Assembly (NCBI RefSeq): GCF_035285525.1
Contig: NZ_JAYKGW010000047.1
Location: 8,149 to 40,148, forward strand
Length of the DNA stretch: 32,000 nucleotides
From: Okeania sp.
GTDB lineage: Bacteria > Cyanobacteriota > Cyanobacteriia > Cyanobacteriales > Microcoleaceae
Direction: 5' to 3'
The position numbers and the translations under genes are program-made. Each line of letters opens with the position of its first letter. Positions within the stretch are counted from its first letter, which is position 1. This document shows, in pieces, positions 1 through 32,000 of the stretch. Below the pieces are notes generated by a model, which saw only the letters and a list, made by a program, of their open reading frames with translations, searched no databases and was not told the DNA's origin.

Positions 1-10
1 GTAAAAAGTT

Positions 11-157
11 ATGGATCGTGGAAAAATTGTGGCTATTATTACTGGAGCTATTTCTATAGGTTTAGCGATCGCTTATTTAATTCTTGTGCAATTATTAGAC
101 TTGCGAGGAGCGGAAATGATACCTGCTCCAACTTCGATATTACCTTTGATTTTTTAA
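11..157 (+). CDS. hypothetical small membrane protein (48 aa)
   Basis: ATG at 11, TAA at 155-157. The product is MDRGKIVAIITGAISIGLAIAYLILVQLLDLRGAEMIPAPTSILPLIF with one clear hydrophobic helix. It is below the 60-aa cutoff of the ORF track. The overlapping minus ORF 54..236 is low complexity. Confidence 0.35.
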   Translation: MDRGKIVAIITGAISIGLAIAYLILVQLLDLRGAEMIPAPTSILPLIF

Positions 158-255
158 GGCAAAGATACTTTTTTTTAAGTAGTGATATTTTTATTGTTTC
201 TTTCTCCTTTTGAGGAGTTAAACTAAAAATAATCACTACTTATTTATCATTAAAT

Positions 256-843
256 TTAATTTTTTTGTTCAATAAAAATCATTCGGGTTCGGATCGGAAT
301 ACCTTGACTTGAAGAAACCCAACCTATAATAAAATAATCTTCAATAGCATTTTTAATTACTATTTTTGAATGGTCGTAAACTGGAACAATAAACTTTTTC
401 ATATATTCTTCTGTCATTTCATCAAGACTAATTAAAATAGCTTTACGGGCAATTCGATAAATATGTTTAATTGCTGTTTCAGCATCTTCAACAAAATGCA
501 ATGAACTTAAACAAAAAACCAAATCGTAGGATTGGGAATCAATTTCTGCCAAAGCAGTTTCTATTGGTTTATGAATAGTTTTATAACCTCTTTTAGCTGC
601 ATATTCCAACATATTAGCTGAAATATCAATACCTGTATATTCAAAATCTCCCTGTAATAATTCACTTAGTAGTCCAGTTCCACAAGCAATATCCAAAATA
701 CTACCTTCATTATCATTATTGTGTTGCTGGAAAATTTTCAATGCTTTACTGTGAAGATTTGCATTAGACTTGCTCTTAGCAACATCATCATATTTGATAG
801 CGTAATTATCATAAAATTCTTCAGCAGAAATTTTGTTCGACAT
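256..843 (-). CDS. class I SAM-dependent methyltransferase
   Basis: 195-aa ORF with SAM-binding motif I (ILDIACGTGLLS) followed by YTGIDIS. Size and layout are typical of small-molecule methyltransferases. Confidence 0.85.
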   Translation of the reverse strand: MSNKISAEEFYDNYAIKYDDVAKSKSNANLHSKALKIFQQHNNDNEGSILDIACGTGLLSELLQGDFEYTGIDISANMLEYAAKRGYKTIHKPIETALAEIDSQSYDLVFCLSSLHFVEDAETAIKHIYRIARKAILISLDEMTEEYMKKFIVPVYDHSKIVIKNAIEDYFIIGWVSSSQGIPIRTRMIFIEQKN

Positions 844-1253
844 AGTTACTAATTCAAAATCAACCTAAATTTATACTTTAATAATATAACTCTCTTGCTA
901 AATAAAATCTGACAAAAATACCATAACTAACCGAAAAATTGTGTATAAGTACCTGGACAGAATTAATTGTGCATTTTTGATGGCTATATCGTCATAAAGA
1001 TATCAAAGGATCGACAATATTTAAGACATACAAATAATTTTGTCTACCTACTTAAAACCTCCCCTTTCAAGGAGATAAAAAAATAAACTTCAGTATTTCA
1101 AGCCTCTGGGAACAACTACGAGATACTGATAACTGATAAGTGAGTTGTAGGGGTTTGGTCTCCAAACCCAAGCAAATTTATAATCTCAATAATAGACATC
1201 TCCAAAAATGAAAATTAAAATCAATTATCTGACAGCAATCATCTATTCTTTCT

Positions 1254-1292
1254 CCCTACTCCCTACTCCCTACTCCCTACTCCCTACTCCCT
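1254..1292. repeat. STRR heptamer array (CCCTACT x5.5)
   Basis: Perfect tandem heptamers read directly, about 25 nt downstream of the stop of the minus-strand gene 1317..2252. Confidence 0.95.
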
Positions 1293-1316
1293 CTTTTCTG
1301 AAGATGCCTAATCATT

Positions 1317-2252
1317 CTATTGATAAATTTTAGTTGCCTTAATCATGTGATAAGAAATCAGTAACTGAGTCAAAGCCAAAGGATAGCTCCGAAGCAGTTC
1401 TCCAGTCGTTCCAACTAACTTACCCAGGTCTGGATCTCCCTCAGTAGAACAGAAATTTTTCAAATTAGGCATTTCATTACAAAGAATCATTTCTAACTCA
1501 TTTACCTGTTCCTTCGTAGCATGACTATCAACTTCCAAAACATCCACAGGTTTACCCATATCCCGGTCTAAACCCAAACGAACTGCTGGCTGAAAACTAG
1601 CACTACCTCGATCGATAATCTCCAGAAAATCTGGATGAGGAATAGTGGGTCTCAGTACCAAACGGACATGAAGTTGAGAAGTATGTGCGTCATCAGCAGA
1701 AGGATAGAAAGTAACAACCACATCCGCCCATTTCCGTTGGGGACGGATAAACGCCTCTGAGTCTGGTTCCCGTTTTTCCATCTCTTTCAGAACTTGTGCT
1801 TCACTGTAGCCACGTTTCATCGTATCCCGTTTTACTTTCCATTTTGCCCTTAGTTCTTCTGGAGGTGCTAAATAAACTTTCACATCATAACAGTCCCTGG
1901 CTGCCCTAGTCGAATAACCTAATAATCCCTCAACAATCACAAATTTTTTAGGGTCAATGTATTCTGGAGGGTCAAACATTCCGGTTGAATGATTATAGAT
2001 AGGTTTGAGAATAGGTTGTCCGGTACGCAGCAAGGTCAAATGTTGCTGCATTATATCAAGATAGTTGCAGTCTGGGTGGAGGGCGGTAATACCTATTTCA
2101 GCTCGTTGTTTTCGATCATAGCGATGGTAATCATCTGTACAAATAATGGTGACATTCTCTGGCCCTAATACTTGAGCTATTCCTTTGGTTAAAGTAGTTT
2201 TACCAGCAGCACTGTCACCGACAATACCTAAGATTATTGGACGATTAGTCAT
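1317..2252 (-). CDS. phosphoribulokinase/uridine kinase family protein (PRK paralog)
   Basis: 311-aa ORF. P-loop GDSAAGKTT, then ICTDDYHRYDRKQR, KPIYNHSTG and VEGLLGY blocks colinear with cyanobacterial/plant phosphoribulokinase. Confidence 0.8.
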   Translation of the reverse strand: MTNRPIILGIVGDSAAGKTTLTKGIAQVLGPENVTIICTDDYHRYDRKQRAEIGITALHPDCNYLDIMQQHLTLLRTGQPILKPIYNHSTGMFDPPEYIDPKKFVIVEGLLGYSTRAARDCYDVKVYLAPPEELRAKWKVKRDTMKRGYSEAQVLKEMEKREPDSEAFIRPQRKWADVVVTFYPSADDAHTSQLHVRLVLRPTIPHPDFLEIIDRGSASFQPAVRLGLDRDMGKPVDVLEVDSHATKEQVNELEMILCNEMPNLKNFCSTEGDPDLGKLVGTTGELLRSYPLALTQLLISYHMIKATKIYQ

Positions 2253-2335
2253 AATTGTATTCTCCCTGTACCGGACAATGGCCTATTATAGTCTGGCCTA
2301 AAATTTTTAGTGATATTAGATTCTATGGTATGTTT

Positions 2336-2549
2336 ATAGATAATTAATAATTAATAATTAATAATTAATAATTGCTAATAATGAGTGGATTTTGGGCAAG
2401 ATAAGGTAGGAAATTAAGGGAAGATTATTCTATAGGCAGGATAGATAATTAATAATTAATAATTAATAATTAATAATTAATAATTAATAATTAATAATTG
2501 CTAATAATGAGTGGATTTTGCGGCAAGATAGGGTAGAAAATTAAGGGAA
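2336..2549. repeat. tandem duplication of about 105 bp, each copy starting with a TAATAAT heptamer array
   Basis: ATAGATAATTAATAATT...GCTAATAATGAGTGGATTTTGGGCAAGATAAGGTAGGAAATTAAGGGAA (2336-2422) recurs at 2441-2549 with a longer heptamer run. Confidence 0.9.
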
Positions 2550-2551
2550 AC

Positions 2552-2640
2552 AGGATTTACGCATGAAAGCTGCTGGTAGGGTGGGTTAGCGGTAGCGTAA
2601 CGCACCGATACACTATATATATTACCTTTGCCCAAGTCCT
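2552..2640. repeat. small palindromic dispersed repeat (AGGACTTACGCA...TGCGTAAGTCCT family), diverged copy
   Basis: Ends are AGGATTTACGCA / TGCCCAAGTCCT. The interior GGTAGGGTGGGTTAGCGGTAGCGTAACGCACC is shared with the copies at 5383-5447, 5806-5908 and 6181-6265. Confidence 0.75.
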
Positions 2641-2715
2641 GGGAAAATTATTCTATAGAATCCCTAAGTGTATCTTTTACATCTTCTAAAACTCCTAATT
2701 CCTCTTGATTCTTCA

Positions 2716-2762
2716 CTACTCCCTACTCCCTACTCCCTACTCCCTACTCCCTACTCCCTACT
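2716..2762. repeat. STRR heptamer array (CTACTCC x6.7)
   Basis: Perfect tandem heptamers with the same unit and orientation as 1254-1292, about 30 nt downstream of the stop of minus-strand gene 2794..3444. Confidence 0.95.
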
Positions 2763-2793
2763 TTCACAACAAGACTTCTTTAGCTAACCCTAA

Positions 2794-3444
2794 TTAACAT
2801 TGAATATAAGCCTTCCATACCCAACCTACTTCTTGAGGTTTAGCCATAGATTTAACATAAACCCACTTATCTTTAGACTCTTGTCCTGCTGGTGGTTGTG
2901 AAACTTGTAGTTGAGTACCTTTTTGAAAGCTATAGGGCATAGGTTGACTTTGAGCATTGGGAAAATCTTGAACTGCAATATAATCAGAACCAGACCAACC
3001 TTTAACTTGACACATTGTTCCTATAGGTATTCCACCTGTTGTACTGCCTGTATTGGTTTGTTGTGAAGCAGAGCGTGTATTACAATTTTGCAGATATAAA
3101 GTATACACCCAACCTTGAACATTATTTGGCCCAGTGACTTGTGTCCATTGTCCGTCATTAGACCTATTGATGACTGTTACAGGAGTACCATCATTGAAAG
3201 CAGCAATATTTTTACCACCACCAGGTCGATCTCGGAAATCTACATTTTGACGGTTATCTGCTGATGAAGACTGAAGTTGACAAACTTCTTGTTGTTGAGC
3301 AATTAATATCTCATTTGTACCGTTAATATGTGAAATTAATTGGTTTGCCTTAGCTATATTCGGCATTTGGCTTCCTAATAAAGATAGAGAAGCAATGGTT
3401 AATATTCTTAGATAATTTGGCTTTTGCTTAACGTTATTTTGCAT
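2794..3444 (-). CDS. secreted SH3b-domain protein
   Basis: 216-aa ORF. It has an N-terminal signal-like hydrophobic stretch (ILTIASLSLLGSQ) and two SH3b-like modules ending in QGWVYTLYL and VGWVWKAYI. Confidence 0.65.
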   Translation of the reverse strand: MQNNVKQKPNYLRILTIASLSLLGSQMPNIAKANQLISHINGTNEILIAQQQEVCQLQSSSADNRQNVDFRDRPGGGKNIAAFNDGTPVTVINRSNDGQWTQVTGPNNVQGWVYTLYLQNCNTRSASQQTNTGSTTGGIPIGTMCQVKGWSGSDYIAVQDFPNAQSQPMPYSFQKGTQLQVSQPPAGQESKDKWVYVKSMAKPQEVGWVWKAYIQC

Positions 3445-3748
3445 AAATATTCTTTTGATAAGTTTTGCTACAAACTGTATAAGTCTATATTTCAGAGATT
3501 TTGATTTCTCTTAAGACTTGATTTATCTTAAAATACCTTTTTGAAAAAATTAGTATTACCGATAACAATATTGAGATTTTAATATTAAATTATCTCAATT
3601 ACAAGAGAAGTTTAGTGATTTTAAAAAATCTTAATTTACCTTTTAAGAGCTTTAAATTTCAGGTCAAGAAGATCAGGAATATAAAGAGAAATACGATTTT
3701 TATTGTCAGCGTAAATTCGTATAAAAAATCAACCGGACTGTCATATAA

Positions 3749-3935
3749 TTAAGCATTCAGCAGTCAGCTATTAGCTTTTGAGGCAAATCTATAATTTACG
3801 GCAATAAATATAAATAGTTTAAAAACATCAGATAAGTAGAAGTTAAAAGAGTTTTTGCCATTTATTTTTATTGTGCTTGAGCTAACTGCTGACAGCTAAT
3901 AGCTGTTGGCGCAGCATGACCCAGGAAATGCTTAC
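3749..3935. mobile_element. MITE-like element, GTAAGCATT-terminus family
   Basis: Ends are TTAAGCATTCAGCAGTCAGCTATTAGC / GCTGACAGCTAATAGCTGTTGGCGCAGCATGACCCAGGAAATGCTTAC. The interior is the reverse complement of the copy at about 21810-21980. There is no ORF. Confidence 0.65.
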
Positions 3936-3971
3936 AAAATTAAAACCCTATATTCTCAAAATAAATTATCC

Positions 3972-5183
3972 CTAACTACAAAATTTTTCCACACAACGAA
4001 TAAACATTTCTACTCCCATTCCCAAAGCTGTTTCATCAAAATCAAATCTAGGATGATGATGAGGATAAGCCAACTTTTTCTCAGCATTTGCTGAACCTAA
4101 AAAGAAATAACAACCAGGTATTTCTCGTAGAAAAAATGACATATCTTCACCTCCCATAGTTTGACATTCTGGTACAACACCAGCCGGAGTTTCTACTATT
4201 GATTCAGCCACACTTTTAACTAAATCTGCAACTTCTTGATTGTTAATTAATGGGGGATAAAGTGGAATATAATTAAACTCATAATTTGCTCCATAAGTTG
4301 CACAAACTCCCGAAATTATTTGCTCAATTTTTTGACTAAAATAATCTTGATAATCTAAACTAAAATAGCGGACTGTACCACTCAGTCTGGCAGTATCAGC
4401 AATCACATTAAATGCTCTACCTGCATTCAACTTCCCTATTGTAACAACTGCTGAATCTATAGGATTAATATTCCGAGCTACTATAGTTTGTAAAGCATTA
4501 ACAATTTGCGCTGCTACCACAATAGAATCTACAGTTTGATGTGGCATTGCTCCATGCCCACCTTTGCCCAAAATTGTGCAACTAAATCTTTCGGTAGCTG
4601 CCATTAAAGCACCACTACGGACTCCTACTGTACCAAGGGGGAGATTATTCCACAAGTGCAAACCAATAATAGTATCTACATCAGGGTTTTTCAATACTCC
4701 TGCTTCAATCATCGGTTTAGCCCCTCCGGGACCTTCTTCGGCAGGTTGAAAAATAATTTTGACTATACCACTAAAATCTTGACGATGAGTAGCAAGATAG
4801 TGGGCAGTACCGAGAGCGATCGCTGTATGTCCATCATGGCCACAAGCGTGCATAATACCATCATGTATGGATTTATATGGAACCTCGTTTAATTCTTGCA
4901 CTGGTAGTGCGTCTAAGTCTGCTCTGATACCAAGTACGGGACCTGGTTTACCACTGTTAATGGTGGCAACTATACCTGTGTTGGCAATTTCGGTTTGATG
5001 TTCGATGTTCCACTCTTGTAATTTTTGGGAAATAAATTGTGCTGTTAGATGTTCTTTGAAACCAAGTTCTGGTCTTTGGTGCAAATGTCGTCGCCACTCT
5101 ACTAATAGTGGTTGCAGTTTTCTAATGTCTGAGCGTAGTTGAGATGCGATCACAGAATTTGAGGTTGGAATAGTTGAAACCAT
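3972..5183 (-). CDS. M20 family amidohydrolase (N-acyl-L-amino acid amidohydrolase / hippurate hydrolase type)
   Basis: Motifs HQRPELGFKE, ACGHDGH, FQPAEEGPGG and GGEDMSFF. The start is placed at the ATG at 5183 (MVSTIPTSNS...). The ORF is open up to 5267, but the extra 28 codons are low complexity. Confidence 0.85.
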   Translation of the reverse strand: MVSTIPTSNSVIASQLRSDIRKLQPLLVEWRRHLHQRPELGFKEHLTAQFISQKLQEWNIEHQTEIANTGIVATINSGKPGPVLGIRADLDALPVQELNEVPYKSIHDGIMHACGHDGHTAIALGTAHYLATHRQDFSGIVKIIFQPAEEGPGGAKPMIEAGVLKNPDVDTIIGLHLWNNLPLGTVGVRSGALMAATERFSCTILGKGGHGAMPHQTVDSIVVAAQIVNALQTIVARNINPIDSAVVTIGKLNAGRAFNVIADTARLSGTVRYFSLDYQDYFSQKIEQIISGVCATYGANYEFNYIPLYPPLINNQEVADLVKSVAESIVETPAGVVPECQTMGGEDMSFFLREIPGCYFFLGSANAEKKLAYPHHHPRFDFDETALGMGVEMFIRCVEKFCS

Positions 5184-5473
5184 ATTTTTTGATAATTTAG
5201 AATTTGGTAGTTTTGTATAATAATCAGGACTAAAGCTATGAAAGCTATTCTTAGTGGACTGTTTCACCTAAAATAATGCATGATTATTTGTCATTGCGAA
5301 CGAATGTGTTTGCCTAGCATTCCCTAGGAAAGCAATCTCAGGCCAACTTCCTATTGCACCATTTGAAGATGAAACAATCGAGTAGTGGGTTAGCGCACAA
5401 CGCACAACGCACCAAGACACTACATATACTGTCTTTGCGTAAGTCCTGATAATGCTATACAGAAAAAATGAAT

Positions 5474-5661
5474 ATCAGGTACGGGAGCCAGATGCTCTCA
5501 CTATTATTGTAACCCAAATAATGAATGGCGATCGCCTTCCGAAAAAAAGACGGTATAGATAATCAGGAACATCAGGTACGGGAGCCAGATGCTCCCACTA
5601 TTATCCTCACCCAAATAATGAGTGGCAAGCGCCTTCCGAAAAAAAGACGGTATAGACAATC
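5474..5661. repeat. tandem duplication, 2 x 97 bp
   Basis: ATCAGGTACGGGAGCCAGATGCTC.CACTATTAT...CCTTCCGAAAAAAAGACGGTATAGA.AATC occurs twice head to tail (5474-5564 and 5571-5661). Confidence 0.9.
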
Positions 5662-5724
5662 TAGTCATCTTTAGATGACTTCAGGTATCAGCCAAGGATT
5701 TCAATCCTTGGCGAACTTGGCGAA

Positions 5725-5781
5725 CTATATTTTTTCTATATCTTTTTCTGTTTCAGGTTGAATAATAATTTTGTAGTTCAT
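5725..5781 (-). pseudogene. remnant of a RelE/ParE-type toxin (first 18 codons only)
   Basis: The minus-strand reading MNYKIIIQPETEKDIEKI* matches the usual N-terminus of ParE/RelE toxins that follow this antitoxin family. It is truncated by a stop and followed by unrelated repeats. Confidence 0.4.
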
Positions 5782-5805
5782 TTTCTGTTTTTAATAGGAC
5801 TTACG

Positions 5806-5908
5806 CATAAACGCTATTGGTAGGGTATGTTTCGCTACGCGACATGAAAAGCGCACAACCCACAACGCACCAATACTCTATATATATAGTGCCTCCTGTG
5901 TAAGTCCT
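5806..5908. repeat. small palindromic dispersed repeat (AGGACTTACGCA...TGTGTAAGTCCT)
   Basis: Inverted termini read directly. It sits between the antitoxin and toxin remnants. Confidence 0.85.
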
Positions 5909-5909
5909 G

Positions 5910-6123
5910 TTTAATTCTTTGTTTAACTTCCTCCCAGTTTGAACCTATTGTAGAGTTTTCCTCATACAATTCTAAGCGATAATCTAGTTCTTGTTTTTGT
6001 TCTTTTGTTTGTTAGCTCAATTTTATCTGGCATATCAGTAATACTATTCCAGATATTTTCTATTAATCCTAGTCTTTCTGAAATACTAAGTTGTAAGATT
6101 TGGTTTATTAGCTTAGTAGTCAT
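5910..6123 (-). pseudogene. frameshifted addiction-module antitoxin-like gene
   Basis: Minus strand from the ATG at 6123 reads MTTKLINQILQLSISERLGLIENIWNSITDMPDKIEL. After a 1-nt frame change near 6010-6020 it continues QTKEQKQELDYRLELYEENSTIGSNWEEVKQRI. The 3' end runs into the repeat at 5806-5908. Confidence 0.55.
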
Positions 6124-6180
6124 AATAAAATTGCTTCAATAGACTGATAATGAATAATCAAAACTATCTTTAATTATCAT

Positions 6181-6484
6181 ACGACTTACCCATCGACGCT
6201 ACTGGTAGGGTTTGTTTCGCTACGCGACATGAAAAGCGCACTTCGTAACCTACCAACACTCTATAGAACCCCTAAACGTATCTTTGCAAAAGTGAGAACT
6301 AGGAGACAGGAGTCAGGACTCAGGAGTCAGGAGTTAGGAGTCAGAAGTCAGGAGTTAGAGAAATAAAATAAGGAATAAAGTAGAAAAATGCCTCCATCTT
6401 CCCAAGCTCCCCAACCTCCCCATCTATAAAAAAATAGATCCGGTTAGGGGTTCTATATATATATAGAGCCTTTGCGTAAGTCCT
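6181..6484. repeat. nested repeat stack (palindromic repeat split by a second palindromic repeat that is split by a heptamer array)
   Basis: The outer element has a left half at 6181-6265 (ACGACTTACCCA...) and a right half at 6455-6484 (...TTTGCGTAAGTCCT). The inner halves are TATAGAACCCCTAAACGTATCTTTGCAAAAG (6262-6292) and CCGGTTAGGGGTTCTATA (6441-6458). The core is a CAGGAGT-type heptamer array at 6301-6358. Confidence 0.7.
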
Positions 6485-6491
6485 GTATCAA

Positions 6492-7187
6492 TTATCCTAC
6501 TTTAGCTGGCAAGGGCATAAATTTCTCTAAATCTAAATTAGAAGCAACTTTAGCTAATTCACCCAAGTCAGTAATATCTGCTAAATGTGGTATAATTCCG
6601 CAAACTTGCACTTGGGTTAAAGATTCAATGAGGTCAACTGGAGTCCAGTCAACTATTTCTTCTTTTGAACAAGGTTTAACACAGTTGAGAATAATGCCTC
6701 GGAGATTAACTTTCATTTGACGTGCTAGAGCAACATTGGCTATCGTTTGAGCGATCGCTCCTAACTTAACTGGTACAACCAAAATTGTAGGTAAATGCCA
6801 ATCTCTTGCTATGTCTGCCACTGTCAGTTCATGGGTTACAGGGGAACCCAGTCCTCCCAAACCTTCAACTAAGACAAAATCTTTTTGTTGTCGCAAAGTG
6901 GTAAAGGTTGACCATACATGACCTAATTCTATTAAACGACCTTCCCGTTCCGAAGCTACCGGAGGAGCAACAGGTGTTCTATACCACAAAGGATTGATTT
7001 CGTCAAGGGATTGATCGAGAGAAAATAGTTTAGTGTAGAGTTCGCGATCGCCAATACCAGTTTGAATAGGTTTAAATAAGGCTAATTTAAGGTCTTTGTG
7101 ATAAGTTTGCCAGTAGGCAGCAAGAGCGATGGTTAATATAGTTTTGCCAGCATCAGTATCAGTTGCTGTAATTAAGAGTTCTTTCAA
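6492..7187 (-). CDS. bioD: dethiobiotin synthase
   Basis: 231-aa ORF with N-terminal ITATDTDAGKTILT P-loop and LVEGLGGLGSPV, in the usual BioD length and order. Confidence 0.9.
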   Translation of the reverse strand: MKELLITATDTDAGKTILTIALAAYWQTYHKDLKLALFKPIQTGIGDRELYTKLFSLDQSLDEINPLWYRTPVAPPVASEREGRLIELGHVWSTFTTLRQQKDFVLVEGLGGLGSPVTHELTVADIARDWHLPTILVVPVKLGAIAQTIANVALARQMKVNLRGIILNCVKPCSKEEIVDWTPVDLIESLTQVQVCGIIPHLADITDLGELAKVASNLDLEKFMPLPAKVG

Positions 7188-7216
7188 AGTGTTTATCCTA
7201 GAATTTAATTTGGGTC

Positions 7217-7312
7217 AGGACTTACGCAAAGGTACTATATACTATATATAGAGTCAAAAAACTATTGCGTATGGGGTTTTAAGCACTATATTTAGGTTCT
7301 TGTGTAAGTCCT
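7217..7312. repeat. small palindromic dispersed repeat (AGGACTTACGCA...TGTGTAAGTCCT)
   Basis: Termini read directly. The interior is nearly identical to the copy at 20481-20574. Confidence 0.9.
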
Positions 7313-7983
7313 GTTGGGTAAAAAAAGTATAGAAAACGGGTTTATATTAACATCTCCAGATTAGATTACAAAAATTCGACTTTTCTAATTATGCCTTCAC
7401 GTTCCAATACTTCCCAAATCAGAATTAACCGGGTTTATGGGAGACAGATATCAGTAGACATCTCCGGAAAAGAGAGAATAGGGAACAGGGAATAGGGGGA
7501 GAAATTGATGACTTATAGATAATAATTGATTATATTTTTAATTTTTGGAGATGTTTAGTATAGTTGGCATTTCATATAGAACCCTTAATCATATCAAATC
7601 CGCTTAATTCGGTAGAAAAAAATGTTTTATCTTTAACCATTGCTATATCTTCCCATACTCCCCACACGAACCACACTCTTTTTACACCGATACTACCGGA
7701 TTTGATATTATGCCCTAACCGGACATATTTTTTTATAGAACCCCTAACCGTATCTTTACAAAGAAAGGTGTGTTTTTTTGCAAAGATACAGTTAGGGGTT
7801 ATATAGACCTGGTTTCTCTACTTTTTTATACCAATACTACCGGATTTGATATTACAACCTAAAGCAGATTTTTAAATGACCTTAAATGGCCAAAGAATAA
7901 TGGCCTCACTATCTTGATCAGGCTATTTAAAAAAAAGTACATTGTAGATTGCAATTATGCAAAAGTTCGCCATAATATATATT

Positions 7984-8002
7984 TAGGTCTTTAAAAGACC
8001 TA
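7984..8002. promoter_or_regulatory. perfect 9-1-9 inverted repeat, candidate operator upstream of the ParM-like gene
   Basis: TAGGTCTTT-A-AAAGACCTA lies 35 nt upstream of the ATG at 8038. RHH proteins such as ParR typically bind repeats upstream of their own operon. Function is inferred only. Confidence 0.3.
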
Positions 8003-8037
8003 TTAAAAACTTATTGAGAATAATAACAATAAAAATT

Positions 8038-9090
8038 ATGGTAACAACCACAATGGACAATCTTGTTAGCTCGTATAAGGAGGAATTAATATCAGACAGT
8101 ATTTCTATTGGCATTGACAACGGCAACGGACGGATCAAATCCAAATCTAGTAAAGGTGTAGAGGTTCGGATTAAATCATTAATCCACTATTTAGATGATG
8201 AGCAAGAAATAACAGATGGCGGTCAAGAGTCCGTGTTTGTTGAATATGTAGTAGGTCCCCGCACTGACTTGTGTGGCAAAAGGTTCGTAGTAGGTCAACA
8301 AGCTTACCAGTTCGATCCGGTTGGAGTGCTATCAACTTCAGATGATAGAGAAGGTAAAAGCAAGTTTGCTTTAGAGCTAACCCTAGCTGCAATAGCAGCC
8401 AGTATCACAATGGATTATACGGATGTAGGGATCGTATCAAGTGTACATGATCTTGCAGTCTTGAATGATTTGAAGTCTAAAGTTAATGGAGAACATACAG
8501 TCAAGCTGAATAATCAAATCAGAAAAGTAAATCTTGACTTAAAAGCTGTGAAAACAGAAGGTGTGGGAGCTTATGCTAGCTTGTTGCAGACCAAAAAATG
8601 CAGCAAAGAATCCCAGACAGTTTTGCTCGACCTTGGTTATGGAACAGTCATAGTTTCTGTTTATTCCAACGGCGCTTTCAAACAAATATTGCGATTTCCA
8701 GATCTGGGTGTTAAGTCTCTATATCAACGCATTGCTAATAATTTAGATTTGCGCAAACAGCTAAAACGTAACGGCGATATGCAGCTTATTCAAAAAGCTG
8801 TAGAATGCGGTGATTTTGTCTATGGCAACAATAAGATTAGTGAATTTTCCATTGCTGAAATTTACAATCAGGAATTGAGAATATGGGTCAAAAACTCACT
8901 GGTAAAGGTATTAGGCAAGATTGATAGCTATTTAGATGGCGCTGAGTTTTTGTTTGCTATTGGTGGCGGTGCTAAACTACCAAAAATCTCTCCCTGGCTT
9001 GAAAAAAAAGGTTTTGAGACCATCGAAGATTCCGAGTTTATCAATGCTCGTGGGTTACTGGCGATCGCACAAAGAGAGGCTAAAAAATGA
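8038..9090 (+). CDS. ParM/StbA-family actin-like ATPase
   Basis: Actin-fold motifs occur in order: IGIDNGNGRIK (phosphate 1), LLDLGYGTVIVS (phosphate 2) and FAIGGGAKL (adenosine). The ORF is open from the TTG at 8014. ATG candidates are at 8038 and 8053. Confidence 0.8.
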   Translation: MVTTTMDNLVSSYKEELISDSISIGIDNGNGRIKSKSSKGVEVRIKSLIHYLDDEQEITDGGQESVFVEYVVGPRTDLCGKRFVVGQQAYQFDPVGVLSTSDDREGKSKFALELTLAAIAASITMDYTDVGIVSSVHDLAVLNDLKSKVNGEHTVKLNNQIRKVNLDLKAVKTEGVGAYASLLQTKKCSKESQTVLLDLGYGTVIVSVYSNGAFKQILRFPDLGVKSLYQRIANNLDLRKQLKRNGDMQLIQKAVECGDFVYGNNKISEFSIAEIYNQELRIWVKNSLVKVLGKIDSYLDGAEFLFAIGGGAKLPKISPWLEKKGFETIEDSEFINARGLLAIAQREAKK

Positions 9091-9326
9091 AAAAAAATTG
9101 GGCAAGTAGGAAAGTAGTGATCGCGCCTCGCCATATACCCAACTTGGAAAGGATTGCCCTAGAGAACCAGTTTGAAAGTCTCTCGGAGACCATAGATTGG
9201 GTATTGACTGACTGGCATCGGTGGGTTAACGGATACAACACTCCCAACTTCAATCACATTAGCAACCCAGTAGAAAATACTGCTCCTGTTGTTGAGGAGG
9301 ATGATGATTTACTAGCGGATTTATAG
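9087..9326 (+). CDS. small ParR-like adaptor candidate (RHH-like N-terminus, acidic C-terminal tail)
   Basis: 79-aa ORF overlapping the ParM-like stop by ATGA (translational coupling). RKVVIAPRHIPNLERIALENQFESLSETIDWVL fits a strand-helix-helix pattern. The C-terminus is EEDDDLLADL. Confidence 0.5.
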   Translation: MKKNWASRKVVIAPRHIPNLERIALENQFESLSETIDWVLTDWHRWVNGYNTPNFNHISNPVENTAPVVEEDDDLLADL

Positions 9327-9530
9327 ATGAAAATTAACTTTCAATTATATTGATCTGCCAATCATATTTTCCAATGTACATCCACACATCAAATACTTGA
9401 ACACAGAAAAACTTTTGTAGACGCTTATAGAACCGAACTTACTTGAGTATAAGATGAGAATGCAGTAGCTATTTCTGCAAGGTTGATAGTTTTCAGATCA
9501 TGTCCGTTGAAAATAGTTTGGCAAGAAAAT

Positions 9531-9564
9531 GCTGACTGTTTCTTTTAGTTAAATAACAGTCAGC
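9531..9564 (-). terminator. hairpin downstream of psbY (candidate intrinsic terminator)
   Basis: GCTGACTGTT (9531-9540) pairs with AACAGTCAGC (9555-9564) around a 14-nt loop. On the minus strand it lies about 30 nt after the psbY stop and is followed by ATTTTCTT. Confidence 0.4.
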
Positions 9565-9595
9565 ACTTAGACAAAAAAATATATTGTACTTAATT

Positions 9596-9724
9596 TTAAG
9601 CTTCTTCTTTATTTAGGAAATTTTGCAGTTGTTGGAGAGCCATAACACCAATATTGAAAACAGCCCAACCAGCAGCAGCAATTATAGGAAATAGAACGAT
9701 TAACAAGCGAAAGTCAAAATCCAT
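9596..9724 (-). CDS. psbY: photosystem II protein Y
   Basis: 42-aa minus-strand ORF MDFDFRLLIVLFPIIAAAGWAVFNIGVMALQQLQNFLNKEEA, preceded by GAGGAG. The AAGWAVFNIG core and single TM helix match my recollection of cyanobacterial PsbY. It is absent from the ORF track because it is shorter than 60 aa. Confidence 0.8.
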   Translation of the reverse strand: MDFDFRLLIVLFPIIAAAGWAVFNIGVMALQQLQNFLNKEEA

Positions 9725-10109
9725 TTTTTTTCTCCTCAAGATTTAAAAGCATTTTTCTGTATTTTATAATTTAGCGCAATTTTAATCTTATGTTAAGCTT
9801 TCTCATTAAAAAATTTTCACATCAAATCCACTTGCTTTTAAATTTTATGAGAAACCAGGTTTATAGGAAGTAGGTTTCTTATGGTCGGGCATTTAATATC
9901 AAACCCGGTAGCATCGGTATAATTCAAGCTCTGTAGGGGTTTGGTCTCCAAACCCTATACAAACACTGAAAATTATGTAATTATTGATACAGTATATTTT
10001 GGGAAAATGAGTTAATGGGGAAATATTGTAGTGCGGGCATCTTGCCCGCGATGGGTTTACCTCATCACAATAGGAAGCGTTATATTTATTCAAATCAAAT
10101 TGAAATTTC

Positions 10110-10649
10110 TTAATTTTGGATTGAGTTAGTAAACCCAATATCAGTTCCTTTACCAGCATGAACTAAAGCTAACTTCTCATAATGTTCAGCGTGTTCCAGT
10201 AAATCAGCGACCTCTTGCTCCGAAAGCTCCCTAAGTTTTTTTGCTGGTACTCCGACTGCCAAACATGAAGGTGGTACATCCTTAGTTACAACAGACCCAG
10301 CTCCAATTATACTGCCTGCTCCCACCCGTACACCATTCAAAACTACAGCTCCAATACCAATTAAACAACCTCTTTCTATATAGGCCGAGTGAATAACTGC
10401 TCGATGTCCAACCGTTACATGATCTTCTAAAACAGTTACCAACCCTGGGTCTCCATGAAGGACTGCTCCATCTTGGATATTGGTATGGTCTCCAATAATA
10501 ATTTTTTCTACATCCCCCCGGACTACAGCTCCATACCAAATACTGGCTCCTGTGCATACCTCTACTGTCCCCATAACTGTAGCGTTATCTGCAACAAAAG
10601 CAGCTTTAGATAAATCTGGGGGAGACCAAAAATCAGGCTGATTGGACAT
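10110..10649 (-). CDS. gamma carbonic anhydrase family protein (left-handed beta-helix)
   Basis: 179-aa [38 protein letters not shown] and repeated hexapeptide turns are typical of the gamma-CA/YrdA/PaaY family. Confidence 0.85.
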
Positions 10650-10809
10650 TATTTTCTTAATAAAAATTGATATTTGTCTAATTAGTTAGAATTTTATCAT
10701 CATTAATTGCAGAAGTTAGAATCAAGGGCAAATGGCCATTTGCCCCTACATTTCCCAACTCTACTTGAAAGGCGTGAGAATCTCCTAACTACCCTGGTGT
10801 TTGCTATTA

Positions 10810-10840
10810 CTGATAACTGATAACTGATAACTGATAACTG
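10810..10840. repeat. STRR heptamer array (CTGATAA x4)
   Basis: Tandem heptamers ending 2 nt before the ATG at 10843. Confidence 0.9.
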
Positions 10841-10842
10841 AA

Positions 10843-11352
10843 ATGATTGACCCCGGTCTCCAATATCCAATTTTTGGTCCTGAGATTCAGTGTCCTCACT
10901 GTCGCGAGACCATTCCAGCTCTTACTTTAACAGATACTTATTTGTGTCCTCGTCATGGGGCGTTTGAAGCCGATCCAAATACTGGTGAGTTGTCTCATCT
11001 CTATTCTGGCCGTCACTGGCGCCTCTGGAATAATGAGTGGTATCGGCAACATACTCATCCCGATGGAATCAGGTTTGAAATCCATGAGGCTCTTGACCGA
11101 CTTTATACTCAAGGATATCGAGCAACTCGTGTGATTATTGCTCAAAGATATCGGGAGTCGGTTAATGCTTATTTAGAAGGTAGTACCGGTAGGCGTGCTA
11201 ATTCTGAATCTGATTTAGTAAAACTTTATGGTTTACCTGTAGAATTTAGTCCTGACCCGAAGGATGAACCTTGTTGGGAAGTCATTAATTTCCAATTAGA
11301 GAAAGAGGAAGGGGTAGTTGGGAGGTATCCCTATTTTCGATTGTTGGAGTAA
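10843..11352 (+). CDS. conserved hypothetical protein with N-terminal zinc-ribbon-like CxxC...CxxH
   Basis: 169-aa ORF with balanced composition. CPHCRETIPALTLTDTYLCPRHG is a knuckle pair. The family is not recognised beyond that. Confidence 0.65.
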   Translation: MIDPGLQYPIFGPEIQCPHCRETIPALTLTDTYLCPRHGAFEADPNTGELSHLYSGRHWRLWNNEWYRQHTHPDGIRFEIHEALDRLYTQGYRATRVIIAQRYRESVNAYLEGSTGRRANSESDLVKLYGLPVEFSPDPKDEPCWEVINFQLEKEEGVVGRYPYFRLLE

Positions 11353-11619
11353 CTTTATTTGGAAATCTTACAGCGCTTCCCATTGTCGGTGAAGTACAAA
11401 AGTTTAGGTCTGAGGGAACACTTAACTGGGAACAGGAAATAGAAGGATCTAAAAATAACTGTATAGCGCTGCGCACAGGCAACAGGGAACAGGAAGAATG
11501 AATAGCTGATAATATAATACTTTTAGCTATTGGACATCTCCTGGAATTTGTAAATATTAAGTGCGCACATTGCTATATCTTATAATTTTGGAAAGTGCTT
11601 ATGCAAAATTAATTACACC

Positions 11620-11937
11620 GTAAGCATTCAGCCGTCAGCCATCAGCTATCATCTATTTTTTTTGGTTTTATATAAAATCCGGTTGAATACTCGTTATATA
11701 GTTGTCGGAGATGGGGAGATGGGGAGATGGGGAGACGGGGAGACGGGGAGACGGGGAGATTGAAGTGTAGATAAAATTATGAACATATACACTTGTAACC
11801 GGATTCTATATTAGATGTAAATCTCATCTTTAAGACTATGTTTATAAACATTTCTCTTAATATAAAACTTTGTAATCGATAGCTTGAAAAACAGAGTCTT
11901 GTTGCTGATAGCTGATAGCTAATACCTAAATGCTTAC
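11620..11937. mobile_element. MITE-like element, GTAAGCATT-terminus family, carrying an internal heptamer array
   Basis: Ends are GTAAGCATTCAGCCGTCAGCCATCAGCTATCA / GCTGATAGCTGATAGCTAATACCTAAATGCTTAC. The interior (GTAAATCTCATCTTTAAGACTAT...ATAAACATTTCTCTT.ATATAAAACTT) matches the copy at 31521-31743. There is a GGGGAGA heptamer run at 11707-11761. Confidence 0.7.
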
Positions 11938-12062
11938 ATTACACATTACTATTAGATATCTCCAATTTTATCCAGAAATTATCAATTCTTTCTTCCTGTT
12001 CCCTGTTTCATCCCTGAACTAGAAAATTAATCTTAGAAGTAAAGTTTAAAATATTAAAATAA

Positions 12063-12500
12063 ATGCACCATGTTTCGATTCGGACTGGTAATATTCATCG
12101 AGCGATCGCTTTCTATGAAAAGTTAGGTTTTATAGTTTGTCAACGCTTTACTACAGGGTATACTTTAGCCTGTTGGATGGAAGGATTAAATGGTATAATT
12201 GAACTAATTCAAATTCCTGAACCTAAACCTGCACCTGATGCTTTTGGGGATGAAAATTATGTTGGATATTATCATATATCATTTGATTTGACTGAAATTG
12301 TTGCAGATTTACCTAGTTGGTTAAATTCTTTAAAACAACAGTTTGATTTAGCGGTTATAGAACAATCAGAAGTTTTTCAACCATTAAAAATTTTGTTAGA
12401 ACCTACCCAACAAATAATTGGAAATAATGTTTATGAAGTTACCTTTATTGCGGATAGTGATGGTTTACCTTTAGAGTTTATTAGGAAGTTAAATCCCTAA
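12063..12500 (+). CDS. VOC (glyoxalase/bleomycin resistance/dioxygenase) family protein
   Basis: 145-aa ORF. The N-terminal HHVSIRTGNIHRAIAFYEKLGF is the classic VOC beta-alpha-beta start, with a second half-site at YYHISFDL. Confidence 0.75.
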   Translation: MHHVSIRTGNIHRAIAFYEKLGFIVCQRFTTGYTLACWMEGLNGIIELIQIPEPKPAPDAFGDENYVGYYHISFDLTEIVADLPSWLNSLKQQFDLAVIEQSEVFQPLKILLEPTQQIIGNNVYEVTFIADSDGLPLEFIRKLNP

Positions 12501-12799
12501 GTTTTTGTTGAAGGAAGGCAGAATTTAGAAGGGGAATAATGAGGTAAGAATATAATTGTTTTCATCTATCCTAATTCTATATCAACTAATAAATTTCTTC
12601 TGCACGACTACTTAAATATCTAATTTTTGGTATATTTTAGCTGAAAATAAAAAAACTGAAACTCTTACCTCGTCTCAGTTAAGTGTTCCCACCTTCTCTG
12701 TTCCCTGTTACCTAAAAGATGATACAATTTCTGATTAAAAATGCCTTAAAATATTACTGTGTAAATTTTTTTAATTTATTCAGCAAACTCTAATTAATT

Positions 12800-12888
12800 A
12801 GGACTTACCCATAGACCATAGATATAGCTTTCAAAACTATAGCGCTATAGTTCTTTAAATCTATATATAGTAACTTTGTGTAAGTCCT
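12800..12888. repeat. small palindromic dispersed repeat (AGGACTTACCCA...TGTGTAAGTCCT)
   Basis: Termini read directly. It ends 12 nt before the ORF opening at 12901. Confidence 0.85.
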
Positions 12889-12927
12889 GTTAATCAAAAA
12901 TTGACTGTTAAAGGATGTAAAATAGAG

Positions 12928-13230
12928 ATGATTAAACAAAAATTTCGTCAATTTCATAAAATCGTCGCGCCAATAGTTTTTCTACCACTATTTGTGACTG
13001 TAATTACAGGAGTAGCTTATCGACTAGGTAGAAATTGGTTTGGATTATCTAGAGACCAAGCACATATTTTAATGGTAATCCATGAAGGTGAATATTTGGG
13101 CAATGAAATTAAACCTTTTTATGTATTATTAAATGGTATTGGTTTAGTTTGGATGTTAGTAACAGGTATTGTTATGAGTGGTGTATTTAGTAAAAAGAAA
13201 CCTCAGCCAAATAAAGAACAATCATCGTAA
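12928..13230 (+). CDS. small two-TM membrane protein (PepSY-associated TM-helix-like)
   Basis: From the ATG at 12928: MIKQKFRQFHKIVAPIVFLPLFVTVITGVAYRLGR...LNGIGLVWMLVTGIVM. The track start at 12901 is a TTG. The stop codon lies inside a solo MITE terminus. Confidence 0.55.
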   Translation: MIKQKFRQFHKIVAPIVFLPLFVTVITGVAYRLGRNWFGLSRDQAHILMVIHEGEYLGNEIKPFYVLLNGIGLVWMLVTGIVMSGVFSKKKPQPNKEQSS

Positions 13231-13267
13231 GCATTTCCTGTGGAATGCGCTCCCATTCAGCTATCAG
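13227..13267. repeat. solo terminus of the GTAAGCATT MITE family
   Basis: GTAAGCATTTCCTGTGGAATGCGCTCCCATTCAGCTATCAG matches the end of the 31521 and 22388 copies. The TAA at 13228-13230 within it is the stop of the upstream ORF. Confidence 0.6.
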
Positions 13268-13667
13268 ATCCATCAATTTCATAACTTAACCTTAGTAAAT
13301 TATTGTCAATTTTATTTGTAACACAACCATCCTGGTTGTAACAACCAAGATGGTTGTGCCACCAAAGTTACTGAATAAAATTTTGTACCTCACGCGCGGG
13401 CGTGAAATTGCTGTACATGTTCCCAGTCCCGGTATCTTGCCCGCGCAGGTATACCCCCTATTCCCCCTCCTCAAAGCCTAAAATAGCGATCGCAAACTTA
13501 TCGCCATTCTAAGTTTTGTAACAATTAAAATCGGATTGCAATAATTGCTTAATGATTACTTTATAAAGAAAGTCTAAGTTTAATTACAAAATATTAAAAA
13601 AATCCGCAAATTCTTAAAAACTTGTTATTGTAAAAAACATAAACATTAAAAAACTTTAAAAAAAACA

Positions 13668-13790
13668 ATGAAAGTATCAAATTCTTCTTCTTCACATCTT
13701 GGTCAGTCAATATCCCTAGGAATTGTTTTAGTCCTTATGAGTGTTGGGATTATGCTCTTGACAATGCTAATGATTGCAAATAGCAATTAA
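13668..13790 (+). CDS. hypothetical 40-aa membrane peptide
   Basis: MKVSNSSSSHLGQSISLGIVLVLMSVGIMLLTMLMIANSN with one TM helix, in an otherwise empty A-rich intergenic region. No family is recognised. Confidence 0.3.
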   Translation: MKVSNSSSSHLGQSISLGIVLVLMSVGIMLLTMLMIANSN

Positions 13791-13970
13791 TTAGCTATCA
13801 ACTTCCAGCCACTCTGGGTTAAAATTTTCTTAGAGTTTGATAATTCTGATTACTAAATACTAACCACCGACTACTTCTTCAAGCAAAATAATAGACCCCA
13901 AGCTACTGAGGTCTAGTTAATCCAATTTCAAGATAGTTTCAATATAGGGTGAGATAATAGCATCCCCACC

Positions 13971-14684
13971 CTATAAACGCACTAAAAGATTTTTACCATG
14001 AGTATCAGTACCGCAGGTATTGATTAAACCATAAATAGCACTAAGTCTTTTCACTTGTTCTGTTTGCTTTGGGCTAGGTTTCCATGGTTTAGTATGACTG
14101 TAAGCATAGTAAGTCTCCACCCCATCAATACCCAAATTTGCTGCTTCCTTAATTAAGTCAGTAGCGGAACGCCGATAACGACAGGGATGAGCGAGTACCG
14201 CTAAACCACTCGCTTTTTGAATAGCACTAATTACATTAGCAGCTTGATATTCTTGACCTTTAGTTGCTTTTCCTGTCAAATAAGGCTTTAAACCAAAGTT
14301 TTCTGGGTTAAAACCATATCCAAGAATATGTACCTCAACATTCAGTAAGTTAGCATTAATTTCTACTCCGCTCCACAGAGTAGGTGCTAAATGTTCTTGA
14401 TCTGGATTGATAGATTTCCAGTTTTCTAACCAAGTTTTAGCTTTTTTATAACCACCAATATTATGATGGTCGGTAATGGCCAAACCTTTGAGGCCGATCG
14501 CAAGTGCTTGCTGTATTAAAGTCTCAGGTGTTAACTGTCCATCAGAATAGATTGTATGTAGATGAAAGTTATAAGAGTTTGGGCAAGTATCAGCATCAAC
14601 AGTTTCAAAGATTTGCTTAATTTGAGAGTAATTATTAACTACTCTTTTTTCGGTTAAATCACGAGCCGGAGTTATGATAGACAT
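13971..14684 (-). CDS. PHP domain-containing metal-dependent phosphoesterase
   Basis: 237-aa ORF with FHLHTIYSDG, AITDHHNIGG, VLAHP and GTDTHG histidine motifs in PHP order. Confidence 0.85.
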   Translation of the reverse strand: MSIITPARDLTEKRVVNNYSQIKQIFETVDADTCPNSYNFHLHTIYSDGQLTPETLIQQALAIGLKGLAITDHHNIGGYKKAKTWLENWKSINPDQEHLAPTLWSGVEINANLLNVEVHILGYGFNPENFGLKPYLTGKATKGQEYQAANVISAIQKASGLAVLAHPCRYRRSATDLIKEAANLGIDGVETYYAYSHTKPWKPSPKQTEQVKRLSAIYGLINTCGTDTHGKNLLVRL

Positions 14685-15000
14685 ATATCTTCATAAATTG
14701 TTACTCTCTCCAATATATCTAAAAATTTACCTGATAGGGTGGAAGTTAGTCCTAGTTAACTAAATAGATATCGCCAGAAAAGAGGAAGTAGGGACATTTG
14801 GATGCAACGTTCTTGAATAATTAATAATTAATAATTACCTATTCTTATAAAGAAGAGGACTAGCGAAAAGGAACTTTTTTTCTTTTTTTTCCATGAATGG
14901 AGAGGCTTTATACCTTAATTTTTTGGTAAAAAGTAGGGAGCAGAGAGTAGGAGAAAAAAATTGATACTTTCTGTGCAATAATTGATTTTATTTTTTATTC

Positions 15001-15047
15001 ACTACTTACGCAAAGCAACCAAGAAACCGGGTTTCTACATAAGTCCT
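15001..15047. repeat. short copy of the palindromic repeat family (ACTACTTACGCA...CATAAGTCCT)
   Basis: Termini plus the central AAGAAACCGGGTTTCT palindrome. It is flanked by 33-bp imperfect direct repeats at 14942-14974 and 15071-15103. Confidence 0.7.
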
Positions 15048-15328
15048 ACTATTGTTCGAAAAGAGAGAGTAGAGAGTAAGGAGAAAAAATTAATCGTTTC
15101 TGTACCAGAATAAATTCTTTTTGTAAAAATTTTCTATGAAAGAAATTTAAAATATTGATAATTATAGTAGCGATTTATCTGTATTGAAAATTACATAAAA
15201 ATCATAAATGGACTCAATCGAAGTGGAATGGGCAACGCCCATTCCTGAAAGAAGCGGATGAACTAATGTAGCCAACTTTGATTGGATAAGTAAAAATAAT
15301 CTGTTTCATTTTTAATACCATATTAGCT

Positions 15329-16546
15329 TTAGTCCTGATTGCGGAAGACACGAGCCATATCCAATACTTTTGCCCAACGTTTTTGTAACTGCTTAGGAGT
15401 ACATTTGATGGCAGTAGCGATCGCTTTTTCATCTTCACCAGCTTGCTTAAGTTCTAAAATTTGCTTTTCCTCTGCAGAAAGAGTAGTTAAGAAAGCTTGC
15501 CATTTATCAGAAACCATACCTAATTTTTGGTCAATATCAGCTCCTAACCATTCATGTACTAACTGCCAATTTTGAGAACGAGCAAACTTTTCTACATGAT
15601 ACTTAAAACGTTGTTGTAAGTAATCCCGTTGACGAGAAGTTAAGCCCAACTTTTTATCAATATCAGATGCTTGATAATCTTGTAGTCTTAATTTTAGATA
15701 ATCAATACATTCGTCTTGTCCAGCTTCCTCTAAGTATTTGACTAACTCAGAAATTACGCGATCGCGCAACACAGCTTCAGCAGGGTCAACAGTCTCTGCA
15801 ACCATTTGTTCCCGCACTTGTTGGACAGCAGAAGAGCGACTATGAGCTTCTCCCTCTTCACCTTTAGGAGACTCAACTGCCATTTCAATATCAATTGCAG
15901 TTTCGGGAGGTTGACCTTTAGCAAAACTCTGAGCGCGTAACACAATTAATCTTTGACGGTTGCGACCAGGTAAACCAATTTGGCGTTTCGCGTATTGTTC
16001 AGTGAATGTCATGTATTCTGCTAATTCTAACTTTACTTTAGGAGTATAGTCTTGGTCTAAACCATGCTCCCGACGGAAAGCTCGTAGACACTCAATATAA
16101 AATCCTTGTAAAAAATCCTCAATCATGTTATAACGACCTTGGAAATTTAACTGAGTTCCATAAGCAGCAATATGACGATAAACCATTGAAGCTAGGAGAG
16201 AGTGTAATTCTACACGACCTCTATGAGAACCGAGTTTGTAATATTCTAAGCACTTTTCCCAACGATGGCGTGCCAAACTAAGTTGCCAGGAACGAACTTC
16301 ACCAGAATTTTGAATCCTATTACTTTTTAAACAAATTCTTTCTACTTCTTTAGCTATCCGTAGAGCTACAGTTTTAGCTTTTGCTGGCTTACTTTTTGCA
16401 CCATCTTGCAACTCTTTTAAGACCACACCAGCTAAAGCTTCTGTATCCATTTCTAGTGCATTATTTGTTGTAGTTTGATTTTCAAGTTGGTTGTGATTAA
16501 CTTTTGCAGTAGTAGAGTTTTGGGAGTTAGCAGTCTTAATAGTCAT
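15329..16546 (-). CDS. HetZ-related protein (HetZ family, C-terminal HTH)
   Basis: 405-aa ORF. Blocks RIQNSGEVRSW, YYKLGSHRGRVELHS, IEDFLQGFYIE, LIVLRAQSF, RQRDYLQQRFKYH and the C-terminal ILELKQAGEDEKAIATAIKCTPKQLQKRW match my recollection of HetZ-family proteins. No patU-like gene follows, so it is probably the paralog rather than hetZ itself. Confidence 0.65.
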   Translation of the reverse strand: MTIKTANSQNSTTAKVNHNQLENQTTTNNALEMDTEALAGVVLKELQDGAKSKPAKAKTVALRIAKEVERICLKSNRIQNSGEVRSWQLSLARHRWEKCLEYYKLGSHRGRVELHSLLASMVYRHIAAYGTQLNFQGRYNMIEDFLQGFYIECLRAFRREHGLDQDYTPKVKLELAEYMTFTEQYAKRQIGLPGRNRQRLIVLRAQSFAKGQPPETAIDIEMAVESPKGEEGEAHSRSSAVQQVREQMVAETVDPAEAVLRDRVISELVKYLEEAGQDECIDYLKLRLQDYQASDIDKKLGLTSRQRDYLQQRFKYHVEKFARSQNWQLVHEWLGADIDQKLGMVSDKWQAFLTTLSAEEKQILELKQAGEDEKAIATAIKCTPKQLQKRWAKVLDMARVFRNQD

Positions 16547-16849
16547 TTGATTTTTCCTCTGGATAATAATGATGTAGAGTGATTAGGTGTTGGTTGAAGT
16601 CTTTGTGATTTCTTCCTTGTCTCTACATTTACAACTATAGGAAAGCTCTCCAAACTATTGGTTGAAGCAAGTTCCACTTTGATCATGTGGTTTTGCTATT
16701 AACAACAAATTCTGAAGTTCACCATCAAATATGTATTTTCCGGAATTATGCAAAAAACCCTTGAAAGCTTAATATACATAGAAAATCAAGACTTTAGTTA
16801 CTAAACTACCTTAAGTTAGGGACACTGTGACAGTTACTAAATTGACAAT

Positions 16850-16878
16850 GCCACCTGTGTAACAGATACACAGGTGGC
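16850..16878. other. perfect 11-bp stem hairpin
   Basis: GCCACCTGTGT-AACAGAT-ACACAGGTGGC, immediately followed by a TATCAGT heptamer array (16883-16917). It lies about 300 nt upstream of the HetZ-related start. Its role (terminator or leader structure) is unknown. Confidence 0.5.
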
Positions 16879-17037
16879 ACATTATCAGTTATCAATTATC
16901 AGTTATCAGTTATCAGTGTCCAGAAGTTGGTATTCAGAAGCCAATATTAACTAGGGTTGGCGCTGAAAAGTCTCTTGGAGAGGTTAGGCAATAGGCAATG
17001 GGCAATGGTTGTAGGTATTAATTTTTCTGCATTTTTC

Positions 17038-17430
17038 CTAGGGTGTGTCATCAATTAGATGTTAGAAGCTTTATCAACAAAGGTAGTGGACTGACAAGGC
17101 TAAAACTGTTAATTACATCATTGGGGAGCGGGTTTATATAACAGGACTTACGCAAATGAAACCAGAAACCCGGTTTATCGTAGACTTCTATTGCTCAACA
17201 CAACGATTTATCCTAGAAATCGGGTTCCTCCCGTGTAAGTCCTAATAACTAACTGTGAAAATTGTTGTACGGACGTTGTATGCAATATCCCTACTGAGAA
17301 ACCCGCCCCTACCGACCGCACAATTTCAGGTATGCGCTCGCTATATCTGAACCTACTCTTGACAATCGCGATTATTAAATAACAGAGAATAGCCTTTTTG
17401 TCAACTTATTTAATTGATGACACGTCCTAG
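17038..17430. mobile_element. 393-bp MITE with 20-bp terminal inverted repeats
   Basis: The left end is CTAGGGTGTGTCATCAATTA. The reverse complement of the right end is CTAGGACGTGTCATCAATTA (2 mismatches). There is no ORF, and it carries a nested palindromic repeat at 17143-17243. Confidence 0.65.
17143..17243. repeat. small palindromic dispersed repeat nested in the MITE
   Basis: AGGACTTACGCAAATGAAACC...CCCGTGTAAGTCCT. It is the reverse-complement relative of the copy at 24217-24318. Confidence 0.85.
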
Positions 17431-17549
17431 TTTGGTGAAGAAAAATTCGCAGTTTTAAGGATTAATCTAGTAGTTTTTTGGTACTTTGTGTTACCTGAAA
17501 TAGCCTTTAAGTTTTATATGTCAATGGTTTTAGATTTATTCAGCAATCC

Positions 17550-18206
17550 CTAACTAATCAAAGCTGTTACTGTTTCTACCTGAAGACCTTCTCGAATCAA
17601 ATTTGGTTCTGGGCCAGTTAAGTCCAGAATAGTCGATACTTGATATCCTGGGTCAGAACCATCATCGACAATTATATCCACCAGATTTTCTAGACAATCA
17701 AATAATTCTGCTTTACCAGTCACTGCTTCTAGTTTTACCGGGGCCATTCCTTCCGCATCACTGGTAATATGAGCCGATGTGGAAATTATGGGATTGCCCA
17801 AAGTTTCTAATAAGGCCAAACAAACTTGATGATCTGGAACCCGGATACCTGTAGTTTTACGTTTTGGACTCATTACCAATCGTGGCACTAATTTGGTGGC
17901 AGGTAGGACAAATGTATATGGGCCAGGAATTAAACGTTTGATAATCCGATACCCTGAGTCACTGACAATAGCGTAATTAGCAATGTTGGACAGGGAGGAA
18001 CAAAGGAATGTTAAAGGCTTATCATTAGATAGTTGTTTAATTTGCCTAACTTTCTCCACCGCAGATTTAACAGAAAGGTCACAACCTATGGCGTAAACCG
18101 TATCTGTGGGATAAAGCATTACTGCCCCATCTTTCAGATCGTTGATAATCTGTTCTACACGCCTTGTTTGGGGTGTATCAGGATGAAGTTCGTAAAAAAT
18201 TGCCAT
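17550..18206 (-). CDS. tsaC: L-threonylcarbamoyladenylate synthase (YrdC/TsaC family)
   Basis: 218-aa ORF. MLYPTDTVYAIGCD, KPLTFLC, PGPYTFVLPA and GIRVPDH are characteristic YrdC-domain blocks. Confidence 0.85.
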   Translation of the reverse strand: MAIFYELHPDTPQTRRVEQIINDLKDGAVMLYPTDTVYAIGCDLSVKSAVEKVRQIKQLSNDKPLTFLCSSLSNIANYAIVSDSGYRIIKRLIPGPYTFVLPATKLVPRLVMSPKRKTTGIRVPDHQVCLALLETLGNPIISTSAHITSDAEGMAPVKLEAVTGKAELFDCLENLVDIIVDDGSDPGYQVSTILDLTGPEPNLIREGLQVETVTALIS

Positions 18207-18416
18207 TTTTTTTATTTTAGATTTTAGATAATAATTAATAATGAATAATTAATAATGAATAGACTTGTTGGGAATTAAGCCCAAAAAATCGCTAAAACCC
18301 TTATCAGTCAAGGTTTATAGTGTTTTTTGATCGTAAAATCCTGAAAGCTTTATATAGTAAGCCTTGGAGCGTTTTAAATTTTTATTTCCAAACAACTCTA
18401 ATAATTAATAATTATT

Positions 18417-18577
18417 GGAGAGTACAAAGTTCTTCTCAAGAAGAATTTGCTTATTTGACTGAAAGTATTACTGGAAAAAGGCTTACAACACCTATAGTCC
18501 TGGATAGAAAGTTTCTCAACTTTAGATAGCTGAAACCCTTAGCTAGCAATATTTATTCCTAGAATTTTGCACTGTTC
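18417..18577. mobile_element. about 160-bp MITE-like element (GAGAGTACAAAGTT termini) embedded in TAATAAT arrays
   Basis: Ends are GGAGAGTACAAAGTT / AATTTTGCACTGTTC. The whole element is the reverse complement of 24032-24190. The track ORF 18320..18529 runs through it. Confidence 0.65.
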
Positions 18578-18579
18578 AG

Positions 18580-18637
18580 TTAATAATTAATAATTAATAA
18601 TTAATTATTAACTATTAATTATTAATTATTAATAATT
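18580..18637. repeat. heptamer array that switches orientation (TAATAAT then ATTATTA)
   Basis: TTAATAATTAATAATTAATAATTAATTATTAACTATTAATTATTAATTATTAATAATTA is a head-to-head STRR array forming a long AT palindrome. Confidence 0.85.
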
Positions 18638-19000
18638 AGGGCTGGCTGATTAAATATAAAAGTGTTTATGGGCATTGCTTTCAGCATTTATAGATACTAA
18701 GAAAGTACCAGCTTTTGGGTCATTCCAGCTTAAAAATCTACGATTTTGGGCAAAACTAGGGGTAAAAAATTAAGGGAAGATTCTTCTGTCTACCTTTTCT
18801 ATAATTCTTATTCCTCCTGGATTGCAGGATTGCTGGATTCTGGCTCCTCCCCACCACTAAAAGACTTTTTCAGCAAGCCCTAATTAATTCCTAGGGCTTT
18901 AAAGCTTATCCTTTTAATTTGATACCTAAAAAAGCTGAAACATTATATTTTTCAATACTTTCAGATTTATTCAGCAGAGCAATAATTGGAGGTGGTTTTC

Positions 19001-19049
19001 ATTATTAATTATCAATTATCAATTATCCATTATCCATTATCCATTATTC
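19001..19049. repeat. STRR heptamer array (ATTATCA/ATTATCC)
   Basis: ATTATTAATTATCAATTATCAATTATCCATTATCCATTATCCATTATTCC, 20 nt upstream of the larC ATG. Confidence 0.9.
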
Positions 19050-19069
19050 CTTTCCCTATTCCCTAATTT

Positions 19070-20410
19070 ATGAAAATTGCTTATCTTGACTGTCCCACTG
19101 GTATTGCGGGCGATATGTGTCTGGGTGCTTTAGTCCATGCTGGCGTTCCTCTGGAGTATATCATGGAAAAACTAAATCTTTTGGGTATTGCCCAAGAATA
19201 TGAATTAAGTACAGAAAAAGTTCATCGTAATGGTATAATGGCGACGAAATTTCATGTGAAGTTAATTCATGCTAATCCTGAAGATGGAGAACCTTTAACT
19301 TTTGATAGTCACCATCACCACCATCACGATACTGAAAATGATTCTAGCGCTGAAAAAAATCATCATGCTCACAACCGTCATTTACCAGAAATTGAAGCAT
19401 TAATTAAAAAAGCAGGATTGCCGGAACGTGCTGAAGTTTGGAGTTTGGCTGTTTTTCGTAAGTTGGCAGCAGCAGAAGGTGCTGTACATGGTATTGCTCC
19501 TGAGAAAGTGCATTTTCACGAAGTTGGAGCAACTGATGCTATTATTGATATTGTGGGAACTTGTTTGGGTTTAGATTGGTTAAATATTGATGAGTTATAT
19601 TGTTCGCCTTTGCCTACTGGTGGCGGAACTGTGAGAGCAGCTCATGGTAGATTACCTGTACCTGTACCAGCAGTATTAAAACTTTGGGAGTTACATAATG
19701 TTCCGGTTTATAGTAATGGTATAGAAAAGGAGTTGTGTACTCCGACGGGTAGTGCGATCGCTTGTGCTATTGCAAGAGGTTTTTGTTCGTATCCGTCGAT
19801 GTCTTTACAATGTGTTGGTTTGGGAGCGGGTTCCCAGAATTTAGCTATTCCTAATATTTTGCGTTTGTGGATTGGTGAAAGTAAAGCTCAGACTCAACAT
19901 TCTCATATTAAAAAATCTGATGTTCCTACTACGGAGGTTCCATACAATGTTTCTACCGAAAATTCGCATCTGGAAACTGTGTCGGTATTAGAAACTCAGA
20001 TAGATGATTGTTCTCCCCAAGCGATCGCTTATACTTTTGATACTTTGTTGGCTGCGGGTGCTTTGGATGTGTTTACTCAACCTGTGACAATGAAAAAAAA
20101 TCGGTTGGGAGTATTACTGACTGTTATTTGTACAGCAGAAAATTTGTCTGTTTGTGAGGAGGTAATATTTAGGGAGACTACGACTTTGGGTATTCGTCAG
20201 TCTCTGCAACAAAGAAGTATTTTGGCACGAGAAATTCATCAATTAGAAACGGAGTATGGAACAATCAGGGTAAAGGTCGGGAAAATGGGAAATAAAATTG
20301 TGAATGTGCAACCAGAATATGAAGATTGTGCGAAGGTAGCTAGACGGGAAAATATGCCGTTGATGGAAGTACAGAAAATGGTATTACAAAATTGGAAGAA
20401 AAGGGAGTAG
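19070..20410 (+). CDS. larC: nickel pincer cofactor biosynthesis protein LarC (nickel insertion)
   Basis: 446-aa ORF. MKIAYLDCPTGIAGDMCLGALVHAGVP is the canonical LarC N-terminus. It also has a His-rich insert (HHHHHHD...HHAHNRH), HEVGATDAIIDIVG and the C-terminal LarC2-like half. Confidence 0.9.
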   Translation: MKIAYLDCPTGIAGDMCLGALVHAGVPLEYIMEKLNLLGIAQEYELSTEKVHRNGIMATKFHVKLIHANPEDGEPLTFDSHHHHHHDTENDSSAEKNHHAHNRHLPEIEALIKKAGLPERAEVWSLAVFRKLAAAEGAVHGIAPEKVHFHEVGATDAIIDIVGTCLGLDWLNIDELYCSPLPTGGGTVRAAHGRLPVPVPAVLKLWELHNVPVYSNGIEKELCTPTGSAIACAIARGFCSYPSMSLQCVGLGAGSQNLAIPNILRLWIGESKAQTQHSHIKKSDVPTTEVPYNVSTENSHLETVSVLETQIDDCSPQAIAYTFDTLLAAGALDVFTQPVTMKKNRLGVLLTVICTAENLSVCEEVIFRETTTLGIRQSLQQRSILAREIHQLETEYGTIRVKVGKMGNKIVNVQPEYEDCAKVARRENMPLMEVQKMVLQNWKKRE

Positions 20411-20480
20411 GGAGTTATTTCAGTTATCAGTTATCAGCACCTCTGTCTGAAGCCTCTGGCTTGAAATACTGAGTTGAATC

Positions 20481-20574
20481 AGGACTTACGCAAAGGTACT
20501 GTACTATCTATAGAGTTCAAAAACTATTGCACAAGAGTTTTAGGCGCTACATATAGCGTCTCTGCGTAAGTCCT
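20481..20574. repeat. small palindromic dispersed repeat (AGGACTTACGCA...TGCGTAAGTCCT)
   Basis: Canonical termini, 70 nt downstream of the larC stop. It is a close relative of 7217-7312. Confidence 0.9.
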
Positions 20575-20730
20575 ATGAATATTTTTTTCATCCCCTTGAA
20601 AGAAGAGGCTTTAGACCCAATTTTTTAGTAAACCCACCCCTAGCCCCTCCCAGGAGGAGAGTTTAGAATGAAAGTTATAAACCTCCAAATCTTTTTAACC
20701 CTTCTGCCTTTTGCCTCCTACCTTCTGTCT

Positions 20731-21678
20731 TCAGACTTGAACTATATCCACGCGATCGCCTACGGTTAAACCTAATTCTATTGCTCTACCACCTCTCAAC
20801 TCAATCACCCGATCGACAGGAATATCTGGTCCATAAGTAGGGCAAGGTTCAGTTTCACAGGGAGGCAAATTAGAAAAAATCGCCTGTATTTCCCCATTCC
20901 TCAGAAACACCATATCTAAATTAATAAATACATTTCTCATCCAAAAATTCACCGTGCGAGGAGGAGCGATAGAAAATAACATTCCCCGCTCGTCGGGCAA
21001 CTCAGTTCTAAACATCAAACCAACGGCTTGCTCTAACGGAGTTTGCGCCACCTCCAAATTAACAACTTGACCAGAAAAATTTGCCTGTGCTGAAATTGGT
21101 AACATTTGCCCTAACTCCACTTCACCGAACAATGAACTAAAATTTGATTCTTCAAGATTTGTCACTCCTAATAAAACTGCCAAATATTCTCCTGTTACTC
21201 CATCTTGAATAATAATATTATCCTCAGCAGGCAAAATATTCAACTCACTAAATTGTAACCCTCCAGTTAGAATTAAGCGATCGCTACCATTCCGAAAATC
21301 AGTAATTACATCTGCATCTGCCAAATTTACCCCACCAGTAGAGAATAAATCTTCACGTCTACCAATAGCAAACAAATCGTCTCCTTCGCCCCCAGTCATT
21401 GTATCCGCACCCAAGTTCCCAATTAACCAGTCTGCTCCCAAATCTCCAGAAATAAAGTCATTTCCTTGCCCACCAAAAATAGTATCGGCATCTTGCCCAC
21501 CAAAAATAGTATCATCCCCCTGATTACCTTGGAGAACATCGGTTCCTTGGTTGCCAAAAATTTGGTCATTACCCCCGAAACTTTGAACAATATCTTTACT
21601 TGCTAAAGCAGGGATAATATCACTATCGGGAGTGCCACTGAGAAAGTCAATATTTAGTGTGCCTTGAATATTAGTCAT
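20731..21678 (-). CDS. RTX-type calcium-binding repeat protein fused to a C-terminal DUF192 domain
   Basis: The N-terminal half has GGxGxD nonapeptide runs (FGGNDQIFGNQGTDVLQGNQGDDTIFGGQDADTIFGGQGNDFISGDLGAD...). The C-terminal part reads AQTPLEQAVGLMFRTELPDERGMLFSI...FWMRNVFINLDMVFL...PPCETEPCPTY...VIELRGG...GDRV, which is the DUF192 signature. Confidence 0.75.
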   Translation of the reverse strand: MTNIQGTLNIDFLSGTPDSDIIPALASKDIVQSFGGNDQIFGNQGTDVLQGNQGDDTIFGGQDADTIFGGQGNDFISGDLGADWLIGNLGADTMTGGEGDDLFAIGRREDLFSTGGVNLADADVITDFRNGSDRLILTGGLQFSELNILPAEDNIIIQDGVTGEYLAVLLGVTNLEESNFSSLFGEVELGQMLPISAQANFSGQVVNLEVAQTPLEQAVGLMFRTELPDERGMLFSIAPPRTVNFWMRNVFINLDMVFLRNGEIQAIFSNLPPCETEPCPTYGPDIPVDRVIELRGGRAIELGLTVGDRVDIVQV

Positions 21679-21809
21679 TTTAGTTATCAGTTATAAGTTA
21701 TTAATAATACCATTAAAATACTGAATTGAAGATTTTTTATCCTCTTATTAAGAGTAGAATATTATCTTGATTTTTTGGTCAATAAAACAATATCTCTTCT
21801 TTGTTAAAT

Positions 21810-21980
21810 GGTAAGCATTGTTAAATTATAAGCATTCAGCTCAAGGGCAATAAAAATGAATGATAAGCATTCTTTTAATTTCTACTTTTCAATCATATCT
21901 CTGATATTGTTAAACTATACATATTTATAGCCAGAAATCATAGATTTACTTCAAAAGCTGATAGCTGACTGCTGAAATTG
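21810..21980. mobile_element. MITE-like element, GTAAGCATT family (inverted relative to 3749-3935, one end eroded)
   Basis: GGTAAGCATTG..TAAGCATTCAGCTCAAGGGCAATAAAAATGAATG...TTCAAAAGCTGATAGCTGACTGCTGAA is colinear with the reverse complement of 3749-3935. Confidence 0.6.
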
Positions 21981-22198
21981 TATCTATCTAATTTAGGATT
22001 TGCCTAGTTTTCTTTTAATGATAGTTCATTAATGGATAATGGATAATTACTTCTCCCTAAAAGTTAGAGGATTGGCGCTTAAGTAAAAGATTTATTTTTT
22101 CCCTATCCAAGGGGAGGCTTCAAGGGGCGAATTATTTAATTATTTAATTGTTTAATTATTTAATTGTTTAATTATTAATTATTTCGCTAAACTATTTT

Positions 22199-22388
22199 GG
22201 TAAGCAGTCAGCTATCAGAAGAGTGCTTTTAGTTAGCAATAAAAGCAATATTTAATAGAGAAACGAAAAATATTGCTAAAAAAGTCAGCTCCAAAGTCTA
22301 TGTTCATTTAAACTTCGTCCTTCAGCACAAGTTATTATTGCTGATAGCTAATAGCTGTTTGCGCAGCATTCCGCAGGAAATGCTTACC
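22199..22388. mobile_element. MITE-like element, GTAAGCATT family
   Basis: Ends are GGTAAGCAGTCAGCTATCAG / GCTGATAGCTAATAGCTGTTTGCGCAGCATTCCGCAGGAAATGCTTACC. Confidence 0.7.
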
Positions 22389-22503
22389 TATTTTGAATTT
22401 TCTAGCTTGTGCAAGTCGTCAAACTGTCACATTAACTTAGAAAACTTTCAAAACCTAATTTAACTTTAGTAATTAAGTAGCATTTACTGAAAATATAATT
22501 ATT

Positions 22504-22773
22504 ATGAATAATGAACAAACGTCCATAATCTTTAAAGTCAAAATCCACTATATAAACGGAGAAACTCAAACTTTTGAAGTCTGCGGACAAGGATGGGATA
22601 ATGTTGATATTGCCAGTCGTCTTTTTCAAATACAAAAATCTGATAAATTAATTTTGCAATTAACAGATAATAGTCTTCAAGTTATTCCCTACAGCAGCAT
22701 TTTATATTTAACAGTTGACCCTGCACCTCCTAAACTACCAAAAGATATAATTACTGGAGCGACTTTATTATAA
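22504..22773 (+). CDS. hypothetical protein (89 aa)
   Basis: Its composition is balanced compared with the overlapping minus-strand ORF. No family is recognised. It is bracketed by two MITE copies. Confidence 0.45.
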   Translation: MNNEQTSIIFKVKIHYINGETQTFEVCGQGWDNVDIASRLFQIQKSDKLILQLTDNSLQVIPYSSILYLTVDPAPPKLPKDIITGATLL

Positions 22774-22940
22774 GTAAGCATTTAGCTATCAGCCATTAGT
22801 AGTCAGCTCTCAGCAAAAAGAGTAATTTTAAATGGAATATAAACTTTAAAACCAGCTTTTGTACTTAAGATTTAATTTTGGCTCAATGAGTCAAGCTTTT
22901 ATTTAAAATTAAAAGCAATAGCTGATAACTGATTGCTTAC
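22774..22940. mobile_element. MITE-like element, GTAAGCATT family
   Basis: Ends are GTAAGCATTTAGCTATCAGCCATTAGTAGTCAGC / GCTGATAACTGATTGCTTAC. It starts at the nucleotide right after the TAA of ORF 22504..22773. Confidence 0.7.
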
Positions 22941-22950
22941 ATAATTTTGA

Positions 22951-23066
22951 GTAACACAGCCTGGAAGGCTGTAATAACCAGGATACTAAACAGATAATTA
23001 CTAGAGCAAATTTATCATACAGTAACACAGCCTTCCAGGCTGTAACAACCTGGAAGGTTGTGTTAC
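22951..23066. repeat. cluster of GTAACA-hairpin repeats
   Basis: GTAACACAGCCTGGAAGGCTGTAATAACC ... GTAACACAGCCTTCCAGGCTGTAACAACCTGGAAGGTTGTGTTAC. Related units occur at 13311-13365 and 23360-23378. Confidence 0.7.
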
Positions 23067-23434
23067 AAATTTACCCTAATTAAATTAATTATTTTTCCCA
23101 ATTTTTACCGAAAAATTTTGGTAATTACGTCTCCTTTTTTAAGAAGATAAAAAAAAGAAAATTCCGTATTTCAAGCCTATTTATTCTAAGAGGTAATGAT
23201 AACTTTTAACGCAGTTCTTCCGGAAGAGGCTAACTGTTAAGGTAGTTCCTCCGGAGGAGGCTAAATGATAACTGAAATGACGCACTACTTTTCTGGAGAT
23301 TACTATCTAAAATGAAAGAGATAAATCAATACTCAGATAAATTATTTATATTTAGTAATACAGGCTTCCAACCTGTAAAAAGCAGGATGCTTCTCTTACA
23401 TACTTATTGAGGCTAAAGGAGATTATATTTCAAA

Positions 23435-23989
23435 ATGAAAGAGATAAATCAATACTCAGATAAATTATTTCTAGTCCGAAATTTACTCGATAATGAACAA
23501 TGCGATAAATACATTGAAATGGCTGAATCAATTGGATTTGAAGAAGCAAGTATTACAACAAACTTCGGTTCTGTTATGGATAAAAGTATTAGAAATAACG
23601 ATCGGGTAATTTGGGATGATGAAAAGTTAGCAAAAGAATTATTTGAAACAACAAAATCTTACATTAAAAATCCTTGCAAAGGATTATATTGTACTGGTTT
23701 AAATGAGAGATTTAGGTTTTATAAATATTCTCCTGGTCAAAAATTTGGTTGGCATTCTGATGGTTATTATGAAAGAGAAAATGGCGAACGTTCGAGATGG
23801 ACTTTATTGTTTTATCTAAATGATGGTTATGAAGGTGGTGCAACGAAATTTAGAACTACAGAAGTAAGGGGAAATAAGGGAGATGCTTTGTTTTTTTTCC
23901 ATCGTCAATTACATTGTGGTGACATGGTAAAGTCAGGCATTAAATATGTTTTACGGACAGATATTATGTATGAAGCAAAGGTTAAATAA
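23435..23989 (+). CDS. 2OG-Fe(II) oxygenase (prolyl 4-hydroxylase-like)
   Basis: 184-aa ORF. It has the HxD...H facial triad candidates (GWHSDGYY and QLHCG), a downstream basic residue (KYVLRTD) and double-stranded beta-helix size. Confidence 0.8.
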   Translation: MKEINQYSDKLFLVRNLLDNEQCDKYIEMAESIGFEEASITTNFGSVMDKSIRNNDRVIWDDEKLAKELFETTKSYIKNPCKGLYCTGLNERFRFYKYSPGQKFGWHSDGYYERENGERSRWTLLFYLNDGYEGGATKFRTTEVRGNKGDALFFFHRQLHCGDMVKSGIKYVLRTDIMYEAKVK

Positions 23990-24028
23990 TTAATAATTAA
24001 TAATTAATAATTAATAATTAATTATTAA
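23987..24028. repeat. STRR heptamer array (TAATAAT)
   Basis: It starts in the stop codon of the oxygenase gene and runs into the MITE at 24032. Confidence 0.9.
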
Positions 24029-24031
24029 CTA

Positions 24032-24190
24032 GACAGTACAAAGTTATATGAATAATTATTGCTAGCTAAGGCTTTTAGCTATCTAAAAGTTAGAAACTTT
24101 CTCTTGATAACTTTAGGTGCTGTAAGCCTATACCAGTAATACTTTTATCCTTAAAAGCAAATATTTTTTTTGGAGAACTTTGCACTCTCC
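24032..24190. mobile_element. about 160-bp MITE-like element (inverted copy of 18417-18577)
   Basis: Ends are GACAGTACAAAGTT / AACTTTGCACTCTCC, flanked on both sides by TAATAAT arrays. Confidence 0.65.
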
Positions 24191-24216
24191 AGTAATTAAT
24201 AATTAATAATTAAATT

Positions 24217-24318
24217 TTGACTGACGCAGAGAAACTGGGTTTTTAGGATAAATCGTTATTTTTAACAATAAATATTAACGAAAAAAAAACGATTTATGGG
24301 TTCATTTGCGTAAGTCTT
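24217..24318. repeat. small palindromic dispersed repeat, one end eroded
   Basis: TTGACTGACGCAGAGAAACTGGGTTT...TTCATTTGCGTAAGTCTT is the reverse complement relative of 17143-17243. Confidence 0.75.
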
Positions 24319-24406
24319 GTAATAACTAAATTTTGCTAGGGCGGGTATCTTGCCCGCGTTTGTTTACCTCATCAAAGTAGAATCTAATGTATCTTTTCCT
24401 AATACT

Positions 24407-25714
24407 ATGAAAACATCATCTTTTCTAAATTTAACTATTGGATTATCTCTAATAATTAATTTAATTGCGGCAATAATAATCAGCTCTTCATTACAATATG
24501 CAGATTTAATTCACGTTATTACTATTGGTTCAATTATTTTATTAAGTTGGTTTCTGTTACCGAAAATTTTGCCTCTTCAAAAGAGTACATATGGCGCAAA
24601 TAATGGTCTATATGATTTTGGTCTGGTTCCTAGTTTCTTATCGCTTGGCTTATTGCATGAGGTATTTTATGGATATCCTAAAAGTGCTCCTAGCTACTTT
24701 AAAAAAATATGTCTATTTACGCCATTTTTAGCAATACTTTTCTGGTTATATAGTTTAGGTTTCACTGCTTTTCCTTTAGTATTAAAAATCATTTGGTTAT
24801 TGCTAACAATACCTATGATTTTTATCCTTCATCTTGGTGCTGATAAAGTAAGTTATGCAATGTGGATACCGACTTTTCTGTTGCCAATATTACAAGCGAT
24901 CGCTCTGATAACAGGTATTATAAGATTTTTTCTTTTAGATATATCAACTAAGGTAGAAATAGGGCAAAGTCTGTTAATCGTAATTGGTTTTGCCATATTA
25001 ACAGTCCTATGGGCAGGAAGTCTGGAAATAATATCAAATGCTCAGAGAAATAAAAGTAAATTATTGTTAGATAATCCTAGAGTTTGTATTTTTGTCAGAG
25101 TTATTAATCCTGAAAATCAAGACTGCAAAGTAAATTCTACTGCTCTAAATAAACAGCGTGGATTTTTACATGAATATGCAAACAGCCAAGGATATAAACT
25201 AGATCGTATTCAATATACTGTAGATAATGGTTATACAGAAGAAACAGATGAATTAAAACAATATCGCCAAGCATTTATATCTTTATTGGAAAATCCAAAT
25301 TATAATATATTTCTGGTAGAAAAAGAAGAAAGTTTAGCTAGGTTTGGCATTGAAGAAGCTAAACGTATCCTCAAAGAAAATGGCAAATATCTTGAAGTAT
25401 TTAATCAAGAAATTGAAAAATCAAGACAAATAGAAAATAAGCAGATTTTTACTATTTCTATAATATTGCACACAATGGTTATTATCGGCGGATTAATAGG
25501 AGGTTGGCGGTTAAATTTGTTCATTTATTTTTATGCTCCTTTGGTATTCTTCTGGATTCTTTGGCTATTTTTAGTCATAATATTTACTATGCTAGTTATT
25601 ATGCTATTAAAAGATAACAAAGATAACCCTTACCCTTACCCTATATTTGTGGCTTCTTTAATTCCCTTATTAATATTACTAGCATTCGGTTTCAGAGTAT
25701 TTATCAACAGTTAA
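24407..25714 (+). CDS. polytopic membrane protein with a central degenerate (catalytically dead) IS607-type serine-recombinase domain
   Basis: The ORF is open from the TTG at 24350, but that codon lies in a GC-rich dispersed repeat, so the ATG at 24407 (MKTSSFLNL...) is preferred. About 6-7 hydrophobic helices precede the soluble core, which spans track residues 243-352 (nt 25076-25405). The core reads RVCIFVRVINPENQ...ALNKQRGFLHEYANSQGYKL...VDNGYTEE...FLVEKEESLARFGIEEAKRILKENGKYLEVFN. Three hydrophobic helices follow it. Confidence 0.7.
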   Translation: MKTSSFLNLTIGLSLIINLIAAIIISSSLQYADLIHVITIGSIILLSWFLLPKILPLQKSTYGANNGLYDFGLVPSFLSLGLLHEVFYGYPKSAPSYFKKICLFTPFLAILFWLYSLGFTAFPLVLKIIWLLLTIPMIFILHLGADKVSYAMWIPTFLLPILQAIALITGIIRFFLLDISTKVEIGQSLLIVIGFAILTVLWAGSLEIISNAQRNKSKLLLDNPRVCIFVRVINPENQDCKVNSTALNKQRGFLHEYANSQGYKLDRIQYTVDNGYTEETDELKQYRQAFISLLENPNYNIFLVEKEESLARFGIEEAKRILKENGKYLEVFNQEIEKSRQIENKQIFTISIILHTMVIIGGLIGGWRLNLFIYFYAPLVFFWILWLFLVIIFTMLVIMLLKDNKDNPYPYPIFVASLIPLLILLAFGFRVFINS

Positions 25715-25727
25715 CAATTAATTCAAA

Positions 25728-25894
25728 ATGGATAATCAATCGTAAGAAAAATTATTAAATCAACTAATAAATCCCCTAAAAGCTAAAGACTGGAAAACGG
25801 CTAATGAGATTATTTTTTGTCTTTTTTTAGAACTATTCCTGAAGATATTAGTAACTATAGATGAATTCATAATCAGGATTTACATAAGATTAAA
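25728..25894 (+). pseudogene. dead duplicate of the 5' end of the GUN4/receiver gene
   Basis: ATGGATAATCAATCGTAAGAAAAATTATTAAAT...GGAAAACGGCTAATGAGATTA...CCTGAAGATATTAG...ATCAGGATTTACATAAGATTAAA aligns base for base with 26346-26513. It has a stop at codon 6 and indels. Confidence 0.7.
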
Positions 25895-26093
25895 TTAGTT
25901 AACTATTCAGATTTTAGATACCTTCTATACAAAGTTATTACCCTACTCCCATATTTCAAAAAAATTAGTAAAAACTTATCAAATTGGTATTAAGTGTATT
26001 GCTTTTTATAAAAGTTTTAATTTTCGGATTTACCATGACTATTAAAACCAAGTTTCCTTGACTAAACTACTTCAATAAAAAATATTATTTAAC

Positions 26094-26339
26094 ATGATTT
26101 ATCCTGAGCCTCGTATTACTTTAATTGTTTTCTCACTTTTAGGTTTAATTGCTTTTTATTTTCCTTTGATATTCTGGATTATTTGCCTATCGTTAATAAT
26201 AATATTTACTATACTACTTATTGCAATACTCATATATTGTGGTCTGGCTCACTTTATATTTCTCTTTCCTCTGATTCCCTTATTAAGATTGCTAGCATTC
26301 GGTTTCATAATATTTATCTTGTCAACAGTTAACAACTAA
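26094..26339 (+). CDS. 81-aa three-helix membrane protein, paralog of the C-terminus of 24407..25714
   Basis: FPLIFWIICLSLIIIFTILLIAIL...LIPLLRLLAFGFIIFILSTVNN parallels APLVFFWILWLFLVIIFTMLVIML...LIPLLILLAFGFRVFINS. The DNA homology continues through the stop into the next gene. Confidence 0.55.
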   Translation: MIYPEPRITLIVFSLLGLIAFYFPLIFWIICLSLIIIFTILLIAILIYCGLAHFIFLFPLIPLLRLLAFGFIIFILSTVNN

Positions 26340-26345
26340 TTCATC

Positions 26346-29300
26346 ATGAATAATCAATCATCAGAAAAATTATTAAATAAACTAAGAAATCGCCTAGAAG
26401 CTAAAGATTGGAAAACGGCTAATGAGATTACTTTTTGTCTTTTTTTTGAAACTATTCCTGAAGATATTAGCAACCCTGGATGGATTCATTATCAGGATTT
26501 ACATAAGATTAAAGATGAAGTTTTAAAAGAAAGCGATCGCCTCTGGGTATATCATTCTGAAGGACGTTTTGGTTTTAGTGTTCAATGGCAAATTTTCTAT
26601 CAATTATATCTAGAATTATATCTGGAAGGAAAGCATAGGGATTATATGATGTTAGAAGAAACTTTTGCAGAAAAAGTTGGTCGTATTAGAGCTGCTGGTT
26701 ATGATATTAAAGAAGTTAATTTTAGTTTAGATTTTCCTCAAGGATATTTACCTTGGTTTCACTGGTATGATTCTCAAAACTATAAATTTCGTAGTGGCAT
26801 AACGGGAGGTGGTGGTGTGGGTTGGGAAGCAATTTTTTATGTAGCAGAATTATTAGAAAGAAGTGGTGCAATACCTCCAGAAGGAAAAGTATGGAACCGT
26901 CAAGAAATAATAGAAAAAATAAAAGAAGGTAATCCTAATTTTAGTCGAGGTAATTTAGTAGGAATTGATTTACAAGGGTTAGATTTATCTAATGCAAATT
27001 TTCTCGGTGCAGATTTAAGTCAAAGTAATCTTGCTAAAGCAAAATTAAATAAAACTAACTTTTATTCTGCTAATCTCTATGAAGCTAATTTATCTCAAAT
27101 AGAAGGAATCAATACTTATTTCAGAAAGGCTAAATTGGAAGGTACAATTTTTTGGCAAGCTCAACTTGTTAATGTTGACTTGACTAAAGTTTCTGCATTT
27201 AGAGCAATATTTGATGAAAGTAAATGGGAAAATGTGAATGCAACTGAGGGAGACTTTTTTGCAGCAAATTTTTATTGGGTTATCTGCCAAAATACATCTT
27301 TTTCCCAAGCCGATATTTCCTATACAAGTTGGCAAGAAGCAATTTTAAAAGACTGTAATTTTGCAGAGGTAGTTAAAAATAAAGCTAGACTCAAAATGAC
27401 TAAATTTGTCGGCAAAAATTGGAATAGTCAATTAGACAAGTTAACAACTTCTAAGACAAAGACTTTAGCAAATCTTCCTTTAGCAAAATATAAACCTATA
27501 GATAAGAGATCGCCCACTATTTTTATTATTGATGATTCAATTACAGTTAGAGAATTATTATCTATGACTTTTACAAAAGCGGGATATAAAGTTGTTTTAG
27601 CTAGAGATGGGCAAGATGCTTGGGAACAATTAAAAGTTGGTTTAGTTTGTGATTTTATTCTTTCAAATATCGAAATGCCTCGGATGGATGGTATCGAGTT
27701 TTTATCAAGAGTTAAAAAAGATGAAAAACTAAAAGATATTCCCTTTGCACTTTTGACGAGTAGAGGTGCAAATAGAATGCGTACTAATAACTGGTGGGAT
27801 GAACGTATTGTTGCTCGCTTTACTAAACCTTATATTGAGCAAAATTTATTAGAAACTGTTGCTAATACATTAAAAATATTGCCAGAAAATAAGCAACAAA
27901 CTTTAGCCAAAGAAATTACAAATAAACGACCTACTATTTTAATTGTTGATGATTCTATTGTAGCCAGAGAATTATTAACTATGACTTTTACCAAAGCTGG
28001 ATATGATGTTATTAAAGCCAAAGATGGTAAAGATGCTTTAGATAGATTAAATACTGGCGTAGTTTGCGATTTTATTTTTTCAAATATTGAAATGCCTAAG
28101 ATGGATGGTTTCCAATTTTTGGCAGAAGTTAAGCAAGATGAAAAACTCAAAAATATTCCTTTTGCATTTATATCTAGTACAAATAGAAATAAAAATAGAA
28201 TCAGTAGTAGCTCTTGGAATCAAAGTATTGTTGCTCACTTTACTAAACCTTTTATAGAGGAACAATTATTAGAAACAGTTACTAAAGCATTAAATAATTT
28301 GCCAGAAAATAAGGAAGCAACTTTAGCCAAAGAAATTATAGATAAACGATCTACCATTTTTATTGTTAATTATTCAAATACTGTCAGAAAATTATTAAGG
28401 ATAGCTTTGACAAAAGCCGGATATAAAATTGTTGAAGCTAGAGATGGGCGAGATGCTTGGGAACAACTAAAAGCAGGTTTAATTTGCCATTTTATTTTCT
28501 GTGATACGGAAATGCCTCGGATGGATGGTTTTGAGTTTTTATCAAGAATTAAACAAGATGAAAAGCTCAACAATATTCCCCTGGCATTTCTCAGTAGTCA
28601 AGCTAAAAGGAGAAAAGATATTAGCTTAGAATTAGGTGCGGTTCCTCACTTTACTAAACCTTTTATAGAGGAACAATTATTAGAAACAGTTACTAAGACA
28701 TTAAATAATTTTCCAGAAAATCAGGAACAAACTTTAGCCAAAGAAATTACAGATAAACGACCTACTATTTTAATTGTTCATTATTCAAATACTGTCAGAA
28801 AATTATTAAGGATAGCTTTGACAAAAGCCGGATATAAAATTGTTGAAGCTAGAGATGGGGGAGATGCTTGGGAACAACTAAAAGCAGGTTTAATTTGCCA
28901 TTTTATTTTCTGTGATACGGAAATGCCTCGGATGGATGGTTTTGAGTTTTTATCAAGAATTAAACAATATGAAAAGCTCAACAATATTCCCCTGGCATTT
29001 CTCAGTAGTCAAGGTAAAAGGAGAAAAGATATTAGTTTAAAATTAGGTGCTATTGCTCACTTTACTATACCTTTTATAGAGGAACAATTATTAGAAACAG
29101 TTGCTAATACATTAAGTAATTTGCCAGAAAATCAAGATGAAACTTTAGCCGAAAACTGGAAAAATAAACCACCGACTATTTTAATTATTGATTCTTCAAT
29201 TACAGTCAGAAAATTATTTGTAGGATATAAAACAGCCAGAAAATTATTTGTAGGATATAAAATTGTTGAAGCTAGAGATGGGGGAGATGCTTGGGAACAA

Positions 29301-30578
29301 TTACAAGCAGGTTTAAATTGTGATTTTATTTTCTGCGATACCGAAATGCCGCGAATGGATGGTTTCGAGTTTTTATCAAGAATTAAACAAGATGAAAAGC
29401 TCAAAAATATTCCCCTGGCATTTCTCAGCAGTCAAGTTAACAGGAAAAAAGATATTAGCTTAGAATTAGGTGCGGTTGCTCACTTTACTAAACCTTTTAT
29501 AGAGAAAGATTTATTAGAAACAGTTACTAAGACATTAAATAATTTGCCAGAAAATCAAGATGAAACTTTAGCCGAAAAATGGAAAAATAAAACGCCGACT
29601 ATTTTAATTATTGGTACTTCTTTTGATAAACGGCAAGAATTAAGTCACTCTTTTATCAAAGCAGGTTATCAAGTATTCAGAGATATCCTTGGTACTGATA
29701 GTTGGCAAATATTACAAAGCAACTTAAATAATATTGATTTTATTCTATCCGATCTAGGTAATTTAGAATTATTAGAAAAAGTCAAACAGGATGAAGCGTT
29801 ACATAATATTCCTTTGGCAATTATCCACACTAAAGAAATCCTTCCTTTTATTCGAGAACAATTTGATATAGTTGATTACTTTACTTATCCTTATGTAGAA
29901 CAAAAATTGTTAAAATCTATTGCTAAAATTATAGGTAGAGAAGCAGAATATTTAAGCTTTTTGGAAAACTCAATAGAAAGAGAAAAGGAAAATATAAATT
30001 CTGGTAAACTGAGACAATCTCAAACTCGTTTTTTTGTCGTTGGATTAAATTTAGAACAACGGAAACAATTAGTAACTTTGTTCAGATTTAAACCAAACTT
30101 ATTCTGCCATTTTTTTCCAGAAAATCAACTTCTTAATTCTGGTGCAGATAAATTTAATACTCAATTATTAATATCTCAACTACAAGAAAGAATTATAAAT
30201 AATATTAGCCCTCCATCTTACTTCAATAATTTTTATAATTTATCAAACACTTATAACTGTACTTTCATCCCAGATAATTTACTAAATTATTTTGCCGAAA
30301 TTTCTGATAATTCATCTTCTTGTTCCCTATACCTTCTGATTCAGATTAATGTACTTAAAAGTTTAAGCAAACTAAACTTGAAAGAAGCTTTACCTCAATT
30401 TTCTACTATTGTTATTGATGATAAAAATAAACTTGATATTATTTCTTCTGATTTCTTAAAACAACTGCAACAAAATTGGAATACAAAAGCCTATATTACC
30501 AACCTTAAAGCTCCAGATATTTTGGAAACATTTGCCTCTGTAGTTAATGGTGAAGCACCAATCGAAAAAAAAAATTAA
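26346..30578 (+). CDS. 1410-aa GUN4 domain / pentapeptide-repeat / six tandem receiver (REC) domain protein
   Basis: GUN4-like block at aa 8-175 (WKTANEIT...DLHKIKDEVLKESDRLWVYHSEGRFGFSVQWQIF). Pentapeptide repeats at aa 197-345 (NLVGIDLQGLDLSNANFLGADLSQSNLAKAKLNKTNFYSANLYEANLSQ...). REC-like units start at aa 390, 529, 669, 806, 943 and 1084, each matching PTILI(V/I)DDS..VR.LL...KAGY.V..A.DG.DAW..L......F....EMPRMDGFEFL...K.DEKL..IP.A.LSS.....FTKPF. The uncharacterised tail at aa 1199-1410 has faint REC-like blocks. Confidence 0.9.
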   Translation: MNNQSSEKLLNKLRNRLEAKDWKTANEITFCLFFETIPEDISNPGWIHYQDLHKIKDEVLKESDRLWVYHSEGRFGFSVQWQIFYQLYLELYLEGKHRDYMMLEETFAEKVGRIRAAGYDIKEVNFSLDFPQGYLPWFHWYDSQNYKFRSGITGGGGVGWEAIFYVAELLERSGAIPPEGKVWNRQEIIEKIKEGNPNFSRGNLVGIDLQGLDLSNANFLGADLSQSNLAKAKLNKTNFYSANLYEANLSQIEGINTYFRKAKLEGTIFWQAQLVNVDLTKVSAFRAIFDESKWENVNATEGDFFAANFYWVICQNTSFSQADISYTSWQEAILKDCNFAEVVKNKARLKMTKFVGKNWNSQLDKLTTSKTKTLANLPLAKYKPIDKRSPTIFIIDDSITVRELLSMTFTKAGYKVVLARDGQDAWEQLKVGLVCDFILSNIEMPRMDGIEFLSRVKKDEKLKDIPFALLTSRGANRMRTNNWWDERIVARFTKPYIEQNLLETVANTLKILPENKQQTLAKEITNKRPTILIVDDSIVARELLTMTFTKAGYDVIKAKDGKDALDRLNTGVVCDFIFSNIEMPKMDGFQFLAEVKQDEKLKNIPFAFISSTNRNKNRISSSSWNQSIVAHFTKPFIEEQLLETVTKALNNLPENKEATLAKEIIDKRSTIFIVNYSNTVRKLLRIALTKAGYKIVEARDGRDAWEQLKAGLICHFIFCDTEMPRMDGFEFLSRIKQDEKLNNIPLAFLSSQAKRRKDISLELGAVPHFTKPFIEEQLLETVTKTLNNFPENQEQTLAKEITDKRPTILIVHYSNTVRKLLRIALTKAGYKIVEARDGGDAWEQLKAGLICHFIFCDTEMPRMDGFEFLSRIKQYEKLNNIPLAFLSSQGKRRKDISLKLGAIAHFTIPFIEEQLLETVANTLSNLPENQDETLAENWKNKPPTILIIDSSITVRKLFVGYKTARKLFVGYKIVEARDGGDAWEQLQAGLNCDFIFCDTEMPRMDGFEFLSRIKQDEKLKNIPLAFLSSQVNRKKDISLELGAVAHFTKPFIEKDLLETVTKTLNNLPENQDETLAEKWKNKTPTILIIGTSFDKRQELSHSFIKAGYQVFRDILGTDSWQILQSNLNNIDFILSDLGNLELLEKVKQDEALHNIPLAIIHTKEILPFIREQFDIVDYFTYPYVEQKLLKSIAKIIGREAEYLSFLENSIEREKENINSGKLRQSQTRFFVVGLNLEQRKQLVTLFRFKPNLFCHFFPENQLLNSGADKFNTQLLISQLQERIINNISPPSYFNNFYNLSNTYNCTFIPDNLLNYFAEISDNSSSCSLYLLIQINVLKSLSKLNLKEALPQFSTIVIDDKNKLDIISSDFLKQLQQNWNTKAYITNLKAPDILETFASVVNGEAPIEKKN
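27513..29939 (+). repeat. six tandem coding repeats of 411-423 bp (the REC units)
   Basis: Units start at 27513, 27930, 28350, 28761, 29172 and 29595. 28371-28620 and 28782-29031 differ at only about 3 positions by eye. Confidence 0.9.
29202..29261 (+). repeat. in-frame 30-bp tandem duplication inside REC unit 5
   Basis: ACAGTCAGAAAATTATTTGTAGGATATAAA is followed by ACAGCCAGAAAATTATTTGTAGGATATAAA (1 mismatch). It encodes RKLFVGYKTA + RKLFVGYKIV. Confidence 0.95.
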
Positions 30579-30603
30579 AGATCAAAAATTAAAATAATTA
30601 AAT

Positions 30604-30813
30604 GCAGAATTAACAAAAATATTTTTAGATTTCGACAAAAGTAAAAAACTAATCGAGAAAGAAAAAATCAAAGAAATTAGCGATGAATAATTAATCCAAA
30701 TATTCTTAGATTTTGATAAAGAAGCTAAAAATACTTCTGAGAGTCAAAAAACAATTGAAAAGGAAATTAGCGATGCAGAACTAATCAAAATCCTCTTAGA
30801 TTTTAATAAATAA
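30604..30813 (+). repeat. degenerate tandem repeat (about 90 bp x 2.4) with coding-like periodicity
   Basis: One frame reads AELTKIFLDFDKSKKLIEKEKIKEISDE*LIQIFLDFDKEAKNTSESQKTIEKEISDAELIKILLDFNK*. There is no start codon and an internal stop. Confidence 0.6.
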
Positions 30814-31209
30814 GCTAAAAATACTTTTTTCTGTAAAATCAAGACAGCAGACTTTCGTAGTAATATTTAATTATAGCTCAATTAATAAACCTTTGATCCG
30901 AGACTAAACACAATAGCTGATGCCTAACAGCTAAATACCTAATTAATGAAAACCGATCATATATTTTATCGAATTTTCCAAGAATTACCTGAAACCTTCT
31001 TACGGTTCCCGAAAAATCAGTTGTAGGAATACTTACCACAAAATTCCAATAATTATCGTTTTGATTCAGTAGAATTAAAACAGACTTCCTTTAGAATAGA
31101 CGGGGTCTTTTTATCCCAAGATACTGACAAAAAAGTATACAGCTTCCCATTTTAAAAGTATCAAAAGAATAAGATTCTGTATATTATTTTTATGACTTCA
31201 GTGAAAGTT

Positions 31210-31249
31210 ACTGATAACTAATAGCTGATAACTGATAACTGATAACTGA
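31210..31249. repeat. STRR heptamer array (CTGATAA)
   Basis: CTGATAACTAATAGCTGATAACTGATAACTGATAACTGAA lies inside the disrupted Rpn-family gene. Confidence 0.9.
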
Positions 31250-31520
31250 AAAGGTGTGTTATGATTATCTTTAAAAGTCGTAGTTTTGAACCAACAGACA
31301 GAAACAGGGAATCTGTACAACATTTTTTAGATACTCCCCTCATCAAGCGCATCTATTTGAATGAATTAAAAGTGAGTGAAACAACTCCCTTAGGTGTACA
31401 AATCGTTCAATTAGTTGTAGAAAAAAAGAAACAATTTTTGGAGAGAGCAACCTTATTAATTAATCAAGTAAGACAACAATTTACCAATGAAAATGATCGG
31501 TTGCAATTACTTAACTTATT

Positions 31521-31743
31521 GGTAAGCATTTCCTCCGGAATGCTGCGCAAACAGCCGTCAGCCATCAGCTATCAGCTATTTTTTTTGGTTTTAAATGTAA
31601 ATCTCATCTTTAAGACTATACTTTATAAACATTTCTCTTGATATAAAACTTGATAATGGATAGCTTTAAAAGCAGAGTCTTGTTCCTGTTAACGAAGTTC
31701 CGACCTAGGAGGCTAGCTGAAGTGCTAATAGCTGAATGCTTCC
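31521..31743. mobile_element. MITE-like element, GTAAGCATT family, inserted in the Rpn-family pseudogene
   Basis: Ends are GGTAAGCATTTCCTCCGGAATGCTGCGCAAACAGCCGTCAGCCATCAGCTATCAGC / GCTGAAGTGCTAATAGCTGAATGCTTCC. The interior matches 11620-11937. Confidence 0.75.
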
Positions 31744-32000
31744 ACTTATTGTCAGTTATTGTTCTAGAAAAATTACCACAAATGATTCGTAAGGAGTTAA
31801 AAACTATGTTTAGTATGAATGATTTGAAAAAAACTCGTTTGGCTCAAGAATTAATTGCAGGAATCAAAATAGAAACCAAATCAGAGGCAAAACTAGAGGC
31901 AAAATTAGAAGTGATTCCTAAGTTGTTAAAAAAAGGCTTTTCTGTTCAAAAAATTGCCGAAATTTGAGAACTAGAAGTTGAGCAAATACGAAAAGTTATT

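Follow-up and report, generated by a model that had tools for sequence, protein, structure and literature searches.

A cyanobacterial membrane protein with an internal, predicted inactive IS607-type serine-recombinase core

The window, a stretch of 32,000 nucleotides from an Okeania sp. contig, contains a gene of 435 codons plus stop (24407..25714, + strand) whose product is a polytopic membrane protein carrying a pseudo-recombinase domain in its interior. The protein is laid out as about six transmembrane (TM) helices, a soluble domain of about 110 residues, and further TM helices. It is very probable that the soluble domain is an exapted, dead IS607 core within a conserved membrane protein. 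Taken as a whole, the best explanation, with a probability somewhat above even, is a selected membrane protein with a dead IS607 core that is non-catalytic and is partnered with its neighbors.

Coding status and membrane architecture

The gene product was 100% identical to WP_324235575.1, a “hypothetical protein” from Okeania sp. According to the ORF listing, the frame is open over 24350..25714 (+), longer than the gene at 24407-25714, and the strand opposite the gene is without an ORF of at least 50 amino acids. In the family alignment the ATG at 24407 is the start position in all homologues. An alternative TTG start is overlapped by a terminator-like hairpin (24339..24357, +), which is G+C-rich, is followed by a T-run and lies 50 nt 5' of the ATG. 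The original prediction had described a continuous ORF of about 1.3 kb in AT-rich DNA; all 435 codons are intact, and the chance of 435 open codons at the local base composition is about 2e-16.

The N-terminal membrane domain (residues 1-210; 24407..25036, +) was delimited by hydrophobic segments and AF2 helices. It contains six strongly hydrophobic helices (residues ~7-27, 34-54, 99-120, 122-143, 150-173, and 187-209) and a weaker amphipathic segment (residues ~68-88). No relatives of the TM domain outside the family were found in Pfam, NCBIfam, PADLOC, or a search of the full-length family profile against 1.84e9 proteins, where every match fell on the soluble domain. The membrane domain is followed by the basic linker NAQRNKSKLLLDNP (residues 211-224; 25037..25078, +). 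Under the positive-inside rule the linker and the domain that follows are placed in the cytoplasm, and we infer that the recombinase-like domain is cytoplasmic and the N-terminus inside.

On the C-terminal side, hydrophobic segments of the window protein occur at residues ~346-367, 373-400, and 411-431. The helix-E-equivalent region leads directly into the first of these, the sole conserved C-terminal TM helix (together residues 334-371; 25406..25519, +), and all other family members end at the position corresponding to ~25520. TM flanks had been predicted on both sides of the core: the approximately six N-terminal helices are present and kept in the family, but only one of the three C-terminal helices is conserved, the other two being specific to the window. 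The conserved family architecture is six TM helices, the domain, and one TM helix. A full-length AF2 model built from the seven-sequence family alignment had a pLDDT of 40, too low for it to be used in judging the TM domain or the geometry of domain and membrane.

The last two C-terminal TM helices originated from a window-specific local duplication of ~620 bp. Copy A comprises the C-terminal extension (residues 372-435; 25520..25714, +), joined in frame where the ancestral stop codon had been, and a degenerate copy of the 5' end of the GUN4-pentapeptide-REC gene described below (25728..25895, +), with a stop at codon 6 and an indel. Copy B, the source of the extension, is a small hydrophobic ORF of 81 amino acids (26094..26339, +), the coding status of which is uncertain because it is absent from other loci. 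No purifying selection was evident in the extension (pN 0.30 vs. pS 0.25). The possibility that the 81-amino-acid ORF and the extension arose from the gene's own TM3-TM4 part, to which DNA repeats D4 and D5 pointed, was rejected (BLASTP E 1.6), so the D4/D5 resemblance is attributed to chance among hydrophobic, T-rich codons.

IS607 homology and the altered active site

Sequence profile, profile-profile comparison, and predicted fold all identified residues 225-333 (25079..25405, +) as an IS607-type serine-recombinase catalytic core, as had been predicted from the sequence. The secondary-structure order of the core is β1-αA-β2-αB-β3-αC/D-β4. The NCBIfam model transpos_IS607 (NF033518) matched residues 225-338 with an E-value of 2.8e-7; the score of the window protein was 30.3 bits, under the curated cut-off of 110 bits. 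Pfam Resolvase (PF00239) was the only family matching seven of seven members, with a best E-value of 6e-4 and scores of 13.7-16.6 bits (16.6 bits for the window protein) vs. a gathering score of 23.3. The four best PDB sequence matches were all IS607-type cores: 6dgc, 3lhk, 3lhf, and 6dgb. Alignment of the family with real IS607 TnpAs by hhalign gave a probability of 99.0% and an E-value of 3.9e-18 at 34% identity over 103 columns. When the family profile was searched against 1.84e9 proteins, one family cluster and eight other proteins were recovered; all eight were genuine IS607 TnpAs, scoring 122-182 bits on NF033518.

An AF2 model of the domain (pLDDT 81, pTM 0.68) had the resolvase strand and helix order β1-αA-β2-αB-β3-αC/D-β4-αE; its alignment included IS607 TnpAs, which biases the model toward a resolvase fold. 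With this model as the Foldseek query the top 13 PDB matches were all serine-recombinase cores, IS607-type first (6dgc, 3lhk, and 6dgb being best), and the best structural matches in BFVD were COG2452 and serine recombinases. Core rmsd to the serine-recombinase structures was 3.4-3.7 Å over 105-111 columns, and Foldseek TM-scores were ~0.5, low because a 38-residue extended helix was included in the model. These TM-scores and the Pfam scores below the gathering threshold are what a spurious resemblance would predict, that is, a generic alpha/beta domain with compositional bias in AT-rich DNA. That reading has next to no probability, given that independent methods concur, that each significant match is a serine recombinase and specifically of the IS607 type, and that the hhalign E-value and the core rmsd stand beside TM-scores depressed by the helix. 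Sensitive profile and structure comparison thus yielded the resolvase similarity that the original prediction had made its test.

IS607 TnpAs were the closest relatives in every search (NF033518; 6dgc of ISC1926, 6dgb of IS1535, 3lhk of MJ0014, and 3lhf/3ilx of Sulfolobus), and the family core was 25-34% identical to real TnpAs. Both share the order of N-terminal module, core, and C-terminal helix, and the motifs (V/I)x(I)(Y/F)xRV...ENx, L..Q...L..YA...GY, YN(I)(L/F)(L)VE, RFG, and EV.N. They differ in two family-specific insertions, DCKVNS (six residues) after ENQ and YTEETDE (seven residues) after NG. In the family, six TM helices stand in place of the MerR-type helix-turn-helix (HTH) of TnpA and a TM helix in place of its split helix-E bundle, and there is neither a TnpB partner nor IS ends. 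The gene is present as a single copy, its chromosomal surroundings are conserved, and tnpB is not among its immediate neighbors; the sole TnpB-like gene seen, 4 kb away in one locus (L005), is unrelated to the locus.

The residues crucial in Tn3 resolvase are Y6, R8, S10, D36, R68, and R71 (PMC2794168). The corresponding family residues are F229 (Y6), R231 (R8), I/V233 (S10), T/I271 (D36), a variable residue 309 (R68; S/N/H/R/K), and R312 (R71), so that four of the six are replaced, while the R8 and R71 equivalents are kept and invariant. The motifs quoted in the original prediction are all present, with VRVINPENQ encoded at 25094-25120 and EESL at 25325-25336. The predicted loss of the nucleophile, at codon ATT for Ile233 (25103..25105, +), extends to all seven aligned sequences, six with Ile and Nodularia with Val, within an RV(I/V)N motif found in seven of seven. 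Likewise, E307-E308-S309-L310-A311-R312 (25325..25342, +) stands in place of K-D-R-L-x-R, and across the family the DR of KDRL is replaced by Glu, invariant at the D67 equivalent, and S/N/H/R/K. Judged by these residues, the domain is predicted to be incapable of serine-recombinase chemistry.

The claim that a DNA-binding domain is missing also held: neither a MerR-type HTH nor any other was found in Pfam, NCBIfam, or the alignment. The core is acidic (pI 5.0-5.9, ~5.3), whereas TnpA cores are basic (9.3-9.7, ~9.5), which makes DNA binding unlikely. Helix D, which contributes to the dimer interface of the TnpA core (PMC6188088), is far more charged in the family, so TnpA-like dimerization is not assured. 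A non-catalytic core that is not directed at DNA is accordingly the likely state.

An enzyme or nucleic-acid module with altered chemistry at the membrane would rely on another nucleophile, or on R231, R312, and E308 for a phosphate-binding hydrolase or transferase activity. The invariant R8 and R71 equivalents, the invariant acidic residue at D67, and the many invariant polar residues that surround the old catalytic site fit such a module. Its probability is nevertheless very low in view of the four replaced Tn3-crucial residues, the acidic core without a DNA-binding domain, and the R68 position, which is free to vary, unlike a catalytic site.

Family distribution, selection, and gene neighborhood

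The family comprised seven clusters at 90% identity (among 5.8e9) and nine distinct sequences, and was unannotated. Its hosts are Okeania, an unclassified cyanobacterial MAG, Nodularia spumigena, and metagenomic relatives. A scan of genome contigs returned only two species representatives, both already known, and no further family members were found in a scan of metagenome contigs. The family is very small and its distribution patchy. Across these hosts the active-site substitutions and the TM flanks are conserved, as the prediction had anticipated. The presence of the same catalytic-site substitutions in all members indicates that inactivation is older than their divergence.

The frames of all seven aligned sequences are intact, in lineages with dS above 1, and the lineage-specific insertion with frame disruptions expected of a pseudogene was not seen. 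The domain is the best-conserved part of the protein, with a mean column identity of 80% vs. 62% overall. It also had the lowest dN/dS (0.10-0.36), compared to 0.27-0.61 in the N-terminal TM region; overall dN/dS among the closest relatives was only moderately low (0.33-0.49). With values under 1 and its minimum in the domain, dN/dS points to an exapted, selected pseudo-recombinase and not to transposon debris, in agreement with the original prediction.

The same data bear on a functionless chimera, in which debris of an IS607 insertion by chance preserved the reading frame of the membrane-protein gene it had entered and drifted neutrally. The family is tiny and patchy, the region is prone to duplication, and the window-specific extension looks neutral (pN ~ pS). 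The whole cassette has been lost at syntenic loci in Dapis and another cyanobacterium, which shows the gene to be dispensable. Set against these points, the ORF is intact in every aligned sequence despite the divergence of the lineages, the recombinase-like domain is the part most conserved, and the catalytic-site substitutions are uniform with inactivation before divergence; the chimera is consequently regarded as highly improbable.

Downstream of the membrane-protein gene lies a gene for a 1410-amino-acid protein with a GUN4 domain, pentapeptide repeats, and five REC domains (26346..30578, +), the orthologues of which take the same downstream position relative to the family gene in L004 and L006. 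GUN4-domain genes were adjacent to the family gene in four of five contexts. The exception, L005, has a 2-kb gene-free gap 3' of the family gene in which no recognizable GUN4-REC gene remnant was found. Genes with a GUN4 domain are frequent in the genomes concerned (in L010, for instance, a Trypsin-GUN4 gene lies 9 kb away), so the adjacency may partly reflect chance or inherited synteny.

An orphan protein of 89 amino acids (22504..22773, +) was without a match in Pfam, NCBIfam, PADLOC, or PDB. Its gene (~90 amino acids) lay no more than 3 kb from the family gene in five of five independent contexts, in two different arrangements (Oscillatoriales-type vs. Nostocales-type loci), and was also found elsewhere without the family gene. 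In Nodularia, the family gene nsp46780 (strain CCY9414, CP007203 4723815-4724945) and the ~90-amino-acid gene nsp46810 are both listed as absent from three model Nostocales; nsp46780 had no mention and no expression evidence in the literature searched. A 2OG-Fe(II) oxygenase gene (prolyl-hydroxylase-like; 23435..23989, +) adjoins the family gene in Okeania-type loci only. That the protein functions with its GUN4, REC, and 90-amino-acid neighbors is a tentative suggestion drawn from these contexts.

Truncated or dead transposase derivatives often inhibit their parent elements, and a membrane-tethered decoy was considered on this ground: the dead core would heterodimerize with active TnpA, sequester it at the membrane, and inhibit IS607 transposition. 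IS607 TnpAs are indeed the closest relatives of the domain, and IS607 belongs to the IS families with the most copies in the host Nodularia spumigena CCY9414. Yet identity to real TnpAs is only 25-34%, the core has the opposite charge, and charged residues take the place of helix D, which in TnpA belongs to the dimer interface. Moreover, nearly all IS607-bearing genomes are without the gene, which forms only seven clusters at 90% identity among 5.8e9, and its conserved neighbors are signaling-type genes and not IS elements. A decoy is therefore improbable.

Proposed role, precedents, and significance

In the preferred explanation, a selected membrane protein with a dead core, the cytoplasmic domain would descend from the catalytic core of an IS607-family TnpA. 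The MerR-type DNA-binding domain would have been exchanged for the membrane domain and the helix-E region for a TM helix. The domain may serve as a cytoplasmic binding or oligomerization module, i.e., a scaffold, of a membrane-anchored protein, held at the membrane by the TM helices including the former helix E. Its conserved polar surface (R231, N234, E236-N237-Q238, R287, E305, E307-E308, R312, and others) could bind a partner protein or a small ligand. The likeliest partners would be the products of the co-traveling genes: GUN4-domain (tetrapyrrole-binding), GUN4-pentapeptide-REC, and orphan 90-amino-acid proteins. The protein would then be an accessory membrane component of a signaling-type module in filamentous cyanobacteria.

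Helix E drives dimer-to-tetramer remodeling in serine recombinases. A bolder and unlikely reading is that the serine-transposase core was rebuilt as a transmembrane signaling device, in which the remodeled active-site face with its phosphate pocket would be the binding site for a ligand or partner (either a tetrapyrrole delivered by GUN4, or a REC domain, or the 90-amino-acid protein) and the former helix E would transmit binding across or along the membrane. If this were true, the protein would stand as the first pseudoenzyme among serine recombinases to have a defined role in the cell, and multicellular cyanobacteria would possess a membrane sensor of a new class.

To our knowledge, domestication of prokaryotic transposases almost always keeps nucleic-acid chemistry (Cas1, TnpB to Cas12 or TldR, XisF, Hin). 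The original prediction knew of no described membrane-embedded pseudo-recombinase, and in the literature searched we likewise found neither a membrane-embedded nor a bacterial inactive resolvase domain. XisF, SpoIVCA, and invertases such as Hin are serine recombinases recruited from mobile elements, and every serine recombinase listed in a review of this kind of recruitment is active (PMC8987985). Like the window protein they derive from mobile-element genes recruited for the host (in cyanobacteria and Firmicutes); they differ in keeping the catalytic apparatus and DNA-binding domains and in rearranging DNA, which the window protein, on its predicted active site, cannot do.

The nearest precedent for a dead serine recombinase is poxvirus F16/OPG061, an inactivated serine recombinase in which DRLxR has become KQISI (Senkevich et al., 2011, as cited in bioRxiv 10.1101/2022.11.22.517515). 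F16 is also a serine-recombinase core minus its catalytic residues, retained for a non-enzymatic role, and its structural neighbors include 6dgc, 3bvp, and 3guv. F16 differs in being soluble, eukaryotic-viral, without TM helices, and the product of an independent inactivation event. Among the BFVD Foldseek matches of the domain, OPG061 models were at ranks 21-39, behind active recombinases. The parallel is functional and not one of orthology, with no specific sequence or structural relatedness.

The practical impact of these findings is limited by the very narrow distribution and dispensability of the family. The protein would be one of the rare instances in bacteria in which a transposase domain has been put to work away from DNA: a serine-transposase core minus its nucleophile, DNA-binding domain, and positive charge, set between TM helices and under purifying selection in several cyanobacterial lineages. 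It would add a second, independent dead serine recombinase beside poxvirus F16 and suggests that the resolvase fold is reusable as a non-catalytic module. The family also flags an uncharacterized gene cluster (GUN4-pentapeptide-REC, 90-amino-acid orphan, and 2OG oxygenase) in bloom- and mat-forming filamentous cyanobacteria.

The IS607-type core

The window derives from Okeania sp., a filamentous marine cyanobacterium, and the translated family gene (24407-25714, + strand) matched a 435-aa 'hypothetical protein' from this organism at 100% identity. The mechanical ORF spanned 24350..25714 on the + strand, and the ATG at 24407 is judged to be the true start because all homologues begin there and a hairpin at 24339-24357 overlaps the upstream TTG. 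This G+C-rich hairpin (7-bp stem, then the GTTTGTTT T-run) precedes the start codon by 50 nt, in DNA that is otherwise 29% GC; it could either terminate the upstream gene or serve the family gene as a 5'-leader element. The GC content of the gene (0.28-0.29) was in line with neighboring genes, the opposite strand contained no ORF of at least 50 aa, and the chance of 435 stop-free codons was approximately 2e-16, computed on local base composition. AT-rich short tandem repeats were found in intergenic DNA at 22130-22184, 23985-24028, 24195-24215, and 31210-31249, with the units AATAATT (x6), AATTATTT (x7), and ACTGATA (x6); an AATAATT-type run was seen again ~200 bp upstream of the family gene.

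The IS607-type catalytic core named in the original prediction was borne out by NCBIfam, PDB sequence matches, profile-profile comparison, and an AlphaFold2 (AF2) model, the latter two being among the checks proposed with it. The NCBIfam model transpos_IS607 (NF033518) matched residues 225-338 (E 2.8e-7) at 30 bits, far below the membership cut-off of 110 bits, and the Pfam Resolvase match was weak. The best four PDB sequence matches (6dgc, 3lhk, 3lhf, and 6dgb) were all IS607-type cores. When a seven-sequence family profile was run against 1.84 billion representative proteins, it matched one family cluster and, weakly (E 4e-7 to 8e-4), eight further proteins, all of them genuine IS607 TnpAs (171-205 aa; 122-182 bits on NF033518). 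Compared profile to profile with these eight TnpAs, the soluble domain matched at 99.0% probability (E 3.9e-18, 34% identity, 103 columns).

The AF2 model of residues 212-371 (mean pLDDT 81, pTM 0.68) had the order b1-aA-b2-aB-b3-aC/D-b4-long helix. Its 13 best PDB matches were serine-recombinase catalytic domains, IS607-type first (E 9e-6; core rmsd 3.4-3.7 Å over 105-111 columns). Since the alignment behind the model included the eight TnpAs, this fold match cannot be treated as separate from the sequence evidence. Matches in the viral library BFVD were COG2452 and serine recombinases. All searches contradict a spurious resemblance to resolvases, the chance of which is practically nil. By descent, the domain belongs within the serine-recombinase superfamily, nearest to IS607 TnpA.

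Unlike recombinases and transposases, the domain has no nucleophile, full catalytic set, DNA-binding domain, or IS context. Poxvirus F16/OPG061, models of which occupied ranks 21-39 among the BFVD matches, is likewise a catalytically dead serine recombinase; unlike the family protein it is soluble and viral, and it was inactivated separately. Besides F16/OPG061, no other catalytically dead serine recombinase was found described in the literature, and a review article on how prokaryotes have recruited mobile elements named only active serine recombinases (PMC8987985). The literature search also found no bacterial or membrane-embedded inactive resolvase domain, in line with the original prediction, to which no described membrane-embedded pseudo-recombinase was known.

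Active site and membrane architecture

In Tn3 resolvase Y6, R8, S10, D36, R68, and R71 are crucial (Olorunniji and Stark, PMC2794168). Equivalent positions were read from alignments A1 and A5, the latter including IS607 TnpAs. R8 (R231) and R71 (R312) were kept, as was R45 (R287) in six of seven members. Y6 was replaced by an invariant F229, D67 by an invariant E308, D36 by T/I271, S39 by N or D, and R68 by a variable S309 (S/N/H/R/K). All motifs quoted in the original prediction were present, including EESL (25325-25336) and the ATT codon at 25103-25105, which places Ile233 (Val in Nodularia) at the nucleophile S10. These substitutions are common to all family members; therefore, inactivation is older than their divergence.

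The absence of a MerR-type helix-turn-helix (HTH) was also upheld, its place being taken by 210 residues of transmembrane (TM) helices. The b1-to-b4 core was acidic in every family member (pI 5.0-5.9, net charge -1 to -5), and the aligned TnpA cores were basic (pI 9.3-9.7, net +3 to +7). Because catalytic residues are replaced, no HTH is present, and the core is acidic, recombinase chemistry is predicted to be ruled out and DNA binding is unlikely. An altered enzymatic chemistry is highly improbable given the freely varying R68 position, the acidic core, and the missing DNA-binding domain.

Six strong N-terminal TM helices were located at residues ~7-27, 34-54, 99-120, 122-143, 150-173, and 187-209, with a weaker amphipathic stretch at ~68-88; hydropathy analysis agreed with the helices of the full-length AF2 model, itself a poor model. 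Lys/Arg clusters followed TM2, preceded TM3, and followed TM6 (NAQRNKSK). By the positive-inside rule, this would give an N-in six-TM topology and a cytoplasmic pseudo-recombinase domain. After b4, the AF2 domain model continued as one helix (residues 334-370, pLDDT 61-73) becoming the hydrophobic TM7; A5 aligned this helix to TnpA helix E. The corresponding region of IS607 TnpA is a split four-helix bundle, and TnpA cores pair through helices B and D (PMC6188088). Because the window protein carries far more charge in helix D, TnpA-like dimerisation is uncertain.

Of the about 6-7 N-terminal helices of the original prediction, six stood; its three C-terminal helices were reduced to one conserved helix, TM7. 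All six homologues end directly after TM7 (...GGWxLNL), equivalent to ~25520. Window residues 372-435 belong to copy A (~25540-25895) of a duplication with 80-87% identity to copy B (~26160-26515) at a spacing of ~620 bp. Copy B comprises an 81-aa hydrophobic ORF (26094-26339) and the start of the GUN4-pentapeptide-REC gene; the duplication thus took in a small 2-TM ORF together with ~170 bp from the 5' end of that gene. Copy A continues the reading frame of the family gene at its 3' end; behind it lies a degraded piece of the 5' part of the GUN4-pentapeptide-REC gene (25728-25895, stop at codon 6). Between copies pN (0.30) about equaled pS (0.25), and therefore there is no sign of selection on the C-terminal extension. 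Because the last two TM helices stem from this duplication, the conserved family architecture is six TM helices, the domain, and one TM helix.

Distribution and selection

Among 5.8 billion clustered proteins the family comprised seven clusters at 90% identity and nine distinct sequences, all named 'hypothetical protein' and none with a precomputed Pfam domain. The hosts were: Okeania spp., a tar-biofilm cyanobacterial MAG, Nodularia spumigena (strains CCY9414 and CS-584), and a few metagenomes; among GTDB species representatives, just two carried the gene. A membrane-tethered decoy for IS607 TnpA is very unlikely: IS607 is abundant in Nodularia, but identity to TnpAs is just 25-34%, the dimer interface differs, and the phyletic distribution does not match.

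All members were intact. The soluble domain was the best-conserved part (mean column identity 80% vs. 62% overall), and Nei-Gojobori dN/dS was 0.20-0.49 over the whole gene, being lower in the domain (0.10-0.36) than in the N-terminal TM region (0.27-0.61), with dS >1 between Okeania-type and Nodularia-type sequences. Neutral debris is hardly credible against intact members and low dN/dS, lowest in the domain, and the claim of a selected gene held. An IS607 TnpA catalytic core has been exapted into a membrane protein without its catalytic residues, DNA-binding domain, and basic charge, and has been kept by purifying selection.

The gene is dispensable, because the entire cassette is gone from the syntenic loci in the related genomes of Dapis sp. 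BLCC M126 and 'Cyanobacteria bacterium P01_H01_bin.35': there the 90-aa gene is directly followed by nitroreductase and SHMT, with just a ~100-bp scar of the 5' end of the GUN4-pentapeptide-REC gene (L010 9478-9591; L012 9462-9563). Because of the window duplication and these similar scars, this 5' end seems to be a recurrent breakpoint. In Nodularia CCY9414, the family gene (nsp46780) and the 90-aa protein (nsp46810) both appear in a list of proteins that Anabaena 7120, N. punctiforme, and A. variabilis lack.

Gene neighborhood and possible role

GUN4-domain genes flanked the family gene in four of five independent contexts: downstream as a GUN4-pentapeptide-5xREC gene in the window; upstream (223 aa) and downstream (GUN4-pentapeptide-REC) in L004; upstream by 143 bp (STALD-GUN4) and downstream (GUN4-pentapeptide-REC) in L006/L007; and convergent at 5 bp, as a GUN4 lipoprotein gene, in Nodularia (L001). 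Locus L005 had no GUN4 neighbor. GUN4, a sensor domain that binds tetrapyrroles, is described as occurring in cyanobacteria in fusions with many signaling and conflict domains (PMC7159879). The adjacency argument is weakened because GUN4 genes are common in the host genomes. The Nodularia neighbor nsp46790 (L001 9136-9873, - strand) carried a signal of lipoprotein type (…LLLSAC…) and a linker rich in Pro/Ser/Thr; it is probably exported and differs from the canonical Mg-chelatase activator Gun4, and chlH is found 1.5 kb beyond it.

An orphan ~90-aa protein gene occurred within 3 kb in all five contexts (window 22504-22773; L004 4896-5186; L005 6243-6527; L001 10092-10409(-); L006 9427-9708(-)), upstream on the same strand in Okeania-type loci or downstream and convergent in Nostocales-type loci. 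The protein (…YINGxxQTFEV.xQGW…IPYSS(I/V)LY…) had no match in Pfam, NCBIfam, PADLOC, or PDB, and its family was tiny and cyanobacterial (17 clusters). It also occurs without the family gene, e.g., in L014 (ENA contig_17779, 5390-8282), beside an LDcluster4 (SLOG)-pentapeptide-REC gene, a 2OG-Fe(II) oxygenase, and a 71-aa 2-TM ORF, adjoining hemA (glutamyl-tRNA reductase). This locus suggests that the conserved core of the module is 'sensor-pentapeptide-REC + 2OG oxygenase + 90-aa protein.'

The window GUN4-pentapeptide-REC gene (26346-30578, 1410 aa) contained a 411-bp tandem array (27516-29613; five copies, 83% matches), on this evidence REC domains multiplied by tandem duplication, and a 30-bp tandem duplication (29202-29262). 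Orthologues were shorter, with 1175 aa in L004 and 686 aa (a single REC match) in L006, and some window REC copies, by eye, had Asn at the expected phospho-acceptor Asp (…ILSNIEMP…). PADLOC models of the phage-defence candidate PD-T4-6 matched residues 516-653 (REC region, E 5e-27) and 10-143 (GUN4 region, E 3e-16); the family protein itself matched no PADLOC defence model. The upstream 2OG-Fe(II) oxygenase (prolyl-hydroxylase-like, 184 aa, 23435-23989) adjoined the family gene in Okeania-type loci only and also matched Pfam Pox_C4_C10 and the PADLOC 'CAS-associated 2OG' model weakly. Unrelated flanking genes encoded a LarC-type nickel-insertion protein (19070-20410) and an RTX-repeat protein fused to DUF192 (20731-21678(-)).

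The pseudo-recombinase domain would act as a non-catalytic cytoplasmic binding or oligomerisation module. Many invariant polar residues lie at or close to what was the active site: R231, N234, E236, N237, Q238, R251, D266, R267, E305, E307, E308, R312, E317, and K319. Tentatively, the family protein may work together with the GUN4, pentapeptide-REC, and 90-aa proteins encoded beside it. The family protein has a truly unusual architecture and a narrow distribution.

Follow-up and report, generated by a model that had tools for sequence, protein, structure and literature searches.

The window, a 32,000-nucleotide stretch of an Okeania sp. genome, carries at ~22400-30817 a copy of an accessory gene cassette that is rare and occurs in filamentous cyanobacteria. 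The unit is a cassette of four to five genes, not a tight two-gene operon, and the copy in this strain is rearranged and partly degenerate. The link between its polytopic membrane protein and the genes for GUN4-domain proteins is real, yet loose. Our best guess for the whole, to which we give a probability of roughly 0.45, is that the cassette serves membrane-associated, tetrapyrrole-responsive signalling. The coordinates of its parts are collected in Table 1.

Table 1. Features of the cassette and its right boundary (positions in the window)
Feature	Position	Strand	Basis or remark
Gene for 89-aa soluble protein	22504..22773	+	annotated MEB3340158
2OG-Fe(II) oxygenase gene, 184 aa	23435..23989	+	Pfam 2OG-FeII_Oxy_3 E=1.5e-10
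AT-rich heptamer run and 26-nt inverted repeat, dispersed (MITE-like)	24000..24222	.	repeat search
Membrane protein gene, 435 aa	24407..25714	+	ORF
IS607-type serine-recombinase catalytic domain, catalytically dead	25079..25420	+	aa 225-338 of membrane protein
Window-specific C-terminal extension, 64 aa, 2 TM	25520..25714	+	within junction repeat copy 1
Dead copy of giant gene 5' end	25728..25894	+	rest of junction repeat copy 1
81-aa hydrophobic ORF	26094..26339	+	ORF; copy 2 begins inside at 26145
Giant gene, 1410 aa: GUN4, pentapeptide repeats, six receiver units, C-terminal domain	26346..30578	+	annotated 'response regulator' MEB3340161
GUN4 core domain	26370..26759	+	aa 9-138; Pfam GUN4 E=5e-18
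Pentapeptide-repeat region	26898..27395	+	~aa 185-350; Pfam Pentapeptide 7e-18, Pentapeptide_4 7e-11
Six tandem receiver units	27516..29999	+	TRF: period 411 nt, 5.0 copies, 83% matches
Receiver units 1-3	27516-27932, 27933-28352, 28353-28763	+	
Receiver units 4-6	28764-29174, 29175-29597, 29598-29999	+	
In-frame 30-nt tandem duplication	29202..29262	+	lengthens helix 1 of receiver unit 5 by 10 aa
C-terminal domain	30000..30578	+	aa 1219-1410; kept in all orthologues
Decayed remnant of C-terminal tail repeats (…ELxKIFLDFD…)	30580..30817	+	repeats still in frame in L005 orthologue
Decayed DUF2887 gene, right boundary, outside cassette	30946..31641	+	internal stop and frame break

Extent and conservation of the cassette

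The membrane protein family is very small, with only seven homologue clusters among 5.8 billion proteins. In the window and in loci L005, L014, L001 and L002 (Nodularia), L006-8 and L013, the membrane gene has a GUN4-domain gene no more than ~1.3 kb away. Three lineages are represented here: the Okeania group, Nodularia and one from metagenomes. Their membrane proteins are 50-72% identical to that of the window, and a functional link of the membrane gene with GUN4 genes is supported. The pairing put forward in the original prediction is thus conserved across three diverged lineages, but it is not obligate, each gene being found also without the other. In Sphaerospermopsis the GUN4-pentapeptide-receiver gene occurs with no membrane gene beside it; conversely, the membrane gene is without it in Nodularia and in Okeania SIO2C9 (L004), a strain that has kept the membrane and ~90-aa genes and lost both GUN4 genes.

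Present within ~2.8 kb of the membrane gene in all loci with enough flank, the gene for a ~90-aa protein is its most constant neighbour. Homologues of the 89-aa protein of the window (48-83% identity) are encoded near the membrane gene in L004, L005, L001, L006 and L013; the protein gave no match in Pfam, NCBIfam, PADLOC or PDB and belongs to no known family, and its gene has a dN/dS of 0.26 against L005. The second GUN4 partner in relatives is an exported, lipoprotein-type GUN4 of 223-245 aa, in which lipobox-type N-termini were read directly from the sequences. In L005 a 223-aa GUN4 gene sits between the oxygenase and membrane genes, where the window carries the MITE-like repeat, whose motif recurs at several sites in L004 and L005; no trace of the lipoprotein-GUN4 gene was found in the window. 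The supposed two-gene module therefore gives way to a larger unit that includes the ~90-aa gene and the lipoprotein-type GUN4. The oxygenase, syntenic in L004 and L005 (85-87% amino acid identity; dN/dS 0.22), belongs to the cassette in the Okeania lineage only.

The window is syntenic with L004 and L005 from 22400 to ~30817, and the flanks beyond differ, also between the window and L005, so that the cassette is discrete. Its genes are under purifying selection, with dN/dS of 0.2-0.66 against L005 across all of them. The repeats to the left and the decayed gene to the right had been described correctly; the latter is a DUF2887 gene, of which 30946-31152 (with the internal stop) covers profile positions 1-56 and 31261-31641 covers positions 97-183.

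Because gene order and orientation vary among loci and spacers are long, operon coupling is not conserved. The membrane gene and the giant gene are separated by 631 nt in the window and 680 nt in L005, and opposite-strand genes intervene in L006 and L013; co-transcription, which had been suggested for the pair, is unlikely as a conserved property.

The membrane protein and the duplicated junction

The membrane protein is 100% identical to MEB3340160 of Okeania sp., and the ATG of its gene agrees with the MKT... start of its orthologues. Hydropathy predicts six TM helices in the N-terminal part, followed by a soluble domain, a seventh TM helix and the window-specific 2-TM extension. A dead recombinase fold had been proposed for the soluble part, and the domain is indeed an IS607-type serine-recombinase catalytic domain without the nucleophile Ser (NCBIfam transpos_IS607, E=2.8e-7; PDB 6dgc, E=0.0019). 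Searched with a profile, 1.84 billion representatives yielded remote matches at E 1.7e-7 to 6e-4; all ten that were tested are Pfam Resolvase proteins, and the best are HTH+Resolvase proteins of ~200 aa.

Like IS607-family TnpA (PDB 6DGC, 6DGB; NCBIfam NF033518), the domain keeps the catalytic-domain fold and the motifs R-V-x, Y-A-x-x-x-G-Y and L-x-R-F-G. Unlike TnpA, it has Ile or Val for the nucleophile Ser in all seven family members and E-x for the D-R pair, has lost the R68-equivalent, contains insertions of 3 and 7 aa, and has no MerR-type HTH; it sits between TM6 and TM7, with a TM helix in place of helix E. Its score of 30 bits is far below the IS607 family cut-off of 110 bits. From loop charges and hydropathy, the positive-inside rule predicts that the soluble domain, with its recombinase core, faces the cytoplasm; the structure model of the whole protein is of low confidence (pLDDT 43). 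The dN/dS against L005 is 0.49 for the gene and 0.38 for the recombinase-like domain.

The junction repeat of ~370 nt comprises copy 1 at 25520-25894 and copy 2 at 26145-26513, whose identity by local alignment is ~73% where they code for the two TM helices and 85-89% in the part from the giant gene 5' end. In copy 1 the extension starts exactly at the stop codon position of all orthologues and has no homologue in L004 or L005; the 5' fragment that follows reads MDNQS-stop (stop at codon 6) before its frame breaks, and is 85% identical to L005 11777-11961. The last ~63 codons of the 81-aa ORF are a paralogue of the extension (tblastn, 52% identity to 25523-25711), and the comparison of the two gives a dN/dS of 1.07, as in neutral evolution. 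The exact sequence of this ORF is absent from the protein collection, and PGAP did not call it, accession numbers running consecutively across its position; it resembles TM3-5 of the membrane protein no more than shuffled sequences do (z=1.4). The ORF is probably not a gene.

The stop-to-ATG gaps of 13 nt (copy 1) and 6 nt (copy 2) were given exactly in the original prediction, but they do not separate the real genes: what directly follows the full-length membrane gene is only the dead 5' copy, and what directly precedes the live giant gene is only the 81-aa ORF. The duplicated junction, which had been read as a sign of functional linkage, is not evidence of coupling, because one side is either a dead fragment or an uncalled neutral ORF. 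Nor does it make the membrane gene part of an active IS607-like mobile element with the junction as its recombination footprint. The homology of the soluble core to TnpA, the duplication of the giant gene 5' end (which occurred independently in L006) and the differing flanks could be read in that way, but an element whose recombinase has lost its nucleophile throughout the family, together with one catalytic Arg, the HTH DNA-binding domain and helix E, which has no TnpB partner and whose domain is embedded between TM helices, is close to refuted. The repeat is not a transposition footprint; IS607 elements, according to PMC6188088, make no target duplications.

The GUN4-receiver protein

All ORFs and domains of the original prediction were recovered, including the GUN4 head and pentapeptide repeats. 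The giant ORF contains no stop in 1410 codons, against ~121 expected from its 30% GC composition and 57-174 in the other five frames; orthologues have 1175 aa (L005), 686 aa (L006/P0009) and 690 aa (P0008). Pfam finds Response_reg (4e-91) in five stretches. The dN/dS is 0.33 for the GUN4 domain, 0.48 for the pentapeptide region and 0.47 for the C-terminal domain. This last probably adopts a (beta-alpha)5 fold like that of receivers, interrupted by an insert: the AF2 model has the beta-alpha x5 order (pLDDT 53, pTM 0.53), and the best Foldseek matches are nearly all CheY-like receivers, at E of only 3.5e-3 to 0.05; comparison with receivers by hhalign was not significant.

As in GUN4/Ycf53 (Synechocystis Sll0558, PDB 1Y6I; plant PDB 7E2R), a GUN4 core is carried by both the giant N-terminus and the lipoprotein of relatives, with Pfam scores above gathering and PDB matches at E=1e-8 to 3e-6 (for the giant protein, 7e2r at 1.2e-8 and the Synechocystis protein 1y6i at 3e-6). 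Solved structures align to the first half of the cassette GUN4 domain only. Unlike GUN4/Ycf53, the cassette forms have no GUN4 N-terminal helical domain, and one is fused to pentapeptide repeats and receivers while the other is exported.

None of the six receiver units has the full D-D-D-T/S-K set; each is without at least one of the five phosphorylation residues. At CheY positions 12/13/57/87/109, units 1-6 read DDNTK, DDNSK, NYDSK, HYDSI, DSDSK and GTDHY. The claim of non-phosphorylatable receivers thus holds for six of six units here, but not for the family: orthologues keep one intact canonical receiver, so that the array is an expansion specific to the Okeania lineage, the residue loss is young, and the string of dead receivers is a derived state. 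The first receiver is intact in L005 and has lost a residue in the window. The receivers have a dN/dS of 0.5-0.9 against L005 (0.88 in unit 6), and within the window units 3 and 4 compared with each other give 1.25; the range of 0.5-0.9, found for receivers and membrane protein alike, indicates relaxed constraint. Pseudo-receivers are known from the N-terminal domain of KaiA and the N-terminal CheY-like domain of TadZ (PDB 4LDA), which likewise keep the receiver fold without phospho-acceptor or metal-binding residues and presumably serve protein-protein interaction; unlike these, the window has six in tandem from recent duplication.

Possible function and alternatives

In the signalling scheme, the cassette core would be the membrane protein (six TM helices, dead recombinase domain, one TM helix) plus the ~90-aa soluble protein, joined at each locus by one or two GUN4 partners, exported or cytoplasmic. 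The GUN4 domains would bind a tetrapyrrole as the presumed ligand, and the membrane protein would act as a membrane-resident transducer or conduit, its recombinase domain keeping only a fold suited to docking or oligomerisation, and thus to possible physical contact, on the cytoplasmic side. The output switch would be the receiver together with the receiver-like C-terminal domain. The cassette of this Okeania strain is derived: it has lost the lipoprotein GUN4, amplified a single receiver to six, rearranged the membrane-giant junction by the ~370-nt duplication and let the C-terminal tail decay; with all six receivers lacking phosphorylation residues, its giant protein could serve only as a phosphorylation-independent scaffold or adaptor.

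It is established that GUN4 binds tetrapyrroles and activates Mg-chelatase (Larkin 2003; Davison 2005; both cited in PMC7159879). Nodularia has a BchH-type Mg-chelatase H gene (TIGR02025, 1622 bits) upstream of the ~90-aa and lipoprotein-GUN4 genes and in the same direction, a context that is ambiguous because an exported GUN4 cannot touch the cytoplasmic chelatase. In Sphaerospermopsis, the giant orthologue that stands alone has ChlI at a distance of 3.7 kb, a proximity that may be due to chance.

Kaur et al. 2020 (PMC7159879) and Zhang et al. 2007 (PMC2176072) describe cyanobacterial fusions of GUN4 with Ser/Thr kinase, caspase, trypsin or TIR domains. As in the cassette, GUN4 there is a presumed small-molecule sensor on signalling or adaptor modules, belongs to proteins that are specific to cyanobacteria and found in filamentous taxa, and occurs alongside pentapeptide repeats and kinase-independent receivers; the NTPase or vWA-MoxR core of such systems is absent from the cassette. 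The passages retrieved from the literature make no mention of the GUN4-pentapeptide-receiver(n)-CTD architecture with its membrane/~90-aa neighbourhood. Kaur et al. (PMC7159879, PMC8195603) count GUN4, pentapeptide repeats and kinase-independent receivers among cyanobacterial conflict modules, and the cassette might accordingly be an anti-phage or kin-discrimination system of multicellular cyanobacteria, with GUN4 (in variants a STALD/SLOG nucleotide-binding domain) as sensor, the receivers as adaptors and the membrane protein as a membrane-damaging effector. The fusion of STALD (a ThsA-type SLOG domain) to the N-terminus of the GUN4-pentapeptide protein in P0010 and L013 suits a conflict system just as well, and so do the neighbouring genes, among them ParE, SocA/Panacea, an integrase and DUF4351; the very rare and patchy distribution, the fast turnover of domains and copy number, and the relaxed constraint also speak for it. 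We nevertheless consider this unlikely: PADLOC gave matches to its GUN4, REC and STALD models only at domain level and none at system level, an NTPase, protease, nuclease or TIR effector is absent from all loci examined, no copies were found on phage or plasmid records, and Mg-chelatase genes lie nearby in two lineages.

About as improbable, in our view, is that the pairing in this strain is a historical relic, the giant gene and junction ORFs of a decaying locus having become uncoupled from the membrane protein. The dead 5' fragment, the neutral extension and 81-aa ORF, the decayed tail, the 30-nt duplication, the loss of key residues from every receiver, the dN/dS of 0.88 in unit 6 and of 1.25 for unit 3 against unit 4, the missing lipoprotein GUN4 and the loss of both GUN4 genes in sister strain L004 all speak for decay. 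Against this stand the open 1410-codon frame, the constraint on the GUN4, pentapeptide and C-terminal domains (0.33-0.48) and on the recombinase-like domain, and the intactness of all four cassette genes. As to its source, the window comes from an Okeania sp. of the Oscillatoriales, where a Nostocales setting had been assumed.

A conserved cassette around the membrane protein gene

The genes and coordinates of the original prediction were all borne out by the sequence. The giant ORF has no stop in 1410 codons where ~121 are predicted from its 30% GC composition (the other five frames have 57-174), which identifies it as a maintained gene. The membrane, giant, and 89-aa proteins are identical to Okeania sp. 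MEB3340160, MEB3340161, and MEB3340158, respectively; the genus Okeania is a member of the Oscillatoriales rather than the Nostocales. Neither Rfam nor tRNA features were detected in the region scanned.

Coordinates of features in the window and in related loci (L-numbers; sources in the second table or in this one)
Feature	Locus	Position	Strand	Size
Membrane protein gene	window	24407-25714	+	435 aa
Hydrophobic ORF	window	26094-26339	+	81 aa
Giant ORF	window	26346-30578	+	1410 aa
Terminator-like hairpin	window	24339-24357		
Junction repeat, copy 1	window	25520-25894		
Junction repeat, copy 2	window	26145-26513		
Receiver tandem repeat	window	27516-29613		
In-frame duplication	window	29202-29262		30 nt
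Decayed tail motifs	window	30580-30817		
DUF2887 remnant	window	30946-31641		
RTX-DUF192 gene	window	20731-21678	-	
TAATTAATAATTAAT-type motif	window	24000-24222		
TAATTAATAATTAAT-type motif	L004	8559-8601, 18310-18353		
TAATTAATAATTAAT-type motif	L005	2502-2543, 9527-9560, 11741-11781		
Split lipoprotein-GUN4 gene	L014	130-861	-	95 + 126 aa
BchH-type Mg-chelatase H gene	L001	12672-16421	-	
ChlI gene	L011 (Sphaerospermopsis MAG)	647-1765	-	
GUN4-receiver gene (P0008)	L011	5457-7529		
Small polytopic membrane gene	L011	7584-7880	-	
STALD-GUN4-pentapeptide gene (P0010)	L012 (Sphaerospermopsis MAG)	10001-11479		
STALD-GUN4-pentapeptide gene	L013	1763-2881		
STALD+GUN4 fragment	L006	9240-9857		205 aa
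Receiver-like ORF	L006	11787-12194	-	135 aa
GUN4-receiver gene start	L006	12337-12657		~105 aa
Small polytopic membrane gene	L006	14439-14876	-	

The membrane protein family comprises seven relative clusters among 5.8 billion proteins. In keeping with the functional pairing that the original prediction suggested, the neighborhood is conserved: a GUN4 gene lies ≤ ~1.3 kb from the membrane gene in three lineages (identity to the window protein 50-72%) and six distinct contexts, the exception being L004, from which the GUN4 genes have been deleted. Assuming ~10 GUN4 genes in a ~6000-gene genome, a GUN4 gene would fall within two genes of the membrane gene by chance in <1% of cases per lineage, so that closeness in three independent cases would seem, by this reckoning rather than by a computed statistic, far beyond chance. 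The ~90-aa gene lies ≤ ~2.8 kb from the membrane gene wherever the flank is long enough. The window is syntenic with L004 or L005 from 22400 to near 30817, beyond which the flanks are unrelated, so that the unit is a cassette of ~8.4 kb that includes the ~90-aa gene, not the two-gene module first proposed. Two Sphaerospermopsis MAGs have a GUN4-pentapeptide-receiver gene with the same C-terminal domain (CTD) as the giant protein, but neither the membrane gene nor the ~90-aa gene; Nodularia and L004 have the membrane gene without such a GUN4 gene. Neither the family libraries nor the PDB gave a match for the ~90-aa protein. Profiles of the ~90-aa and membrane proteins found nothing in metagenome scans, nor did a viral-contig scan or plasmid tblastn, and a genome-collection scan re-found L004 and L005 alone.

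Gene content of related loci
Locus	Source	Genes in order
L005	Okeania-like MAG	~90-aa gene, 2OG-Fe(II) oxygenase, 223-aa GUN4 (opposite strand), membrane gene, 680-nt spacer, 1175-aa giant orthologue, SHMT
L014	read assembly, L005 lineage	L005-type GUN4 gene, frameshift-split, divergent from membrane gene
L004	Okeania SIO2C9	~90-aa gene, oxygenase, membrane gene; neither GUN4 gene retained
L001/L002	Nodularia spumigena	membrane gene, 245-aa GUN4 (convergent with it, 4 nt), ~90-aa gene, BchH-type Mg-chelatase H gene
L006-8	metagenome	STALD+GUN4 fragment, membrane gene, ~90-aa and 135-aa genes (opposite strand), 686-aa GUN4-pentapeptide-receiver-CTD gene
L013	read assembly	membrane gene, ~90-aa gene (opposite strand), STALD-GUN4-pentapeptide gene

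The suggested operon fared less well. The membrane and giant genes are 631 nt apart in the window, close to the L005 spacing, and no tight co-directional arrangement is conserved; because gene directions and distances differ between loci, with opposite-strand genes lying in between in L006 and L013, conserved co-transcription is not supported. A scan of the window's spacer, itself at chance level, found no terminator-like site, and a promoter scan gave fewer promoter-like sites than shuffled sequence. A GC-rich hairpin with a T-run, 50 nt upstream of the membrane ATG, suggests that the membrane and oxygenase genes are transcribed separately; such sites occur at chance frequency in the region.

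The duplicated junction between the two genes had likewise been read as a sign of coupling. Local alignment pairs its two copies (repeat families D6, D8, D9, and D11), each consisting of ~190 nt encoding two hydrophobic helices, a stop codon, a spacer of 13 nt or 6 nt depending on the copy, and the first ~167 nt of the giant gene. In copy 1 the helices extend the membrane gene in frame at its end and the giant-gene start is dead (MDNQS-stop, with later frame breaks); in copy 2 they make up the last part of the 81-aa ORF and the giant gene is alive. The 81-aa ORF was not called by PGAP, accession numbers being consecutive across it, and its exact sequence is not in the protein collection. With one partner dead or uncalled in each copy and the real genes well separated, the junction is not evidence of gene coupling and was probably produced by a local rearrangement reading through into T-rich, formerly non-coding DNA. 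The other six members of the membrane family stop at GGWxLN, exactly where copy 1 starts, so that the extension is specific to this strain's lineage; it has no homologue in the sister loci, and dN/dS between it and the 81-aa ORF is 1.07. Weak nucleotide matches and repeat D12 had prompted the idea that the extension and 81-aa ORF derive from transmembrane helices (TM) 3-5 of the membrane gene. This was rejected, Smith-Waterman scores not being above shuffles (z=1.4, 44/500), and the similarity was put down to composition. Simple tandem duplication of a 618-nt unit was also rejected, as 25895-26144 has no counterpart in copy 2.

The membrane protein and its recombinase-like domain

Hydropathy places TM helices at residues 7-25, 34-52, 101-120, 123-141, 154-172, and 188-206, and TM7 at 347-365, with two extra helices after TM7 in the window protein only. 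The 140-aa soluble segment between TM6 and TM7 is predicted by the positive-inside rule to be cytoplasmic, given five K/R in loop 53-100 and QRNKSK after TM6. All serine-recombinase scores (PF00239, NF033518) fall under the curated family cut-offs, the segment matching NCBIfam transpos_IS607 (NF033518) with E=2.8e-7. Its profile matched ISC1926 TnpA in the PDB (6dgc, E=0.0019), and also MJ0014, IS1535 TnpA, and TnpX. A filter-only HMMER search of 1.84 billion representatives gave twelve remote matches (E 1.7e-7 to 9e-4); the ten tested were without exception ~200-aa Pfam Resolvase proteins, one having a MerR-type HTH. By homology, then, the soluble segment is an IS607-type serine recombinase catalytic domain.

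While the segment is homologous to the catalytic domain of IS607 TnpA, the membrane protein differs from TnpA in lacking the nucleophile serine, the D-R arginine, the HTH, and helix E. The nucleophile motif R-V-S-S has become R-V-[IV]-N in 7/7 family members, and D-R-L-T-R-F-G has become E-x-L-[AS]-R-F-G (x among S/N/H/K), of which the last Arg alone is retained. There are two insertions relative to the IS607 alignment. No HTH match was found in the membrane protein; TM helices flank the domain, TM7 standing where helix E would. The domain's dN/dS is 0.38. What had been called a dead recombinase fold can accordingly be specified as a conserved, membrane-embedded IS607-type domain without its nucleophile serine, an arrangement that a literature search did not find described. 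An AF2 model of the full protein from the 7-sequence alignment (pLDDT 43) was unusable, its secondary-structure order alone being noted.

The giant protein and its receiver array

Pfam matched the domains that had been predicted for the giant protein: GUN4 (PF05419) at residues 9-138 (E=5e-18, 66 bits versus a cut-off of 29.2), pentapeptide repeats (PF00805) with tandem A(D/N)LXX (E=7e-18, 64 bits versus 20.2), and Response_reg (PF00072) in five stretches (E=4e-91, 301 bits), with a sixth, degenerate unit recognised by alignment. The protein also matched solved GUN4 structures (E=1.2e-8 and 3e-6). In the DNA, TRF detected the receiver repeat (411-nt period, 5.0 copies, 83% matches) and the short in-frame duplication.

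Receiver phosphorylation chemistry needs a D12-D13-D57-T/S87-K109 set. After alignment to CheY, the residues at positions 12/13/57/87/109 of units 1 to 6 read DDNTK, DDNSK, NYDSK, HYDSI, DSDSK, and GTDHY; unit 5 has a 10-aa insertion and unit 6 a 5-aa deletion in the beta3-alpha3 loop. The set is thus complete in 0/6 units, in keeping with the claim of non-phosphorylatable receivers, and normal phosphorylation would not be expected of any of them. Of the four units in the L005 orthologue the first is intact (DDDSK), and the L006 (P0009) and Sphaerospermopsis (P0008) orthologues have one, intact, which makes the window array a young, lineage-specific expansion and decay of an ordinary receiver. 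Compared with L005, units 1-5 give dN/dS values of 0.5-0.66 and unit 6 gives 0.88; the GUN4, pentapeptide, and C-terminal parts fall at 0.33-0.48. Units 3 and 4 compared with each other give 1.25. Neither the cassette nor the gene tables of related loci contain a cognate histidine kinase (HisKA/HATPase_c), which is weak evidence; orphan response regulators are common.

The ~190-aa CTD is conserved in all orthologues by alignment. Its AF2 model, of low confidence (pLDDT 53, pTM 0.53), has (beta-alpha)5 order, and its best Foldseek matches are nearly all CheY-like receivers (VpsT, TadZ, RcsB, DesR, NarL; E 3.5e-3 to 0.05). Being weak but consistent, these matches make a receiver-like CTD a lead, not a result. 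An hhalign comparison with the receiver units was not significant (probability 0.6%), a PDB sequence-profile search gave spurious protein A matches alone, and a word-indexed homologue search returned nothing although the giant protein itself is in the collection, indicating a sensitivity limit, not absence. Past the giant-gene stop, a tail motif that is in frame in L005 survives as three decayed copies.

Putative exported GUN4 proteins, proposed function, and flanking genes

GUN4 is known almost only as a soluble Mg-chelatase cofactor, and an exported form is out of the ordinary. L005, L014, and Nodularia encode GUN4 proteins of 223-245 aa with a basic, hydrophobic N-terminus that, read directly, ends in a lipobox-like L/I-x-G/A-C; a complete GUN4 domain follows (E=7.5e-24; for the Nodularia protein 85 bits versus the PF05419 cut-off of 29.2). 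The window has lost this gene, and dispersed AT-rich repeats fill its place. The L014 orthologue is split by a frameshift or an assembly error. The AT-rich, partly palindromic TAATTAATAATTAAT-type motif is dispersed in intergenic DNA of Okeania-lineage loci.

The Nodularia BchH-type paralogue (TIGR02025, 1622 bits) is upstream of, and co-directional with, the ~90-aa and lipoprotein-GUN4 genes, and in Sphaerospermopsis ChlI (TIGR02030, 591 bits) is encoded 3.7 kb upstream of the stand-alone GUN4-receiver gene. Mg-chelatase genes near two cassette versions weakly favor a link to pigment metabolism. No role is known to have been assigned to the many cyanobacterial GUN4 fusion proteins.

The cassette is conserved and under purifying selection. 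Besides a dedicated membrane protein and a ~90-aa protein, it encodes GUN4 domains that are predicted to lie on either side of the membrane; we assign it to the cyanobacterial multidomain GUN4 signalling proteins. In the reading that we favor, the GUN4 domains would bind tetrapyrroles, the membrane protein would transduce or conduct, its dead IS607 domain would provide for oligomerisation or docking, and the receiver and CTD would give the output. In the window strain, where the external GUN4 is missing, the output protein would have turned into a phosphorylation-independent multi-unit scaffold. A bolder reading, to which we give roughly one chance in five, is that in filamentous cyanobacteria the dead-IS607 membrane family and its obligatory ~90-aa partner pass tetrapyrrole information across the membrane, between the exported GUN4 lipoprotein and the cytoplasmic GUN4-receiver protein, and so tune Mg-chelatase or pigments. 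The IS607 domain would then have been domesticated, by a previously undescribed membrane-protein family, for use as a platform in the cytoplasm, and the Okeania array would show, as an experiment of nature, how a phospho-switch turns into a multivalent scaffold.

The chief alternative is that the cassette is a conflict system such as Kaur et al. describe for cyanobacteria (PMC7159879, PMC8195603), with which STALD-fused variants, patchy distribution, and toxin or integrase neighbors agree. The cassette has no effector enzyme, however, and matches no PADLOC system: PADLOC-DB 2.0 gave domain-level matches only (GUN4 and REC parts of PD-T4-6 models, STALD of ThsA), and none for the membrane and ~90-aa proteins. 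Another alternative is simple decay of the window strain's locus, but with its ORFs intact and dN/dS values under 1, function is unlikely to have been lost completely. As both nucleophile and DNA-binding domain are missing, an active mobile element is all but ruled out.

Taken singly, all domains in the cassette are known. What appears to be undescribed is the dead IS607 domain embedded in a membrane protein, the exported GUN4, and the complete cassette. A small conserved cassette with one dedicated membrane protein, next to GUN4 domains on what look like both membrane sides, offers a concrete, testable handle on non-canonical GUN4 function. It also combines two events rarely met together: exaptation, within a membrane protein, of a transposase catalytic domain that had lost its nucleophile, and receiver tandem amplification and inactivation, which is recent and has an intact ancestor available for comparison in sister genomes. 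Its practical weight is modest, the family being very rare.

Several minor observations concern the relatives. STALD (ThsA-type SLOG) is inserted N-terminally in the GUN4-pentapeptide proteins of L012 and L013; in P0010, from L012, the first 14 residues (MSSPLDGLITELEN) are repeated either side of the insert, and the gene at the matching locus of the sister MAG L011 has no STALD. In the L006 fragment the last ~90 STALD residues are followed by ~105 residues copied from the start of the 686-aa protein (90% aa identity), a second, independent duplication of the 5' end of the GUN4-receiver gene, upstream of the membrane gene. The 135-aa ORF between the L006 membrane and GUN4-receiver genes resembles a degenerate receiver (ILILSIGDS…DLILCNF) and has no Pfam match. 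The small polytopic membrane proteins of L006 and L011 are 57% identical, and their genes are convergent with, and directly downstream of, the GUN4-pentapeptide-receiver genes; the window has no counterpart.

At the right flank of the window, the decayed gene that had been predicted there is a DUF2887 remnant, presumably of the Rpn/PD-(D/E)XK group. A stop codon interrupts its N-terminal part (profile 1-56, E=1.6e-16), and its C-terminal part is in a different frame (profile 97-183, E=2.9e-17). Just outside the cassette, a further gene encodes a protein with RTX calcium-binding repeats and a DUF192 domain, its neighbors being otherwise housekeeping genes (LarC-type nickel insertion protein, Sua5/TsaC).

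What the first reader, a model, noticed from the sequence alone, without database searches (positions are those of the whole stretch)
26346..30578. Giant GUN4 / pentapeptide / six-receiver protein with no output domain
A single 4.2-kb ORF joins three modules: a GUN4-like domain (aa 8-175), about 30 pentapeptide-repeat turns (aa 197-345) and six consecutive CheY-like receiver units (aa 390-1198). A 210-aa tail follows that I cannot assign, although its blocks SCSLYLLIQINV, FSTIVIDDKN and AYITNLKAPDILETF hint at a seventh, very degenerate unit. GUN4 is a porphyrin-binding activator of Mg-chelatase, and receivers are phosphorylation-switch modules. I know of no characterised protein that chains six receivers behind a tetrapyrrole-binding domain. 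There is also no HTH, GGDEF, kinase, HPt or other output. An open frame of 1410 codons in DNA this AT-rich cannot arise by chance. This looks like an undescribed signalling or scaffold architecture, possibly linking tetrapyrrole status to a multivalent receiver platform.
Basis: partly seen in the sequence, partly recalled or inferred. Interest (0 to 1): 0.88.

Follow-up and report, generated by a model that had tools for sequence, protein, structure and literature searches.

The report
GUN4–pentapeptide protein with degenerate receiver array
A real 1410-residue cyanobacterial (Okeania) protein joins a GUN4-like domain, a pentapeptide β-helix and six tandem receiver domains, but every receiver has lost a phosphorylation residue, so it is probably a phosphorylation-blind scaffold from a small uncharacterised family.

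Summary
The ORF and its domains are real. GUN4-like scores E 5e-18. There are 33 pentapeptides in one register. Five receivers (REC) each score 60-71 bits. A sixth REC is degenerate and recognisable only through its ortholog. The 212-aa tail is a conserved domain with a predicted (βα)5, REC-like fold.

The protein is identical to an NCBI "response regulator [Okeania sp.]". It belongs to a rare family of filamentous cyanobacteria, about a dozen sequences. Fuller members carry an N-terminal ThsA-type SLOG domain, with or without a Macro domain, and one or two RECs. The window copy has no SLOG. It enlarged the REC array by tandem duplication of a 411-bp unit; the ortholog has 4 units.

No REC keeps a full active site. 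R1 and R2 have Asn at the phospho-acceptor position. R3-R6 lack the acidic pair. A C-terminal acidic-helix motif has also been lost through a frameshift and stop codons. An invariant Asp sits where SynGUN4 has the porphyrin-essential Arg214.

Constraint is relaxed (dN/dS 0.33-0.94), but the frame is clearly kept open by selection.

The reading as a multivalent phosphorylation platform that senses tetrapyrrole is only partly supported. This is a new variant of an uncharacterised family, of moderate interest.

The parts
26346..30578 (+). Complete ORF, 1410 aa plus TAA stop. Identical to NCBI 'response regulator [Okeania sp.]' (P0001).
26346..26885 (+). GUN4-like domain (Pfam match aa 9-138; the domain runs to about aa 180). 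It has the RFGFSVQ and GYLPW motifs. There is no Gun4 N-terminal helical domain. Asp142 lies at the SynGUN4 Arg214 position.
26934..27428 (+). Pentapeptide-repeat β-helix: 33 units in one register (aa 197-361), about 8 coils.
27513..27929 (+). Receiver R1 (aa 390-528), 65.9 bits. DD pair present; phospho-acceptor Asp replaced by Asn (motif ..LSNIEMP). The ortholog's R1 is canonical (LCDIEMP).
27930..28349 (+). Receiver R2 (aa 529-668), 68.6 bits. DD pair present; Asn at the phospho-acceptor position, and the same Asn is in the ortholog's R2.
28350..28760 (+). Receiver R3 (aa 669-805), 70.8 bits. Acidic pair replaced by NY; D57, S and K kept.
28761..29171 (+). Receiver R4 (aa 806-942), 60.4 bits. 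Acidic pair replaced by HY; K109 replaced by Ile. 93% DNA identity to R3.
29172..29594 (+). Receiver R5 (aa 943-1083), 60.9 bits. Acidic pair is DS. Helix α1 is disrupted by an in-frame 30-bp tandem duplication at 29202-29262.
29595..29939 (+). Degenerate receiver R6 (aa 1084-1198). No Pfam hit. GT replaces DD, the MPxMDG loop is deleted and K109 is Tyr. Orthologous to unit 4 of P0002. dN/dS 0.94.
29940..30575 (+). Conserved C-terminal domain (aa 1199-1410), restricted to this family. Predicted (βα)5 fold with an insertion between α2 and β3. Motifs RFFxxGLNLxQRK, CxFFPE and CTFIPD.
30568..30813 (+). Dead remnant of the C-terminal 'ELxKIFLDFD' acidic-helix motif, three copies. It is out of frame after an A10 run (30565-30574) and interrupted by two TAA codons. 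The motif is intact in P0002 (2 copies) and P0003 (1 copy).
25550..25894 (+). Older copy of a 618-bp tandem duplication of the gene junction. It holds the 3' end of the upstream membrane-protein gene plus a decayed copy of this gene's first ~170 nt, with a stop at codon 6. The live copy is 26172-26513.

Best explanation
This is an expressed-type, selectively maintained cytoplasmic protein of an Okeania-like filamentous cyanobacterium. It is a derived member of a rare family with the core GUN4-like domain, pentapeptide β-helix, receiver(s) and a family-specific C-terminal α/β domain.

Shown:
- The ancestor of the window and MAG08 lineage already had four receiver units plus the tail.
- The window lineage triplicated the third unit, a 411-bp repeat, to reach six.
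- Every unit now lacks at least one residue needed for Mg2+-dependent aspartyl phosphorylation.
- The N-terminal SLOG sensor of sister proteins is absent.
- The C-terminal acidic-helix motif is dead.

Inferred: the protein no longer works as a phospho-switch. It more likely acts as a phosphorylation-independent adaptor or scaffold. The better-conserved ends, the GUN4-like domain (dN/dS 0.33) and the C-terminal domain (0.47), would bind a small hydrophobic ligand or protein partners. The β-helix and the chain of pseudo-receivers would provide a rigid spacer and repeated docking or oligomerisation surfaces, as pseudo-receivers do in other proteins.

The receivers are most similar to the C-terminal receivers of cyanobacterial CheA-type hybrid kinases. 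A plausible partner class is therefore the Hpt or kinase modules of pilus-motility and phototaxis chemosensory systems. That step is speculation.
For: Domains.

Active-site table.

Unit orthology: W_R1~M_R1 77%, W_R2~M_R2 80%, W_R3/4/5~M_R3 77-82%, W_R6~M_R4 67%.

The R2 Asp-to-Asn change is shared with the ortholog and also occurs in REC2 of the Trichodesmium/Okeania paralogs. The pseudo-receiver state is therefore old and retained.

Selection: dN/dS is 0.33-0.72 for all parts except R6, at 0.94. Neutral drift of only 2% would introduce about 6 stops into this frame, and 0 of 500 simulations stayed intact.

Family and architectures.

Tail: (βα)5 secondary structure in two independent models. 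Foldseek top lists are dominated by receiver domains (VpsT, TadZ/CpaE, RcsB, DesR, NarL), with TM about 0.6 normalised to the target.

Nearest non-family receiver relatives are CheA-like hybrids, some with three tandem receivers.

Precedent for an output-less tandem REC protein with a pseudo-receiver that acts through protein contacts: DrdR (PMC13507683).
Against: - No experiment or expression data exist.
- No conserved functional partner gene was found in the window or in L001.
- Relaxed constraint, the dead C-terminal motif, the 30-bp duplication in R5 and neutral R6 fit progressive loss of function as well as a scaffold role.
- The tail's REC-like fold rests on low-confidence models (pLDDT 50 and 68) with non-significant Foldseek E-values (3e-3 and 1e-2). 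The profile-profile comparison with the receiver alignment was negative.
- R1 and R2 carry Ser-Asn at positions 56-57. From memory, E. coli CheY D57N can be phosphorylated on Ser56, so residual phosphorylation cannot be excluded.
Confidence: 0.5

Rival explanations
1. The gene is decaying. It would be a redundant paralog drifting towards pseudogenisation after losing its sensor (SLOG) and its phospho-sites, so the six-receiver array has no specific function.
For: - dN/dS is higher than for the neighbouring 2OG-oxygenase gene (0.21): 0.41-0.72 in the receivers and 0.94 in R6. The R3/R4 paralog pair gives 1.65.
- The C-terminal motif was destroyed by a frameshift plus two stop codons.
- A 30-bp slippage duplication lies inside R5.
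- R1 lost its acceptor Asp, although the ortholog keeps it.
- The locus carries a decayed 618-bp junction duplication.
- A sister gene in Sphaerospermopsis is truncated at 492 aa.
Against: - A 4.2-kb frame in 30% GC DNA cannot stay open without selection. 2% neutral divergence gives about 6 stops, and 0 of 500 simulations stayed intact. The gene differs from its ortholog by about 14% at the DNA level.
- dN/dS is below 1 for the GUN4 domain, R1, R5 and the tail.
- The ortholog in an independent assembly keeps the same multi-receiver plus tail design.
Confidence: 0.22
2. It is a working phosphorelay component: a multi-receiver phosphate sink or relay hub fed by a histidine kinase.
For: - Five units are strong Response_reg matches.
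- Family members in Nostocales, and R1 of the ortholog, have fully canonical receivers.
- The closest outside relatives are receivers of CheA-type kinases.
- T87 (as S/T) is kept in every unit, and K109 is kept in R1, R2, R3 and R5.
Against: No single unit combines the acidic pair with the acceptor Asp. R1 and R2 are DD with Asn57. R3 is NY, R4 is HY, R5 is DS and R6 is GT, each with Asp57. R4 and R6 also lack Lys109. Established receiver chemistry needs D13 and D57 for Mg2+ binding and phosphoryl transfer.
Confidence: 0.1
3. It is part of an anti-phage or conflict system. On this view the family is a Thoeris-like effector: a SLOG or Macro domain senses an ADP-ribose-derived signal and the GUN4-PPR-REC part executes a response. 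The window protein would be a sensor-less decoy or remnant.
For: - Relatives carry STALD/LDcluster4 SLOG domains that hit PADLOC ThsA models, and Macro domains.
- ThsA SLOG binds cADPR isomers, and Macro-type ThsA proteins exist (PMC7272460 and PMC11204291, listed).
- GUN4 and pentapeptide domains are listed among effector-position domains of cyanobacterial conflict systems (PMC7159879).
- Toxin-antitoxin, Abi and restriction genes lie near some relatives.
Against: - No SLOG or Macro sequence occurs anywhere in the window or in L001.
- No TIR/ThsB gene was seen next to any family member in nine loci examined.
- PADLOC hits to the window protein are domain-level only: kinase-GUN4 and kinase-REC models of PD-T4-6.
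- The window neighbourhood is housekeeping chromosome.
Confidence: 0.08
4. The number of receiver units is an assembly artefact, from mis-joined or expanded repeats in a short-read metagenome-assembled genome.
For: - R3 and R4 are 93% identical at the DNA level and share a 107-bp exact stretch.
- The ortholog has a single unit where the window has three.
- The source contig is only 40 kb.
Against: - Units differ by 7-14% or more, so they are resolvable by short reads. All junctions keep the reading frame and the 411-bp period.
- An independent assembly (MAG08) also has a four-unit array plus the tail, so the multi-receiver design itself is real.
Confidence: 0.07

Closest known systems
Unnamed cyanobacterial family SLOG-GUN4-pentapeptide-REC-C-terminal domain. 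Members: Nodularia harveyana P0003, Okeanomitos P0004, metagenome L008. Direct ortholog: P0002 from a tar-biofilm MAG.
   Same: The GUN4-like plus pentapeptide region is 52-57% identical to the Nostocales members and 84% identical to P0002. The receiver type is the same. The same C-terminal domain is present, 31-75% identical.
   Different: The window protein has no SLOG domain and six receivers instead of one (four in P0002). None of its receivers is canonical, whereas the Nostocales ones are DD/D/S-T/K. Its C-terminal acidic-helix motif is lost. None of these proteins has been studied.
Macro-SLOG-GUN4-pentapeptide-REC(-REC') proteins of Trichodesmium and Okeania (P0025, P0026, P0028; L012-L014).
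   Same: The order GUN4-like, pentapeptide, receiver is the same. The second receiver also has Asn at the acceptor position.
   Different: Identity is only 36-38%. These proteins have a large insertion in the GUN4 domain, a short β-helix, Macro and SLOG domains at the N-terminus and no C-terminal domain. A Peptidase_M48 gene follows in every locus seen, and chlD precedes in two Okeania-type loci.
Gun4/Ycf53, the porphyrin-binding activator of Mg-chelatase (Synechocystis 1Y6I, T. elongatus 1Z3X).
   Same: Homologous core domain: Pfam E 5e-18 and family profile against PDB E 4e-16. The LWxxxSxGRFGFSVQ and P-x-G-(H/Y)-L-P motifs are conserved.
   Different: The Gun4 N-terminal helical domain is absent. 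The alignment ends at SynGUN4 N211. The Arg214 position is an invariant Asp, and α7-α8 are replaced by a Gly-rich segment. Porphyrin binding and ChlH activation are untested.
Output-less tandem-receiver or pseudo-receiver proteins. One example is Xanthomonas DrdR (pseudo-REC plus REC acting on PilB/PilT). From memory, others are the PleD adaptor receiver, FrzZ, the KaiA and CikA pseudo-receivers and the TadZ/CpaE N-terminal REC-like domain.
   Same: Receiver folds are used as protein-interaction modules without an enzymatic or DNA-binding output, and degenerate units lack phospho-site residues (PMC13507683). TadZ/CpaE and VpsT are among the best fold matches of the tail.
   Different: Those proteins have one to two or three receiver folds and usually keep one functional receiver. 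Here there are six or seven in a row, none complete, behind GUN4 and pentapeptide modules.
Cyanobacterial CheA-type hybrid kinases with C-terminal receiver arrays (for example Lusitaniella P0005 and Spirulina P0009/P0012).
   Same: They hold the closest receiver sequences outside the family, at 36-45% identity. Some carry three tandem receivers.
   Different: They have Hpt, dimerisation, HATPase and CheW domains. The window protein has none of these.

Membership tests
Response-regulator receiver (REC, PF00072), fold and homology | Significant match to the Response_reg profile | tested here: met
   R1-R5 score 60.4-70.8 bits each against a cut-off of 30.2. R6 has no hit but is 67% identical to the ortholog's unit 4, which scores 41.8 bits.
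Functional, phosphorylatable receiver | Acidic pair (CheY D12/D13) that binds Mg2+ | tested here: not met
   Present only in R1 and R2 (DD). R3 is NY, R4 HY, R5 DS and R6 GT.
Functional, phosphorylatable receiver | Phospho-acceptor Asp (CheY D57) in the same unit as the acidic pair | tested here: not met
   R1 and R2 have Asn at this position. R3-R6 have Asp but lack the acidic pair. No unit has both.
Functional, phosphorylatable receiver | Switch residues T/S87 and K109 | tested here: inconclusive
   S/T is present in all six units. Lys is present in R1, R2, R3 and R5, but R4 has Ile and R6 has Tyr.
GUN4 domain (PF05419) | Significant profile match, including the RFGFSVQ and GHLP motifs | tested here: met
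   E 5e-18, 66 bits against a cut-off of 29.2. The family profile against GUN4 crystal structures gives E 4e-16 to 2e-13.
Gun4/Ycf53 porphyrin-binding Mg-chelatase activator | Arg214 (SynGUN4 numbering), essential for porphyrin binding | tested here: not met
   The alignment to 1Y6I ends at N211. Ungapped extension places the family-invariant D142 at position 214, and there is no conserved Arg in the following 25 residues. The requirement is from PMC1084334. The register beyond N211 is an inference.
Gun4/Ycf53 porphyrin-binding Mg-chelatase activator | N-terminal helical bundle domain plus core domain, total size about 230 aa | tested here: not met
   The core-domain match starts at residue 9 of the ORF, so there is no room for an N-terminal domain.
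Gun4/Ycf53 porphyrin-binding Mg-chelatase activator | Binds ChlH and stimulates Mg-chelatase | not testable with these tools
   Only context is available. chlD lies 1.3 kb upstream of the paralog in two Okeania-type loci, and chlI lies 4-9 kb from two Nostocales members. There are no Mg-chelatase genes in the window, L001, L004, L008 or L012-L014.
Pentapeptide-repeat protein (PF00805) | Tandem A(D/N)LXX-type pentapeptides in one register, enough for a right-handed quadrilateral β-helix | tested here: met
   33 units at aa 197-361, with a hydrophobic centre in 28 of 34 rows. Pfam gives 81 bits on the isolated segment.
Thoeris ThsA-like sensor/effector | SLOG (STALD) or Macro ligand-sensing domain | tested here: not met
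   No such domain in the ORF and none within the window or L001 by tblastn. It is present in the relatives P0003, P0004, P0025-28, L008 and L012-14.
Thoeris ThsA-like sensor/effector | Adjacent TIR-domain ThsB gene | tested here: not met
   None in the window and none in nine related loci.
Unnamed (SLOG)-GUN4-PPR-REC-CTD family | Shared C-terminal domain with the motifs RFFxxGLNLxQRK, CxFFPE and CTFIPD | tested here: met
   32 invariant columns across four proteins. L008 matches at E 4e-24. Only 5 hits were found among 1.84 billion representatives.

The most novel reading that the evidence does not exclude
The family to which this protein belongs would couple an NAD/ADP-ribose-derived second-messenger sensor (a ThsA-type SLOG, with or without Macro) and a two-component receiver to a GUN4-like module that acts on Mg-chelatase. 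Immune-type or stress-type nucleotide signals and chemosensory kinases could then throttle chlorophyll synthesis in filamentous cyanobacteria. The window protein would be a sensor-less, phospho-blind version. Its seven receiver-fold modules would work as a multivalent sponge for the cognate kinase or for Mg-chelatase subunits.
Probability: 0.1. Interest if true: 0.75.

Novelty: new variant of a known kind. Interest (0 to 1): 0.42.

Why it matters
If the protein is functional, it would be the longest chain of receiver-fold modules known to me in a protein with no kinase or output domain. It would also be a natural example of a whole receiver array converted to pseudo-receivers.

The wider family joins a ThsA-type SLOG or Macro sensor, a GUN4-like domain and a receiver, sometimes next to chlD or chlI. 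It is a tractable lead for asking what the many non-canonical GUN4 paralogs of cyanobacteria do. It could also show whether nucleotide second messengers or chemosensory kinases feed into pigment synthesis.

For the window sequence alone the value is more modest. It records rapid copy-number change and active-site erosion in a lineage-specific signalling protein.

Tried and rejected
1. Profile-profile comparison (hhalign) of the tail alignment with a 12-sequence receiver alignment. The only match was a trivial 19-column linker (probability 5%). The 'seventh receiver' therefore has no sequence-level support.
2. Pfam scan of four tail sequences at E<=10. Nothing credible.
3. Word-indexed search with the tail alignment and a metagenome scan with tail patterns. 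No further members.
4. PADLOC. Only domain-level hits to PD-T4-6 kinase-fusion models, so the protein is not a member of a defence system.
5. Separate SLOG or Macro gene in the window or L001. None by tblastn.
6. Mg-chelatase linkage. It looked promising in L003/L007 (chlD) and L002/L006 (chlI). It is absent from the window, L001, L004, L008 and L012-L014. The only neighbour conserved across all type-B loci seen is a Peptidase_M48 gene. It is kept as a lead, not as evidence.
7. Promoter and terminator scan: counts at or below the shuffled expectation. Rfam: no hit.
8. Reading the gene as a dead pseudogene. Rejected as the main explanation because of the neutral-drift simulation.

Full report

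Yes. The ORF 26346..30578 (+) encodes 1410 aa. With the gene's composition (A 37%, T 33%), a random frame has a stop every ~12 codons. The chance of 1410 open codons is about 1e-55.

Pfam finds the following:
- GUN4 at aa 9-138, E 5e-18.
- Pentapeptide repeats, E 7e-18.
- Five significant Response_reg stretches, E 4e-91 overall.

NCBIfam sees only CheY/DivK-type receiver matches and no output domain. The pentapeptide array is 33 units in one unbroken register, aa 197-361, which is about eight β-helix coils.

Scanned singly, R1-R5 score 60-71 bits. R6 gets no hit. Its ortholog in P0002 scores 41.8 bits and is 67% identical to it. The receiver region is a 411-bp tandem repeat, 5.0 copies, 83% matches.

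**2. Whose gene is it, and does it have relatives?**

The protein is identical to NCBI 'response regulator [Okeania sp.]' on a 40-kb contig. The window neighbourhood is ordinary chromosome. It includes phosphoribulokinase/uridine kinase, an M20 peptidase, dethiobiotin synthetase-like, Sua5/TsaC, LarC-type Ni insertion and a 2OG oxygenase.

A syntenic ortholog, P0002 (1175 aa, 84% identical over the N-terminal 385 aa), lies in a tar-biofilm cyanobacterial MAG (L001).

More distant relatives define a small family restricted to filamentous cyanobacteria:
- Type A is SLOG(STALD/LDcluster4)-GUN4-PPR-one REC-tail. Members are Nodularia P0003, Okeanomitos P0004 and metagenome L008. There is also a SLOG-less P0242 and a truncated Sphaerospermopsis P0121.
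- Type B is Macro-SLOG-GUN4-PPR-REC(-REC'). Members are Trichodesmium/Okeania P0025, P0026 and P0028, plus L012-L014.

The tail domain alone finds only 5 proteins among 1.84 billion cluster representatives. No paper in the searchable library describes a GUN4-receiver fusion. GUN4 fusions to kinases, caspases, trypsin and TIR are known (PMC7159879).

**3. Anatomy of the receiver array**

Aligned with E. coli CheY and with family receivers:

| Unit | D12/D13 | D57 | T87 | K109 | Other |
|---|---|---|---|---|---|
| R1 | DD | N | T | K | |
| R2 | DD | N | S | K | |
| R3 | NY | D | S | K | |
| R4 | HY | D | S | I | |
| R5 | DS | D | S | K | 10-aa in-frame duplication in α1 (30-bp repeat at 29202-29262) |
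| R6 | GT | D | T | Y | deletion of the MPxMDG loop |

No unit has a complete site. By contrast, the single receivers of Nodularia, Okeanomitos and L008, and R1 of P0002, are fully canonical.

Unit orthology is clear: W_R1~M_R1, W_R2~M_R2, W_R3/4/5~M_R3 and W_R6~M_R4. The common ancestor therefore had four units, and the window lineage triplicated the third. R3 and R4 are 93% identical in DNA.

The Asn at the acceptor position of R2 is shared by the ortholog and recurs in REC2 of type B. It is an old, retained pseudo-receiver state. The same change in R1 (CD to SN) is specific to the window.

**4. The tail**

The tail is a conserved domain with 32 invariant columns among four proteins. It has no Pfam family.

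Two AlphaFold models were made: the window tail (pLDDT 50) and the Nodularia tail (pLDDT 68, pTM 0.69). Both give a β-α-β-α-β-α-β-α-β-α order with a long insertion after α2. The Nodularia model adds a terminal long helix made of the acidic motif.

Foldseek against the PDB returns mostly receiver folds: VpsT, TadZ/CpaE, RcsB, DesR, NarL, CsgD and CheB. The best E-values are only 3e-3 and 1e-2. hhalign against the receiver profile is negative. My reading is a probable REC-like or flavodoxin-like interaction domain, not proven.

**5. The GUN4-like domain**

Homology is secure. All alignments to solved GUN4 proteins stop at the GHLP motif, at SynGUN4 N211. Continuing without gaps puts the family-invariant Asp142 at Arg214. 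The following segment is Gly-rich and has no conserved Arg.

Verdecia et al. report Arg214 as absolutely essential for porphyrin binding. They argue that a paralog with Tyr at that position probably binds something else (PMC1084334). Tetrapyrrole binding by this domain is therefore an open question, not a given.

**6. Signs of erosion and of selection**

Signs of erosion:
- After the stop codon, a shifted frame still reads three copies of the ELxKIFLDFD motif. That motif ends P0002 (two copies) and P0003 (one copy). Here it is cut off by an A10 run and two TAA codons.
- A 618-bp tandem duplication of the junction with the upstream membrane-protein gene left a dead copy of the gene's 5' end.

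Nei-Gojobori dN/dS against L001:

| Segment | dN/dS |
|---|---|
| GUN4 domain | 0.33 |
| PPR | 0.51 |
| R1 | 0.41 |
| R2 | 0.66 |
| R3-R5 | 0.48-0.72 |
| R6 | 0.94 |
| Tail | 0.47 |
| Adjacent oxygenase gene | 0.21 |
| Upstream membrane protein | 0.50 |

Constraint is relaxed but present. Simulated neutral substitution at 2%, 5% and 10% gives 6, 14 and 28 stops on average, and none of 500 runs at any rate stayed intact. The open frame is therefore maintained by selection.

**7. Context in relatives**

- chlD (TIGR02031, 814 bits) lies 1.3 kb upstream of the type-B gene in two Okeania-type loci.
- chlI (TIGR02030) lies 9 and 4 kb from two Nostocales members.
- L001 has a lipoprotein-type GUN4 gene 2.6 kb upstream of the ortholog.

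These are suggestive, but they are not conserved. There is none in the window, L004, L008 or L012-L014, where the constant neighbour of type B is a Peptidase_M48 gene. No TIR gene accompanies any member. No SLOG or Macro sequence exists in the window or L001.

**8. Interpretation**

The best-supported reading is a phosphorylation-independent adaptor or scaffold derived from a sensor-receiver protein (confidence about 0.5). Its ends (the GUN4-like domain and the tail) carry what specific function remains. The β-helix plus pseudo-receiver chain would serve as spacer and docking surface.

Rivals:
- A gene on its way to loss (0.22).
- A still-working phosphate sink (0.10).
- A Thoeris-like conflict component (0.08).
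- A mis-assembled repeat count (0.07). This last one affects only the number six, not the design.

**9. Novelty and score**

Every domain is a known kind, and output-less receiver or pseudo-receiver proteins have precedents (DrdR, PMC13507683). Three-receiver arrays occur in the closest CheA-type relatives. Three things are new: the combination, the length of the array, and the fact that all units are degenerate.

I rate it a new variant of a known kind, interest 0.42.
- The 'phospho-switch platform' and 'tetrapyrrole sensor' premises both fail residue-level tests.
- The copy shows erosion.
- The more informative biology sits in its SLOG/Macro-bearing relatives.

Noticed in passing
window 25550-25894 and 26172-26513: There is a 618-bp tandem segmental duplication (80-89% identity) of the junction between the 454-aa membrane-protein gene and the GUN4 gene. 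The upstream copy holds a dead 5' end of the GUN4 gene (MDNQS*). The downstream copy holds an 81-aa ORF (26094-26339) that is a remnant of the membrane protein's last two helices.
   Followed up: yes
window 30568-30813: Out-of-frame remnant of three 'ELxKIFLDFD' acidic-helix repeats after the stop codon. The motif is intact at the C-terminus of P0002 and P0003. It could be a docking peptide for receiver domains.
   Followed up: partly
window 24350-25714 (+): A 454-aa protein with about 9 predicted TM helices and a central soluble segment (about aa 240-370) has no family match beyond a weak DUF2207_C hit. It is conserved upstream of the ortholog in L001 (8208-9320), with dN/dS 0.50.
   Followed up: partly
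L001 6722-7396 (-): The orthologous locus carries a 224-aa GUN4-domain protein with a lipoprotein-like signal (…ITVGC) between the oxygenase and the membrane-protein genes. This 1.7-kb segment is absent from the window (24000-24407). That part of the window instead holds AATTAAT-type microsatellite runs.
   Followed up: partly
L003 6660-8684 and L007 1522-3546; L002 52-1173 and L006 4855-5973: Mg-chelatase genes lie close to GUN4-PPR-REC family genes in two lineages. chlD is 1.3 kb upstream in Okeania-type loci. chlI is 4-9 kb away in Nodularia and Sphaerospermopsis. This is not seen in other members.
   Followed up: partly
L003, L005, L007, L012, L014 (gene just downstream of the type-B protein): A ~500-aa Peptidase_M48 gene (with a weak TPR match in one copy) follows the Macro-SLOG-GUN4-PPR-REC gene on the same strand in every type-B locus examined. 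It is a candidate functional partner.
   Followed up: no
L006 10001-11479, then 11819-15585: The Sphaerospermopsis family member is truncated inside the pentapeptide region (492 aa). It is followed by two large unannotated ORFs (817 and 346 aa). I did not run any family search on them.
   Followed up: no
window 31261-31967: Two short adjacent ORFs (126 and 105 aa). The first matches only the C-terminal half of DUF2887, so this looks like a fragmented DUF2887 gene.
   Followed up: no
window 10805-10844, 16882-16917, 23985-24030, 31210-31252: Runs of a 7-nt AT-only tandem repeat (TAATTAA/AATTAAT) recur in intergenic regions and also in L001 (298-358). Coding density of the window is low: 21 ORFs of at least 100 aa in 32 kb.
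   Followed up: no
window 27513-28349 (R1, R2): Where the acceptor Asp is replaced by Asn, the preceding residue is Ser (…LSNIEMP / …FSNIEMP). Canonical family receivers have Cys-Asp. This is reminiscent (from memory) of CheY D57N being phosphorylated on Ser56. R1 may have acquired the R2 state by gene conversion.
   Followed up: no

Follow-up and report, generated by a model that had tools for sequence, protein, structure and literature searches.

The analysed window, a 32,000-nt stretch of Okeania sp. DNA, carries on its plus strand (26346-30578) a complete ORF that encodes a signalling protein of 1410 aa. The encoded protein is 100% identical to P0001, named 'response regulator [Okeania sp.]' at NCBI, and the 4.2-kb ORF is free of stops and frameshifts despite the ~30% G+C content of its DNA. 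A GUN4-like domain and a pentapeptide-repeat region precede six receiver units, which start at aa 390, 529, 669, 806, 943, and 1084 and are followed by a C-terminal domain. The features are listed below, with the state of each unit given as acidic pair/acceptor/beta4 residue/beta5 residue.

26370-26759, plus strand: GUN4-like domain, aa 9-138 (Pfam PF05419, E = 5e-18)
26937-27239, plus strand: pentapeptide-repeat region, approximately aa 198-298 (Pfam PF00805, PF13599)
27513-27929, plus strand: unit 1 with linker, DD/N/T/K, aspartate-less receiver
27645-27670, plus strand: probable gene-conversion patch with the unit 1 Ser-Asn codons TCA AAT, 26 nt that match the ortholog's unit 2 without a difference
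27930-28349, plus strand: unit 2 with linker, DD/N/S/K, aspartate-less receiver; unit 2 of the ortholog is in the identical state
28350-28760, plus strand: unit 3 with linker, NY/D/S/K
28761-29171, plus strand: unit 4 with linker, HY/D/S/I
29172-29594, plus strand: unit 5 with linker, DS/D/S/K, helix 1 rebuilt
29202-29262, plus strand: 30-bp tandem duplication, two copies, in helix 1 of unit 5
29595-29960, plus strand: unit 6, GT/D/H/Y, beta3-alpha3 loop with a 15-nt in-frame deletion
30018-30578, plus strand: conserved C-terminal domain of no recognised family, also present in single-receiver relatives

The Pfam model Response_reg (PF00072) scored 301 bits on the protein (cut-off 30.2) over five stretches corresponding to units 1 to 5, and the receiver match of unit 6 was obtained by phmmer only (H. 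pylori CheY1, E = 2e-4). The C-terminal domain, in which beta and alpha elements are predicted to alternate, gave no match in searches of Pfam and the PDB. Hpt, HATPase, and CheW domains were absent from the six-unit protein in the Pfam search, and no partner kinase was found within the window.

The six units were aligned by MAFFT with CheY of E. coli, PhoB, and Spo0F and were read at CheY positions 12, 13, 57, 87, and 109. The acidic pair (CheY D12 and D13) is kept in units 1 and 2 and lost in units 3 to 6. At the acceptor position (CheY D57), units 1 and 2 carry Asn (aa 441 and 580, preceded by Ser at aa 440 and 579), and units 3 to 6 carry Asp. The beta4 Ser/Thr (CheY T87) is found in units 1 to 5, with His in unit 6, and the beta5 Lys (CheY K109) in units 1, 2, 3, and 5, with Ile in unit 4 and Tyr in unit 6. 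The complete five-residue set occurs in none of the six units, as had been claimed in the original prediction, which had placed Asn at the acceptor of units 1 and 2 and had found units 3 and 4 devoid of the acidic pair. All residues and coordinates that it gave proved correct, including the acceptor Asn codon of unit 1 (AAT at 27666-27668), and independent phmmer comparisons with solved structures were in agreement with the MAFFT alignment. By phmmer, this Asn falls in the acceptor-Asp column of H. pylori CheY1, a column that reads Ala in chain 3h1f_A and Asp in the otherwise matching 3gwg_A; in unit 3, N-Y occupies the columns of CheY D12-D13, and the D, S, and K those of D57, T87, and K109. 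The DS, Asp, and Lys of unit 5 beside a rearranged helix 1 were confirmed by both the MAFFT and DNA alignments. For unit 6, where the gap placement by phmmer was ambiguous, an alignment of its DNA to that of its orthologous counterpart showed that the acceptor GAT is kept and is followed by the 15-nt loop deletion, in agreement with the described GT, Asp, lost loop, and Tyr in place of Lys. The His at beta4 of unit 6 is an extra defect missing from the earlier list.

All six units fall within the published definition of pseudo-receivers (PsRs; PMC12632262), which supports the earlier description of the array as pseudo-receivers rather than a conventional phosphorelay. Units 1 and 2, in which the acceptor Asp is absent, are the only ones that also qualify as aspartate-less receivers (ALRs); units 3 to 6 are PsRs but not ALRs. 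Among ALRs, which are enriched in cyanobacteria, Asn ranks second among the residues that stand in for the acceptor Asp (16%), with RitR as an example (PMC4395418).

The sole full-length ortholog, P0002, is a MAG protein with 75% identity and four units, of which the first is complete (DD/D/S/K), the second carries the acceptor Asn, the third has D-Y as its acidic pair, and the fourth is degenerate (TN/D/H/K) and orthologous to unit 6 of the window protein. More distant relatives (P0003, P0004, P0121, and P0160) have a single receiver each with the full DD/D/[ST]/K set. The GUN4 and pentapeptide N-terminal module and the C-terminal domain are common to the relatives and place the window protein in this family. 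The first 389 aa share 56% identity with P0121, and the C-terminal domain shares 73, 39, and 34% identity with P0002, P0003, and P0004, respectively, with 32 invariant columns. In a neighbour-joining tree, the units of the window protein and of P0002 form one clade that also takes in the lone receivers of P0003 and P0004, and within it W_u3, W_u4, and W_u5 of the window protein cluster with the third unit of the MAG protein (M_u3).

At the DNA level, the units constitute a 411-bp tandem repeat of five copies with an 83% match. Unit 4 is the newest duplicate of unit 3 (dS 0.049), and the D-Y type has been expanded to three copies (units 3, 4, and 5). P0002 contains units of both the Asn and the D-Y type. 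The two kinds of defect thus represent two unit lineages of ancestral origin, a matter of descent and not of design, and the defect pattern is not one of independent chance because tandem-repeat units inherited or exchanged their defects. The suggestion that the defects are complementary and would permit action in trans or in pairs found no support, as the types are ancestral lineages spread by duplication or conversion. The five catalytic residues of a receiver are all supplied by one domain. Among the combinations of neighbouring units that were considered, a full complement would arise only from the DD of unit 2 with the D, S, and K of unit 3, a swap for which the data give no indication. 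Whether the substitutions are conserved or strain-specific, a question also raised earlier, received a divided answer: the Asn of unit 2, the Tyr as second residue of the acidic pair in the unit 3 type, and the degenerate last unit are shared with the ortholog, whereas the Asn of unit 1, the Asn and His at the first acidic position of units 3 and 4, the Lys-to-Ile change in unit 4, and the Lys-to-Tyr change in unit 6 are specific to this strain.

The acceptor of unit 1 looks like a loss by gene conversion. Three adjacent derived bases (27664-27666) are common to unit 1 and both copies of unit 2, whereas TGY GAT is kept at this site by unit 1 of the ortholog and by all units of the unit 3 type. 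The tract is limited by unit 1-specific sites at 27642 and 27681, which would correspond to a patch of 5-38 nt transferred from unit 2 to unit 1. That the array, or the Ser-Asn patch of unit 1, is instead a chimera of short-read metagenome assembly is very improbable in our judgment. The source contig is probably a MAG assembly, as its 40-kb length and the name 'Okeania sp.' suggest, and the number of copies counted for the near-identical units 3 and 4 rests on it; these two units are identical over a stretch of 107 bp, and a third strain is represented only by a 1.4-kb scaffold that ends ~320 bp into the gene, short of the array. However, with units 3 and 4 set aside, the longest exact run between any two units is at most 52 bp, and confusion of units 1 and 2 is unlikely because their exact run of 20 bp is too short to mislead an assembler. 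Moreover, unit 1-specific bases flank the patch within 20 nt, and the independently assembled ortholog has identical unit types in the identical order.

Helix 1 of unit 5 has been rebuilt by the replacement of 22 nt with 4 nt, followed by the 30-bp tandem duplication, for a net gain of 4 aa. The duplication looks compensatory because the helix, shortened by 6 aa, regains length. Unit 5 was the one unit modelled, and its AF2 model (pLDDT 85 overall and ~70 in helix 1) shows five strands alternating with five helices, helix 1 being split into two. Foldseek TM-scores, normalised to the query, were 0.80-0.86 against RR468 and CheY, and the receiver fold is accordingly retained in the model of this unit.

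Selection was assessed as pairwise dN/dS against P0002 by the NG86 method; the estimates are pairwise and weak because there is one full-length ortholog only. The N- and C-terminal parts gave 0.41 and 0.49, and the receiver units 0.41-0.84 (pooled 0.61, Fisher p = 4e-4 for a value below 1), which indicates that weak purifying selection acts on the array; the two neighbouring genes gave 0.21 and 0.50. Units 2, 3, 4, and 6 taken singly (0.64-0.84, p ≥ 0.18) were indistinguishable from neutral, as would be expected if the gene were in an early stage of decay, with the conversion having destroyed the acceptor of the last canonical unit, the function gone, and the ORF intact only because the event is recent. 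We consider this reading unlikely, though it deserves to be weighed seriously. It is favoured by the dN/dS of 1.65 between units 3 and 4 (25 non-synonymous and four synonymous differences), the Lys replacements in units 4 and 6, the scrambled helix 1 of unit 5, and a region in flux, with a 618-bp segmental duplication upstream and synteny breaks downstream. Five of 23 canonical residues were lost in this lineage compared to none of 15 in the ortholog, a difference with a Fisher p of 0.14. On the other hand, the 4.2-kb frame is intact in A+T-rich DNA, every indel is a multiple of three (five of five in the array), the duplication in unit 5 looks like a repair, and the N- and C-terminal parts are constrained without an excess of derived changes. 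The lineage is not accelerated compared with the ortholog, the derived residues in the two numbering 20 versus 16, 6 versus 10, and 15 versus 13. In addition, the pseudo-receiver types predate the split from the ortholog and therefore persisted for some time under selection.

A further alternative is that the units retain a cryptic activity, through Ser phosphorylation or deamidation of Asn to Asp in units 1 and 2 and through an inefficient acceptor Asp in units 3 to 5. Units 1 and 2 keep the DD pair, Ser/Thr, and Lys, with Ser immediately before the Asn, and units 3 to 5 keep the acceptor Asp. A precedent is CheY D57N, which, reportedly in the work of Appleby & Bourret 1999, is activated by phosphorylation of Ser-56. 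An Asn-acceptor receiver can also rapidly revert to Asp, as noted in the ALR survey (PMC4395418). Within this clade of cyanobacterial CheA-type receivers, the Ser-Asn pair occurs in three apparently independent Asn-type receivers (the unit 2 lineage, P0270, and P0282), and the close relatives of P0270 (P0271 and P0272) have Cys-Asp. Since Ser precedes the acceptor in 69 of 378 Asp receivers, we estimate p ~0.02 for this recurrence if the events are independent. They may not be, as conversion can spread a patch, which is what unit 1 suggests. A paralogous family (P0025, P0026, and P0028), whose members have an Asn-type unit behind a canonical receiver, retains DD, S/T, and K in the Asn-type unit but has Leu-Asn rather than Ser-Asn. 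Asn-Ile, the context in units 1 and 2, deamidates slowly, and metal binding should be abolished in units 3 to 5, where the second Mg-binding residue is Tyr or Ser, judging from CheY D13 substitutions. Cryptic activity is improbable. It would be more of a long shot still that the recurrent change from Cys-Asp to Ser-Asn is adaptive and the array a multi-state memory or integrator. In that case the Ser-Asn units, as natural counterparts of CheY D57N with the preceding Ser phosphorylated or the Asn deamidated, would give long-lived or irreversible receiver states.

The explanation that we favour, and hold to be somewhat probable, is that of a phosphorylation-independent pseudo-receiver array serving as a scaffold or spacer in a cytoplasmic multidomain signalling protein. 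The family, so far found only in cyanobacteria, combines GUN4-like, pentapeptide beta-helix, CheY-like receiver, and C-terminal alpha/beta domains. Its ancestral state is a single canonical receiver that most resembles those at the C-terminus of CheA/ChpA-type kinases of cyanobacteria. Tandem amplification in the Okeania lineage multiplied this receiver, and the additional copies turned into pseudo-receivers of three kinds: one with Asn at the acceptor, one that lacks the second acid for Mg binding, and a strongly degenerate last unit. In this strain, the type without the second acid was re-amplified to three copies, and the acceptor codon of the last canonical unit, unit 1, was apparently overwritten by a short tract from its Asn-type neighbour. 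From the residue identities, we infer that canonical Mg-dependent Asp phosphorylation was lost in every unit; the array may keep the receiver fold as a structural or protein-binding spacer that links the N-terminal sensor-like part to the C-terminal domain, leaving the catalytic residues free to drift.

The six-unit protein is an unusually large case of the known pseudo-receiver phenomenon and does not represent a novel type of system. Several percent of the ~2 million catalogued receiver domains are pseudo-receivers, whose mechanism in bacteria is largely obscure (PMC12632262). The value of the present case is limited, as full-length sequences number only two and come from filamentous cyanobacteria that are uncultured or little studied. 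The locus forms a natural series from one canonical receiver (distant relatives) through one canonical and three pseudo-receivers (P0002) to six pseudo-receivers (this strain), and its final step can be traced to a change of only a few nucleotides. The series therefore illustrates how pseudo-receivers can arise, and phospho-signalling be extinguished, through tandem duplication and gene conversion, and the ortholog pair is a handy system for the role of a receiver array after the loss of phosphorylation.

Like the known PsRs and ALRs (RitR with Asn53, FrzS, the PsR of CikA, and NblR), the units belong to PF00072, have a receiver fold, lack at least one of the DD/D/T/K residues, and are presumed to act independently of phosphorylation. 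The window protein differs from them in that six such units follow one another in a single polypeptide, none of them canonical, and in its partners, which are GUN4-like, pentapeptide-repeat, and C-terminal domains without a DNA-binding output. RitR also lacks an acidic residue, whereas the pocket of units 1 and 2 is otherwise intact. Plant PRRs are likewise receiver-derived, have lost Asp phosphorylation, and work through protein-protein interactions (PMC12632262). They differ in usually carrying Glu at the acceptor, in having one pseudo-receiver and a CCT output, and in their unrelated evolutionary origin. The closest relatives outside the family, with 55-59% identity per unit, are receivers at the C-terminus of CheA/ChpA-like hybrid kinases of cyanobacteria (type IV pilus, phototaxis), which share the motifs DDSxTVRELL, CDxEMPRMDG, and FTKPY. 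With C-D or S-D at the acceptor, they are canonical, and they are kinase-fused, whereas the window protein has no kinase domains. In PleD-type REC-REC' proteins, a tandem duplicate receiver without catalytic residues is a structural adaptor. This pattern, with at least one canonical receiver, fits P0002 (one canonical and three pseudo-receivers) and P0025, P0026, and P0028 (one canonical and one Asn-type unit) but not the window protein, which has six units, no canonical driver, and no GGDEF or other recognised output. Among P0025, P0026, and P0028, conservation was similar for the Asn-type unit (62-87%) and the canonical unit (71-86%).

The six receiver units are encoded in a single open reading frame whose 1410-aa product is identical to the NCBI entry 'response regulator [Okeania sp.]', which derives from a contig of 40 kb. 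The ORF scan and Pfam searches gave the following layout for this gene and its protein:

26346..30578, plus strand: ORF of 1410 aa holding all six receiver units (ORF scan)
aa 9-138, plus strand: GUN4-like domain (Pfam)
about aa 198-300, plus strand: pentapeptide repeats (Pfam)
five stretches, 301 bits in total, plus strand: Response_reg (Pfam)

In the receiver region the DNA consists of five tandem copies of a 411-bp repeat with an 83% match. A promoter and terminator scan gave no signal above the shuffled expectation. Antisense ORFs of 61-106 aa with TTG starts recur once per repeat unit on the minus strand (window positions 27830-29404); they probably arise from the repeat itself and were not accepted as genes.

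The six units were aligned with E. coli CheY, PhoB and Spo0F and read at CheY positions D12, D13, D57, T87 and K109.

Catalytic residues (D12 D13 / D57 / T87 / K109) of the window units, with start nucleotide and Nei-Gojobori dN/dS against the ortholog P0002, and of the P0002 units
u1, 27513: D D / N / T / K; dN/dS 0.41
u2, 27930: D D / N / S / K; dN/dS 0.66
u3, 28350: N Y / D / S / K; dN/dS 0.72
u4, 28761: H Y / D / S / I; dN/dS 0.64
u5, 29172: D S / D / S / K; dN/dS 0.48
u6, 29595: G T / D / H / Y; dN/dS 0.84
P0002 u1: D D / D / S / K (fully canonical)
P0002 u2: D D / N / S / K
P0002 u3: D Y / D / S / K
P0002 u4: T N / D / H / K

This alignment with CheY/PhoB-type receivers, together with structure alignments, confirmed the original prediction that every unit is incomplete, upholding the acceptor Asn in u1 and u2 and the NY and HY pairs in u3 and u4; the sole addition to its residue list was the His that u6 has in place of Ser/Thr. 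The u1 Asn had been placed exactly, at an AAT codon at 27666-27668. In independent alignments to solved structures, this Asn lines up with the acceptor position of H. pylori CheY1, occupied by Ala in chain 3h1f_A and by Asp in chain 3gwg_A, which otherwise matches, and the N-Y of u3 lies opposite CheY D12-D13. The gap position in u6 was ambiguous in the phmmer alignment; in a nucleotide alignment with the orthologous unit, the acceptor GAT is kept and the next loop is 15 nt shorter, in frame. Helix 1 of u5 has 4 nt in place of 22 nt (minus 6 aa), followed by a 30-bp duplication within the unit (plus 10 aa). Modelled with AlphaFold, u5 retains the receiver fold (pLDDT 85 overall, about 70 in helix 1), with Foldseek query-normalised TM-scores of 0.80-0.86 to RR468 and CheY. 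A 2025 review (PMC12632262) counts as a pseudo-receiver any receiver in which at least one of the five residues is missing, and as an aspartate-less receiver any in which the Asp is missing. Under this definition u1-u6 are all pseudo-receivers, as had been proposed, and u1 and u2 are aspartate-less as well. Asn is the second commonest acceptor replacement (16%; for example, RitR), and aspartate-less receivers are enriched in cyanobacteria (PMC4395418).

The single full-length ortholog found was P0002 (75% identity), a protein from a cyanobacterial MAG of a tar biofilm. GTDB genome contigs held no orthologs beyond this MAG, two metagenome scans (protein and DNA pattern) gave no match, and an ENA scaffold of a third strain (L003) carries the 5' end only of a third ortholog. 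A search with a single-unit protein returned CheA-type receivers, not close orthologs. The distant relatives P0003 (Nodularia), P0004 (Okeanomitos), P0121 and P0160 each have one receiver with the full quintet; the C-terminal domain recurs in P0003, P0004 and P0121, and an N-terminal SLOG-like domain is present in P0003, P0004 and P0160. In the tree of units, those of the window and P0002 form one clade, which also includes the lone receivers of P0003 and P0004, and window u3, u4 and u5 all group with P0002 u3. Closest outside the family are C-terminal receivers of cyanobacterial CheA/ChpA-like kinases (55-59% identity to the units). The paralogous two-receiver family P0025/P0026/P0028 (Trichodesmium, Okeania) has a canonical first receiver and a second with Asn at the acceptor and DD, S/T and K kept; conservation between members is about equal for the second (62-87%) and the first (71-86%). 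Within the same receiver clade, the acceptor Asn recurs in the cyanobacterial proteins P0270 (aa 52) and P0282 (aa 165) and in P0025/P0026/P0028 (aa ~892-896), with the other four catalytic residues retained in each one checked; three Asn-acceptor cases read Ser-Asn where close relatives show Cys-Asp.

Comparison with P0002 shows that the Asn of the u2 type, the Tyr at the second acidic position of the u3 type and the degenerate last unit are all older than the split between the two lineages. The substitutions thus divide: the u2 Asn and the u3-type Tyr are conserved in the ortholog, whereas the u1 Asn and the first-position N and H of u3 and u4 are specific to the window lineage. In that lineage the u3 type was triplicated (dS 0.049 between u3 and u4), the first acidic position changed from D to N in u3 and to H in u4, Tyr became Ser in u5, K became I in u4 and Y in u6, and the acceptor Asp of u1 was lost. 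Since the defects partly predate the split and were then duplicated or converted, the two apparently complementary ways of being incomplete represent two ancestral unit lineages, and the idea of a complementary design is not sustained: the Asn and D-Y types are already present in P0002.

The acceptor loss in u1 looks like gene conversion. Window u1 at 27645-27670, GTTTGTGATTTTATTCTTTCAAATAT, is identical to P0002 u2, and P0002 u1 differs from it at 7 of the 26 positions. Three adjacent derived bases at 27664-27666 (TGY GAT to TCA AAT) are common to window u1 and both u2 copies, the ancestral TGY GAT being kept in P0002 u1 and every u3-type unit, and the tract is bounded by u1-specific bases at 27642 and 27681. 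The case for conversion rests on these three bases because a run test over all diagnostic sites was not significant by itself (p = 0.06, longest run elsewhere). A chimera of assembly is unlikely at the u1 patch because exact runs shared by u1 and u2 do not exceed 20 bp; the one long case is the 107 bp shared by u3 and u4. As an overall explanation, an assembly artefact is very improbable.

Between the window gene and P0002, dN/dS was 0.41 for the N-terminal part and 0.49 for the C-terminal part, and two neighbouring genes had values of 0.21 and 0.50. Pooled u1, u2, u5 and u6 gave 0.61 (Fisher p = 4e-4 for <1); u2, u3, u4 and u6 taken singly were not distinguishable from 1, and u3 against u4 within the window protein gave 1.65. 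Every indel in the array is a multiple of three. With the single-receiver relatives as outgroups, there was no excess of derived residues in the window lineage (window vs ortholog: N-terminal part, 20 vs 16; u1, 6 vs 10; C-terminal part, 15 vs 13), and acceleration of the whole gene was not seen. Inferred ancestral canonical catalytic residues were lost at 5 of 23 positions in the window lineage and 0 of 15 in the ortholog (Fisher p = 0.14). Taken together, these substitution patterns suggest weak constraint on fold and reading frame and none on the catalytic residues in the window lineage. We consider early decay of the gene, following the conversion of u1, rather unlikely.

We lean towards an array that would now have lost its dependence on phosphorylation and, as a folded element, may space the GUN4/pentapeptide part from the C-terminal domain or offer a binding platform between them. 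Cyanobacterial GUN4 domains fused to diverse signalling modules are proposed tetrapyrrole sensors (PMC7159879). The 32-kb window contains no histidine kinase or Hpt gene as a partner, and the genes adjoining the receiver gene are unrelated housekeeping genes. Action in trans or in pairs, also proposed originally, found no support: the sole complete set from neighbouring units, DD of u2 with D/S/K of u3, has no supporting feature, and composite active sites were rejected. That the units are cryptically active, by phosphorylation of Ser or deamidation of Asn, is improbable; Ser-Asn does occur in three apparently independent Asn-type receivers of the clade, compared with Ser at the corresponding position in 18% of Asp receivers, and CheY D57N was reportedly phosphorylated at Ser-56 in the 1999 work of Appleby and Bourret, which counts in its favour. 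The array exemplifies a known phenomenon on an unusually large scale, with all of its units degenerate. Its evolutionary path is clear and the final step interesting, and the array indicates no new mechanism.

The last ~190 residues of the protein had no Pfam or PDB match in profile searches (noise only, best E = 0.016 and 0.049), and a word-index search of this C-terminal domain gave no match. Its AF2 model from a 4-sequence alignment (pLDDT 43) was too low for a fold search. A seventh receiver is without support because the hhalign comparison with the receiver units reached just 7.5% probability and the other searches had no match.

Synteny with the P0002 contig (L001) takes in a 2OG-Fe(II) oxygenase and a membrane protein upstream of the receiver gene and stops about 150 bp past the stop codon of that gene. 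The membrane protein (454 aa, multi-pass, window 24350-25714, plus strand, without a Pfam family) corresponds to a 370-aa ORF adjoining the P0002 gene; its cytoplasmic insert has a weak, below-cut-off likeness to the resolvase N-terminal domain (PF00239, E = 0.014). A segment of about 618 bp is duplicated in tandem (25550-25894 and 26172-26513, 80-89% identical). It spans the 3' end of the membrane-protein ORF, the spacer and about 170 nt from the start of the GUN4-receiver gene, so that a relic 5' fragment of that gene remains at about 25711-25894 and the 81-aa ORF 26094..26339 repeats the C-terminal end of the 454-aa ORF. The P0002 contig showed no matching copy; in L003 the 5' end of the gene is present in a similar additional copy. 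Downstream of the receiver gene, about 680 bp without an ORF (30579-31260) precede a truncated DUF2887 gene (31261-31641, plus strand, profile positions 97-183 of 200). In the P0002 contig, a serine hydroxymethyltransferase gene lies downstream and an additional GUN4 gene, standing alone, upstream; at 19896-23528 this contig encodes a 909-aa TPS- and CHAT-domain protein, near an IS605 OrfB/TnpB-like gene.
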